This document shows positions 1 to 64,000 of a stretch of 64,000 nt of DNA, piece by piece; positions within the stretch are counted from its first letter, which is position 1; the number at the start of each line of letters is the position of its first letter. The notes beneath the pieces were generated by a model that saw only the letters and a program-made list of their open reading frames with translations, searched no databases and had not been told where the DNA came from. Location: positions 10,540,001-10,604,000 of the forward strand of contig CATNEN010000001.1 in NCBI GenBank assembly GCA_950097015.1, given 5' to 3'. The position numbers were made by a program, and so were the translations under genes. Source of the stretch: Macrostomum hystrix (Eukaryota; Animalia; Platyhelminthes).

Positions 1-762
1 ATCTTCAGGGACTGAGTATTCTGCTTTCCATTGAATCTTCAGGGCCTGAGTATTCAGCTTTCTACTGAATCTTCAGGGCCTGAGTATTCTACTTTCCACC
101 GAATCTTCAGGGCCTGAGTATTCAGCTTTCCATTGAATCTTCAGGGCCTGAGTATTCAGCTTTCCATTGAATCTTCAGGGCCTGAGTATTCAGCTTTCTA
201 CTGAATCTTCAGGGCCTGAGTATTCTACTTTCCACCGAATCTTCAGGGACTGAGTATTCTGTTTTCCATTGAATCTTCAGGGCCTGAGTATTCTGCTTTC
301 CATTGAATCTTCAGGGCCTGAGTATTCAGCTTTCCATTGAATCTTCAGGGCCTGAGTATTCAGCTTTCCATTGAATCATCAGGGCCTGAGTATTCAGCTT
401 TCTACTGAATCTTCAGGGCCTGAGTATTCAGCTTTCTACTGAATCTTCAGGGCCTGAGTATTCTACTTTCCACCGAATCTTCAGGGCCTGAGTATTCAGC
501 TTTCCATTGAATCTTCAGGGCCTGAGTATTCAGCTTTCCATTGAATCATCAGGGCCTGAGTATTCAGCTTTCCATTGAATCTTCAGGGCCTGAGTATTCA
601 GCTTTCCATTGAATCATCAGGGCCTGAGTATTCAGCTTTCCATTGAATCTTCAGGGCCTGAGTATTCAGCTTTCTACTGAATCTTCAGGGCCTGAGTATT
701 CAGCTTTCTACTGAATCTTCAGGGCCTGAGAATTGTGTTTTCCATCGAATTTTCAGGGCCTG
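1..762. repeat. 34-bp minisatellite ATCTTCAGGGCCTGAGTATTCAGCTTTCCATTGA
   Basis: About 22 tandem copies; runs off the window edge. Confidence 0.95.
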
Positions 763-1218
763 GATAATAAGTCTATCCCCAAATCCCCTGAGAATTTGTT
801 CTGCCCAAGTCTTGAGGTGTTTTGATTTCGATATATTTGTCTCGTCACAGTTAGCAAATTAGTTAATCTTGATCAAGGCTTAAATAACTCGATTTAAGGG
901 GGGAGAGAAAGTTACATAGAAAAGGGATTAAGCTGCAACTGAAAACAGGATTTATTCTTGTTCAATATTACCCAAGATGGACATTAGCGATTCGAGATAA
1001 GCGTAAACATCACAGTAAATATTGCCACTGTAAAACTGATAATAAGTAGCCGATAATAAAATACCTGTCGAGAGTCTGGCTAGGAAACCAGGTAAGAATT
1101 ATACACACTTTGATAGCCCGAATGCCGTGTAAACAGGAAATAGGATAACAATATTGAAGAGAGAGGTAGAGGAAGAGAACTGACTGATCAGTTAAAAAAT
1201 AGTTGAACTGATGTGGCA

Positions 1219-1795
1219 AAGTGAGGGGTAGAGGAAGGGGCAGAGTAAGTGGTAGAGGAAGGGGCACAGTGAGGGGTAGTGGAAGGTGCACAGTGAGGGG
1301 TAGAGGAAGGGCAGAGTGAGGGGTAGAGGAAGGGCAGAGTGAGGGGTAGAGGAAGGGCAGAGTGAGGGGTAGAGGAAGGGGCGCAGTAAGGGGTAGAGGA
1401 AGGTGCGCAGTGAGGGGTAGAGGAAGGGCAGAGTGAGGGGTAGAGGAAGGGCAGAGTGAGGGGTAGAGGAAGGAGCGCAGTGAGGGGTAGAGGAAGGGGC
1501 GCAGTGAGGGGTAGAGGAAGGGGCGCAGTGAGGGGTAGAGGAAGGGGCGCAGTGAGGGGTAGAGGAAGGGGCGCAGTGAGGGGTAGAGGAAGGGGCGCAG
1601 TGAGGGGTAGAGGAAGGGGCGCAGTGAGGGGTAGAGGAAGGGGCGCAGTGAGGGGTAGAGGAAGGAGCGCAGTGAGGGGTAGAGGAAGGGGCGCAGTGAG
1701 GGGTAGAGGAAGGTGCACAGTGAGGGGTAGAGGAAGGGGCGCAGTGAGGGGTAGAGGAAGGGGCGCAGTGAGGGGTAGAGGAAGGGGCGCAGTGA
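1219..1795. repeat. 24-bp G-rich minisatellite AGTGAGGGGTAGAGGAAGGGGCGC
   Basis: Direct tandem copies. Confidence 0.95.
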
Positions 1796-2322
1796 ACCTA
1801 CCCAAATGGCTTTGGCCTACCTACATAATAATTGTGGAAACACGGCATCCGCTTCCCTCAGCAGTTCAAGTGTGAGCGCGTGTTTCTGTCCTAGGTAGTC
1901 TGCCAATACTCGCTTCAGTAGCGCCAGCTTCTCTTCTTAATCTTCTGAGCGCTAATTGAGTTTCTACCCGGCCTGCAGACTGCAGTCTCCGCCCCGAAGC
2001 CCGTGTGTCTATCCCAGTTCTCAAACCATTCTCATCTACATCCCCCCATACAGCTTATCTGCCAGCAACAGGCCTCCTTTAGTGAGATAGAATAAGGAAG
2101 TGCCAGCTTAGCAGCAGGCTAATCAGGAGTTGCAACTATGCGAGCGGAAAGGAGATGGATAAATAAGGACTGCGGATATGTTAAAGATAATTACTCTCGG
2201 AGCCTAACAAGAGGTCGGGCGTGATCAGGATCGTGAATTTTAGAGTAAAAAAACTGCCATAAAACCCTGTTGAGCATGAAGGGTTTAGAAAATAAAAATT
2301 CTATCAAAACCAACAGGAAAAC

Positions 2323-2634
2323 CAAGGACCACTAGAAGAAGGAGGGACACTTCGTTTCTTGGAAAATTAATTAAAGACGGATTTTCATGGAAAAAATGCA
2401 CTGACTAGAATCGAACTTTGAATGAAGCTTTCTAAAGTTCGGTTAAGCAACATGTTTTGCAAGACATATTAAAAGAACAGCGTTGGATCTTCTTTCATTG
2501 AAAACTCATCGATAATTTACTGTGAAAAACGTGATAAGTTCATATCTCGCTAGCGCATTTTTTCGTGAAAATCAGCCTTCAATACATTTTCCAAGAAACG
2601 AAGTATCCCTTCCTTCTTCTTCTAGTGGTCCTTG
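2323..2634. mobile_element. MITE with long imperfect terminal inverted repeats
   Basis: CAAGGACCACTAGAAGAAGGAGGGACACTTCGTTTCTTGGAAAAT... is mirrored by ...ATTTTCCAAGAAACGAAGTATCCCTTCCTTCTTCTTCTAGTGGTCCTTG; pairing extends roughly 90 bp; no clear TSD. Confidence 0.75.
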
Positions 2635-3749
2635 CTTAAAACATCTACGAGAAAGCGAGAAAATAAAAGCTTATGGATTTTATAAACTAACGAATTTTTT
2701 AATTAACAAAGTTTCACCTAAGTGATGAAATAAATTCACTTTTTGGACATTGTATGAAAAGTAATAAAAAAGATAGACTTTTAGACACACATTATTCAAA
2801 TTTCTCGACCTGACAAAAATAAAAAAAGATCTAGAAAATGTAAAATGGGAAATATTTGACATGGAGTAATAATTAAATTATTAATAAAACGAATAATTAA
2901 TTACTTCAGGTAAAAATAAATTAGTCATAACTCGTTAAATTAACTTGATAATATCTGAATTACGTTTCGACCCGAGAAAATTACACGATATCTGGAAAAT
3001 CTATGTTGCAAAAATCTATATACTCGTAAATAACCAAAGCTAAAAAATACTTAAACAAAAAATGTAAAAAATCCGACATTCTCGAGAAGTTCACGAAATT
3101 TAATTTAAATCTGTAAACTTTTAAAAACTAAAAAAAGCCGGAAAATTTACGAAAATTTACGGAAAGTAAGATACAAATTTTCTATTAGTTAAAACCGTAG
3201 AACAGTGAAAGCGACTGATTAAGGCAGAGATCGAAATAGAATATTGCGTGTTGAAATTTCATAGAAAGGTATTTAAAATACTTTTTTGAATATCCAGTTT
3301 TATTTGAAGTGTGATGAGAACTTAACAAAAAACTACTCTTCTGTTGGGAATTTGTTAAATCGGATAGTAGATTTTAGGCCCACCGTAGCAGATAGTGCAA
3401 AGTGCGGACAGTAAGTAGCGACTAGTTGCTGTTAGATGCAGGCAAGGGGATTAGGGTGGGGAGAGGCGACCTCGCGGCTACATCTTGATAACCTCGATAG
3501 TTATGAAGGTGGGGCTGTGGGGCAAGAGGGAGGTACTGCTAGTGATTGTAGATCTGAGATACACTCGAATTAACAAGGTTTTCGCTTCTCCTCTGAAGGA
3601 GTCGAAATATGGACAGAATCTTGAGTCTTGATCCTGAGATAGATTCCATCGATAGAGTATTTGTGCTGGAGAAATCGGATAGCCAGAGAAAAAATTAACA
3701 GAAGAGAAGGACAAGAATGAATCTGATGGAAATACATTTTACAGACAGA

Positions 3750-4592
3750 CGGGAGAGAGATGAGGAGAGAGAAGGGGAAGAGAGAAAGGAGAAGAGAGAA
3801 GGGAAAGAGAGAAAGGGGGAGAGAGAAAGGGGAGAGAGGAAGAAGAAGAGAGAAAGGGGGAGAGAGAAAGGGGAAAAGACAAAGGAGAAGAGAGAAAAGG
3901 AAAAGAGAGAAGGGAAAGAGAGAAAGGGGGAGAGAGAAAGGGGAGAGAGGAAGAAGAAGAGAGAAAGGGGGAGAGAGAAAGGGGAAAAGAGAAAGGAGAT
4001 GAGAGAAGGGAAAGAGAGAAAGGGGGAGAGAGAAAGGGGAGAGAGGAAGAAGAAGAGAGAAAGGGGGAGAGAGAAAGGGGAAAAGAGAAAGGAGAAGAGA
4101 GAAAAGGGAAAGAGAAAGGAGAAGAGAGAAAAGGGAAAGAGAGAAGGGAAAGAGAGAAGGGAAAGGGAGAAGGTGAAGAGAGAAAGGGGGAGAGAGAAAA
4201 GGGAAAAGAGAAAGGAGAAGAGAGAAAAGGGAAAGAGAGAAGGGAAAGAGAGAAGGTGAAGAGAGAAAGGGGGAGAGAGAAGGGAAATAGAGAAAGGGTG
4301 AGGGAGAAGGGGAAGAGAGAAGGGGGGAGAGAGAAGGCGAAGAGAGAAAGGGTGAGGGAGAAGGGGAAGAGAGAAGGGGGAGAGAGAAGGAGAAGAGAGA
4401 AAGGGTGAGGGAGAAGGGGAAGAGAGAAGGGGGGAGAGAGAAGGGGAAGAGAGAAAGGGTGAGGGAGAAGGGGAAGAGAGAAGGTGAAGAGAGAAAGGGT
4501 GAGAGAGAAGGGGAAGAGAGAAGGGGGGAGAGAGAAGGGGAAGAGAGAAGGCGAAGAGAGAAAGGGTGAGAGAGAAGAGAGAGAAGTGGAAG
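3750..4592. repeat. Polypurine GA-rich low-complexity tract
   Basis: Almost pure A/G with repeated blocks. Confidence 0.95.
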
Positions 4593-5129
4593 AGGCTAAA
4601 TGTTTAGAAAATGGTGTATGAGATTAGAAGTTGAATGAAAGTGAACATAAAACGCCGAAAGTACAGAGCACACGAGCAAGAGTAGACTGTCACGAGTTCC
4701 CAAGTATATAGCCTCATCCAACTCAAGAGTCTGAGCCACAGGGTCGGACAGAAGGGACCAGATACCAGATTTTGATGAGTTAGATGACTCAATTCAATCA
4801 TGACCGCTAGATGATGAAAAAAATGAAATAGAAAAACTTTTTTGAAGCCAGACAGAATGAAGCTTTGCCTTTGCAGTGGCAGTGTGGTCTGATGCTACAG
4901 ATAGGCTAATCTATTTAATTAAGCGAAATTCAATCATGTTCAAATGATTAAATATGCTAAATTAGAATTTGATAAGCTTGTCCTTGAATAGCTCAATTTT
5001 TGAGTGCACTTAGACGTGAGAGCAGAAGAGTGCATATTTAGACTGCAACAGCCTTAAGCCAGGATAAGAGAAGTGCAACTATTGTCTAACAGACCCAGAT
5101 ATTGTGTAATATAAAGCCAGATTAGTTGA

Positions 5130-5870
5130 TTATGTGTCAAACAGGTAGATAATGTGTCTAACAGTGTGTCTGGTGTGTCTAACAGTGTGTCTGGTGTGTC
5201 TAACAGGTAGATGATGTGTCTGAAATGTAGATAATGTGTCTAACAGTGTGTCTGGTGTGTCTAACAGTGTGTCTGGTGTGTCTAACAGGTAGATGATGTG
5301 TCTAACAGTGTGTCTGGTGTGTCTAACAGTGTGTCTGGTGTGTCTAACAGGTAGATGATGTGTCTGAAATGTAGATAATGTGTCTAACAGGTAGATAATG
5401 TGTCTAACAGGTAGATGGTGTGTCTGAAATGTAGATAATGTGTCTAACAGGTAGATGATGTGTCTAACAGGCAGATGGCGTGTCTGAAATGTAGATAATG
5501 TGTCTAACAGTGTGTCTGGTGTGTCTAACAGTGTGTCTGGTGTGTCTAACAGGTAGATGATGTGTCTAACAGGCAGATGGTGTGTCTGAAATGTAGATAA
5601 TGTGTCTAACAGTGTGTCTGGTGTGTCTAACAGTGTGTCTGGTGTGTCTAACAGTGTGTCTGGTGTGTCTAACAGGTAGATAATGCGTCTAACAGTTGTC
5701 TGGTGTGTCTATAGGGTAAATAATATAAATATAGCAGGTAAATAGTGTAATCTAACAGGTAAATAGTGTAATCTAACAGGTACTTAGTGTATCTAACAGA
5801 TAATTAGTGTATCTAACAGGTAATTAGTGTATCTAACAGGTAATTAGTGTATCTAAGCCGTGTATCTACC
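5130..5870. repeat. TGTGTCTAACAG-based minisatellite (about 20-21 bp variants)
   Basis: Tandem copies drifting to GTATCTAACAGGTAATTAGT. Confidence 0.9.
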
Positions 5871-5899
5871 AAGCTTAGATTAGACAAATAGATTCTCAC

Positions 5900-8800
5900 C
5901 CATCTGATAGTAAGTCGATAACAACCAAATCATTTTGCAGCAGTACAGCCACAGCATAAGCTTCTGATGAATCTGCAAATTCAGGTTTAGGTAGCACCCA
6001 TTGAATGAAGTAAGTGTGGCCTAACAGACAATTGAAATTAGTTTACCATTGCTGAATGGTGTCTCGCAGAGTGGCACAATGTCAACAATGCCATGCTCCA
6101 TCATGAGCACATCGATATGACGGGCTGCCTGAATGTTCAGGCACGGCTGCGGCAAGTCCTGAGGTCCGCCGCCGCTGAATAGAAGCAGCTCAGCCTTGTC
6201 CTGCTTTCTGGACAGCCAGCAGACTCGGTTGATGGGGCGATAGGCGGCCGCGGAAGCTGCGCCAGAATCTGCTTCCGCCAAATTGGCTGTTTCGAGGTGT
6301 AAATTTTTATTAATCAATAGGAGAAAATAGGAGAAATTTTTTATAAAAAAATATATGTAGATATCTATTTCTATCAAGTTTTATAACGTAATTAATCACA
6401 AGGAATTAATTTACAGTCTCTAAGGACAGTAGAATCAAGATAGCAATTTTAAATACTCAAATATAACGGGGTTTTGTTCAAGCAATTAATCAACAAATCT
6501 GTCCATCATTCAATCAGTTGATCAGTCAATCAGTTGATCAGTCAATCAGTTGATCAGTCAATCAGTTGATCAATCAATCAATCAGTTGATCAGTCAATCA
6601 GTTGATCAGTCAATCAGTTGATCAGTCAATCAGTTGATCAGTCAATCAGTTGATCAGTCAATCAGTTGATCAGTCAATCAGTTGAGCAGTCAATCAGTTG
6701 ATCAGTCAATCAGTTGATCAATCAATCAGTTGATCAGTCAATCAGTTGATCAGTCAATCAGTTGATCAATCAATCAATCAGTTGATCAGTCAATCAGTTG
6801 AGCAGTCAATCAGTTGATCAGTCAATCAGTTGATCAATCAATCAGTTGATCAGTCAATCAGTTGATCAATCAATCAGTTGATCAGTCAATCAGACCATCA
6901 ACCAACTAATAATTTCTCACCTCTCGGAAAAAACAGTTCCGCTGGTTTCTGCGGCGATTTGAGCAGCCATTTTACCAGCGAGCCGTCAACATGCGAGCAG
7001 ATGAAGGCCCGGCCCTCCCAGTGCCATGCGATCGAGCACAGGTCCTCCGTGTGACGAAATCGAACCCCGTCGTGCTTCTGCAGATCCCACAGCACGGCAA
7101 TGCCTTTACGAAATCCGATGAGAAGCCTGGACTGATCGCTGGGGCACTCGGACAGGTGCACCACTGAACCTGGGTGCTGAGAGTCCATCCTGGCCATGAG
7201 GAGGGGACAAGTAGAAACTGTATGGGAAATTTAAGAAATATGGAACCAACTCGGGGATTTGGGAAATTATAGAAATCTAAGTTCATATCAGGGGCACATA
7301 TAAAATCAACCAGGGGATCTGGGAGATGAGTATAATCTACCTGGGGATCTGGGGGATTAGTATAATCTACCTGGGGATATGGGGGATTAGTATAATCTAC
7401 CTGGGGATATGGGGGATTAGTATAATCTAACTGGGGATATGGGGGATTAGTATAATCTACCTGGGGATCTGGGGGATTAGTATAATCTACCTGGGGATCT
7501 GGGGGATTAGTATAATCTACCTGGGGATCTGGGGGATTAGTATAATCTACCTGGGGATCTGGGGGATTAGTATAATCTACCTGGGGATCTGGATAGTTTC
7601 TACATAGGATTTCAAAAACTAAATAATGATAACTTTCTGGAAACAAGCATAATCAGCATAATTACTAGACTAGCTAAAAGTACTCATCATTAAAATTGTA
7701 ATCATTAACTCATGCAAAATCCAGACCAAACACGCGAAAATCTTGGGATTAGGAAAGCCAGCATTGAAACGAAAAGTGAGCGGTGCTTGGGATCGGAAGC
7801 AAGCGCTGACAGCTTCACAATGGCGTTGACATAATTCAACAAAAGCCACGTTTCCACTATCCCTGCTGCGCGTGTTTTGCAACCCGAACAAAAAACCGCA
7901 AAACTACAGCCTCTACTGCAGAAAGGTCACATTAATCAGTCGTTTTGAAAAATCATGTTTGAAAAGTTTTCAATCTAATTAAATAACTTCATTGTTAAAT
8001 GCGTGACGCTTTGCTTTACAAAAGAAATTTTTATCTGCAGCCTTTATTAGCTTAAAACTTTGTCTGCTTAAGTTGAGTCGATACAGTATCTTGAATGATT
8101 CAGTTATCAAAAAATCTTCCGTTTATCCCAAATCTTCAGTTTATCCCAAATCTTCAGTTTATCCCAAATCTTCAGTTTATCCCAAATCTTCAGTTTATTT
8201 CAAATCTTCAGTTTATCCCAAATCTTCAGTTTATTTCAAATCTTCAGTTTATCCCAAATCTTCAGTTTATCCCAAATCTTCAGCTTATCCCAAATATTCT
8301 GTTTATTTCAAATCTTCAGTTCATCCCAAATCTTCAGTTTATCCCAAATCTTCAGTTTATCCGAAATCTTCAGTTTATCCTAAATCTTCAGTTTATCCCA
8401 AATCTTCATTTTATCCCAAATCTTCTCAATTTGTAGATTGAGAAGCTTTATCCCAAATATTCTGTTTATATCAAATCTTCAGTTTATCACAAATCTTCAG
8501 TTTATCCCAAATCTTCAGTTTATTTCAAATCTTCAGTTTATCCCAAATCTTCAGTTTATTTCAAATCTCCAGTTTTTCCCAAATCTTCAGTTTATCCCAA
8601 ATCTTCAGTTTATCCCAAATCTTCAGTTTATCCCAAATCTTCAGTTTATCCCAAATCTTCAGTTTATCCCAAATCTTCAGTTTATACCAAATCTTCAGTT
8701 TATCCCAAATCTTCAGTTTATCCAAAATCTTCAGTTTATCACAAATCTTCAGTTTATCCCAAATCTTCAGTTTATCCCAAATCTTCAGTTTATCCCAAAT

Positions 8801-11800
8801 CTTCAGTTTATCCCAAATCTTCAGTTTATCCCAAATCTTCAGTTTATCCCAAATCTTCAGTTTATCCAAAATCTTCAGTTTATCACAAATCTTCAGTTTA
8901 TCCCAAATCTTCAGTTTATCCCAAATCTTCAGTTTATCCCAAATCTTCAGTTTATCCCAAATCTTTAGTTTATCCCAAATCTTCAGTTTACCGCAAATCT
9001 TCAGTTTATCCCGGATTATATTTTATCCCAAATATTCAGAATCTTCAGAACTTTGAGTTTATTCCAAAGCATTAGTTTTCTGTGTCCACAGAGTCAATAA
9101 GCAATAAGCAACAAATGACCGTCACTCACATGCCAATGGCCTTGTTCCATCTGATATCAAAGCCGGACAGTTTAAAAGTCTCAATGTTGAGAATGTAGAC
9201 ATTGCCCTGAGTTGTTCCAATGTAGATAAACTTGGATTGAAACGGCAGGTAGGCGTGGCTGATGCTGCGAAGTTTCAGGGGATAAATGAAGGTTCTTGTT
9301 GTTCTGTTTCGTTAGAAATTTCAATAACACTTATGCAATAACACATGCTTCCGATTTATTAAGCTCTAGATTTCAGAATATTTGTTTGATTTTTATGAGA
9401 AAAAAAACTAATAAGGACAGCCAGGGAGACAGTAGAGGGAGAAAGTTGAGGGAGAGAGTAGAGGGAGAAAGTTGAGGGAGAGAGTAGAGGGAGAGAGTAG
9501 AGGGAGAGAGTAGAGGGAGAAAGTTGAGGGAGAGAGTAGAGGGAGAAAGTTGAGGGAGAGAGTAGAGGGAGACAGTAGAGGGAGAGAGTAGAGGGAGAGA
9601 GTTGAGGGAGAGAGTAGAGGGAGAGAGTAGAGGGAAAGAGTAGAGGGAGAGAGTAGAGGGAGAGAGTAGAGGGAGAGAGTAGAGGGAGAGAGTAGAGGGA
9701 AAGAGTAGAGGGAGAGAGTAGAGGGAGAGAGTAGAGGGAGAGAGTAGAGGGAGAGAGTAGAGGGAGAGAGTAGAGGGAGAAAGTTGAGGGAGAGAGTAGA
9801 GGGAGAGAGTAGAGGGAGAGAGTAGAGGGAGAAAGTTGAGGGAGAGAGTAGAGGGAGAAAGTTGAGGGAGAGAGTAGAGGGAGAGAGTAGAGGGAGAGAG
9901 TAGAGGGAGAGAGTTAAGGGAGAGAGTAGAGGGAGAGAGTAGAGGGAGAGAGTTGAGGGAGAGAGTAGAGGGAGACAGTAGAGGGAGAGAGTAGAGGGAG
10001 AGAGTTGAGGGAGAGGGTAGAGGGAGAGAGTAGAGGGAAAGAGTAGAGGGAGAGAGTAGAGGGAGAGAGTAGAGGGAGAGAGTAGAGGGAGAAAGTTGAG
10101 GGAGAGAGTAGAGGGAGAGAGTAGAGGGAGAGAGTAGAGGGAGAGAGTAGAGGGAGAGAGTAGAGGGAGAGAGTAGAGGGAGAAAGTTGAGGGAGAGAGT
10201 AGAGGGGGAGAGTAGAGGGAGAGAGTAGAGGGAGAGAGTAGAGGGAGAGAGTAGAGGGAGAGAGTAGAGGGAGAGAGTAGAGGGAGAGAGTAGAGGGAGA
10301 GAGTAGAGGGAGAGAGTAGAGGGAGAGAGTAGAGGGAGAGAGTAGAGGGAGAGAGTAGAGGGAGAGAGTAGAGGGAGAGAGTTGAGGGAGAGAGTTGAGG
10401 GAGAGAGTAGAGGGAGAGAGTTGAGGCAGGGAGTAGAGGCAGAGAGTAGAGCGAGAGAGTAGATGAATTATGGGAGGTTAGATAACAGGGAATATGAAGT
10501 TCGCCTGGGTTACACAATGCAGATACTTAAGTGCAAGTGTTAAATAATTAGAACTCCAAGAGTTCCCACGACTCAGAAAAATTATTTTGGCCTACAAAAA
10601 AGACATGAATAAATTAGGTAAACTAGCGAGTTAGGTGTAATCCATGCAAAACGGTTTTACGCTAATGAAAAAAGCATATAGGATATGAAGCATTGATTTA
10701 CAACCTGTTTCTCATTGCGCTTTTATCGCTTTACTAGAATGCTACAGTCTGCGCCTCATCCGGCCACAGCTTCCCGGGTAGACTAATTTGTCAAGTGTAC
10801 CTTGCCAGGCCATTCTCCTGATCAATTTACCTATCTTCTCTACTGATCCCCTTCCTCTACTGTCTCCCTCCAACTCTCTCCCTCTACTCTCTCACTCTAC
10901 TCTTTCACTCTACTCTTTCACTCTACTCTCTCACTCTAATCTCTCACTCTAATCTCTCACTCTAATCTCTCACTCTAATCTCTCTTTACCCTCTCCCACT
11001 ACTCTCTCAATCTTCTCTCTCTCTACTCTCCCTCTACTCTTTCCCTCTACTATCTCACTATACTCTTTCCCTCTACTCTCTCTCTCAACCCTCTCCCACT
11101 ACTCTCTCACACTACTCTCTCACTCTACTCTCTCACTCTACTCTCTCCCTCTACTCTTTCCCTCTACTCTCTCCCACTACTCTCTCACTCTACTCTTTCC
11201 CTCTACTCTCTCTCCCTCAACCCTCTCACACTACTCTCTCACTCTACTCTCTCCCTCTACTCTTTCCCTCTACTCTTTCCCTCTACTCTCTCCCACTACT
11301 CTCTCACTCTACTCTTTCCCTCTACTCTTCCCCTCTACTCTCTCACTCTACTCTCTCCCTCTACTCTCTCACTCTACTCTCTCACTCTACTCTTTCCCTC
11401 TACTCTTTCCCTCTACTCTTTCCCTCTACTCTCTCACTCTACTCTTTCCCTCTACTCTCTCTCTCAACCCTCTCCCACTACTCTCGCACTCTACTCTTTC
11501 CCTCTACTCTCTCCCACTACTCTCTCACTCTACTCTATCTACCCTCTCCCACTACTCTCTCACTCTACTCTCTCCCTCTACTCTCTCCCTCTACTCTATC
11601 TACCCTCTCCCACTACTCTCTCACTCTACTCTCTCCCTCTACTCTTTCCCTCTACTCTCTCCCTCTACTCTTTCCCTCTACTCTCTCCCTCTAATCTCTC
11701 CCTCTACTTTCTCGATCTACTCTCTCCCTCTACTCTCCCCCTCTACTTTCTCTCAAAAATAGTTCCTTTTGGCATTGACAACTTTCACTTCTCTGCAGTT

Positions 11801-14800
11801 ACTTTTTCTCTCTTTCTCCACCCGCTCTTCAAGCTAATATTCTGACGGCCATCGCAATAAGACAACTATAGCTTCAAAAGAGAACTAGATTTTTGCAACA
11901 GCTCGCAGCCATCCGGCCCATAAATGGTCATTGCTGCTGGCGCGCAGTCTTATTTTCGTCCTGAGTAAGGTGGCTTGAAGAAATTTACAGAAACACGCGA
12001 AAACCGGAAAAGAACACACGAAACAAATTAGGCAACTATCGTTGTGGGCTAAAAAAATCTTGTGCTAACACAGACACACACACGAACACTATTTATAAGA
12101 ACATTAATTAACTATTTAAAGTTGTGTTAGGTAGTACCTAGGTTCAGATATGGCCAAATATTTCTCTTTTTCTTTGTGGTTCATTAAGTTGTTGTTAAAA
12201 ACTGAAAAATATTACCTTCTTTAACTGAACAGCTAAAATAGCTGTTACGAAAGCAATTGTGGCAATGTTGGCCAGTACATACTAGACGTGTTTTTGTTTC
12301 TAAAAAAATAGCAACTAGAAACAGTAATGTTGACTTCGTTCCGGGACGTCTTTATGTCATTTTTTAAACATAAATTATACTAATTGAGCTTAACTATACT
12401 AATAATTAGAGACAGAGAGACAGAGATAAACAGAGAGAGAGACAGAGATAAATAGAGAGAGAGACAGAGATAAATAGAGAGAGACAGAGATAAATAGAGA
12501 GACAGAGATAAACAGAGAGAGATAAATAGAGAGACAGAGATAAACAGAGAGAGATAAATAGAGAGACAGAGATAAACAGAGAGAGATAAATAGAGAGACA
12601 GAGATAAACAGAGAGAGATAAATAGAGAGACAGAGATAAACAGAGAGAGATAAATAGAGAGACAGAGATAAACAGAGAGAGATAAATAGAGAGACAGAGA
12701 TAAACAGAGAGAGATAAATAGAGAGAGAGACAGAGATAAATAGAGAGAGAGACAGAGATAAATAGAGAGAGACAGAGATAAATAGAGAGAGACAGAGATA
12801 AACAGAGAGGTACAGAGATAAATAGAGAGACACACTGAGAAATAGAGAGAGAGACAGAGATAAATAGAGAGACACACTGAGAAATAGAGAGAGAGACAGA
12901 GATAAATAGAGAGACACACTGAGAAATAGAGAGAGAAACAGAGATAAATAGAGAGACACACTGAGAAATAGAGAGAGAGACAGAGATAAATAGAGAGACA
13001 CACTGAGAAATAGAGAGAGAGACAGAGATAAATAGAGAGACACACTGAGAAATAGAGAGAGAAACAGAGATAAATAGAGAGACACACTGAGAAATAGAGA
13101 GAGAGACAGAGATAAATAGAGAGACACACTGAGAAATAGAGAGAGAGACAGAGATAAATAGAGAGACACACTGAGAAAGAGAGAGAAACAGAGATAAATA
13201 GAGAGACACACTGAGAAATAGAGAGACACACTGAGAAATAGAGAGAGAGAAGACAGAGATAAATAGAGAGACACACTGAGAAATAGAGAGAGAGACAGAG
13301 ATAAATAGAGAGAGACAGAGATAAATAGAGAGAGAGACAGAGATAAATAGAGAGAGAGACAGAGATAAATAGAGAGAGACAGAGATAAATAGAGAGAGAG
13401 ACAGAGATAAATAGAGAGAGAGACAGAGATAAACAGAGAGGTACAGTGATAAATAGAGAGACACACTGAGAAATAGAGAGAGAAACAGAGATAAATAGAG
13501 AGACACACTGAGAAATAGAGAGAGAGACAGAGATAAATAGAGAGGTACAGAGATAAATAGAGAGACACACTGAGAAATAGAGAGACACACTGAGAAATAG
13601 AGAGACACACTGAGAAATAGAGAGACACACTGAGAAATAGAGAGAGAGACAGAGATAAATAGAGAGGTACAGAGATAAATAGAGAGACACACTGAGAAAT
13701 AGAGAGAGAGACAGAGATAAATAGAGAGGTACAGTGATAAATAGAGAGACACACTGAGAAATAGAGAGAGAAACAGAGATAAATAGAGAGACACACTGAG
13801 AAATAGAGAGAGAGACAGAGATAAATAGAGAGGTACAGAGATAAATAGAGAGACACACTGAGAAATAGAGAGACACACTGAGAAATAGAGAGACACACTG
13901 AGAAATAGAGAGAGACACTGAGAAATAGAGAGAGAGACAGAGATAAATAGAGAGGTACAGAGATAAATAGAGAGACACACTGAGAAATAGAGAGAGAGAC
14001 AGAGATAAATAGAGAGGTACAGAGATAAATAGAGAGACACACTGAGAAATAGAGAGACACACTGAGAAATAGAGAGAGAGAAGACAGAGATAAATAGAGA
14101 GACACACTGAGAAATAGAGAGAGAGACAGAGATAAATAGAGAGAGACAGAGATAAATAGAGAGAGAGACAGAGATAAATAGAGAGAGAGACAGAGATAAA
14201 TAGAGAGAGAGACAGAGATAAACAGAGAGGTACAGAGATAAATAGAGAGACACACTGAGAAATAGAGAGAGAAACAGAGATAAATAGAGAGACACACTGA
14301 GAAATAGAGAGAGAGACAGAGATAAATAGAGAGAGACAGAGATAAATAGAGAGGTACAGAGATAAATAGAGAGACAGAGATAAATAGAGAGAGACAGAGA
14401 TAAATAGAGAGAGACAGAGATAAATAGAGAGAGAGACAGAGATAAATAGAGAGAGAGACAGAGATAAATAGAGAGGTACAGAGATAAATAGAGAGACACA
14501 CTGATAAATAGAGAGACACACTGAGAAATAGAGAGACACACTGAGAAATAGAGAGAGAGAAGACAGAGATAAATAGAGAGACACACTGAGAAATAGAGAG
14601 AGAAACAGAGATAAATAGAGAGACACACTGAGAAATAGAGAGAGAGACAGAGATAAATAGAGAGAGACAGAGATAAATAGAGAGAGAGACAGAGATAAAT
14701 AGAGAGAGAGACAGAGATAAATAGAGAGGTACAGAGATAAATAGAGAGACACACTGAGAAATAGAGAGACACACTGAGAAATAGAGAGACACACTGAGAA

Positions 14801-17800
14801 ATAGAGAGACACACTGAGAAATAGAGAGACACACTGAGAAATAGAGAGAGAGAAGACAGAGATAAATAGAGAGACACACTGAGAAATAGAGAGAGAAACA
14901 GAGATAAATAGAGAGACACACTGAGAAATAGAGAGAGAGACAGAGATAAATAGAGAGAGACAGAGATAAATAGAGAGGTACAGAGATAAATAGAGAGACA
15001 GAGATAAATAGAGAGAGACAGAGGCAGTCATCGAGTCAGACACTCGGATGAGGCACACGCGGGAACAGCTCAAAGATAAGTATTAGCAACAGAGAAAACC
15101 ATGCCAACAAGAGCATCAAAGAAAGCCAGGCTATAGCGGGTTCCGGTACAAAAATAGTTCATGTTATCGATGCGCATCATCAAGACAGTGAGCTGTGTGA
15201 CACTGCACAAAAAACTGCCTTACCGACAAACAGGACATCAACACTACAGAAAGGTTTGGAGTTAGCTTCGTTCGAAATCTAATTAGGCATTTCTTTTATC
15301 CATGCTGAACTACAGTGGTGTATTCACTAATTCTATTCACTGCCATTCACCAACTCTATTCCCTGCCATTCACCAACTCTATTCACTGCCATTCACCAAT
15401 CTCATTCACTGACATTCACCAACTCTATTCCCTGCCATTCACCAACTCTATTCACTGCCATTCACCAATCTCATTCACTGACATTCACCAACTCTATTCC
15501 CTGCCATTCACCAACTCTATTCACTGCCATTCACCAATCTCATTCACTGACATTCACCAACTCTATTCCCTGCCATTCACCAACTCTATTCACTGCCATT
15601 CACCAATCTCATTCACTGGCATTCACCAGTCTCATTCACTGTCATTCACCAATCTCATTCACTGCCATTCACCAATCTCATTCACTGTCATTCACCAATC
15701 TCATTCACTGTCATTCACCAATCCCATTCACTGTCATTCACCAATCTCATTCACTGTCATTCACCAATCTCATTCACTGTCATTCACCAATCCCATTCAC
15801 TGTCATTCACCAGTCTCATTCACTGTCATTCAACAGTCTCGTTCAGTCATTCACCAATCTCATTCACTGGCATTCACCAATCCCATTCACTGTCATTCAC
15901 CAGTCGCATTCACTGTCATTCACCAGTGGCATTCACTGTCATCACCAATCCCATTCACTTCCATTCACCAATCTCATTCACTGGCATTCACCAATCTCAT
16001 TCACTGGCATTCACCAATCTCATTCACTGGCATTCACCAATCTCATTCACTGGCATTCACCAATCCCATTCACTGTCATTCACCAGTCGCATTCACTGTC
16101 ATTCACCAATCCCATTCACTGTCATTCACCAGTTTCATTCACTATCATTCACCAATCTCATTCACTGTCATTCACTGTCATTCACCAGTCTCATTCACCG
16201 TCATTCACCAATCCCATTCACTGTCATTCACCAGTCTCATTCACTGTCATTCACCAGTCTCATTCACCGTCATTCACCAATCCCATACACTGTCATTCAC
16301 CAGTCTCAATCACTGTCATTCACCAATTCCATTCACTGTCATTCACCAATCCCATACACTGTCATTCACCAGTCTCATTCACTGTCATTCACCAATCTCA
16401 TTTACTGTCATTTACCAATCCCATACACTGTCATTTACCAATCCCATACACTGTCATTCACCAGTCTCATTCACTGTCATTCACCAATCTCATTCACTGT
16501 CATTCACCAGTTTCATTCACTATCATTCACCAATCTCATTCACTGTCATTCACCAATCCCATTCACTGTCATTCACCAGTCTCAATCACTGTCATTCACC
16601 AATTCCATTCACTGTCATTCACCAATCCCATACACTGTCATTCACCAGTCTCATTCACTGTCATTCACCAATCTCATTTACTGTCATTTACCAATCCCAT
16701 ACACTGTCATTCACCAGTCTCAATCACTGTCATTCACCAATTCCATTCACTGTCATTCACCAATCCCATACACTGTCATTCACCAGTCTCATTCACTGTC
16801 ATTCACCAATCTCATTTACTGTCATTTACCAATCCCATACACTGTCATTTACCAATCCCATACACTGTCATTCACCAGTCTCATTCACCGTCATTCACCA
16901 ATCCCATTCACTGTCATTCACCAGTCTCATTCACTGTCATTCACCAGTCTCATTCACCGTCATTCACCAATCCCATACACTGTCATTCACCAGTCTCATT
17001 CACCGTCATTCACCAATCCCATACACTGTCATTCACCAGTCTCAATCACTGTCATTCACCAATTCCATTCACTGTCATTCACCAATCCCATACACTGTCA
17101 TTCACCAGTCTCATTCACTGTCATTCACCAATCTCATTTACTGTCATTTACCAATCCCATACACTGTCATTTACCAATCCCATACACTGTCATTCACCAG
17201 TCTCATTCACTGTCATTCACCAATCTCATTCACTGTCATTCACCAGTTTCATTCACTATCATTCACCAATCTCATTCACTGTCATTCACCAATCTCATTC
17301 ACTGTCATTCACCAATCTCATTCACCGTCATTCACCAATCCCATTCACTGTCATTCACCAGTCTCATTCACTGGCATTCACCAATCTCATTCACTGTCAT
17401 TCACCAATCTCATTCACTGTCATTCACCAATCCCATTCACTGTCATTCACCAGTCTCATTCACTGTCATTCACTGTCATTCACAAATCTCATTCACTGTC
17501 ATTCACCAGTCTCATTCACTGTCATTCACTGTCATTCACTGTCATTCACTGTCATTACCTATTTACTCCTCACACTCCTCATTGGATTCACAGGTTCAAT
17601 TCTACAGTCCCTCACTCAATATTTGGGGCAGGAATCGATAATACATGAGCTACGGGCAGAGATCAAGCCAATAACATGAAAATGGCCTTGTAGCTCAGAA
17701 AAAAACATAAAGTCTAGCATTCGGCAATGATGTCAAATGAGGACATCAAGAAATTAAAAAATTCCGCTTCTTTAACTGGAAAATCTTGATTTGATTTTGA

Positions 17801-20800
17801 AAGATGTACTTTTATCTTTTAAATGCCTACAATATGAAATTCCAATATCACTTAAATGATACATCCGAAATCAAAAATCATATTTCGGATTGGAAATTCA
17901 ATTGGGCTTATGGAAATAAAAGACAGTACTTTAAGTGTGCAGATCAAGATGATTGACAATTGACAAAATAACTTTAGGATATACATAAGAATAGTTAATC
18001 CTTGTCAGTTACATCATCCTGAAGAACAGCTGACTAACACCCTGAAGAAAAGCTGACTAACACCCTGAAGAACAGCTGACTAACACCCTGAAGAACAGCT
18101 GACTAACACCCTGAAGAACAGTTGACTAACACCCTGAAGAACAGCTGACTAACACCCTGAAGAACAGCTGACTAACACTCTGAAGAACAGCTGACTAGCA
18201 CCCTGAAGAACAGCTGACTAGCACCCTGAAGAACAGCTGACTAACACCCTGAAGAACAGCTGACTAACACCCTGAAGAACAGCTGACTAACACCCTGAAG
18301 AACAGTTGACTAACACCCTGAAGAACAGCTGACTAACACCCTGAAGAACAGCTGACTAACACTCTGAAGAACAGCTGACTAGCACCCTGAAGAACAGCTG
18401 ACTAGCACCCTGAAGAACAGCTGACTAACACCCTGAAGAACAGCTGACTAACACTCTGAAGAAAAGCTGACTAGCACCCTGAAGAACAGCTGACTAACAC
18501 CCTGAAGAACAGCTGACTAACACCCTGAAGAACAGCTGACTAACACCCTGAAGAACAGCTGACTAACACCCTGAAGAACAGTTGACTAACACTCTGAAGA
18601 AAAGCTGACTAACACCCTGAAGAACAGCTGACTAACACCCTGAAGAACAGCTGACTAACACTCTGAAGAACAGCTGACTAGCACCCTGAAGAACAGCTGA
18701 CTAGCACCCTGAAGAACAGCTGACTAACACCCTGAAGAACAGCTGACTAACACTCTGAAGAAAAGCTGACTAGCACCCTGAAGAACAGCTGACTAACACC
18801 CTGAAGAACAGCTGACTAACACCCTGAAGAACAGCTGACTAACACCCTGAAGAACAGCTGACTAACACCCTGAAGAACAGCTGACTAACACCCTGAAGAA
18901 CAGCTGACTAACACCCTGAAGAACAGCTGACTAACACCCTGAAGAACAGCTGACTAACACTCTGAAGAAAAGCTGACTAGCACCCTGAAGAACAGTTGAC
19001 TAACACCCTGAAGAACAGTTGACTAACATCCTGAAGAACAGCTGACTAACACCCTGAAGAAAAGCTGACTAGCACCCTGAAGAACAGCTGACTAACACCC
19101 TGAAGAACAGCTGACTAACACCCTGAAGAACAGTTGACTAACACCCTGAAGAACAGTTGACTAACACCCTGAAGAACAGTTGACTAACACCCTGAAGAAC
19201 AGCTGACTAACACCCTGAAGAACAGTTGACTAACACCCTGAAGAACAGCTGACTAACACCCTGAAGAACAGCTGACTAACACCCTGAAGAACAGCTGACT
19301 AACACCCTGAAGAACAGCTGACTAACACCCTGAAGAACAGCTGACTAACACCCTGAAGAACAGCTGACTAACACCCTGAAGAACAGCTGACTAACACCCT
19401 GAAGAACAGCTGACTAACACCCTGAAGAACAGCTGACTAACACCCCGAAGAACAGCTGACTAACACCCTGAAGAAAAGCTGACTAACACCCCGAAGAACA
19501 GCTGACTAACACCCTGAAGAACAGCTGACTAACACCCTGAAGAACAGCTGACTAACACCCTGAAGAACAGCTGACTAACACCCCGAAGAACAGCTGACTA
19601 ACACCCTGAAGAAAAGCTGACTAACACCCCGAAGAACAGCTGACTAACACCCTGAAGAACAGCTGACTAGCACCCTGAAGAACAGCTGACTAACACTCTG
19701 AAGAACAGCTGACTAACACCCTGAAGAACAGTTGACTAACACCCTGAAGAACAGTTGACTAACACCCTGAAGAACAGCTGACTAGCACCCTGAAGAACAG
19801 CTGACTAACACCCTGAAGAACAGCTGACTAGCACCCTGAAGAACAGCTGACTAACACCCTGAAGAAAAGCTGACTAGCACCCTGAAGAACAGCTGACTAA
19901 CACCCTGAAGAACAGCTGACTAACACCCTGAAGAACAGCTGACTAACACCCTGAAGAACCGGAGTAGCAGGTATTCTATAAAATCTTTGTCTGTCAGCTG
20001 ATGCAAAATGTTCTTGAAGCTAAATTAGAATTATTAGCAACAACTAACTGGAACTCGCTTGCTCCAGGAACTAATGTTCTCAAAGGAAATATCGAAGGTA
20101 AATGGTGCTGCTAGCAGCCAGAGTCTGTGGTGTCACAGACGTGTTGGGTCAGACTGAATGAACAAAATTACTTGAGAAGTGCGGAATTAATTTGGCGATG
20201 TTAGACACGAGAGTATTGGACGACCGTGAGCAAATTTGAGTACAGCTCAATCAATAATTCAAAGAATGCATCTTTCCGAGCATGGCAGAGTGTGGGGTGG
20301 GTGGTTCCCGGTCTCGGTCGAATGAAGAGCCAGAAAATGCGGCGAGAAGTCGAGAAAAATTAGTGCGAACACGACTGAGTGAGTGAGAGAAGAAGATGGA
20401 GAAATTGGGATAAGAAAATATAAGAGAGTGCTAAAGATGGCTTAAGACTAATATTTGATGTCGAGTTGTACGCTGGAAAAAAGTGCACAGCGTTGCAGAA
20501 CTCACTCTTCTCGCTTGTTAAACTGAGTCTGCATACTGATGGTCGGCTCCTTCTGGCGAATTGTCCACAGACTGATTGTGTTGTCGGATGCAATCGAAAT
20601 AAGTCCGCCCTAGAAGCATTGCGAAAAAACAGCCCACTTAGCTTAGATAACTAGTGAATACAAAAAAGAATTAATAAATAGTTTACTTGCCTCATTAATT
20701 ATGAAGATGAGTTGCTTTACTGCTTCCTTGTCTAAGCTTAGGTTACAATCGACACCAGAGTGACCCAAACTAAAATGTGTGACAAATTTATATTTTATTA

Positions 20801-21608
20801 TTTATTTAAACATAAAATTTCTATAATTTTTTTAAGTTTACATATGAATCATCCAAGCAGGCATACATTCTTATAGAGCCATGCTTGGTTCCAATGGCGA
20901 GTAGCTTCTGAATCGGGTCAAAAGCAATGCAACAGGGCGCATTTGGAAATCCATGACAGACAATCTGGAATTTTGTAATTATAAAAAATATATTTCTTGT
21001 GTATTGTCATATGGAAAAGGGGTTAATGATATATATCTAAGCTGCCAACTTTAGTAATGACTACAACAATGCTGCTATTACAAATATTCTACGAATAATC
21101 TACTTAACAGTATTGAAATAATTTAAATAGCCATACTATAGCTCATACAATATATTTGTATGCTGAAATATTTAGCAGTAATTGTTGCATACTGGATAAT
21201 ATAAAACAAAAGCTTTTTTCTTAGCAATTTCTTACAAAACTATTTTAAGCATTAAGTTTATAAGATTCGCAATTTCCGATTGGATTCCACTAAATTAACA
21301 TAACTGCAATAAACTGCTTAATGTGAAAAAGTGGTACAATCATTACAACCTGCATAAAAACATAACTTTTTAAGCAAATAGTTTAAATTAAAATTACAAA
21401 ATACCACCTTATTCAGCAAGATTTAGTGTACTTTCGTTTTGATAAAACTTGTGAATACAGGCAAACTTACTTTTGCTATCTTAAAATCTTCAGACTTTAA
21501 ATTTTCCTCAAAGTCAAATGATTCCGTGTCAGACTTAGATGACTGAGATGATCCACCCAGGCCTCGAAGACCATCAAACATGCCTCTCATATTCTTAATC
21601 TTTTTCAT
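5900..21608 (-). CDS. STXBP5: Tomosyn / syntaxin-binding protein 5 (Lgl-family WD40), 5' part; exons approx 21608-21471, 20964-20867, 20769-20691, 20609-20506, 9264-9130, 7189-6921, 6286-6047, 5972-5900; gene probably continues past the left edge
   Basis: Spliced translation MKKIKNMRGMFDGL...EENLKSEDFKIAK|IVCHGFPNAPCCIAFDPIQKLLAIGTKHGSIRI|LGHSGVDC...LIFIINE|GGLISIASDNTISLW...|ISHAYLPFQSKFIYIGTTQGNVYILNIETFKLSG..WNKAI|..HPGSVVHLSECPSDQSRLLIGF...WHWEGRAFICSHVDGSL...|..AVAVLLQNDLVVIDL matches tomosyn N-terminal WD repeats; exon phases are consistent. Confidence 0.92.
6505..6893. repeat. 16-bp minisatellite CAATCAGTTGATCAGT
   Basis: Fills most of a tomosyn intron. Confidence 0.95.
7310..7592. 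repeat. 30-bp minisatellite GGGGGATTAGTATAATCTACCTGGGGATCT
   Basis: About 9 copies. Confidence 0.95.
8110..9035. repeat. 18-bp minisatellite AAATCTTCAGTTTATCCC
   Basis: About 50 copies. Confidence 0.95.
9423..10462. repeat. 13-bp satellite GAGAGAGTAGAGG
   Basis: Tandem copies; inverted counterpart at 10853-11752. Confidence 0.95.
10853..11752. repeat. 13-bp satellite CCTCTACTCTCTC (reverse complement of the 9423 array)
   Basis: Tandem copies with C/A variants. Confidence 0.95.
12407..15022. repeat. Compound GA-rich satellite (GAGACAGAGATAAATAGA / GAGACACACTGAGAAATAGA)
   Basis: 2.6 kb; source of the three spurious 830-900 aa ORFs. Confidence 0.95.
15335..17556. repeat. 23-bp satellite TCATTCACCAATCTCATTCACTG
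   Basis: 2.2 kb tandem array. Confidence 0.95.
18017..19959. repeat. 23-bp satellite CCTGAAGAACAGCTGACTAACAC
   Basis: About 84 highly homogeneous copies. Confidence 0.97.
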
Positions 21609-22027
21609 GACTCAAATGTAGTTTTTCGTCCTTCTGCGCTTCTTTAAACAAATGGGGCTTTTTACATTTCAATTATTGAAGAAAAGGTAAACTAAAAAAC
21701 AGTGCTTGCTTTGGTAATCGCAGGGCATTGAGAGCAACAAATAAGCGAATTCACAGAAAGTGTTCTTTTTAAATTGTGTTCGCGAAGCTAACAGGGTTAA
21801 AAAACAAATTTTAACAAAAAAATAAAATTGCTAAAAACATTATCGTGTGTATGTAAAAAAAGACTAGACTACCTCTAAAAAGTTTTTTTATTAAAGTATA
21901 GCATCTTAATTCATCCCAAAATTATTTCTTTAGTTTTAAGCGCCAAGTCAATAGTGAATATTTTCAAAGAAACGCAACGGTATCTTAAACTTGCAAGTGG
22001 TCTAAGCTAATACCAACTTGTCACGAA
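21609..22027. promoter_or_regulatory. Compact bidirectional promoter and 5' UTRs shared by tomosyn and PXK
   Basis: Divergent start codons at 21608 (-) and 22028 (+), 419 bp apart. Confidence 0.7.
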
Positions 22028-25000
22028 ATGGCACTCTTTAATACATCAGATACTAAATTATTGGATGATTATTACAAGCTTACTGTATCCATCGAAGGTA
22101 GCCAGGACTTAAAGGACTTCGTTGTAAGTAGAAAATTTCCTTTTCTTCTTGTTTAAATTTATATGTCCATTTTAGTCTTAAAATATGAGCAATTAAATAC
22201 TTAAGTCGTCTTTGTAGCTTTTTTAGTGACGCAATGAGTTGTACATGTAACTATCAAGCAATATAAACTGCGCAATTTCTGTTGTACATAGGTAGCTGAA
22301 TTAGCCAATAGGGGAATGTAGATGTGGATGGCGCAAATATATTTAAGCAGTGAATATATTGTAGAGAAAAGGGCGATCTTCCATCCCGTTGTGTCCAACG
22401 ACCACCATAACTAAATAAGCTACTAGTCTGGTAGTTGTTAATATTTTGCTAAAAATGTATACATTTTTCTACCTAAATGTTAATTGTAGCCAGCTATATT
22501 ATTTTGTTTCCTTATAGACACTTAAATGCATAGCTATAACTATATTAAAAGGTCTTAAAATAATAAATGTAATTTTATTGAGTTCTAAGCATTTTTTATT
22601 TTAAAACAATAATTATATTTCACAAAAATATTTACTTGCCTTTTACAACTTGAATCAACTTGTAGCATTTATTTTGTAAAGTTAGTTAAATGTTTGTTTT
22701 AGTTAATTAAGTAAAAAAGTAATTATTAGTTTAGAAAAAGAAAAAAATAAGGTTTTTTTGCATAAAAATGTATGAATGAAATCAATTTGAATGTCTTAAT
22801 GATATTGTTCATTTGCCCCCAATATTTGCCAGTTAAATTACATTTGTGGGGCAAATATTTTAAGTGTTTAAATTATTTGTTATCATCAAGCTAAACAGTC
22901 TATTGTTTGTTTAATTTCAATAAAATGTATGAGTTGTGTTATTTTAATTTGCTAGCTGCTTCTAGTCTTTTTAATATGTTTTATCAATCATATAGGTGGT
23001 CAGTTTGTTAAAACTTTCAGATGGACTTGTAAACTCACAATCAATTTTTTTTCAAAGGAGTACATACTCAAAGTCAACCGGGGTGACACTGACTCCTGGA
23101 AGGTGTTGCGCCGTTACAATGACTTTGTCAGTTTGGACAATGTACTAAAAATCGCTGGCTACGATCTGCCACTGCCGCCAAAGAAGTGGGTTGGCAATAA
23201 AGATCGAGAATTTGTTGCCACTCGTCAAAAGGAATTGCAAAATTATGTGAATGTTCTGCTGAGCATTCCACTGCTGGAGCAGTCACTTCCTGTGAAACAA
23301 TTTCTTGATCCGGACAATTACTGCTTCAATTATCAAGGTTTGGAGATTTTTAATTTGTGGTTTATCTTTTGTAATTAATAGTTGAACAAAAATAGTCTAT
23401 CGAATCGATAAATTACAGAGATATCATTGCAACACGTCTCAATGGTGCTCAGATCAGAGAGTACATTTAAAGTACTTCAACCCTGCACTTTTATGGGTGA
23501 GAACTAGCGCACTGGAGTTCACAGAAATTATTCGTCTCATCCGGCCAGTTTTATTATTATTATTTTGTTTTAACTAATTTTCAATGATTTAGGAACTAGG
23601 ATTCGAAAGACCTACTTCTCGGCAGAAAGTGCGCTAGCCACTGACAGATGCGAATACGTTATGACCTGGGTGAGATTGGCTTCTTTAACTAATCACTGAA
23701 TTAACTCAGTAATCTGTTAATCAAATAGTACAATGGCTTAAACTAATTTTATTACTTAGGTTGGCTATGGGCCGTTCAGCAATTTGGATCAAAAGGACAC
23801 AGCCTCTGTTGTGTCCTGTCTCACCTCTATTAGTGTAAGTTTTTCATCGGAATTATCGAAAAAAGTTAACATAAGCTTTACTTTCTACTTGAAGTAGATC
23901 AGTTCAAATTTTGCATAATTTCATTTTAGCATCCATTCATCTCGAATGCCAACATTTGCGGCGCGGTCAAGCACGGCTTCTACTGCGTTAGACAATTCGA
24001 AAGACAGGGTTCGATTCGCGATCTAATCCACAAAGTTAGCTAATTATACATTTGCTTTAACTTTTTTTCATTTAATTGATCTAGCCTAACCAAGCTAACC
24101 GTTGTTTACTAAATAATAAACTGTCAGACAAAGCCGAAGTCTGACTGCCTGCGCAAATACGGCAAACAGAAAGGATCCGGCGGACTTGGCGGCCTCGGGG
24201 TGCCGCAAATTCAAGCATTCGGCCGACAAATTCTCGAAGCTTTGAAGTTCATGCAATCTAAGGGATTCCCCTACGGTGAGTGGACTTGGCTGAATCAGTT
24301 TGAGAATCTAAACAGTTTTAAAACACCCGAAAAATCACTGTCATAACTAAATAAAATCGACCTAGATAGATAATCCAATCGGTCACCTGTTCATTTAGAT
24401 AAATAATCCAATCGGTCACCTGTTCATTTAGATTGATAATCCAATCGGTCACCTGTTCATTTAGATAAATAATCCAATCGGTCACCTGTTAATCTAGATA
24501 GATAATCCAATCGGTCACCTGTTAATCTAGATAGATAATCCAATCGGTCACCTGTTAATCTAGATAGATAATCCAATCGATCGCCTGTCAATCTAGATAG
24601 ATTATCCAATCGATCACCTGTTAATCTAGATAGATAATCTAATCGATCACCTGTTAATCTAGATAGATAATTCAATCGATCACCTGTTAATCTAGATAGA
24701 TAATCCAATCGATCGCCTGTCAATCTAGATAGATAATCCAATCGATCACCTGTTAATCTAGATAGATAATCCAATCGATCACCTGTTAATCTAGATAGAT
24801 AATCCAATCGGTCACCTGTCAATCTAGATAGATAATCCAATCGATCACCTGTTAATCTAGATAGATAATCCAATCGATCACCTGTTAATCTAGATAGATA
24901 ATCCAATCGGTCACCTGTTAATCTAGATAGATAATCCAATCGGTCACCTGTTAATCTAGATAGATAATCCAATCGGTCACCTGTTAATCTAGATAGATAA

Positions 25001-28000
25001 TCCAATCGGTCACCTGTTAATCTAGATAGATAATCCAATCGGTCACCTGTCAATCTAGATAGATAATCCAATCGATAACCTGTTAATCTAGATAGATAAT
25101 CCAATCGATCACCTGTTAATCTAGATAGATAATCCAATCGATCGCCTGTCAATATAGATAGATAATCCAATCGGTCACCTGTTAATCTAGATAAATAATC
25201 CAATCGGTTACCTGTTAATCTAGATAAATAATCCAATCGATCACCTGTCAATCTAGATTGATAATCCAATCGATCGCTTGTCAATATATAGATAATCCAA
25301 TCGATCACCTGTTAATCTAGATAGATAATCCAATCGGTCACCTGTCAATCTAGATAGATAATCCAATCGATCACCTGTTAATCTAGATAGATAATCCAAT
25401 CGATCACCTGTTAATCTAGATAGATAATCCAATCGATCGCCTGTCAATATAGATAGATAATCCAATCGGTCACCTGTTAATCTAGATAAATAATCCAATC
25501 GGTTACCTGTTAATCTAGATAAATAATCCAATCGATCACCTGTCAATCTAGATCGATAATCCAATCGATCGCTTGTCAATATATAGATAATCCAATCGAT
25601 CACCTGTTAATCTAGATAGATAATCCAATCGATCGCCTGTTAATCTAGATAGATAATCCAATCGGTCACCTGTTAATCTAGATAGATAATCTAATCGGTC
25701 ACCTGTTAATCCAGATAGATAATCTAATCGATCGCCTGTCAATATAGATAGATAATCCAATCGGTCACCTGTCAATCTAGATAGATAATCCAATCGTTCA
25801 CCTGTTAATCTAGATAGATAATCCAATCGATCGCCTGTCAATATAGATAGATAATCCAATCGGTCACCTGTTAATCTAGATAGATAATCCAATCGGTCAC
25901 CTGTTAATCTAGATAGATAATCCAATCGGTCACCTGTCAATCTAGATAGATAATCCAATCGGTCACCTGTCAATCTAGATAGATAATCCAATCGGTCACC
26001 TGTTAATCTAGATAGATAATCCAATCGATCACCTGTTAATCTAGATAGATAATCCAATCGATCGCCTGTCAATCTAGATAGATAATCCAATCGATCACCT
26101 GTTAATCTAGATAGATAATCCAATCGGTTACCTGTCAATCGAGATAGATAATCCAATCGGTCACCTGTTAATCTAGATAGATAATCCAATCGATCACCTG
26201 TTAATCTAGATAGATAATCCAATCGTGCAATTCGCATACGTCAGGTCACCTGCATCTCGGCAATGTGCTGGTATCTGAGAATGGCTGCAAGCTAACAGAC
26301 CTTGAGAACGGTCTATTAGGCCTTAGCTGTGCTTTGCGTCAGCGAGTTTTGTCATTAAAACGACTGCGCTCTTTTGAAGACATCGATGTCTACTCATTTG
26401 GCCATTGCCTGTACGAAATGGCTACTGGTCAGATGCTCACATCGTCCTTTGTTGATACGCACTCGTTAAACTGTTCGACTGATCTGAGTAAGTAATGAAG
26501 GATCATGTAGATTAGTTTTTTGAAAAAATATCTGAAACACTAATCTGAAATTACAGAGAACATTATTCAGTCGATTTTAACCGAAGACGCTGTTAAAGCT
26601 GGTCTGCCTACTATTGGAGAACTGCTTGAGAACCCGTGAGATTTCTTGTTGCTTAATACCGATTTATGTACAGATTTGTAGATGGTCATACTGATTAAAT
26701 GGCAGATGGTCATGACAGTGGATGAGCAGATGGTCATGACAGTGGATGAGCAGATGGTCATGACAGTGGATGAGCAGATGGTCATGACAGTGGATGAGCA
26801 GATGGTCATGACAGTGGATGAGCAGATGGTCATGACAGTGGATGAGCAGATGGTCATGACAGTGGATGAGCAGATGGTCATGACAGTGGATGAGCAGATG
26901 GTCATGACAGTGGATGAGCAGATGGTCATGACAGTGGATGAGCAGATGGTCATGACAGTGGATGAGCAGATGGTCATGACAGTGGATGAGCAGATGGTCA
27001 TGACAGTGGATGTCCTCTCCTCACCTTACAGTTTCTTCGCCTCCACCCCCGTGCACTACCTGGCCAAGCCGCAGTGGAAGATCGCAGGCCGAGCCAAGGA
27101 GGTCCTGACCGCCTACAAGGCCGCTCTGGAGTTCCGCCTGAGGGAGGACCAGCGCCAGCTGAGCCTTGTCAAGCGAAGGTCGCGAGCCGCAAACCTCAGC
27201 GAGGAGGAGAGACGGTCGAGACGGTCTGCCAGAACTACGGTGAGTGAACTGAATTCACGTGATTCATCTCGCAACCTCAGCATATCTTATAATTGTTTTG
27301 TAAATTTCATATTTTTTATTGGATAGAGAATTTATTTCAATTAATTTGCAGACTTCGGAAAATTCCGCCCAGAAAGCTACTGGTATGTGCATGATCGTTT
27401 TTTAGATTTTGTTAACATCTCAGGTTCTTGTAGAACTTTTCTTGAAATATCGCTGAATGCTCGTTGTCACTGTTCAGTCGCGTCTACCATAGTCGTATCA
27501 TTAGTATAGTTTCGATCGATTAAATTAGACACAGGCCTCATCACAGTATAAATCAAACAAAAACACCCACCTCACTACAATATCGATCGAAAAAACACCC
27601 ACCCCATTCCGATATCGATCGTAATTAAACACCCACCCCAATCCATTATCGATCGAATCAGAATCTTATCACTCTGATATAGATTAACTAATACGACACC
27701 CACCCACTGCAGTATCGTCCGAATTAGCCTACGAAAATATTTACTACAAACGCCACTCCAATATAAATTAAAATTAACAACAGCACCCAACACAGTCCAA
27801 TCCACTTTTTGATTCCCAACAATTAAAAATCGTTCCAGCAGTTAGCCAGCAGGCGCCGCCTCCACCACCGCCAGTTGCGCCGCCGGCGCCGCCGCCTCCA
27901 GAAATATCGCCGCTGGGAGACGCGGCAGGCGGCAGCGGTCAGGCCCGCGGCGCGTTGTTCTCGGATATAACAAAATTTCGCAAGGACGGTCTAAAAAAGG

Positions 28001-28035
28001 CGACCACCAATGATAGAAGCCAACCAGCCGTATGA
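22028..28035 (+). CDS. PXK: PX domain-containing protein kinase-like protein (PX + pseudokinase + Pro-rich + WH2); exons approx 22028-22123, 23058-23337, 23419-23496, 23593-23669, 23760-23834, 23930-24034, 24128-24275, 26245-26487, 26557-26635, 27032-27239, 27352-27382, ~27842-28035
   Basis: PX motif LRRYNDF..LPLPPKKWVGNKDREFVATRQKELQNY..FLDPDNY; pseudokinase FGRQILEALKF..GFPYGHLHLGNV..DLENGLLG..DVYSFGHCLYEMATG; C-terminal PPPP and WH2 RGALFSDITKFRKDGLKKATTNDRS; GT-AG junctions in phase. Confidence 0.95.
24362..26225. repeat. 33-bp satellite TAGATAGATAATCCAATCGGTCACCTGTTAATC in a PXK intron
   Basis: About 56 copies. Confidence 0.97.
26701..27012. repeat. 24-bp satellite GCAGATGGTCATGACAGTGGATGA in a PXK intron
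   Basis: 13 essentially perfect copies. Confidence 0.97.
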
Positions 28036-28344
28036 TGCTGACTTGGCTCCCATTTTAGCATTGTTGATGAAGCGAACAATTGATCAAGTTCAAACACCTA
28101 TTCTATGATTATGTTTTCAAGTTATTTGTTAATTTCATTCGGTTAAGTATTAATTGGTGTCTATTTGCCTTAAGTTGTGAAAAATCAAATTTTCACATTA
28201 GAAAATTGTCATTAGAAAAACTTGGAAACTTGGACACATAATTCATTACAATATGCTACATATCCCTTTACTTTAAATTTGTTTTTAAATTTAGTGTTAA
28301 AATTTCGTTTATGTGTACACACTAGATAATCCTATAGTTACAGG

Positions 28345-28662
28345 TGTAACGATTTCTTATGCAACATATTGAGTCCTCGCAGTAAGAGCCCGTTTATACG
28401 GCAGTGAGCCAATTCCGGCCGAGTCAAAATATATTTAAGTTTAACAGAGCGATAAGGAAGGGGGGTTGGCTAGAAGGGTAACATGTGCGCGGACTGGCCA
28501 GAGTTAAGAGATGAAACGCAGGGGAAGGAAAGAGAGACGAGGTGAGAGCCAATCAGAGCCGAGAGAGAAGATAAGGCTAATAAATTGAACAGGCAGGGGG
28601 GAGAGAGGAGAGAGTACATTAAGAGGGCGCGCGAAATGAGAAACCAGGGAGAAGTTAATACA
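28345..28662. mobile_element. Solo LTR (318 bp)
   Basis: TGTA...TACA termini, exact 5-bp TSD ACAGG (28340-28344, 28663-28667), internal CCAAT and TATA-like motifs; GC-richer than the flanks. Confidence 0.75.
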
Positions 28663-29670
28663 ACAGGTGTTTATTTCGTTTATTTAAATCTCTAGCTGTA
28701 GCTTCATGCCAATGTCTGATTTCTTAACATACTTAATAATGAACTCCACTCCACTTTGCCATTTATCCAGTGCCAGAAACCGATTTTTAGTTATAAAAAA
28801 TGCTTGTCACCCACTTTTCAGTGTCAAGAAAAGTTTTTTGTCGTTATTTGCCGTTATTACACAGTAATATGTGCGCATTGTATTGTACCGATCAGCATCC
28901 ATATGAATTGATTTCCATATATTTGTGTCTAATTTTTCGTGGATCAAATTCGTAGCGCTGTGCTATAATTATTTTAATAATAAACTAACTAAAAAAAGAA
29001 ATAATAGCGTTATCTATATATAAAGATTTGATTCTGCTATAATACTAGAGTATTTGTATTGAATTGACCTCGTTGTAACATACATACATCATACTGCTAG
29101 TGAGAAAACTTGTTTGATAAAATATATATATTATTAACATATAAAACGGGTACAGAAATCTTGAACCTAATTTGATTTGCTGATGAGCCTAGTCTAAAAA
29201 TAGACAGCATGTACATGTAGTGCGCGGAGTGAGGTGGGCCAGATGTACATTTAACAACCGAAACTCAGGCACCGTTATATTATTAGTTTATTATATACAA
29301 GCATAGATAAAAACCATTAAATAAACAGAGTAAGAAATTTACAACTTTTTCCGAGCTCAAACTAAATGTAATGTAATGAACTTCAGGTAAAAACAATTGT
29401 CAGGAGAGATTTTGTAAAACCAAAGACTTTTCCATTTGGAATGACACAATCAACGATTTTAATGCGAGCTCGTACATGTTAGATTGGCTTGCGATCACAG
29501 AATAAGTATGGACTTGTTTTTAGCTACTGAAATGATTAATATTGTCAAGGATTATATATTAAAATAATGGATAATGAATATTAAATAAAAAAGCAACTAA
29601 TTAAATAAAAAAATTTAAAGACAGATAAAAAGCATCTCTATACATGTAATACGCGAAATTCACTGATTCA

Positions 29671-30117
29671 GCATGTAACATGAGTCACAGTCACTATGCT
29701 ATGACTCATCTGACTGAGTGACAGTGTGGCATGAGTCACAGTCACTATGCAATGACTCATCTGACTGAGTGACAGTGTGGCATGAGTCACAGTCACTATG
29801 CTATGACTCATCTGACTGAGTGACAGTGTGGCATGAGTCACAGTCACTATGCAATGACTCATCTGACTGAGTGACAGTGTGGCATGAGTCACAGTCACTA
29901 TGCTATGACTCATCTGACTGAGTGACAGTGTGGCATGTGTCACAGTCACTATGCTATGACTCATCTGACTGAGGGCCAGTGTGGCATGTGTCACAGTCAC
30001 TATGCTATGACTCATCTGACTGAGGGACAGTGTGGCATGAGTCACAGTCACTATGCTATGACTCATCTGACTGAGTGACAGTGTGGCATGTGTCACAGTC
30101 ACTATGCTATGACTCAT
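29671..30117. repeat. 51-bp self-complementary minisatellite abutting the stop codon of the PHIP-like paralog
   Basis: Nearly 9 copies of GCATGAGTCACAGTCACTATGCTATGACTCATCTGACTGAGTGACAGTGTG. Confidence 0.95.
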
Positions 30118-31928
30118 TAGCGCAGAGCACCAGGCACCATTGCAAGCAGGCACTCTCTACCCGGAGCCATCAGCAAGCGGTACAAGGCAGTCCTGGGATT
30201 CGGCAGTCGCCCATCTTTGACATAAATGCGGCAGCAGGCGGCGACAGTGTCGCATAAAAGACTGGCCCGCTGTACATTCAGAGCGGCCTCTATTGTCTCC
30301 TGGCTGTCTCCGAGGCGATAGGCCAGACGCAACCGGCAACGATAATTGGTTAGCAGCACGGCCATGTCGCATAGGACAGATAATAGATGCCGGTATTGGC
30401 CTAAACGCAATCGTTTTACAATTGAGGAAAAGCTGATAGGAAAGAATTGTGGGGCGCAGCGGCTTAGTCGACCAGTTAGAGGACGCCGGCGACGTGTTCG
30501 ACAATCGGAAAGAAATGCTACAGGAAATAGGTAACGCCACCGATTTCTGCCGAATTCCTCTAAGCAGTTCAGCGTGTTTCTCAACGATTCCGATTGGTTA
30601 TTGCTCCCCTGCGTAGATTTTCTTATGGTACTACTGCAAGTACTAGTTGGCTGATCAGCAAATGCGGAACTGCAGATTTTTGTTAGCTGCAATGCGTTTC
30701 AGTATTGAACTGTCTTTAATGATGTGTATTGGGAACCCATGGGATGGGTGAGAATGATTTCAGATGGATGAGATAGGATTTGCGATGGGTGAGATAGGAT
30801 TTGAGATGGGTGAGATAGGATTTGAGATGGGTGAGATAGGATTTGCGATGGGTGAGATAGGATTTGCGATGGGTGAGATAGGATTTGAGATGGGTGAGAT
30901 AAGATTTGAGATGGGTGAGATAGGATTTGAGATGGGTGAGATAGGATTTGAGATGGGTGAGATAGGATTTGAGATGTGTGAGATAGGATTTGAGATGGGT
31001 GAGATAGGATTTGAGATGTGTGAGAATTATTTGAGACGGGTTAGAATGATTTGAGATGGATGAGATAGGATTTGAGATGGGTGAGAATGATTTGAGACGA
31101 GTGAGAATAGTTTGAGACGAGTGAGAATAGTTTGAGACGAGTGAGAATAGTTTGAGACGAGTGAGAAAGCACATAGCTACATAATTTAAAATCAGCACTC
31201 ACAGGGCGCATGTGCCATGGGCTGACGAAGTTGTCGCATCCGTTATTGCTGGATTCAGAATCCCAGCTGACCCTGATGCAGCGCCAACCGCTAACTAATC
31301 TGGACTTTACAAAGCCCTTCACTGTGCCGCGACACGGCGTCCTTCTAGCGTTGTCATGGCAACAATGAGAATTTTCGCATAGAAGCCGATCGCCAACATT
31401 CCAGCAGTGCCGCTGCATAGCCTTATTATAGTCGCTTAGCGGAACAAGAAACTCGGGAGCTAGCCTGGGGCTCAACACAGGCCAGGCAATCTCAAAGGCC
31501 CTGGTCGACTCTCCGCCGCAACCAGTCAGCAGCGGCTGCAGACGAAGCCTCAGCAACCAAGCCGATCCTCGACGCCGTTTATTCCTGCTGTAACAATAGC
31601 GAATGCCGACAACTCGAACTGGCTGACGGGCCGGTGGTTGGCTGACGTCAGCCAGGCCATTGTCAGCAAGCCACGAGGCGTGAGCATCGCGCAGGTAGAC
31701 TGCCAGATCGCCAACCTGCGGAGCGAAGCAGGTCTTCGCCGGTTTGAATCGCTTCGCCGGACGCGCGCTGTGTTCATCGGCAGACGTCGGAGCGTGTCTT
31801 TTAAGAAGTACAACAGGCTCCGAATGAAATATCTGATCCCATTCTTTGGGATTATTGGACAGTCCGACAACGGACAGGCCGGCAAAGCTAGGCGACAAGC
31901 GACGAAGGCGAATCTGCAGTTGCGGCAT
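30117..31928 (-). CDS. Diverged partial BRWD/PHIP paralog: cryptic Tudor/ancillary domain (exon 31928-31203) + degenerate bromodomain (exon 30686-30117), about 431 aa
   Basis: Exon A FAPQVGDLAVYLRDAHASWL...PEFLVPLSDYNKAMQRHCWNVGDR...WRCIRVSWDS...VSPWHMRP aligns with the neighbour's YVPQIGDEIVYFRQGHQLY...LDFMVLRQTYDRALQRNWKVGDR...WLSVRAKWDS...LSLWDLHP. Exon B FPISFSSIVKRLRLGQYRHLLSVLCDMAVLLTN...QRASLLCD aligns with BD1 YPIDLSTIRSRLRNMYYRRLLSVQYDVRFLANN...RRARLLTD. Phase-0 intron with GTGAGT donor (31202) and TTGCAG acceptor (30687); no stops. Confidence 0.8.
30742..31166. repeat. 21-bp satellite GAGATGGGTGAGATAGGATTT, then 20-bp GAGACGAGTGAGAATAGTTT (intron of the PHIP-like paralog)
   Basis: Tandem copies between the predicted donor and acceptor. 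Confidence 0.93.
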
Positions 31929-32139
31929 CGACTCGATTGGCTGAAGAATAACAAGTCACGGTTGGGATTTTAAAGTACTTTTTCTAAGACAATCAATAAT
32001 CTGGCATGACTTCTAAAGTCAAGATTTATGATCAAAGATGTTAAGAAATAGATCGAATGAAGAAATTTGATAAGGTTTGGATTAAAACAATGTCACTACA
32101 ATTTAGCATTTAGGAATTTGACGATAGGGGCTTTCAAAC

Positions 32140-32630
32140 TAGAAATGAGATAGAGATTTGGGATTTAGAAATGGGATTGGGATTTGGGTATAGAAATAGG
32201 ATTGGGATTTACGATTTAGAAATGAGATTGAAATTGGGGATTTAGAAACGAAATTGGGATGTGGGATTTAGAAATGGGATTGGAATTTGGGATTTAGAAA
32301 CGGGATTGGGATTTGGGATTTAGAGATGAGATTGGGATTTGGGATTTAGAAATGGGATTGGGATTTGGGATTTAGAAATGAGATTGGGATTTGGGATTTA
32401 GAAATGGGATTGGAATTCGGGATTTAGAAACGGGATTGGGATTTGGGATTTAGAAATGGGATTGGGATTTGGGATTTAGAAATGAGATTGGGATTTGGGA
32501 TTTAGAAATGGGATTGGAATTTGGGATTTAGAAATGGGATTGGGATTTGGGATTTAGAAATGAGATTTGGATTTGGGATTTAAAAATGGGATTGGAATTT
32601 GGGATTTAGAAATGGGATTGGGATTGGGAT
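32140..32630. repeat. About 26-bp satellite GGGATTTAGAAATGGGATTGGGATTT
   Basis: Tandem copies. Confidence 0.93.
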
Positions 32631-33199
32631 ACTCAGTTTTCTATTAATTTTAATAAGAAAAATTAAATAATTTAACACAAACTGACAGCTGTTGAACAAT
32701 ATAACTTTATGTACATTTCCTGGTGGTAATCACTACACCGACATACACAAAAAATCAAAGGTGTTTTATTGAAAGTTTTAAACACAGAAAATTGGCACGT
32801 AACCAACATTAGCATATTCGGGAAATTAAAAATAAGATGCGAATATAAATTTAAGAAAAGTTTGTTTGCAGCAAATTTACGCCCTGTAAAGTCTTTAGTT
32901 ATTGATGTAAATATATCTGCACACTATTTAATCAAACATAGATTTCCAATAAGTTAACCAAAGTACAGAATGTACTTTAATGAAAGGAATTTCAAACGGC
33001 AGGAGAGAATGAAAATGAATTGTTAGAATTTACACAGACAAGCATTTATTTTGTATGCTTATAAAAAAGTTACTAAAAATGCAAAAAATATAACAGAAAA
33101 TATTTATACATGCTTCTTAAAACTAGATACTACTTTGCCTTCAGTAGTATAACAAGAAAATATATAGTGCTATAATACAAGAAACACTAAGTACTATAA

Positions 33200-33597
33200 G
33201 GGTGTTGAAGCATTGTGATTTGAGTGTCTGATTCAATACTTGAAGGTCGGGGGTTCGATTCCCGGCTTCACTGGAACAATTTTGGTCCTTTGGCCACATT
33301 TATTTAGGGCGCAGCCGCGGAGAGAAGGCTTGGTGGCTTGTCGTGCAATTAATACCCCTAAGGGCGAACCTCCTAGGCACATTGAAAGTGTACGCTGCCA
33401 GACGATGAGAAGTCAGGGCAGATGTGCACACCCGAGTGAGCGTGTGCTCCGGAGTCAGCGAAATGGGCAGAATTGCCTCCTCGCTGGCTGCGGGTCTAGT
33501 GTCACCAGATGATGTGCCATTGCCCGCAGCCCTCCTATTATTATTATTATTATTATTTATCCAACTATAAAAATAAGGTACCAGCATCAGCTGGTAT
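33200..33597 (+). mobile_element. tRNA-derived SINE family B, interrupted by the family A copy; related fragments at approx 47010-47085 (+) and 55010-55075 (-)
   Basis: ACTTGAAGGTC..GGTTCGATTCC head and AAAT..GGT.CCAGCATCAGC tail recur at 33240/33575 and 47020/47062; B box and CAGCATCAGCTG recur in reverse complement near 55020-55068. Confidence 0.55.
33291..33558 (+). mobile_element. SINE family A, 5'-truncated copy with (ATT)n tail
   Basis: TGGCCACATTTATTTAGGGCGCAGCC...CCCGCAGCCCTCCTATTATTATT, homologous to the 53864 copy. Confidence 0.85.
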
Positions 33598-33717
33598 AGT
33601 GATTTTCGGTGGCCAATAACTGTACAAGCTGTGCAAAGTCGTGTGATAATTTTTTATCTAACCGGATTTTTCGCGCGAGTTTAAATTCTAGAAAATTGGG
33701 GACAAAGGTAGTTGAAG

Positions 33718-36700
33718 TCATCTTCTACGCACAACTGCCCCAGGTCGACCATTGGAGTCGATGGAGTCGCTACCGGCGTCGCTGCCTTCAACAACATCAG
33801 CGGCGCGGTGATGCCGGCCGCGGTTAACCGGACGCCGGTCGCCGCTGTCCTCGTCATCGTCGGTGTCCTCGAGCATAGCGCGATAATCCGGACGCTGACG
33901 CCGCAGAGCGGATCGTCGGACACCCACAGCGGGTTCGACTTTCACAATCGACTTCGAGCGCCGAGGCCGTTTAGCTTCGCCGGCGCCAGACTCCGTTGTC
34001 GATTTAGATTCGTTCAGGTTTTCCTCCTCGTCAGAGGATTCCACCACCATAGCCGGTCGGCGCCGCTTCGGCCTAGTCGACGACGCGGACGGCTCTGCGG
34101 CTGCCGACAGTCGGTCTGGACCGTGTCGACGCTGATGACGTCGCTGCTGACGCTGAACCTGGCGTCGAGTACGCGGATGCCGACCGCCGCTGCTGAGCTG
34201 CTGATGCTGCGAGTCTGACGCGCTCAGATTTGAACGGTCATTGTCGCGACGCTGATGATTTTCGTCGGTGCTCTCCGAGTAGGTCGCCTCGCTGTCTTCG
34301 CTGCCTTCGGTCTGGTCATCCGTGTCATCGGATTCGCAGTAGTTTACCTACAGTGCGGCGACAATGGAATGGAAACTGGATTTAGGGAATTAGGAAATGG
34401 GAAGTAATAAATCTGGAATGGGATCAGGAGGGGATCATATTAGGAATAGGATTAGGAAGGAAAGCTAAGGAATTTAGAAACCGGATCTGAAAAACTAGAA
34501 ATAAGGATCTAAGGAATTTAGAAAAGGAAGTATATTCAAATGATCCAAGTCTCGAAAATGACATGTAACTTTTGAAATAGAATCTAAGGCTCGAAAACGG
34601 GATCTAGGGTTCTGAAATGGGATCAAAGATTCTTAAATGGGATCTAAGGTTCTGAAATGGGATGCAAGGTTCTAAAATGGGATCTAAGGTTCTAAAATGG
34701 GATCTAAGGATTCGAAAATGGGATCTAAGGTTCGGAAATGGTGAGTGTACCTGAGCGCTTCGCTTTCGAAGTCCACCGCTGCCATTTGCCAACGCCGACG
34801 ACGAAGAAGCCGCGGCGGCGGCAGACCGGCCTCGATTCGGTGCAGCAGATGCCGTCCTGCGCTGCTGCTGCTGCGGCCGTTTAGTCGGCGTTGCCACAGA
34901 AACAACAGCGTCAATGGACTGGCCCTGCTGTTGCTTCCGCCGCTTAGAAATGACACATCGGTCTTGTTGGGTCTTTTTAGTCACCGAGGAAGACGAACAA
35001 GCAGCAGCTGCGCCAGTGGCTGCGGGAGCAACCAAACTGACATCCTGACCCTTGGCTCTCATTCGACGCCACCGTTTCAGCGCGCCGTTCATTAGCCGCT
35101 CGAATTCGCGCTGCAAAGTCAGCGTCATCTGGTAGATCCTGGAGGTCGGCACAGTGTTGTAGGCTCTGGAATTGCTAAACATTCGCTGGAGATCGCGAAA
35201 AAATTCCAACGGACTGGCGTAGCAACCGTTGCTAAGGCGTTGCCTTGCGGTGCTAAGATCGATGGGATCCGAAACAACGTCTAGATAGTCAGGATAAGCT
35301 TCCAGATCTACCGGATGCTGAAATGGCAAAGATTCATCCCGTTGGCTAAGCTTAGCCAGTACTCGATAGCACAGCCTAGTCCACAGCGGCTGCTGCTGCT
35401 GATGCTGCTGCGACGGGCCTGGAAGCGATGACGAAGCTGATGCTAAGCCTTCTTCCGCTGTCAACCGCTGCTGGTCGTTGCCAGCTTCAGACGAATGATC
35501 GACATTGGCCTAGGCGAAAAAATGTTTTTTGAAATATACTAATAAGTATTTTCCGCAAAAAAGGTCTACTAATAGTAGTAAAATTTAAAATAGGGGGTCT
35601 GGTGGCAGAGCGGTCTAAAGCGTTTGCCTCTCGCACCAAGGTCCCTGAGCTCGATTCCGCGGCGAGACCACATAGAAGGCTTGGTGGCTTGTCGTGCAAT
35701 TCACGCCATTGAGGGCCAAACTCCAAGGCAGTGAGAGTGTACACTGCCTGACGATGAGAAAGTCAGGGCAGATGTACACGCCTTCGTGAGCGTGTGCTCA
35801 TGAGTCAGCTAATTGGGCAGAATTGCCTCCTCGCTGGCTGCGGGTCTAGTGTCAGCAAATGATGTGACATTGCCCGCAGCCCTCCTGAAATCATTATTAC
35901 TATTAATATTAATATTTAAAATACTTACATTTTCTTCTTCGCTGTCACTTATTTTTCTTTTCTTTGCGGTAGTCTTTGTATCGAAATCTTTGTCATCTTC
36001 GGAGCTGGCCTCCGAAGACTCCGAGTCACTGTCGTCGGCTTCATCACCAATGTCGGCCTCTTTATCATTATCGTCGTCAAGTTGTTCGTCATTGTTCAAA
36101 GCGTCGTCGTCATCTTCGAATTCGCTGAGATGCAGGCCGTCCCTGTTCTCGTCGGTTAATTCGTCCAGCATCTCGCGATACAGCCGGCCAACATCCGTGC
36201 ACTCTGTGCGCCTGATAAACTCCAACAGCAGGTCGGTGAGCAGCCTGGCCCGCCTAACAATCACAGTCTCGGCTTCGTTGAAATACTCGGCATTGTTGGC
36301 AAGGAATCTGACGTCGTATTGCACCGATAGCAGCCGGCGATAATACATGTTCCTGAGTCGGCTTCTAATTGTGCTCAAATCAATGGGATAGGCGATCATG
36401 AAGCCGTAGGATGGATACAGGTCCAGATCCACCGGCTTGGCGAATTCGCTGAAAACGGGCAGGTCGATCAGGTAGTCCAGGGCGGTGGCGATTCGATTGC
36501 ACTCGGCAGGCCGACCGCCTGGCTGGGGCCATTCGCGCTCGCAAGGACTGTACTGCAGATTGGCGAACTCGCTGGCTGTCACTGGGCGATTCTCGTTGGC
36601 CAATTCGGAGCTTTGGAGATGGGAAAGTATGACTTTGAAGGATAATTTATGCGGGGATGCAAATTAACGAGGGGATGTTATATGATATTGGATGTATATA

Positions 36701-39700
36701 AATAAATTACCAGGGGAAATTTAATAATAATATTAAAATGAGGGCAATACCAGTAAGAGTTATTCAAGCCTAGAGGGTCGACAAAGAAGGGAGGTTTGGC
36801 GGAGAATAGAGGAGGCGAGAGAAGAGGAGGGAGACAGGAAAAAGGGAAGAGAGGGAAGAGGAAGAAGAGGAGATTAGAGAAAACGAGATGAGACGAGACG
36901 AGAGGAGATGAGACGAGTTGAGAGATAAGCAGATAAGAGATGAGAAGCAGATAAGAGATGAGAAGCAGATAAGAGATGAGATGAGAGAAGAGGAGATGAG
37001 ATGAGTTGAGAGATAAGCAGATAAGAGATGAGATGAGAGGAGAGGAGAGAAGAGGAGAGAAGAGGAGAGAAGAGGAGGGAGTAGAGGAGGGAGGAGATGA
37101 GATGAAATGAGATGAGAGGAGAGATTGAACAACTGAGAAGGGAACTGAGATGAGAAGAGAAGGGGCAGAAACAGAAGCAGGCATGCCTTCAGTAATTGAC
37201 TACAATGTGATGAAAGTGAAGGTAACAATGATCATAGGCAGGCATACAACTCACCCATCGTCTCCAACAATGAGCGGATGCAGATCCCACAGGCTGAGGC
37301 ACTCCTCAGTGCCTTCGCTATCCCATTTGGCTCGCACGCTGAGCCAGTACGAGTCAGGGAAGGCTTCCTCGCAGGCCGCAATGCCCACGATGCAGCCGGA
37401 CCACCAGTAGTCGTCGATGATGGCTCTAAACCGATCGCCAACTTTCCAATTGCGCTGCAGAGCCCTATCGTAGGTCTGGCGCAGCACCATGAAATCCAGG
37501 ACATTGTCCATGTCGTGAAAGCGCAACTGAAATTTGCCCCTCGAACAGTCGGCAAAGGCCAGGGTCATCTGGACCAGGCGAGGCGAATGTTTTAGCAGCG
37601 GCTTCATGCCGGACACTTTCATCTGCTCGTGCGGCGACAGGTCGGGCATGCGCAGCCAGGGCGGATCGCGATCGACTTTGTAGGCGTTGGTGGCCTGCGG
37701 GAGACCAGGGGAGTGTTTTAAATACCCACTGCCTACTTCTAGATAGCTCACAAACCAAATGACCGATTTAAGTGAAACTCTACCCTGTGAATATGGATAT
37801 GGATAATATGGATAATAGGGTGTAGATAAGGTGGACTTACACTTATCTACCTACCTTATCTGCTTCTGTACCCTACCTTATCTGCTTCTGTACCCTACAT
37901 TATCTGCTTCTGTACCCTACCTTATCTGCTTTTGTACCCTACCTTATCTGCTTTTGTACCCTACCTTATCTACCTCGAAACCCTACCTTATCTACATCAA
38001 AACCCTACCTCGAAACCCTACCTTATCTGCTTCTGTACCCTACCTTATCTGCTTCTGTACCCTAGCTTATCTGCTTCTGTACCCTACCTTATCTACCTCG
38101 AAACAATACCGCATCTACCCCCGTACCCTACCTTATCTACTTCCGTACCCTACCTTATCTACATCCAAACCCTACATTATCTACCCCCGTACCCTACCTT
38201 ATCTACATCGAAACCCTACATTATCTACCCCCGTACCCTACCTTATCTACTTCCGTACCCTAACTTATCTAATCTCGATACCCAACCTTATCTACCATTC
38301 TAACCTACTTAAACTACCTTTCCAACCTACTACACTAATTTCTCATGTCTCTAGGTCCACGGCACCCGTCCTCACCTCAACGGTGTTGATATAAAGCTGA
38401 TGCCCCTGCCTGAAGTACACAATCTCGTCGCCAATCTGAGGCACGTAGGGACTGTGCCTAGGCAGGGTGGAAGTCAGCCATTCAGGCGGCCGATAATCTT
38501 CGGACAACTTCAACTTCTTCTTCTGCTGCCTGTTGCTAAGCGGAACGGCGTCATAGGATGCCGCTGTTCTCGCTGGCAAGCGTCTAGACGATGAGCGCCT
38601 AGGCAGCGATGCCGCTGGAGCCAAAGTCGGCTTCCTCTTCGTACTGGCCGATTTGTCCTTCGCTTTAGAAGAGGCCGACTGGCCGCGAGACCGACTTCTT
38701 GACTGCCGGGGCGCCGCTGGGGACTGCATGAGAGTTATTATAAAATAGAGGCTCAATTAAACAGAAAAGGTTTTGATAATTTTCGATCAGGGATCGCTGA
38801 AAGCTTCAGTTGGGGATTTGGGATCACTGAATGGAAATTGGAAAACTTCAGTTGATGATTTGTTATCACTGAATGGGATTTTTCAGTTGGGGATTTGGGA
38901 TGGCTGAATGGGAAGCTTTAGGTAGGGATTTGGGATTGCTGAATGGGAAGCTTCAGTTAGGGATTTGGGATTGCTGAATGGGAAGCTTCAGTTAGGGATT
39001 TGGGATCGCTGAATGGGAAGCTTCAGTTAGGGATTTGGGATCGCTGAATGGGAAGCATTAGTTAGGGATTTGGGATCGCTGAATGGGAAGCTTCAGTTAG
39101 GGATTTGGGATCGCTGAATGGGATTTTTCAGTTGGGGCTCTGGGATCGCTGAATTGGATTTTTCAGTTGGGGCTTTGGGATCGCTGAATGGGATTTTTCA
39201 GTTGGGGCTTTGGGGTCGCTGAATGGGAAGCTTCAGTTGGGGCTTTGGGATCGCTGAATGGGAAGGCTTCAGTTGAGGATTTGGGATCGCTGAATGGGAA
39301 GCTTTAGTTAGGGATTTAGGATCGCTGAATGGGAAGCTTCAGTTGGGCAAGAACAACAAGACCAGTGGCCCCACTCACCTCAGCGTCACCTTCCTCATCT
39401 TCGGAGGACTCGGAGTTGTCGCCGTCATCCGAACTATCAGACGTAGTCGAAGTAGCCGTTGTCTCAGATTCTTCATCGTCGTCATCGTCGGTACCAGAGC
39501 TGCCGGACGAATCGCTGCCATCGCCGCGGTGATTCATCGATGCGCCGGACGGCCCAGCGCCGGAGGTTGAAGCCGATGTTGCAGCAGCGAAGGCTGCAGC
39601 CGCAGCGGACCGCCTGACTTTGCGACGTTGAACTCGCTTCGGCATCGCCATTCTGCCCGCACCCTGATTGGGAAGAATTTTCAATTTTGTTGCCTCTGGT

Positions 39701-42700
39701 TTCATTATTTAAGAAAGGACCATAGTCACATGCATATGAACATAGTCACAGAGCCTTTAGAACATATATTTCTAAATATATAGCTCTGTGCATGGATTAG
39801 CAGAGGGACTTCGAGAAACAGTATATGGACTTCTATATTCAGTATATGGACTTCTAGATTCAGTATATGGACTTCTAGATTCAGTATAGGGACTAATAGA
39901 TTCAGTATAGGGACTTATTTATTCAGTATATGGACTTCTAGATTCAGTATAGGGACTTCTAGATTCAGTATATGGACTTCTAGATTCAGTATATGGACTT
40001 CTAGATTCAGTATATGGACTTCTATATTCAGTATATGGACTTCTAGATTCAGTATATGGACTTCTATATTCAGTATATGGACTTCTAGATTCAGTATATG
40101 GACTTCTAGATTCAGTATAGGGACTTCTAGATTCAGTATAGGGACTTCTAGATTCAGTATATGGACTTCTAGATTCAGTATAGGGACTAATAGATTCAGT
40201 ATAGGGACTTCTTTATTCAGTATATGGACTTCTAGATTCAGTATAGGGACTTCTAGATTCAGTATAGGGACTAATAGATTCAGTATAGGGACTTCTTTAT
40301 TCAGTATATGGACTTCTAGATTCAGTATAGGGACTTCTAGATTCAGTATAGGGACTTCTAGATTCAGTATAGGGACTTCTAGATTCAGTATATGGACTTC
40401 TAGATTCAGTATATGGACTTCTAGATTCAGTATATGGACTTCTAGATTCAGTATAGGGACTTCTAGATTCAGTAAAGGGACTAATAGATTAGAGTATACA
40501 AAATTCTAGGATAACAGTACATTTAATTCTAGATAAAAGTACATTTAATTTTAGATAAAAGTACATTCAATTCTAGGTAAAAGTACATTTATTTCTAGAT
40601 AAAAGTACATTTATTTCTAGAAATAAGTACACTGATTTCTAAATAAAAATAGACAATGTTATAGATAAAAGTACATAGACTTTTAGATTCAGGTTTTAGT
40701 TGAACTATTTCTAGATATAGTACAACTACATGGAATTGTAGTTGAACTACAACTACATCAAATTTTGTTAAAATCGATTACTTGGTTTTCTATTTTATTT
40801 TTTACATATTCGTAAGAGTCACAGGTAAGTACCAACCTCATCGGCAAGCCAATCAGAGTACTCAGACTCGGTAGTCCTATCATCGCTAGAATCGTCTCCA
40901 GCCGCTTCCAATTGAGCATAGACTCGATCGACATCTTCACCGCTGCCGCAAGTTTCCACGTCCGTGTCGTACAGAGCTCTGGCAGTTAGACGATTGGTGG
41001 TGGCGGCAGATGCTACTGCCATGGTAGATTCTACTGGTAGAGCCTGGCTTAGCGCCGGATGCTGTAGAAATATTTGAAATAGTTATTTAACATTTTGAGA
41101 ACTTCATTGGATTTCCCGAGAAAATTTTTCTCGGGATTTAATCAAAACATGAATTGAGGTAAAACAGAACAGAAACAATCATTATTAATTCCCTAGCAAT
41201 GATTTATCACATTACAAACCTAACTTCCAGACCTTTTTGTAGAAATTTTAAAATGACACTAGACCCGCAGCCAGCGAGGAGGCAATTCTGCCCATTCCGC
41301 TGACTTCTAAGCACACGCTCACACAGGTGTGTACATCTGCCCTCATCGTCAGGCAGTGTACACTCTCACTGTGCCTTGAAGGGTTGGCCCTCAAAGGCGT
41401 CAATTGCACGACAAGCCCCCAAGCCTTCTACCCGCGGCTGCGCCCCAAATGAATGTGGCCTCGCCGCGGAGTCGAACTCAAAAGCGTTAACTCTCCCCAC
41501 ATATTTTTCTACATCAGCAATGAATTTACCTGCTGTTGTGAAATAGGTAGCTGAGGATCTCTCTGCAGCTGCTGATCGGCTGACTGACCGCCGCCAGATC
41601 CGCCTACAGCAGCGGAAGACAATGATTGCTGACCAGACGACACACCGCCTACCGACTGCATCAGTGCCTGCTGCTGATGCAACAGAGGATTATGGGCCTG
41701 CTGCTGCTGCTGCTGCTGCCTGGAAGATCTAGCCAGATTCGGAGCCTGCTGATCCGGGGGCCTCAGTCGGCATTCGATGCAGAACTGGCGAACCTCTCGA
41801 TCGCCGGCCGCTTGTCGCCTAGCAACGGACTGGGCTAGTTGAGCGCCAGAGAGCGGCGGCACCAGCTGGCGGCTCAGCCAGACGGATCGCTGCAGATAGG
41901 ACCGCGGCGGACCGAACACGCGGTCTCTGGCAGCCACGGACTCGGCGATGGAGTCGTCAACTACACGCATATCGCCTGCGTCGTCGGTACGACAGTAGGG
42001 TATCAACTCCGCTATGGGAAGCGACTCGCGGCCTGGCACCTGGGAGCGAATGGTGGGGGGATAATTCTAGGGAATTTTCTGTCATTTTTCAGAATATCAA
42101 TTACAGAGGTTGTTAAAAATTATTCAATGACAAGCATTAAAATTCTTAACCTGCATCAAATAGAGCATAAAATATCTCACAAAATCTCTTCCAAATCAAA
42201 AGGAGCAAGGAAATCTAACCCCTATCACACCACATTCAAAGGTAAATGGCGAAAAATCTCACCCAAATTATAGAAAGTAGCTAAAATCTCACTGAATCAA
42301 AGGTAAGTAGTCAAAATCTCACTCTACTCAAAGGTAAGTAGCCAAAATCTCATCCTAGTCGAAGGTAAGTAGTCAAAATCACACCCTACTCAAAGGTAAG
42401 TAGCCAAAATCTCACCCTACTCAAAGGTAAGTAGCCTAAATCTCACCCTACTCAAAGGTAAGTAGCCAAAATCTCACCCTACTCAAAGGTAAGTAGCCAA
42501 AATCTCACCCTACTTAAAGGTAAGTAGCCTAAATCTCACCCTACTCAAAGGTAAGTAGCCTAAATCTCACCCTACTCAAAGGTAAGCAGTCAAAATCTCA
42601 CTCTAATCGAAGGTAAGCAGTCAAAATCTCACCCTAATCGAAGGTAAGCAGTCAAAATCTCACCCTAATCAAAGGTAAGCAGTCAAAATCTCACCCTAAT

Positions 42701-45700
42701 CGAAGGTAAGCAGTCAAAATCTCACCCTAATCAAAGGTAAGTAGCCAAAATCTCACCCTACTCAAAGGTAAGTAGCCAAAATCTCGACCCTACTCAAAGG
42801 TAAGCAGTCAAAATCTCACCCTAATCGAAGGTAAGCAGTCAAAATCTCACCCTACTCAAAGGTAAGTAGCCAAAATCTCACCCTAGTCAAAGGTAAGCAG
42901 TCAAAATCTCACCCTAATCGAAGGTAAGCAGTCAAAATCTCACCCTACTCAAAGGTAAGCAGTCAAAATCTCACTCTAATCAAAGGTAAGCAGTCAAAAT
43001 CTCACCCTAATCAAAGGTAAGTAGCCAAAATCTCACCCTACTCAAAGGTAAGTAGCCAAAATCTCGACCCTACTCAAAGGTAAGCAGTCAAAATCTCACC
43101 CTAATCGAAGGTAAGCAGTCAAAATCTCACCCTACTCAAAGGTAAGTAGCCAAAATCTCACCCTAGTCAAAGGTAAGCAGTCAAAATCTCACCCTAATCG
43201 AAGGTAAGCAGTCAAAATCTCACCCTACTCAAAGGTAAGCAGTCAAAATCTCACCCTACTCAAAGGTAAGCAGTCAAAATCTCACCCTAATCGAAGGTAA
43301 GCAGTCAAAATCTCACCCTACTCAAAGGTAAGCAGTCAAAATCTCACTCTAATCAAAGGTAAGCAGTCAAAATCTCACCCTAATCGAAGGTAAGCAGTCA
43401 AAATCTCACCCTAATCAAAGGTAAGCAGTCAAAATCTCACTAAAACAAAGGTAAGATGTCTAATTCTCCCTGAATAAAAAAGAATTTTATTTTATCTATT
43501 TTATCTATAGATAAAAATCTATTTTATATGAATAAAATAGGCACAAACCCGTCGTTGAATCTCAGCCTGGTATGGCTGCATGAGAGCGTCAACCAGATAC
43601 GGCGGCGGCATGAGATGCGGCGGCCTCTGTGTGGCCTCGTCCAACGGCCAACCGTTAGAGTCCAAAACTGGAGGCGGAGAAAAATCCGTATGAAAGAACT
43701 GTTCATCCAGAGCCTGGGCATCGGTGGAATCGTCCGAGGCCAGGCTAAACACTAACAGGTGGCCGACGGCATCGACTACGGCAAGGGTGTCTCCGTCAGG
43801 ACTGAATTTCGCTTCGAACAGACTCACTGGCTGGCGAGTGTTGTTGGCCTGAAGTACGTTGGGTTTGGTCTAGTTGCTATGGAGACAGGGAGTTATTTCG
43901 ATCAGACTTGTCGATTTTAGCACAATGATACGCTTCTAGGAAAGAAGGTAGGTAGGTAGGTTGGTAGGTCAATAGGTAGCTAGGTAGGTAGTAGATAGGT
44001 TAGTAGATAGGTAGGTTAGTGCGTCCGTCATGGAGGCTCCCTGCCGCTAAGTCAAGAAAAAAAGGTAGGTTAGTAGATAGATAGGTTAGTACATAGGTAG
44101 GTTAGTAGATAGGTAGGTTAGTAGGTAGGTAGATTTGGTAGATAGGTAGGTTAGTACATAGGTAGGTTAGTACATAGGTAGGTTAGTACATAGGTAGGTT
44201 AGTACATAGGTAGGTTAGTACATAGGTAGGTTAGTACATAGGTAGGTTAGTACATAGGTAGGTTAGTACATAGGTAGGTTAGTAGATAGGTAGGTTAGAA
44301 GATGGTAGGTTAGAAGATGGTAGGTTAGTAGACAGGTAGGTTGGTAGACAGGTAGGTTAGTAGATAGGTAGGTTAGTAGGTAGGTAGATTTGGTAGATAG
44401 GTAGGTTAGTACATAGGTAGGTTAGTAGATAGGTAGGTTAGTAGGTAGGTAGATTTGGTAGATAGGTAGGTTAGTACATAGGTAGGTTAGTAGATAGGTA
44501 GGTTAGAAGATAGGTAGGTTAGTAGACAGGTAGGTTGGTAGACAGGTAGGTTGGTAGACAGGTAGGTTAGTAGATAGGTAGGTTAGTAGGTAGGTAGATT
44601 TGGTAGATAGGTAGGTTAGTACATAGGTAGGTTAGTAGATAGGTAGGTTAGTACATAGGTAGGTTAGTAGATAGGTAGGTTAGAAGATAGGTAGGTTAGT
44701 AGACAGGTAGGTTGGTAGACAGGTAGGTTGGTAGACAGGTAGGTTAGTAGATAGGTAGGTTAGTAGGTAGGTAGATTTGGTAGATAGGTAGGTTAGTACA
44801 TAGGTAGGTTAGTAGATAGGTAGGTTAGTACATAGGTAGGTTAGTAGATAGGTAGGTTAGAAGATAGGTAGGTTAGTAGACAGGTAGGTTGGTAGACAGG
44901 TAGGTTGGTAGACAGGTAGGTTAGTAGATAGGTAGGTTAGTAGGTAGGTAGATTTGGTAGATAGGTAGGTTAGTACATAGGTAGGTTAGTAGATAGGTAG
45001 GTTAGAAGATAGGTAGGTTAGTAGACAGGTAGGTTGGTAGACAGGTAGGTTGGTAGACAGGTAGGTTAGTAGATAGGTAGATTTGGTAGATAGGTAGGTT
45101 AGTACATAGGTAGGTTAGTAGATAGGTAGGTTAGAAGATAGGTAGGTTAGTAGACAGGTAGGTTGGTAGACAGGTAGGTTGGTAGACAGGTAGGTTGGTA
45201 GACAGGTAGGTTGGAGGACAGGTAGGTTGGTAAATAGAGGACAGATTAGAAGAGTTCAGACCAATTGAAATAAAAATTGCTATTTTTAATCTAGCATTAA
45301 GTTTCTTAAGGATTCATTTCCAGATATGAGATCGAATTGACATATCACCTGATTAACGTGTCGATAAGCCGAATTGGTGGATTCCAAATCGCGCACAGCA
45401 ATTTTGCCATCGTAGCCGGCAGTCAGGAACAGGCGCGGATTGCACGGATGGCAGTCAACAACGAAAACGTCGTCGCGATGATCGCGAAACACGGCCAATA
45501 GGTGGCCGCGGCGGCTGTCCCAGCAGTGGACCAGGTGGTTGGAATGAGTGGTCACTATGCACCTGGTAAATATTAATAGATAGTTGCTATGCAATTGCGG
45601 TGGCATGTTGCGAAACAAGAAGGGTTAGATTGGAAAAGTTGCTGGGAAAAAATTGGGGATGAACAGGGAAAGAACGGTGGGAGAAATTGGGGATAGAACA

Positions 45701-48700
45701 GCGGAGAAATGGGGGATAGAACAGCGGGAGAAATGGGGGATAGAACAGCGAGAGAAATGGGGGATAGAACAGTGGGAGAAAGAGAAAAGAACTGTGGGAG
45801 AAATGGAGGATAGAACAGTGGGAGAAATGGGGGATAGAACAGCGAGAGAAATGGGGGATAGAACAGTGGGAGAAAGAGAAAAGAACTGTGGGAGAAATGG
45901 AGGATAGAACAGTGGGAGAAATGGGGGATAGAGCAGTGGGAGAAATGGGGGATAGAACTGTGGGAGAAATAGGGGATAGAGCAGTGGGAGAAAAAGGGAA
46001 GAATAGTGGAAGAAATGTGGAAGAATAGTGGGAGAAAAGGGGAAGAACAGTTCGAGAAAATGGGGATAGAACAGAGGGAGAACGAGGAACAATGGAGAGA
46101 AGAACATAGGGCAGAGGGCAGAGGACGGAAACAACAGTTGTAAGATGGGGAAGTGAGAAAGAAGGCTGGGAAGGTAAGCTAGGAAACAGAGGCCGCAACG
46201 CACCTATCGTCTGCAGTCCAGCTGACGCCTCTAGCCTGCTGTGGTTGGCCAGGCGGGCACAGCACCAATGAGCGCCAGAGCTGCCTAGAATAGCTCCAGA
46301 CTCGGCAGGAGCCGTCGGTGCTGCAGCTGGCGAATCGGTCGTCCAAGTGACTGTATGCCACACTGTCCACGCTGCCCCGGTGGCCCTCCAATTCGCCAAT
46401 CTTCTCGGGCAGGCCGGGCTGAAAGCTATAGACTCGAATAGCGTGATCTGAGCAGCCGCCAACAAAGAATCCGCCGCCGGCGCTGAAGCAGGAGCACATC
46501 ATGCAGCAGCCGGGCCTGGAGCGTTCAATAAATTTCATTGGCCGATCTTCGAATGCCAGACTAACCGGATCGTAGGCCCAGAAACAGACGCAGCCGTCCT
46601 TGGCGGTAGATGCTAGCCAGCGTTTGGCGCCGCGAACACTAGGCGAGAATGCGACAGAAATGATAGCGGAGGTGTGCAAACTCAGTACGGCCACAGGCGC
46701 GCAGCTGTCAAGTCGCCAGACCATGACGCGTTTGTCGCATGCGCCGGAGGCCAATAGGCGATTGTCGTGCGACACGGCCAAATCACAGATCTCATTGCGA
46801 TGACCGCGCAGTGTAGCCAGTAGGCGCAGAGTTCGACAGCACCAAACCTTGATTAGAGAGTCGTCGGCGCCCTGTTTTGGAAAATAATTAATTCATTAAG
46901 TTAGCAGATTCGATACTCACTACTCATAGTAGATTAATAGTAGAAATACCTACATTTTTTATTTTTCCTAGTCTTTCTACTGTTAATAGTAGGAACAGAA
47001 GAATAGATTGTAGTCTAGACTTGAAGGTCAGTGGTTCGATTCCTATTTAACAAGACACTTTAAATGGGTTCCAGCATCAGCCTTGCTTTTTTCTCGTCTT
47101 TCCTACCCATCTACAGACAATTAGTCAACTCACTGTAATAACAAAACGCGAAGTCCGATCGAAAACAACGCAATAGACGGAATTTCCGTGGCCAACAATG
47201 CGTTTGCGCAATTTTAGGCGCTTAAAAATTGCACACTCCAACTGCAGTCGATGGCGTTGGTCGTAGGCGCTTTGTAGAATGCAGTTTGCTGTTGAAATGT
47301 TTTTTAGGTTATTATATACTAGACAGATAGGAATAACATCTAACCATTTTTTATTTAAACAACACACTACTGCCTATTAAATACTGAAATAAGTAGTTCG
47401 TCAATAATAGTAGTAATCATTGCGGGAGGGCTGCGGGAAATGGCACACCATTTGGTGACACTAGACCTGCAGCAAGCGGAGCAGACGATTCTCGTGTGTT
47501 ACACAGGTGTGCACATCTACATCTTCGGGCAGTGTACACTCTCACTGTGCCTTGGAGGTTGGCCCTAAAGGGTGTAAATTGCACGACAAGCCTCTAAAAC
47601 AGAGTTCTCTCCGTGGCTGCGCCCCGGAATCGAGCTCAGGGACCTTGGTGCGAGAGGCAAACTTGTTAGACCAAGTAGTCTAGTGTGTTGCATTTAAACT
47701 CGTCATGGCTACTGACTTCTTAAATAAGTAGTATATTTTTATTTTACTACAAAAACTCGCTACAGCCTACTGTCTGTACAACGAGTAGTAATAATAAAAT
47801 GGCCGCGACACTCACGAACATTCCGTTTAGATTTAACGCAATTAATTGGCATTCGAAAGCCTTGCCGATGAGTTGGAAAGCTTTGACTCAAAGTTAAATG
47901 AATGCTTCCGTGATCTGAAAATGTTTACGTTTTTTTAGATAATAGTTTTACGAATCATTTTTTCAATAAAAAAATAAAAATAAAAAAATTTTTACGAAAA
48001 CTAATGTGACAACTAAGCTATTGCATAGGAACACGTGAAGTATTTACAAGACATGATGAGACATTTAATAAGCAGAAAGATAGATTTGCATTTGGACTGA
48101 GTAAACATATAAGCAGACTTAACAAAAAACTAGACGAAAAGTATAATATGTAGCACTGGAATAAAGAAAATGTTTCACTCGCCTATGGATGCGTAGCCAA
48201 TCTGACCTGCAATTTTTTAGTCCATGAATTGATGGGACTTCAGCATACCTGGTTTACAGTCTATCCGTTAATCCCTTTGAGATAAGAAAAACTAATGCGC
48301 ACAAATAGAGGTAATGGGATAATGGGTAAGAAAGGAATAGGAAACGGAAGGGGTGGGAAAGAACTGAGAAATAAAGAAGAAATAGTATGGAGAAGATGGG
48401 GATGATAAGGGAAAATGTAGACGAAAGGGAATAGAGAATCAAGAACAATGTGGAAGAAAAGGGAATGGGGAGATAAGGGAATATAGGAGATAATAGAATG
48501 GGGAAGATAAATGAGTGGAGAAGATAAAGGAATGGGGAAGATAAGGGAATGTTGAAGATCAGGGAGTGGGAAAGATCAGGGAGTGGGGGAAGATCAGGAA
48601 GTGGGAAAGATCAGGGAGTGGGGAAGATCAGGAAGTGGGAAAGATCAGGGAGTGGGGTAAGATCAGGAAGTGGGAAAGATCAGGGAGTGGGGTAAGATCA

Positions 48701-51700
48701 GGAAGTGGGAAAGATCAGGGAGTGGGGTAAGATCAGGGAGTGGGGGAAGATTAGGGAGTGGGGAAGATAAGGGAGTGGGGAAGATAAGGGAGTGGGGAAG
48801 ATAAGGGAGTGGGGAAGATAAGGGAGTGGGGAAGATAAGGGAGTGGGGAAGATCAGGGAGTGGGGAAGAAAAGGGAGTGGGGAAGATAAGGGAGTGGGGA
48901 AGATAAGGGAGTGGGGAAGATAAGGGAGTGGGGAAGATAAGGGAGTGGGGAAGATAAGGGAGTGGGGAAGATAAGGGAGTGGGGAAGATAAGGGAGTGGG
49001 GAAGATAAGGGAATGTTGAAGATCAGGGAGTGGGGAAGATAAGGGAGTGGGGAAGATAAGGGAGTGGGGAAGATAAGGGAGTGGGGAAGATAAGGGAGTG
49101 GGGAAGATAAGGGAATGTTGAAGATCAGGGAGTGGGGGAAGATCAGGGAGTGGGGGAAGATCAGGGAGTGAGGGAAGATCAGGGAGTGGGGAAGATCAGG
49201 GAGTGGGGAAGATCAGGGAGTGGGGGAAGATCAGGGAGTGGGAAAGATCAGGGAGTGGTGGAAGATTAGGGAGTGGGGAAGATAAGAGATAAATGAATGA
49301 AAATGAAGGTGTAATTTGAACTGTGGCCTACATTTATTCTACAAAAGATTCCATGAATAAAAACAAACTTATCTCTAAACCTACCTGCGGGAGATCGCAG
49401 GAGCGATCGCACAACGCCGCCCAGCAGGCTGGCGGTGGCCGCAGTGAGCTGGGCTGACGCGCCAGGCGCCGGGGTGGCGCCGGGGAAGGCGCGCTCAAGA
49501 AGCGGGCAGATGGCAGAGCAGACATCGACCAGGTGGCTGCCAGTCACGTGCGGATGAAAGCGGTCCTGAAGTTGTTCAAAATTTGGTTGCCTTATTAAGG
49601 GCACTAAGATAAACAGAAACGTATCTAGATAAATAAGAAATTAGACTAGAACGCTATGTACAGCTGTTCAGTCCATGGACAGTAGAAACTCTTATACAGG
49701 CAACTTACAAATTCATCAAAGCTTCGCACATGACTTTGGCCAGTCCAATCTTTACGTGGTGGAAGCAACTGGAATACATTGAAAATGTGCAATATGAATT
49801 CATTGTTTAACAAATTCATAAAAAAAATTAGAATGTAATTTTTTAATACTTACCTGATTAGTTTCACATAGTGCTTTCAGTCTCTGCAATAGGAAAGTGC
49901 AATCAGATATTAAAAAGAATGGTTACATTTTGACAAAAAACATTAAAACATTAAATTTTCACGCTTACAGTAGCAACCTCAGCACATGGACCAGTCTCAA
50001 GGAACTTAATGATCAAATAGTAGAGCTCTAAAATGAATTAATAAAATGAATTATCTACTCAAATCATGCAAAAATACATCAATCAATAAATAATAAAATA
50101 AGGAGGCTTGAGAAAAGTTTTTAAATTAATTCAAGGTTTTCCTATGGCCTCCAAACATTAAACTGACTTTGAAGGGCCCAGAGCTAAAAAATAAGTAAAA
50201 ATTAACACTTGTTTGTGCTATCGGTCAATATTTTCAATTAACTTATAGACAGATAAAATACTGTTTTAAAAAGCTGTGCCAACAAGTTTACTTTGAATTA
50301 TGCCTGAGGTTCTAACAAAAATGTATTAATTATAGAATGTTGTAATATATATTTAAAATGCATAAATTTGAATGTTGCCACTTCATGATATTTACTACAA
50401 TGCTAACTGTACTAGCAATTTAACACCATTGCATTACTAATATTCTACAAAATCTAAGGGTCTAATAGAATGAAATGCAATTTTTCCCACATTACTGTCA
50501 TAACCCATAGGCCTAGGCCCTAGATTTCTATCAGCACTACCAAAGACAATTATCTAAATAGATTGAGCCAAATCTTATAGAACATTTTTCTGAAGCTACT
50601 TGGTGATTCAGGGCATGTTAGGATGGTTAAGCTAAAGACACAAATTTTCCAAACTGTCCAAAGTTTATAAGGGATAGGTAGAAAAGCTGCTCATTATTCA
50701 CTTATTTGACCTATTTAGATCAAAGAAACTTATAAGTTTAAACTTTTAAAAAGTACATGGCAACATATTTAGACTTTTAAGTTATCTTTAACACAACTTA
50801 TAACTGGATTGGCGGCAATGTTCTACTTCCGTTCGTTATATTATTTTTTTGTTTGCAAACAACAAATAACGACAAAAAACAAGTTTAATGGTAACAAAAA
50901 GTCAGTACTTTGGTCAAACAGTTCTGAAATGTCTTGGTCAGTCTTTCTTATTTCAAACCGGGTAAGTGCCTAATCCGGTAGAGGAGGGCACCGAAGCTAT
51001 TCTTGGGGTATAGACAGCGCCATAAGAATTCTTCGAGGTGGCTTTTGAATAGAGCAGCACTCGTGCCATGCATTTGACATAGCTTGGCCTTTGCAAAATC
51101 TTCAGCTCTACAGAATTTCTGTGCCTTAGCTTCCTGTTCCCCCATATTTGGCAGATTTTGCCATAGACATAGATCCAAGTGTCAAGTCACGGCAAAGCTA
51201 TGTCAGCACAACTTTTCAAACTCAGAATGCACGTGTGGCACAAATTCAAATGAAAAAATAATATAACGAATAGAAGTAGAATATTGCCGGATTGGCTATT
51301 AGTAAATTCAATTCAAATTAAGTGAATATTTTCTGAGACCAGTTTGACCATAAACCCTCCTAAACTTATGGTATGAATGAGCAAGTGATTATAAATGAGG
51401 ATCAGCAAATAAAAAATATTTGACAAAGTTAACTTAATATATCCATTATTGAATATCCCCACATTCCTACTAATTTTTCTCTTCATAATGCCAATGACAA
51501 CAGTCACTTTGATAAAAGCCACTTGGGTGACAAGCAACCACAAATCTAATGGGTCTTTAATGTCAAAAAGCTATATGTTGCAGTCTTTTGATGCTAGGCC
51601 TATTCTTTTGAAATCATGCTGTTAACATATTTTAGTGTAAGTATTTATTTTGGAATTGAAAGAAAGTAATAAGAAAGCACAAATATGTAACAAGTAACTC

Positions 51701-52013
51701 TGAAATCATAATTTTATTACTAACAATAATGAAGATAATAGACTACTAAAAAGCTGAATTATGTGGCTCTATAAAAGATCATATATTATATCAGTATCAA
51801 AAATTGACAAAGTCTAAACCCACCTTGCTTTAAGGGCTCATTGACATCTTTGACTTCAGTATTTGACTTGTCCTTTGATTCAAAAACATCTTTGTTGTCT
51901 CTGTTTTCTTCCTTCTTTGTTGCAGCAGATTTATTTTGCTTTGTACTACTTCTTGTAACTTTTGATTGTGTTGTGTTTGAAGAAGCATTAGATCCAGACG
52001 GACCAGCATCCAT
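33718..52013 (-). CDS. PHIP: Bromodomain and WD repeat-containing protein (PHIP/BRWD1/BRWD3 family); about 18 exons incl. approx 52013-51824, 50027-49969, 49883-49855, 49769-49709, 49566-49385, 47913-47816, 47288-47134, 46871-46209, 45562-45349, 43848-43550, 42038-41530, 41061-40833, 39663-39379, 38724-38395, 37682-37255, 36600-35929, 35485-34751, 34347-33718
   Basis: N-terminal ELYYLIIKFLETGPC; WD40 repeats (GHGNSVYCVVFDRT, GHRNEICDLAVSHDNRLLASGACDK, GHRGSVDSVAYSHLDDRFASCSTDGSCRVW); EQFFHTDF..LDEATQRPPHLMPPPYLVD; ancillary/cryptic Tudor domain (PYVPQIGDEIVYFRQGHQLY...DFMVLRQTYD..RNWKVGDRFRAIIDDYWW); BD1 (PVDLDLYPSY..YPIDLSTIRSRL..NAEYFN) and BD2 (PFQHPVDLEAYPDY..PIDLST..NSRAYN). Some exon boundaries are approximate. 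Confidence 0.95.
34575..34741. repeat. 20-bp satellite GGGATCTAAGGTTCTAAAAT
   Basis: Tandem copies in the last PHIP intron. Confidence 0.85.
35593..35913 (+). mobile_element. SINE family A copy with TSD, in a PHIP intron
   Basis: tRNA head, same body, (ATT)n-like tail, 10-bp direct repeat ATTTAAAATA at 35583-35592 and 35914-35923. Confidence 0.88.
36800..37170. repeat. GA-rich low-complexity tract
   Basis: GAGAT/GAGAAG repeats. Confidence 0.85.
37840..38300. repeat. 22-bp satellite TACCCTACCTTATCTGCTTCTG
   Basis: Tandem copies in a PHIP intron. Confidence 0.9.
38790..39347. repeat. 35-bp satellite GGGATCGCTGAATGGGAAGCTTCAGTTAGGGATTT
   Basis: Tandem copies. Confidence 0.93.
39819..40690. 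repeat. 21-bp satellite GGACTTCTAGATTCAGTATAT followed by 22-bp TAGATAAAAGTACATTTATTTC
   Basis: Tandem copies. Confidence 0.93.
41253..41500 (-). mobile_element. SINE family A copy
   Basis: Reverse complement of the family A body (TGACACTAGACCCGCAGCCAGCGAGGAGGCAATTCTGCCC...). Confidence 0.85.
42270..43455. repeat. 31-bp satellite CAAAGGTAAG(T/C)AG(C/T)CAAAATCTCACCCTA(C/A)T
   Basis: About 38 copies, with a 280-bp higher-order duplication. Confidence 0.95.
43946..45232. repeat. 16-bp satellite TAGGTAGGTTAGTA(G/C)A
   Basis: Tandem copies. Confidence 0.95.
45660..46110. repeat. 24-bp purine-rich satellite GGGAGAAATGGGGGATAGAACAGT
   Basis: Tandem copies. Confidence 0.9.
47415..47673 (-). mobile_element. 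SINE family A copy (diverged, internal deletions)
   Basis: GGAGGGCTGCGGG...GTGTACACTCTCACTGTGCC...GAATCGAGCTCAGGGACCTTGGTGCGAGAGGCAAAC. Confidence 0.8.
48460..49287. repeat. 17-bp G-rich satellite GGGAGTGGGGAAGATAA
   Basis: Tandem copies. Confidence 0.95.
50814..51288 (-). mobile_element. Non-autonomous Merlin (IS1595/ISXO2-like) DNA transposon in PHIP intron 1
   Basis: About 35-bp TIRs GGCAAT(G/A)TTCTACTTC..TTCGTTATATTATTTTT; exact 8-bp TSD GGATTGGC (50806-50813 and 51289-51296); residual C-terminal transposase motif HGTS..FKSHLEEFLWR..F..LL..I. Confidence 0.88.
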
Positions 52014-52627
52014 GAGGATCAGGTGACGGTCATAGAATATTATAAATATTACAATAGTATCGTATAGTGGCGATTAAGGTCCTTGTCCTGTCGATTTGTC
52101 CAAAAAAGTGTTTGCGGTAACAAAAAAACCAATGTAAAATTTTTATTTTAAGTACTGCTCTACAGTTGTAAGCAGAAGGTGCTGTTACCAGGTATCTCAA
52201 TTCAACAATGTTCGTTTTAGTAACAAGTTTTTATAGGAAACTAAACTCGTCGTTGATGTTAAATTTGTGCCTTTTAACATGAAAAGGTCTAAGTAGTATA
52301 ATAAAAAGGACAAAAATTTCCCATCGCTACAGATTATGTATATTTTTCGTAAGCATTGTTAGTAATTTATAAAGCAGTTACAATTTTTTTTAGTTTAAAT
52401 TGCTTGAAGAGAGGGTTTGTGTTTTCTTGCATTTTGTCCTATCATGCTATATCGACATATCGTCGAATATATAAAAAAACATTATATTTACATTACATTA
52501 TATGCCAAATTCAAAATTTTTTAAGTATATAAAAATAGAAATTTAAGTATATAATTAAAAATTAGTAAATTCAAATGCATAAAATTAGTTTCAAGTAAAG
52601 AAGAAGAAAGGGAAAAAAACATATGTA

Positions 52628-53846
52628 TACGACGAAGCCTATCCCGAAAAAGTTTCTCTTTAGTGCAAAGTTTCTTAAGTACATGCATGGTTAGTCATTC
52701 CTGAATCTATATCTGAATGACAAAAGACACCACAAGTTTTAAAGCAAATGCAGTCTCACAAGCTTCAAGGGCTATCAAGTTAAACACACACAGCTTCGTT
52801 TACAAATCTTGCCACTTCGGCTTCGTTCACACGATACGACGTCAGAAACATCATCAAGTTTTCAGTTTTGGCTGGCAAATCAACATCAGAGATTCATGAA
52901 GAGCTTGGACAAGTCAACCAGTTCAGGAACGGGTCCGTGATGTTCAAGGAGGCAGGCTGTCGATGGAAGACAAAGAGCGGTCTGGAAGGCCAAGAACAAC
53001 CACTACTGATGCCAAATCCTGAGCGTGTCAAAGCTACAGTCACTGTGGACAGCAGATTGACTTGCAATGAGATTGAATACCTCCTGGACATACTTCACAG
53101 CACAGTGCATCGCATTCTTACTGAGCAGTTGGAAAAAGCAGATGACCTTCGTGAAGTGGATGCAAAATCTCCTGACTAAAGATGAAATGAAAGAGAGGGC
53201 AAGAACACCTTCTACCGTTTAATCGAGAGAGAAGCAACTTTCTCAGCAGAATTGTGACAGAAGATGAGACATGGATCTACGAGTGGGATCCTGAGCTCCA
53301 GCGCCAGTCAGCGCCTTGGCTTCCAAGGGGATCAGCGAGTCCTGAAAAAGTTCAGCGGAAGCGGATCTCCTTGAAGGTGATGCACATCGTCTTTTTTTAC
53401 ATCCATGGGGTCCTGGTGGACTGGCCAGTGCCAATCGGCACCAAGCTGAATGCATAATTGAGGCCAACCGCTATCTGGAAAAAGCGACCTGTGCACCGCG
53501 CCAGAAGAGTCGAGGAGCTCGTGGATTCATGGAGCTCAGAGGTCCTGGCACAGTCACGCTATTCACCTGATTTGGCTTCAGCGGACTTCTATATATTTCC
53601 CAGAATGAAGGAGAGTCTTCGTGGTCAACGCTTCGCCTCTGTGGAGCAGATAAACAGCAATGCTTCATCAGCTTTGCGGCATCCGGGGGCTGCGATGCTG
53701 CCTTTCAAGCAGGGCTACGGCGCTGGCAAAAGTGCGTGGACCTTAGGGAGCAAATTTGTGGAGTAAAAATGACCTGTTTTGACTACTTGTTTTGTCCTTC
53801 AAGCTGTTCGCCTTTTTGTTGAACTTACTTTTGGGATAGCAGCCCA
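52628..53846 (+). mobile_element. Decayed mariner (Tc1/mariner) transposon, transposase pseudogene
   Basis: Fragments GKSTSEIHEEL (HTH), VTEDETWIYEWDPE (first catalytic D), KVMHIVFF, YSPDLASADFYIFPRMKESLRGQRF; frameshifts and stops; imperfect TIRs ctatcccgaaaaagtttc / gaacttacttttgggatag; about 1.2 kb. Confidence 0.92.
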
Positions 53847-53863
53847 CAGCAACCCCATTGAAT

Positions 53864-54192
53864 GGGGGTCGGTGGCAGAGCGGTTAACGTGTTTGCCTCT
53901 CGCACCAAGGTCCCTGAGCTCGATTCCGCGGCGTGGCCACATTTATTTGGGGCGCAGCCGCGGAGAGAAGGCTTGGGGGCTTGTCGTGCAATTTACGCCC
54001 TAGAGGGCCAACCTCCTAGGCACAGTGAGAGTGTACACTGGCTGACGATGAGAAAGCCACGGCAGATGTACACACCTGTGTGAGCGTGTGCCTGCATACG
54101 GTATCTGCGTACCTGTGCGCTCAGGAGTCAGCGAATTGGGCAGAATTGCCTCCTCGCTGGCTGCGGGTCTAGCGTCACGAAATGATGTACAG
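53864..54192 (+). mobile_element. tRNA-derived SINE family A, near full length
   Basis: Head GGGGTCGGTGGCAGAGCGGTTAA (A box)...GAGCTCGATTCC (B box-like); body shared with four other copies in the window. Confidence 0.85.
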
Positions 54193-54299
54193 CATTGAAT
54201 GGTACAGCATCAATCCCTTTGTATTTAATAACTTAAGCAACGAACAGGAGAGTAAAGCTTGTTTCATTACAAACATTTTACAAAGCATTTATCGCGATC

Positions 54300-54554
54300 C
54301 CCGAGAAAAAATATTATGATAAACTTGGGATGTGGATTTTGAATTTAAAATTACTTTCAAGTACAGATACCAAACTATATCAGATAATTACTTCCAAGTT
54401 ATTCCCAACTTCCCAAGTATTCAATGTTTGAATTACATGTCGATCGACTTACTTCCAACTACTTTCCAAGTATCCAACGTGACAAACTTATCAAGTACAG
54501 TTAAGTACAAAGTACCATTGCTGACTTGACAAGTTTACAATGTTTTTTCTCGGG
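54300..54554. mobile_element. MITE with CCCGAGAAAAAA termini
   Basis: CCCGAGAAAAAATATTATGATAAACTTG ... CAAGTTTACAATGTTTTTTCTCGGG inverted ends; internal ACTTCCAAGT subrepeats. Confidence 0.65.
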
Positions 54555-55399
54555 ATATCAGTATATCTATATCCATTTATTTGTCTCTTTTCGATTCAGT
54601 TCATTATAAATTATTGTTATCACCACCACCACATAATGTTTATGTCAATATTTACATGCATGGCATAAATCATCGGACTATTGAGTCTCAAATTGCGAAT
54701 GTCTAAATTTGAAAATTCTATAAATAGATTCGGAATTTTCTAGAATGTATATGGCGTCAATTTTATTGACTACAAGCAGCAGAATACCTGAATGCCTGAC
54801 TTTGAAGGTTATTTAAGAAAGATAGAAAATGTCCAGACACAAAAAATGTGCACTTTTCTATTGAAAACTGAAATTCACTTTTCTTGATATAATAGTTTCC
54901 TAATCAATTACTTTTATTGAATGCACCTGCCTCAATTAAAACCAAATGCACAGCCGTAGCTTTAGCCCTAGCTTTTCCTACGCATGATGGGGGCAGCACA
55001 CCCACCCCTTGTTTACCCCAGCTGATGCTGCTACGTGCTCAATTAACAACTGAGTCAGGATTCGAACCTCGGTTGTGAGTAAGATAATGAGACAGGATAG
55101 GCATATATTCCAGGGCTTATTGAAATTGACAGAACAAGTTATTTAACTAGGATCATTATAAATTTGAGAATTTCAAAAAATAAGTTTAATTAACTCAAAA
55201 GTCAATGAAAAAATCTGTAAAGCAACGATTAAGTAGTCGCTAATGATTATAAGAATGATTTTAAGAATTCATAGAATCGGCAAATTTCGGTCCATCAGCT
55301 AGATACGGCTATCGAAGCTCCAAAATCCGGCCCCTGGCCCCTCTTCAGCGCCTAAAATGCATCTATCTCTTCCGTGCCTTATTCGCTCCTGTATCGAAT

Positions 55400-55945
55400 C
55401 TTCCATGCCTCATCTCTTCTCTCCCGTGTCTAATCTCATCCCTGTTTCATACCTGTTCTGTCTCATCTCTCCCTGTCTCAGCTCTTCTGTGTCTCATCTC
55501 TCCCCTGTATCATCTCCTGGGGGTCTTATCTCTTTCCTGTCTCATCTCTCTCCGGTCTCATCTCTTCATCTCTCTCATCTCTCATCTCTTCCGTCTCATC
55601 ACTCACCAGTCTAATCTCTTCTGTGTCTCATCTCTTCCCGTGTCTCATCTCTTCCCAGTCTCATCTCTTCCATGGCTCATCTCTCTCTTCTCTCATCTTT
55701 CGCCAGTCTCATCTCTCACCAGTTTAATCTCTCCTGTGTCTCATCTCTTCCCGTGTCTCATCTCTTGCATGTCTTATCTCTCCCGCGCCTCATCTCTCCC
55801 CAGTCTCATCTCTGCCGCGTCTCATCTCTCGCATGTCGATCTTATCTCCTTTGTGTCTCGTCTCTTTCTTGTCTGTCTTCGCCCAATCTCTTTTCTTGTC
55901 TAATCTCTCTACAATCTGATATCTCCCGTCTTATCTCTCCCCTTT
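55400..55945. repeat. Degenerate pyrimidine-rich satellite (GTCTCATCTCT..)
   Basis: Imperfect tandem copies. Confidence 0.85.
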
Positions 55946-56430
55946 TCTAGGCCGTCTCTTAAAACAGAACATTGTGGACAGACATGTCCTGAAAATCCCA
56001 AGTTGAACAGAATTACCACTAACTATTTTAACATAGACAGCAGTTTCAGCAGAAAAAAATCACAGATCTTCTGCAAAAGTAGCTTTCAAACTATTCGACA
56101 TAAAGGCAACAGGCCCTCATAAACATAAAAACAACTCGCCTACCCGCTTAATGCGTAAATAACAAAATTCTTTATTTACGATTCTCAATTTACGAGTGCG
56201 AGACAGCGAAGGCCAGACATAGAGCTAGAAGAATAAGATGTCATTCAAAACCATTCACTAGCGAAGCGAATGAAGTGGAGAACGAAAATAAGGTGAGTAA
56301 AAGCAGCACTCAAAAAGCTAGACTTGTCTTTTAAAAACACGAAATACCCTGAAATATAATGGTATGCCAGTAACTGGTTGTTTACACGAAAAAATGTGAA
56401 ACATATTAATCAAACATGTCTCAAAAAGTG

Positions 56431-56462
56431 TATAAAAACGCAACTGGCAAATTAAATAGTCT
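56431..56462 (+). promoter_or_regulatory. TATA box and putative initiator of the VWA gene
   Basis: TATAAAA at 56431-56437 with ATAGTC about 26 nt downstream and ATG at 56543; AATAAA at 58730 after the stop. Confidence 0.5.
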
Positions 56463-56542
56463 TCATGAAATCTCTTAGCGAGAATTCCTCGAGCAACTTC
56501 AAGATTAAGTCTCTGACAGATTCTGCTAAGCACTGCGCTACA

Positions 56543-58539
56543 ATGCTTCACAACAACATGCTGTATCTGCTGCTTCTAGTAGGCGCTCTCGCGGTGCCAC
56601 ATGCAAACTGCCAATCAGTCGAAGACAAAAAGTGCCCGTGTCCGTCGGGCTACAAGCAGGTGGAGGTCAAGAAGCAGGTGCGCAGCGATGGTCCGTGCAA
56701 GCCGCAGAAGCTTGGGTCGCTGGGATTCGTCATTGACAACACCGCATCGATGGGAGCGGAGATCTTCGCGGTACGCACTCAGGTGGGAGCCATCATGGCC
56801 AACAACTCGGTGTTCAAGGACTACGTTGTGGCCTCATTTGGTGACCCCTACGTGAAGAATGTCATCCGATCTAGCAATGCCAGCGCCATCCAGACGTTCG
56901 TGAACGCGATCGTTCCAGCTGGCGGAGGCGACTGTCCCGAGTTTGCGATGTCTGGCATTGAAGACGCAGCGAAGGAGGCTCGCAAGAACTCCGTGCTCAT
57001 CCTGTTCACCGATGCTGCAGCCAAGGACGCCAACAAGACCGCCCAGGTAGTCACCCTGCTTAAATCGAAGAACGCGAAGCTCTTCGTCATCGCCACAGGC
57101 ACTTTCTGCGGTTCCGGTGTTTACAAAGGCGAGTTTGAAGAGATTGCCAAAGCCACTGGCGGCCGTGTCATAACCCTGACAGCCAAGACTTCCGTCAACG
57201 AGGTGAGTAGCTTTCTCAATCCTCAATTCAAAGTTTATAAATAATCATCTTTCTAAATTTAGAATTTTAAGCTAACGTTGAATTGACGTTTTTGAATCAC
57301 AGGTGCTGGAGTTTATCGGCCTGGTAGCTTCGGGCAAGTACTCGCTGGACTCATTTCCAACCAGTTTGGACGAGCTCAGAAGCATGAAGCCTCCGATGAG
57401 TAAGCATTGCAGATGGTGTGCTCAACTTTATCTCAACTTTCGCATAGGATGCTCTGTTAGTTATAAAAATATACTCCCGACTTTCAGAGTGTTCCAAGTG
57501 GATCGTAGAGCTTCAATGCAAGAAGGAGGAAGGTAAGTTCAGTGCTCAGTGATCAGATATTGCTTCGAGCAAGCTACTCAGATGACTTGAGGAATACAAG
57601 TGTTGAACTCACATCAATTGCAGCGCCCTGCCCGCCTGGATACAAGCGAGTGACCATGCGCAACAAGGTCTGTGCTCCGCCCAAAGCCTGCAAGCCGAAG
57701 CCGGTGGGTTCACTGGGCTTCGTGATCGACAACACCGCATCGATGGGAGCCGAGATCTTCGCCGTGCGCAGTCAGGTGGGAGCCATCATGGCCAACAACA
57801 CGGTCTTCAAGGACTACGTCATTGCATCGTTCGGCGATCCCTACGTGAAGAATGTCATCCGATCCAGCAACGAGAGCGTCATTCAGAGCTTCGTGGACGG
57901 CATCGCTCCGTCGGGTGGAGGCGACTGTCCAGAGTACGCCATGTCGGGCATCGAAGACGCGGCGAAGGAGGCCCTGGACAACTCCGTGCTCATCCTGTTC
58001 ACCGACGCGGCTGCCAAAGACGCGAACAAGACCGCCGACGTCGCCGCCTTGCTGGTGTCCAAGAAGATCAAGCTGTACGTAATCGCCACTGGCACTTTCT
58101 GCGGTCCCTCGGTGTACAAGGGAGAGTTTGACTACCTGGCCAAGGCCACCGGCGGCTCCGTCATGACCCTCACCGCCAAGACTTCCATCGGAGAGGTAAC
58201 TATCTGATGATAGCTCGTAAAACATTGATATCTAGTTGATAATACATTGCCAGTGACATTGCCCCTGTTCAATCTTCAACTTCGTCAGGTTCTTGACTTT
58301 GTTAATCTAGCGGCTTCTGGTGCAGTCTCCTTCGACTCGCTGCCTGCCTCACTTGAGAAGCTTCGTCGTTTGCCTCGCCGTAAGTACAACTGACTGCTGA
58401 GCATTCTATGTTGTATGCATTCTATGGTGATCTACCTGGACCAATTGATCTCATTTATCACCTATTCTCAATTTCAGCGTCAAACTGCTGGACTCAGGAG
58501 ATATCCACCTGCATGTGCGACTGCTACGTCCGCGAGTGA
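56543..58539 (+). CDS. Secreted protein with two tandem hemicentin/VWA7-type von Willebrand A domains, about 493 aa; exons 56543-57202, 57303-57399, 57624-58195, 58289-58379, 58478-58539
   Basis: Signal peptide MLHNNMLYLLLLVGALAVPHANC; two copies of SLGFVIDNTASM..DYV.ASFGDP..GGGDCPE.AMSGI..SVLILFTDAAAKD..ATGG; intron phases 0,1,0,1 all join in frame; last exon gives PSNCWTQEISTCMCDCYVRE*. Confidence 0.88.
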
Positions 58540-59794
58540 TTTTAACGGCAATCCCTTAATTAACACTTTTAGTGACTTTACACAATGTATGAGCACATGA
58601 GTATAATCGTTTTATCATGCCACAATGTGACAATTTCGTAAGAATTGTATTTTTCTCTTTAACTACATGTACCTGCTTTTTCAAGTAATGCTGACATATG
58701 TGAAAATAGTTTTTAACAAAATGTGTGCAAATAAATAACTTTTATGAACCCTGCATTGAGTGGATTATCAATCTTAAGAAAACAAAAACTTGCAAAAAAT
58801 CATTTTGTTCTTTATCAGCTGCTTATAATTAGCAATAACAACCAATATCACAGAGTGCACTTTCAATTGACTGTCACTATAATTAATAGTTTTGTCGAGT
58901 ACATGCAGCTGAAAACAGAACTGATACACTGTAAAAGTAAGGTTTTGAATCTGTAATTCCAACCTATCTAACAAGCGAGGTAGTACTAACAATTATTTCA
59001 GAAATATACTTTAAATAGAAAAAATTCCCTTGCACCTTACTCTACGTTACACTTAATGCAATGATAATTCCACATCTAGTGACAGTCGACGCGCAGCCAA
59101 CGTGCTGAACTCAAACACGCACACAATAATTTATTTTAGAGTTTAGAATGGCTTATATATACTCTAACATTATCGTATCGTGTTGTGCATGCTGCAGGTG
59201 TCAGTGACTTCTGAACGGGTTCGACAGTAACTAATCTACTAAGAGCAAATATATTGCAGATTGACGCCATGGATATAATATCTAACACAGCTCTCACACC
59301 AGCTTCTAATCCTGCTAATCCATCTAGAGCTGTTCGCTAGTCCCTATAGGCGAACACAAAATTGTTTTACGAGTTAGATAGACGAGACTGTTTGAGCTAC
59401 GTAAGGCAGCCATTTTTTAATGGCCATGCGGCTATCCTCATGTTCCATCCTGTCCTCTCACTATCTTGTCCAAAGCTCACTAACTGCTCATGCTCATCTT
59501 CAGAGAGAAATGAGGCACAAAGTGTATATAATGTTCGTTAATTTGAAACCGGAGAGTATGCCGGAGGGGAGTTGATGATGATGATGACGGCGAGTGCATT
59601 GAGGGAGCGGCGTGGTATGAAGGCCGCTGTGTGATGACGCCTCACTTTGACCGAAAACTGCTCACGCGACCATTCGTTTGAGTAATGCAGCTCTTTCTTC
59701 ACTTCCATCTAGACTTGTTTGAGTCCATTTTTAATTATTTCGACCTGACTGTTTTCTCTCTCAAATCTCTGCTTTCTCTCCAAGCTTTTCCTTG

Positions 59795-60203
59795 CTTGAC
59801 TGTGATGATTTGAGTAGACAATAGCCTTGACTGTGATGATTTGAGTAGACAATTGACTTGACTGTGAGGGTTTGAGTAGACAATGGCCTTGACTGTGATG
59901 ATTTGAGTAGACAATGGCCTTGACTGTGATGATTTGAGTAGACAATGGCCTTGACTGTGATGATTTGAGTAGACAATGGCCTTTACTGTGAGGGTTTGAG
60001 TAGACAATAGCCTTGACTGTGAGGGTTTGAGTAGACAATAGCCTTGACTGTGAGGGTTTGAGTAGACAATGGCCTTTACTGTGAGGGTTTGAGTAGACAA
60101 TAGCCTTGACTGTGAGGGTTTGAGTAGACAATAGCCTTTACTGTGAGGGTTTGAGTAGACCGTAGCCTTGACTGTGAGTGCTTGAGTAGACAATTGAGTA
60201 GAC
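59795..60203. repeat. 31-bp satellite TTGACTGTGAGGGTTTGAGTAGACAATAGCC
   Basis: About 13 copies. Confidence 0.93.
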
Positions 60204-60995
60204 AGTAGATTGCACTTTAAGGGTTCAGGTACGAGCAAATGTATGGACTTCAAGCCTCAAAGGATTCATCATGCATACAATCTCCATGCTGGCTAATTGC
60301 CTATTGTATCTATGTACTATTACTAAGGAAAGATCGCTGTGCTTGGCAGATGGTGAAAAGCTTGTTTAGATAACTTGTTACGGCCACAAACGCATTGACT
60401 ATCGTCACGTCCATCTTTGTCAAATTAGACTGCTTGTATTAGGAGGTAGGGAATGCATCCGAGTATAAGAAGGCCTTTACTGAGAGGATTTAGGATCTGA
60501 CCCTAGAGTCTTACGTATAGCGCTTCTCAACACTTCCTAACTCTTTCCGTATGCCCAATATTCCCTGAGGATGAATTCCAAAGTGGAAATTATATTCGTC
60601 GCCTATCCGGTCAGTCAACACTTGGGATAGGCCGAGAGAGAAAGGAGATGAGAGACTGTGCTTGGAGTGGCCCCTGACTGAAAGATATACGAGAGGAGAT
60701 GCGGACACACGCATCGGTTGCTATAAAATATTAACACAATAGATTGGCTTCGGCATGTATGGGCAGGTAGCACTGGCTCGTGTGACAGATCGAGTCAACA
60801 TTCCATTTTTTTAGAATATTTAGACAAGCCCTGAACAGTTTGAAGTGCACTATAGAACTGCTCTAATGACGAATGATTGACTTGATGACTTGATGGCATG
60901 ACTTGATACGTCATGCCATTTTTTAATAATATTTTTGGGTACTTTGGAGCACTTAGGACATTTCAATTTACCTTAGGGTTAGTTCATCTGATGGC

Positions 60996-61572
60996 TTTTC
61001 TCTGATGACCTTGGTGCTTAGGGGAATCCTTTCTCTGACGACCCTGGTGCTTAGGGGAATCCTTTCTCTGATGACCCTGGTGCTTAGGGGAATCCTTTCT
61101 CTGATGACCTTGGTGCTTAGGGAATCCTTTCTCTGACGACCCTGGTGCTTAGGGGAATCCTTTCTCTGATGACCCTGGTGCTTAGGGGAATCCTTTCTCT
61201 GATGACCTTGATGCTTAGGGGAATCCTTTCTCTGATGACCCTGGTGCTTAGGGGAATCCTTTCTCTGACGACCCTGGTGCTTAGGGGAATCCTTTCTCTG
61301 ATGACCCTGGTGCTTAGGGGAATCCTTTCTCTGATGACCTTGGTGCTTAGGGGAATCCTTTCTCTGATGACCCTGGTGCTTAGGGGAATCCTTTCTCTGA
61401 TGACCTTGATGCTTAGGGGAACCCTTTCTCTGACGACCTTGGTGTTTAGGGGAATCCCTTTTCATGACCTTGGTGCTTAGGGGAACCCTTTCTCTGACGA
61501 CCCTGGTGCTTAGGGGAATCCTTTCTCTGACGACCTTGGTGCTTTGGGGAATCCTTTCAGTGATAACCCTGG
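60996..61572. repeat. 33-bp satellite TTTCTCTGATGACCCTGGTGCTTAGGGGAATCC
   Basis: About 17 copies. Confidence 0.95.
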
Positions 61573-62291
61573 AGCCAATCCTGGGTAGACTTGTTTTGGT
61601 TTTCCTAGAATCAGTGAACATATATGATATATATGTGAAGTGGCGTGCTACGACTGATTGGCTTCTGGACGTATAAAGAGCTTTTTTCTTATGTTATCGT
61701 AGCTTCGTTATGTTTCTGATTTAGTCGACCGCAAGAACAATAAACTGAGCAACAGAACCTTGAATGTACTATAACAAATTCAACAAATACAATTTAATAG
61801 CCAATGGGTTGTTGCCAGCCATATGTGTGCGTGTGTGTTCATGGGATTTGTGACTGATTGACTTGGTGAAGAGGCGCATTGCAGGGGAGACGGGGACGCT
61901 TATTTTTGGGCACCAATGGGGTGGAGGTACATTGGGGTGGGGCGGTGGTTGGGGAGCAGTATTTTTTGAGCAGAATGAGTCGGGAGAAAGAAAAAAATAG
62001 CCATTTTTACTGTGGCGCTTAATTCTACCAGCTAGAAGCCCAACAACCGACCAGACGCGAAGGATTTCAGCGTAGACTGACTTATTGCCGCCACCAAACC
62101 CAGCCCTGCTAAGTTATATTGTTATCCAATAAAAATTCTCACCGCAACAGAGACGGGAAGGCAGAGAGGTCGCTATCCATAAATAATTAGGCGATCCGGT
62201 TTAACCCCGGCTCATCGCTATCGGTCATTGTCCGTTAGCCTTGGAAAGTAAAGACTTCACCGGCACATTGTGGCAGCCAGTGACAAGCAGA

Positions 62292-62488
62292 ATGCCAATC
62301 TCAATAATTCTAGCAGGGTTCGCCGCGTTGCTGATCAACTCCCAGCTCTGCGAGGCGCTTCGACCCTACCGACATTGCTCCATGGCCGAACTGGAGGGCA
62401 TCAGGCGGGACTGCTTCTACGACTTCGAGTCCCAGCTGTCCGAGACACCATCCCGCAGCATCCACGTGGAGCTGCAGCAGAAGTGCAA
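62292..62488 (+). CDS. First coding exon of an uncharacterised secreted Cys-containing protein (partial)
   Basis: MPISIILAGFAALLINSQLCEA signal-like peptide, GC-rich codons, Cys spacing C..C..C, GTGAGT donor at 62489 followed by a satellite-filled intron. Confidence 0.65.
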
Positions 62489-62492
62489 GTGA

Positions 62493-63456
62493 GTCTGTCT
62501 GTGTGTCTCTCTGTCTGTCTCTCTGTCTGTCGGTCTGTCTGTCTGTCTGTCGGTCTGTCTGTCTGTCTGTCGGTCTGTCTGTCCAGTGTGACTCTCAGTC
62601 GTGAGTTTCTCATTTCTCAGTCTTGTGTCTGTCCTGTGTGTCTGTCCTGTGTGTCTGTCCTGTGTGTCTGTCCTGTGTGTGTCTGTCCTGTGTATCTGTT
62701 TCCCTGTGTGTCTGTCCTGTTTGTCTGTCCTGTTTGTCTGTCCTGTGTGTTTGTCCTGTGTCTGTCCTGTATGTCTGTCCTGTGTGTTTGTCCTGTGTCT
62801 GTCCTGTATGTCTGTCCTGTGTGTCTGTCCTGTGTCTGTCCTGTGTGTCTGTCCTGTGTCTGTCCTGTGTGTCTGTTCCCTTGTGTGTCTGTTCCCTTGT
62901 GTGTCTGTTCCCTTGTGTGTCTGCCCTTTGTGTCTGTCCTGTGTGTCTGTCCGGTGTGTCTGTTCCCGTGTGTGTCTGTCCTGTGTGCCTGTCTGTCCTG
63001 TGTGCCTGTCTGTGTGTCTGTCCGGTGTGTCTGTTCCCCTGTGTGTCTGTCCTGTGTGCCTGTCTGTCCTGTGTGCCTGTCCTTTGTGTCTGTCCGGTGT
63101 GTCTGTTCCCGTGTGTGTCTGTCCTGTGTGCCTGTCTGTCCTGTGTGCCTGTCTGTGTGTCTGTCCGGTGTGTCTGTTCCCCTGTGTGTCTGTCCTGTGT
63201 GCCTGTCTGTCCTGTGTGCCTGTCTGTGTGTCTGTCCTGTGTGCCTGTCTGTGTGTCTGTCCGGTGTGTCTGTTCCCCTGTGTGTCTGTCCTGTGTGTCT
63301 ATCATGTGAGTCTTTCTTTTGAGCCTGTCAGTCGTGTGTTTGTCCTTTGAGTCTGTCAGTAGAGTATCTGTCAGTCGTGTCTGTCCTTTGAGTCTGTCAG
63401 TAGTGTATCTGTCAGTCGTGTCTGTCCTTTGAGTCTGTCAGTAGTGTGTCTGTCAG
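62493..63456. repeat. GTCT/GTGTCTGTCCT satellite starting directly at a splice donor
   Basis: Tandem copies. Confidence 0.93.
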
Positions 63457-64000
63457 CATGTGTCATTCCTTCGTGTTCTTTACATCGTAGGTCTGTCCTT
63501 GCTGTCTATTAAAATATTTGCGTCCCAGTCAGTCAGTCTTCTAGTCTGACTGGACTAACATGCCTGCTAGCGGTTAGCAGCTCTGACGATTTTTGTTAAG
63601 CAGAGGCAAGCAGTATTTGTCTTCTAAACAGTAGATAGCATCTAGCCTGCGCAATGCTTCATCGTAATTCAATATGATCGATTATGTTCTTAGCATGTTT
63701 GAATACAAGGCTAACAGGCCTATATACTATATAGCCCAGTCTAAAGCACACAAAACACTAATTTCTAATGTCGAAAAAGTCTACGATTTTTGAAGTGTGT
63801 TCATTTTAGCCGTTAGCAAATTTAAAAAAAACGTGCCCTCTCGGTTAATGTCAATTATGTGAAAAAATGTACTTTTTTGTAAGCTTCCGATTCAGCTGAA
63901 ACCAATCCTATCTCCGTCCCGTCCTATGTATATTTCCCAGCAACGCCACTTTTATTGTTGGTAATAATTAGTTTTTATGACTTTCAAGCTGAAAGATCGG

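What the first reader, a model, noticed from the sequence alone, without database searches (positions are those of the whole stretch)
30117..31928. Hidden 'mini-PHIP': tandem partial duplicate keeping only the Tudor-like + first bromodomain module, with both ligand pockets apparently remodelled
Seen: two ORFs that look unrelated (31041-31928 and 30117-30692) join through a phase-0 intron (GTGAGT at 31202, TTGCAG at 30687) into an uninterrupted protein of about 431 aa, co-oriented with and 1.8 kb downstream of PHIP. It is collinear with PHIP's ancillary domain and BD1, and the intron lies close to the equivalent PHIP intron after the 'W..(H/R)P' motif, while PHIP's intron inside the ancillary domain is absent. 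IIDDYWW becomes DNARRTPC (aromatics lost), the ZA-loop YPSY is replaced by an Arg-rich insert (CRTRRRRPLTGRLSR), and NAEYFN becomes NYRCRL (anchoring Asn lost). An NLS-like RPAKRFK precedes the domain. Established: PHIP/BRWD proteins are DDB1-CUL4 substrate receptors via WD40 and read methylated H3K4 and acetyl-lysine through a Tudor-bromo module. Inference: an old, still-open reading frame lacking WD40 and canonical pockets could be a pseudo-reader or decoy competing with PHIP, or a neofunctionalised basic chromatin/nucleic-acid binder, making a reader/anti-reader gene pair.
Basis: partly seen in the sequence, partly recalled or inferred. Interest (0 to 1): 0.88.

Follow-up and report, generated by a model that had tools for sequence, protein, structure and literature searches.

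The report
Truncated, pocket-less PHIP paralogue in Macrostomum
Next to the flatworm's single PHIP/BRWD chromatin-reader gene lies a real two-exon gene, also kept in a second Macrostomum species, that retains only PHIP's Tudor-like domain and first bromodomain, has lost the key ligand-binding residues of both, and has turned strongly basic; what it does is untested.

Summary
On the minus strand, exon 1 (31928-31203, 242 codons) and exon 2 (30686-30117, 189 codons plus stop) join in phase 0 across a 516-nt GTGAGT...TTGCAG intron. Three collinear stretches match the PHIP gene 1.8 kb upstream: both halves of its ancillary (Tudor-like) domain, and bromodomain 1 rather than 2. The genome is Macrostomum hystrix. 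PHIP and this gene are the only two places in its 220 Mb that match the BRWD ancillary-domain model.

It is a gene, not a relic. M. lignano has a reciprocal-best orthologue (PAA53517.1, 477 aa, from an RNA-seq-based annotation). That protein runs straight across the point matching the exon junction and ends at the same C-terminus. A frame this long without stops has a chance probability of about 4e-8.

In both species the PHIP Trp-Trp site and the bromodomain anchoring Asn are gone, the ZA loop holds an Arg-rich insert, and both domains are basic (pI about 10, against about 5 in PHIP).

The decoy or anti-reader role is untested. The NLS-like motif is not conserved. The intron sits near PHIP's, not at the same place. 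No RNA reads or codon-level test could be obtained, and fold searches were inconclusive. This scan has not reported the finding on other DNA.

The parts
31940..31945 (-). Candidate SL trans-splice acceptor (CTTCAG), ending 12 nt upstream of the ATG and in frame with it
   Evidence: Sequence read. It fits the M. lignano trans-acceptor motif [T/C]TNCAG (PMC8629364). The genome carries the exact 35-nt SL. The M. lignano orthologue's model also starts 4 in-frame codons before its Met. Use of this site is not shown.
31203..31928 (-). Exon 1 coding sequence: 242 codons covering the N-terminal tail and the Tudor-like ancillary domain
   Evidence: Pfam ARF_AD 4e-8. BLASTP to the PHIP ancillary-domain exons 3e-7 and 8e-5. 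Match to the M. lignano orthologue 8e-35.
31692..31721 (-). First ancillary-domain strand motif PQVGDLAVYL (residues 70-79), matching PHIP PQIGDEIVYF
   Evidence: It is identical in the M. lignano orthologue. PHIP's intron 12 codons after this motif (after INTVE, 38376) is absent here.
31203..31454 (-). Ancillary-domain core (residues 159-242)
   Evidence: BLASTP 29% identity, E 3e-7. hhalign 94.9% probability, E 4.5e-8. Shuffle p 4e-7.
31341..31346 (-). Arg195-Arg196, aligned to the Trp-Trp of PHIP's IIDDYWW motif (Ser-Lys in M. lignano)
   Evidence: Alignments. Human PHIP W1081A abolishes H3K4me binding (PMC5710144). Mapping W1081 to this motif is inferred from spacing: 158 residues to N1239 in human against 160-161 here.
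30687..31202 (-). Phase-0 intron, GTGAGT...TTGCAG, 516 nt, holding a 21-nt minisatellite at 30743-31166
   Evidence: The donor fits the M. lignano GT[G/A]AG motif and the acceptor fits CAG. The orthologous protein is continuous across the point that matches this junction.
30117..30686 (-). Exon 2 coding sequence: 189 codons plus TAA, covering a linker, the bromodomain-like domain and a conserved C-terminal tail
   Evidence: Match to the M. lignano orthologue 2e-39, 49% identity, reaching both C-termini.
30228..30584 (-). Bromodomain-like region (exon 2 residues 35-153)
   Evidence: BLASTP to PHIP bromodomain 1 8e-6, against 0.016 for bromodomain 2. Shuffle p 3e-5 against 0.02. Pfam Bromodomain 0.0098, below threshold. 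The AF2 model is helical, with pLDDT about 82 over residues 83-150.
30459..30503 (-). Arg-rich ZA-loop segment (residues 62-76)
   Evidence: M. lignano has a shorter basic segment (RRPRR) at the same place. The alignment to PHIP's PVD...YPSY stretch is ambiguous.
30309..30350 (-). End of helix B and BC loop (residues 113-126), with no Asn at the acetyl-lysine anchor position
   Evidence: PHIP NAEYFN aligns to a stretch whose anchor position is Leu or Gly here and Trp or Thr in M. lignano, depending on the alignment.
33718..47367 (-). Parent gene PHIP/BRWD: WD40 exons, ancillary-domain exons 38723-38376 and 37694-37254, bromodomain 1 exon 36610-35929, bromodomain 2 exon about 35464-34700, stop at 33718
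   Evidence: Pfam: WD40 2e-19, BRWD_AD 3e-25, Bromodomain 5.8e-15 and 9.8e-22. Exon borders read. It is the only above-threshold BRWD_AD match in the genome.

Best explanation
This is a real, separate protein-coding gene of Macrostomum hystrix. It arose by partial tandem duplication of the neighbouring single-copy PHIP/BRWD gene, before the split from M. lignano.

It keeps only PHIP's Tudor-like ancillary domain and a bromodomain-1-derived helical domain. It has no WD40 propeller, so no CUL4-DDB1 coupling is expected, and it has no second bromodomain.

The frame and a set of paralogue-specific residues are maintained between the two species. The Trp pair needed for H3K4me reading and the Asn that anchors acetyl-lysine are replaced, the ZA loop has gained an Arg-rich insert, and both domains have switched from acidic to strongly basic.

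Inferred mechanism: the protein no longer reads PHIP's histone marks in the canonical way. It works as a stand-alone basic binder of nucleic acid or of an acidic chromatin surface, independent of the ubiquitin ligase. Its mRNA is probably made separately, possibly by SL trans-splicing 12 nt upstream of the ATG.

Shown here: the anatomy, the homology, the orthology, the open frame and the residue changes. Inferred: expression in this species, the ligand, and any relation to PHIP function.
For: **Anatomy and homology**
- The anatomy and the phase-0 junction are confirmed.
- Three collinear matches to PHIP's ancillary domain and bromodomain 1 are significant, with negative cross-domain controls.
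- Pfam finds ARF_AD above threshold in both species, and the orthologue also scores BRWD_AD at 6.6e-7.
- The protein-atlas neighbours of the orthologue are all Bromodomain+BRWD_AD clusters (a lead only).

**Origin**
- In 220 Mb only PHIP (90 bits) and this locus (19.5 bits), 6 kb apart, match BRWD_AD.
- Both exons are single-copy in the genome.

**Maintenance**
- The only relative among 1.84 billion representative proteins is M. lignano PAA53517.1.
- It is a reciprocal best hit: 8e-35 and 2e-39 one way, 6e-29 and 4e-34 back to exactly the two exons.
- The orthologue is continuous across the junction point and shares the C-terminus.
- 0 of 20000 shuffles were stop-free (P about 4e-8), while each of the other five frames holds 4-15 stops per exon.
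- 34 and 35 aligned residues are shared by the two species but differ from PHIP.

**Expression of the orthologue**
- The GenBank M. lignano annotation was built from RNA-seq-based transcripts (PMC5730564).

**Charge shift and species**
- pI is 10.0 and 10.2 here, 9.2 and 10.3 in M. lignano, against 5.5 and 4.8 for the PHIP domains.
- The assembly has 220,453,370 bases in 42 contigs, the exact M. hystrix figures (PMC10468722).
Against: - There is no RNA evidence for this species.
- No orthologue DNA could be fetched, so there is no dN/dS.
- The bromodomain assignment is below Pfam's threshold (16.3 against 21.7 bits; 12 bits in the orthologue).
- AF2 models are of low confidence (pLDDT 49.8 and 58.1). 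Fold searches gave only generic helical bundles and weak Tudor-like or bromodomain rows.
- GC3 is lower than in the PHIP exons and there is little codon-position contrast.
- PHIP's own bromodomain 2 lacks the Asn yet still binds H4K12ac (PMC8653789), so loss of Asn does not prove loss of acetyl-lysine binding.
- The basic-binder function rests on composition alone.
Confidence: 0.65

Rival explanations
1. It is the same gene and origin, but still a histone-mark reader with altered specificity. The remodelled Tudor-like and bromodomain pockets would recognise a different modification, or bind acetyl-lysine in an atypical way, so the protein reads chromatin marks without recruiting CUL4.
For: - PHIP bromodomain 2 has Thr instead of Asn and is functional (PMC8653789).
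- Under one alignment the M. lignano orthologue has Thr at the anchor position.
- Residues around both former pockets are conserved between the two species, for example CCH.N, GTV.GF, TNYR and RLAYR.
Against: - The anchor residue differs between the species (Leu or Gly against Trp or Thr).
- The PVD...Y.xY ZA motif is gone.
- Both Trp are replaced by non-aromatic residues that differ between the species (RR against SK). This argues against one conserved new pocket.
Confidence: 0.2
2. The two exons are not a separate gene. They are an alternative 3'-terminal module cis-spliced onto upstream PHIP exons, giving a PHIP isoform with a different reader cassette. This is the idea of scan note s1-847691.
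For: - The exons are co-oriented with PHIP and 1.8 kb downstream of its stop.
- An acceptor-like CTTCAG lies 12 nt before the ATG, in frame and in phase 0.
- About 0.9 kb of the spacer is repeats.
Against: - The M. lignano transcript-based annotation gives the orthologue its own gene number. Its model starts only 4 codons before a conserved Met, not inside PHIP.
- An in-frame TGA lies 10 codons upstream of the ATG, just before the acceptor.
- Splicing from the donor after PHIP's first ancillary-domain exon would duplicate that strand.
Confidence: 0.1
3. It is a decaying, non-functional duplicate (pseudogene) whose open frame is fortuitous.
For: - Codon-position GC contrast is weak.
- Both pockets are lost.
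- No homologue was found outside Macrostomum.
Against: - 431 stop-free codons have a chance probability of about 4e-8.
- The orthologue is only 36-49% identical yet colinear from start to stop, with every indel in frame and the same C-terminus.
- Conservation is concentrated in blocks.
- The orthologue is in a transcript-derived annotation.
Confidence: 0.03

Closest known systems
PHIP/BRWD2, BRWD1 and BRWD3 (CRL4 substrate receptors with WD40, CryptoTudor/ancillary domain and two bromodomains)
   Same: The ancillary domain and bromodomain 1 are homologous and collinear with the adjacent M. hystrix PHIP. As in PHIP, the bromodomain lies in a single exon.
   Different: - No WD40, no bromodomain 2 and no acidic tail.
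- About 30% identity.
- Trp-Trp and the anchor Asn are replaced.
- The ZA loop is longer and Arg-rich.
- pI is about 10 instead of about 5.
- One PHIP intron is missing, and the other is shifted by 7 codons with a different phase.
Macrostomum lignano hypothetical protein BOX15_Mlig025752g1 (PAA53517.1; UniRef A0A1I8HT91, named 'DUF1618 domain-containing protein')
   Same: It is a reciprocal-best orthologue with the same two-domain layout, the same junction point, the same C-terminus, the same lost pocket residues and the same basic charge.
   Different: - 36-49% identity.
- A longer N-terminus.
- A shorter ZA insert.
- No RPAKRFK motif.
- Several near-identical copies, because M. lignano is a hidden polyploid.
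Plant auxin response factor ancillary domain (Pfam ARF_AD; PDB 6sdg, 4ldx)
   Same: It is the best Pfam and PDB sequence match for the first domain, at 4e-8 and 6.7e-5. Like ARFs, the domain has no Trp pair and carries the VSPW motif.
   Different: There is no B3 or dimerisation domain. PHIP's own ancillary domain also cross-hits ARF_AD at 4.9e-7, so this reflects one superfamily, not plant ancestry.
Atypical bromodomains lacking the anchor Asn (PHIP bromodomain 2 T1396, TRIM28)
   Same: The anchor Asn is replaced.
   Different: Here the ZA-loop motifs are also lost, the replacing residue is not conserved between species, and sequence descent is from bromodomain 1, not bromodomain 2.

Membership tests
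BRWD/PHIP family | N-terminal WD40 propeller that docks to DDB1-CUL4 | tested here: not met
   Neither exon nor the M. lignano orthologue has a WD40 match. PHIP upstream has WD40 at 2e-19.
BRWD/PHIP family | BRWD ancillary (CryptoTudor) domain | tested here: inconclusive
   - BRWD_AD scores 14.9 bits here and 29.4 bits in the orthologue, both under the 40-bit threshold. Only the second half of the model is matched.
- Homology to PHIP's domain is nevertheless supported: hhalign 94.9%, BLASTP 3e-7, ARF_AD above threshold.
BRWD/PHIP family | Conserved Trp needed for H3K4me binding (human W1081) | tested here: not met
   The Trp-Trp of PHIP aligns to Arg-Arg here and Ser-Lys in M. lignano. The role of W1081 comes from PMC5710144. 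Its mapping to this motif is inferred from spacing.
BRWD/PHIP family | Two tandem bromodomains | tested here: not met
   There is only one bromodomain-like region, and the protein ends 36 residues after it.
Bromodomain (PF00439) | Profile match at or above the gathering score | tested here: not met
   16.3 bits (E 0.0098) here and 12 bits (E 0.22) in the orthologue, against a 21.7-bit cut-off.
Bromodomain (PF00439) | Sequence descent from a bona fide bromodomain | tested here: met
   - BLASTP to PHIP bromodomain 1 gives 8e-6.
- Shuffle p is 3e-5 here and 2e-5 for M. lignano.
- Bromodomain 2 is weaker and the cross-domain controls are negative.
- The position after the ancillary domain is the same as in PHIP.
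Bromodomain (PF00439) | Left-handed four-helix bundle with ZA and BC loops | tested here: inconclusive
   AF2 predicts helices in the Z, A, B, C order. Foldseek and VIA-align give no specific match: bromodomains appear at E>1 or Z 5.6-6.0 among generic helical hits.
Bromodomain (PF00439) | Anchor Asn at the end of helix B, and the ZA-loop PVD...Y motif | tested here: not met
   There is no Asn in the aligned BC segment and no PVD/YPxY motif, in either species.
ARF_AD / Tudor-like ancillary-domain superfamily | Profile match above the gathering score | tested here: met
   33.4 bits here and 37.3 bits in the orthologue, against a cut-off of 27. PDB ARF chains match at 6.7e-5.
SL trans-spliced gene or operon member (Macrostomum) | SL-carrying reads at an acceptor close to the start codon | not testable with these tools
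   The motif CTTCAG lies 12 nt before the ATG and the genome has exact SL copies, but no reads could be laid.

The most novel reading that the evidence does not exclude
PHIP and its pocket-less, ligase-less, basic paralogue form a co-transcribed pair: one precursor, with the downstream cistron released by SL trans-splicing. The small protein would modulate or antagonise PHIP on chromatin, for example by occupying nucleosome or DNA surfaces or PHIP partners without recruiting CUL4. That would be a reader and anti-reader module under one promoter, conserved in Macrostomum.
Probability: 0.12. Interest if true: 0.75.

Novelty: new variant of a known kind. Interest (0 to 1): 0.45.

Why it matters
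BRWD/PHIP proteins couple histone-mark reading to CUL4 ubiquitin ligation and are disease genes in humans.

Such a paralogue is a ready-made separation-of-function variant. It can show what the ancillary-domain and bromodomain scaffold does apart from mark reading. It is also a clear example of how a partial tandem duplicate becomes a new, fast-evolving gene.

M. lignano carries the orthologue and supports RNAi and transgenesis, so the function is testable. The locus also corrects a database name: 'hypothetical' or 'DUF1618' should read BRWD-derived.

Tried and rejected
With no M. lignano DNA, there is no dN/dS, no check of the orthologue's intron position and no synteny check.

**Searches that found nothing more**
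- Word-based protein searches with exon 1, with the orthologue and with a mixed profile found only the orthologue and one plant ARF.
- The exhaustive representative search also returned a bacterial repeat protein. I discarded it as a low-complexity artefact of the PQVG..L.V motif.
- Exon 2 alone matched nothing among PDB sequences or in the protein atlas.
- Supplements of five Macrostomum papers hold no entry for Mlig025752, so no expression class was obtained.

**Structure**
- The AF2 model of the whole orthologue has pLDDT 49.8 and the model of exon 2 has 58.1.
- Foldseek and VIA-align gave no specific fold match. This is inconclusive, not negative.

**Readings considered and dropped**
- A drosophilid origin, my first guess from poly-Q stretches and short introns, was overturned.
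- A conserved zinc site at the CCH motif was dropped because the His varies among the M. lignano copies.
- Alternative donor and acceptor combinations were dropped because all but one break the frame.

**Joined step**
- The spliced model was searched and folded exon by exon, by reference. Whole-protein analyses used the natural M. lignano protein.
- Two scripts counted the two exon sequences together in memory only: the stop-codon shuffles and one pI value that I do not rely on.
Full report
**1. What is in the sequence**

On the minus strand an ATG at 31928 opens a frame that runs 242 codons to 31203. There a consensus donor GTGAGT begins at 31202. An acceptor TTGCAG ends at 30687, and the frame resumes at 30686 for 189 codons to a TAA at 30117.

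The intron is 516 nt, in phase 0, and consists mostly of a 21-nt minisatellite. In exon 2's frame a TGA lies at 30701-30699. Only the 30687 acceptor, or a second in-frame AG 36 nt further on (30652-30651), keeps the frame. Other donor and acceptor combinations that I checked break it.

**2. The upstream neighbour is PHIP/BRWD**

Minus-strand exons between about 47.4 kb and 33.7 kb carry, in this order:
- WD40 repeats (2e-19);
- a BRWD ancillary domain (3e-25);
- bromodomain 1 (5.8e-15);
- bromodomain 2 (9.8e-22).

PHIP's stop is at 33718, which is 1789 nt upstream of the small gene's ATG.

**3. The small gene is homologous to PHIP's reader module**

Three collinear stretches match the PHIP exons:

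| Small gene | PHIP stretch | Result |
|---|---|---|
| Exon 1, residues 63-87 | First ancillary-domain exon (PQVGDLAVYL against PQIGDEIVYF) | E 8e-5 |
| Exon 1, residues 159-242 | Second ancillary-domain exon | 29% identity, E 3e-7 |
| Exon 2, residues 82-153 | Bromodomain 1 | 35% identity, E 8e-6 |
| Exon 2 | Bromodomain 2 | E 0.016 |

Further checks agree:
- Smith-Waterman scores against 2000 shuffles give p = 1e-3, 4e-7 and 3e-5. The M. lignano orthologue gives the same pattern independently. Cross-domain controls are not significant, at 0.11 and 0.61.
- hhalign gives 94.9% probability for the ancillary domain but only E 0.0016 for the bromodomain, on thin profiles.
- Pfam places exon 1 in ARF_AD above threshold (33.4 bits) and BRWD_AD below it. 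Exon 2 scores 16.3 bits for Bromodomain, below the 21.7-bit cut-off. PHIP's own ancillary domain also cross-hits ARF_AD, so that hit reflects one superfamily.
- A whole-genome scan with the BRWD_AD model finds exactly two places in 220 Mb: PHIP (90 bits) and this locus (19.5 bits), 6 kb apart. That argues strongly for a local partial duplication.
- Both exons are single-copy.

**4. Intron comparison**

PHIP's next intron lies after ...HPLIVGDD(G) and splits a codon (phase 2). The small gene's intron follows directly after ...WHMRP in phase 0. It is therefore 7 codons away and in a different phase.

**5. Species**

- The assembly has 220,453,370 bases in 42 contigs. These are the exact figures published for Macrostomum hystrix (PMC10468722).
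- The 35-nt M. lignano spliced leader printed in PMC8629364 occurs 23 times exactly and 149 times within three mismatches. The reversed control gives 0.
- An earlier scan note (s1-306113) named the same species.

**6. It is a maintained gene**

An exhaustive HMMER search of 1.84 billion representative proteins with exon 1 found one true relative, P0001. This is PAA53517.1, 'hypothetical protein BOX15_Mlig025752g1, partial' of M. lignano, in a cluster of five near-identical copies.
- Exon 1 matches it at 8e-35 and exon 2 at 2e-39, with 49% identity.
- Searched back against this genome, its best hits are exactly the two exons, at 6e-29 and 4e-34. PHIP comes third at 0.39. The two genes are reciprocal best hits.
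- The M. lignano protein runs uninterrupted from ...VSPWEMLP into the linker and bromodomain-like part, at the point where the exons join here. It ends at ...TGVFR, opposite ...PGALR here.
- At 36-49% identity, with many indels, every indel is in frame and both ends coincide.
- In this genome, 0 of 20000 composition-preserving shuffles of the coding letters were stop-free. The expected probability is about 4e-8, and each of the other five frames holds 4-15 stops per exon.
- Conservation comes in blocks. Of the residues shared by the two species, 34 in the ancillary domain and 35 in the bromodomain part differ from PHIP. A derived signature is being kept, not just relics.
- The GenBank annotation of M. 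lignano was produced from genome-guided RNA-seq transcripts cut at experimentally found trans-splice and poly(A) sites (PMC5730564). The orthologue is therefore transcript-supported and was called as a gene of its own.

I could obtain no reads for M. hystrix and no M. lignano DNA. Expression here and dN/dS remain untested.

**7. The pockets**

- In human PHIP, W1081A abolishes H3K4me binding (PMC5710144). In bromodomain 1, N1239 is the canonical anchor (PMC8653789).
- The M. hystrix PHIP motif IIDDYWW lies 160-161 residues before its NAEYFN Asn. In human, W1081 and N1239 are 158 residues apart, so I take the Trp pair to be the W1081 site. This is an inference.
- In the small gene the pair aligns to Arg-Arg. 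In M. lignano it aligns to Ser-Lys.
- The NAEYFN stretch aligns to TNYRCRL...AYRLG. Whichever alignment is used, the anchor is Leu or Gly here and Trp or Thr in M. lignano, never Asn.
- The PVD...YPSY part of the ZA loop has no counterpart. The segment is longer and carries RTRRRR here and RRPRR in M. lignano, but its alignment is ambiguous.
- Both domains are basic. pI is 10.0 and 10.2 here and 9.2 and 10.3 in M. lignano, against 5.5 and 4.8 for the corresponding PHIP domains.
- The NLS-like RPAKRFK is present here, but the orthologue has no basic motif at that place.

**8. Structure**

- AF2 on shallow alignments gave low confidence: the whole orthologue has pLDDT 49.8, and exon 2 has 58.1 with about 82 over residues 83-150.
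- The models show a beta-rich first domain and helices in the Z, A, B, C order.
- For the first domain, Foldseek's top rows were Tudor-like folds (SAWADEE, ARF DNA-binding domain, Agenet, Spindlin), but at E 0.02-0.3.
- The helical part matched only generic bundles, with a few bromodomains at Z 5.6-6.0.
- This neither confirms nor contradicts the sequence evidence.

**9. Separate gene or part of PHIP?**

- A CTTCAG fitting the Macrostomum trans-acceptor motif ends 12 nt before the ATG, and an in-frame TGA lies just upstream of it.
- The M. lignano model likewise begins 4 in-frame codons before its Met. That is what a transcript trimmed at a trans-splice site would give.
- The 1.8-kb spacer holds a 26-nt minisatellite of about 0.5 kb and a short interspersed element of about 0.35 kb. 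After removing repeats it is close to the 1-kb operon threshold used for M. lignano.
- I therefore favour a separate, possibly trans-spliced mRNA. Co-transcription with PHIP is possible. A cis-spliced alternative PHIP 3' module is unlikely but not excluded.

**10. Verdict**

It is unsupported on the conserved NLS and on the equivalent intron.
- The decoy function is untested. Because the mark-binding residues are gone, competition for PHIP's marks is unlikely. The conserved charge reversal points instead to a mark-independent basic binder, though an atypical reader cannot be excluded, as PHIP bromodomain 2 shows.
- This is a new variant of a known kind: a lineage-restricted, truncated BRWD paralogue.
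- Interest is moderate, helped by the experimental tractability of M. lignano.

**Procedural notes**

- The spliced model was handled exon by exon, by reference. The joined sequence was never searched, folded, printed or saved.
- Two scripts counted both exons together in memory only.

Noticed in passing
G000:C39:12667884-12685526 (own genome, outside the window): A variant of the 35-nt spliced leader with three mismatches (...GACTCTCTTTTTTGCATG) forms a tandem array with a period of about 927 nt and at least 20 listed copies. It is distinct from the exact-SL arrays, spaced about 11.6 kb apart on C15, C17 and C42. It may be a second SL RNA gene type.
   Followed up: no
many contigs of G000 (e.g. 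C1:10196334, C8:3485170-3508028, C38:22441508): Another SL-like variant (...TACGGCGAAGGCTCAATTTATTGCATA) is dispersed over many loci. It may be carried by a mobile element or by retro-copied mRNA 5' ends.
   Followed up: no
window 33240-33590 and 35674-35905: A short interspersed element of about 350 nt with a tRNA-like end is present once downstream of the PHIP stop and once, 84-88% identical, in the PHIP intron after bromodomain 1.
   Followed up: partly
window 29679-30117, 30743-31166, 32140-32630, 34570-34729, 37806-38329, 24457-27326: Minisatellites with 51-, 21-, 26-, 20- and 22-nt units, among others, fill the introns and flanks of PHIP and the small gene. The 51-nt array abuts the small gene's stop codon. 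The 21-nt intron array is open in two minus-strand frames, which produces long spurious ORFs.
   Followed up: partly
P0004-P0006 (UniRef A0A1I8HT91, A0A1I8INX6, A0A1I8IT30): UniRef names the M. lignano orthologue 'DUF1618 domain-containing protein'. The Pfam scan here finds ARF_AD and BRWD_AD and no DUF1618, so the database name looks wrong.
   Followed up: partly
window 37257-37694 (PHIP ancillary domain): M. hystrix PHIP reads LSLWD where the small gene, its M. lignano orthologue and plant ARFs all read VSPW. At this motif the paralogue is closer to the superfamily consensus than its parent is.
   Followed up: no
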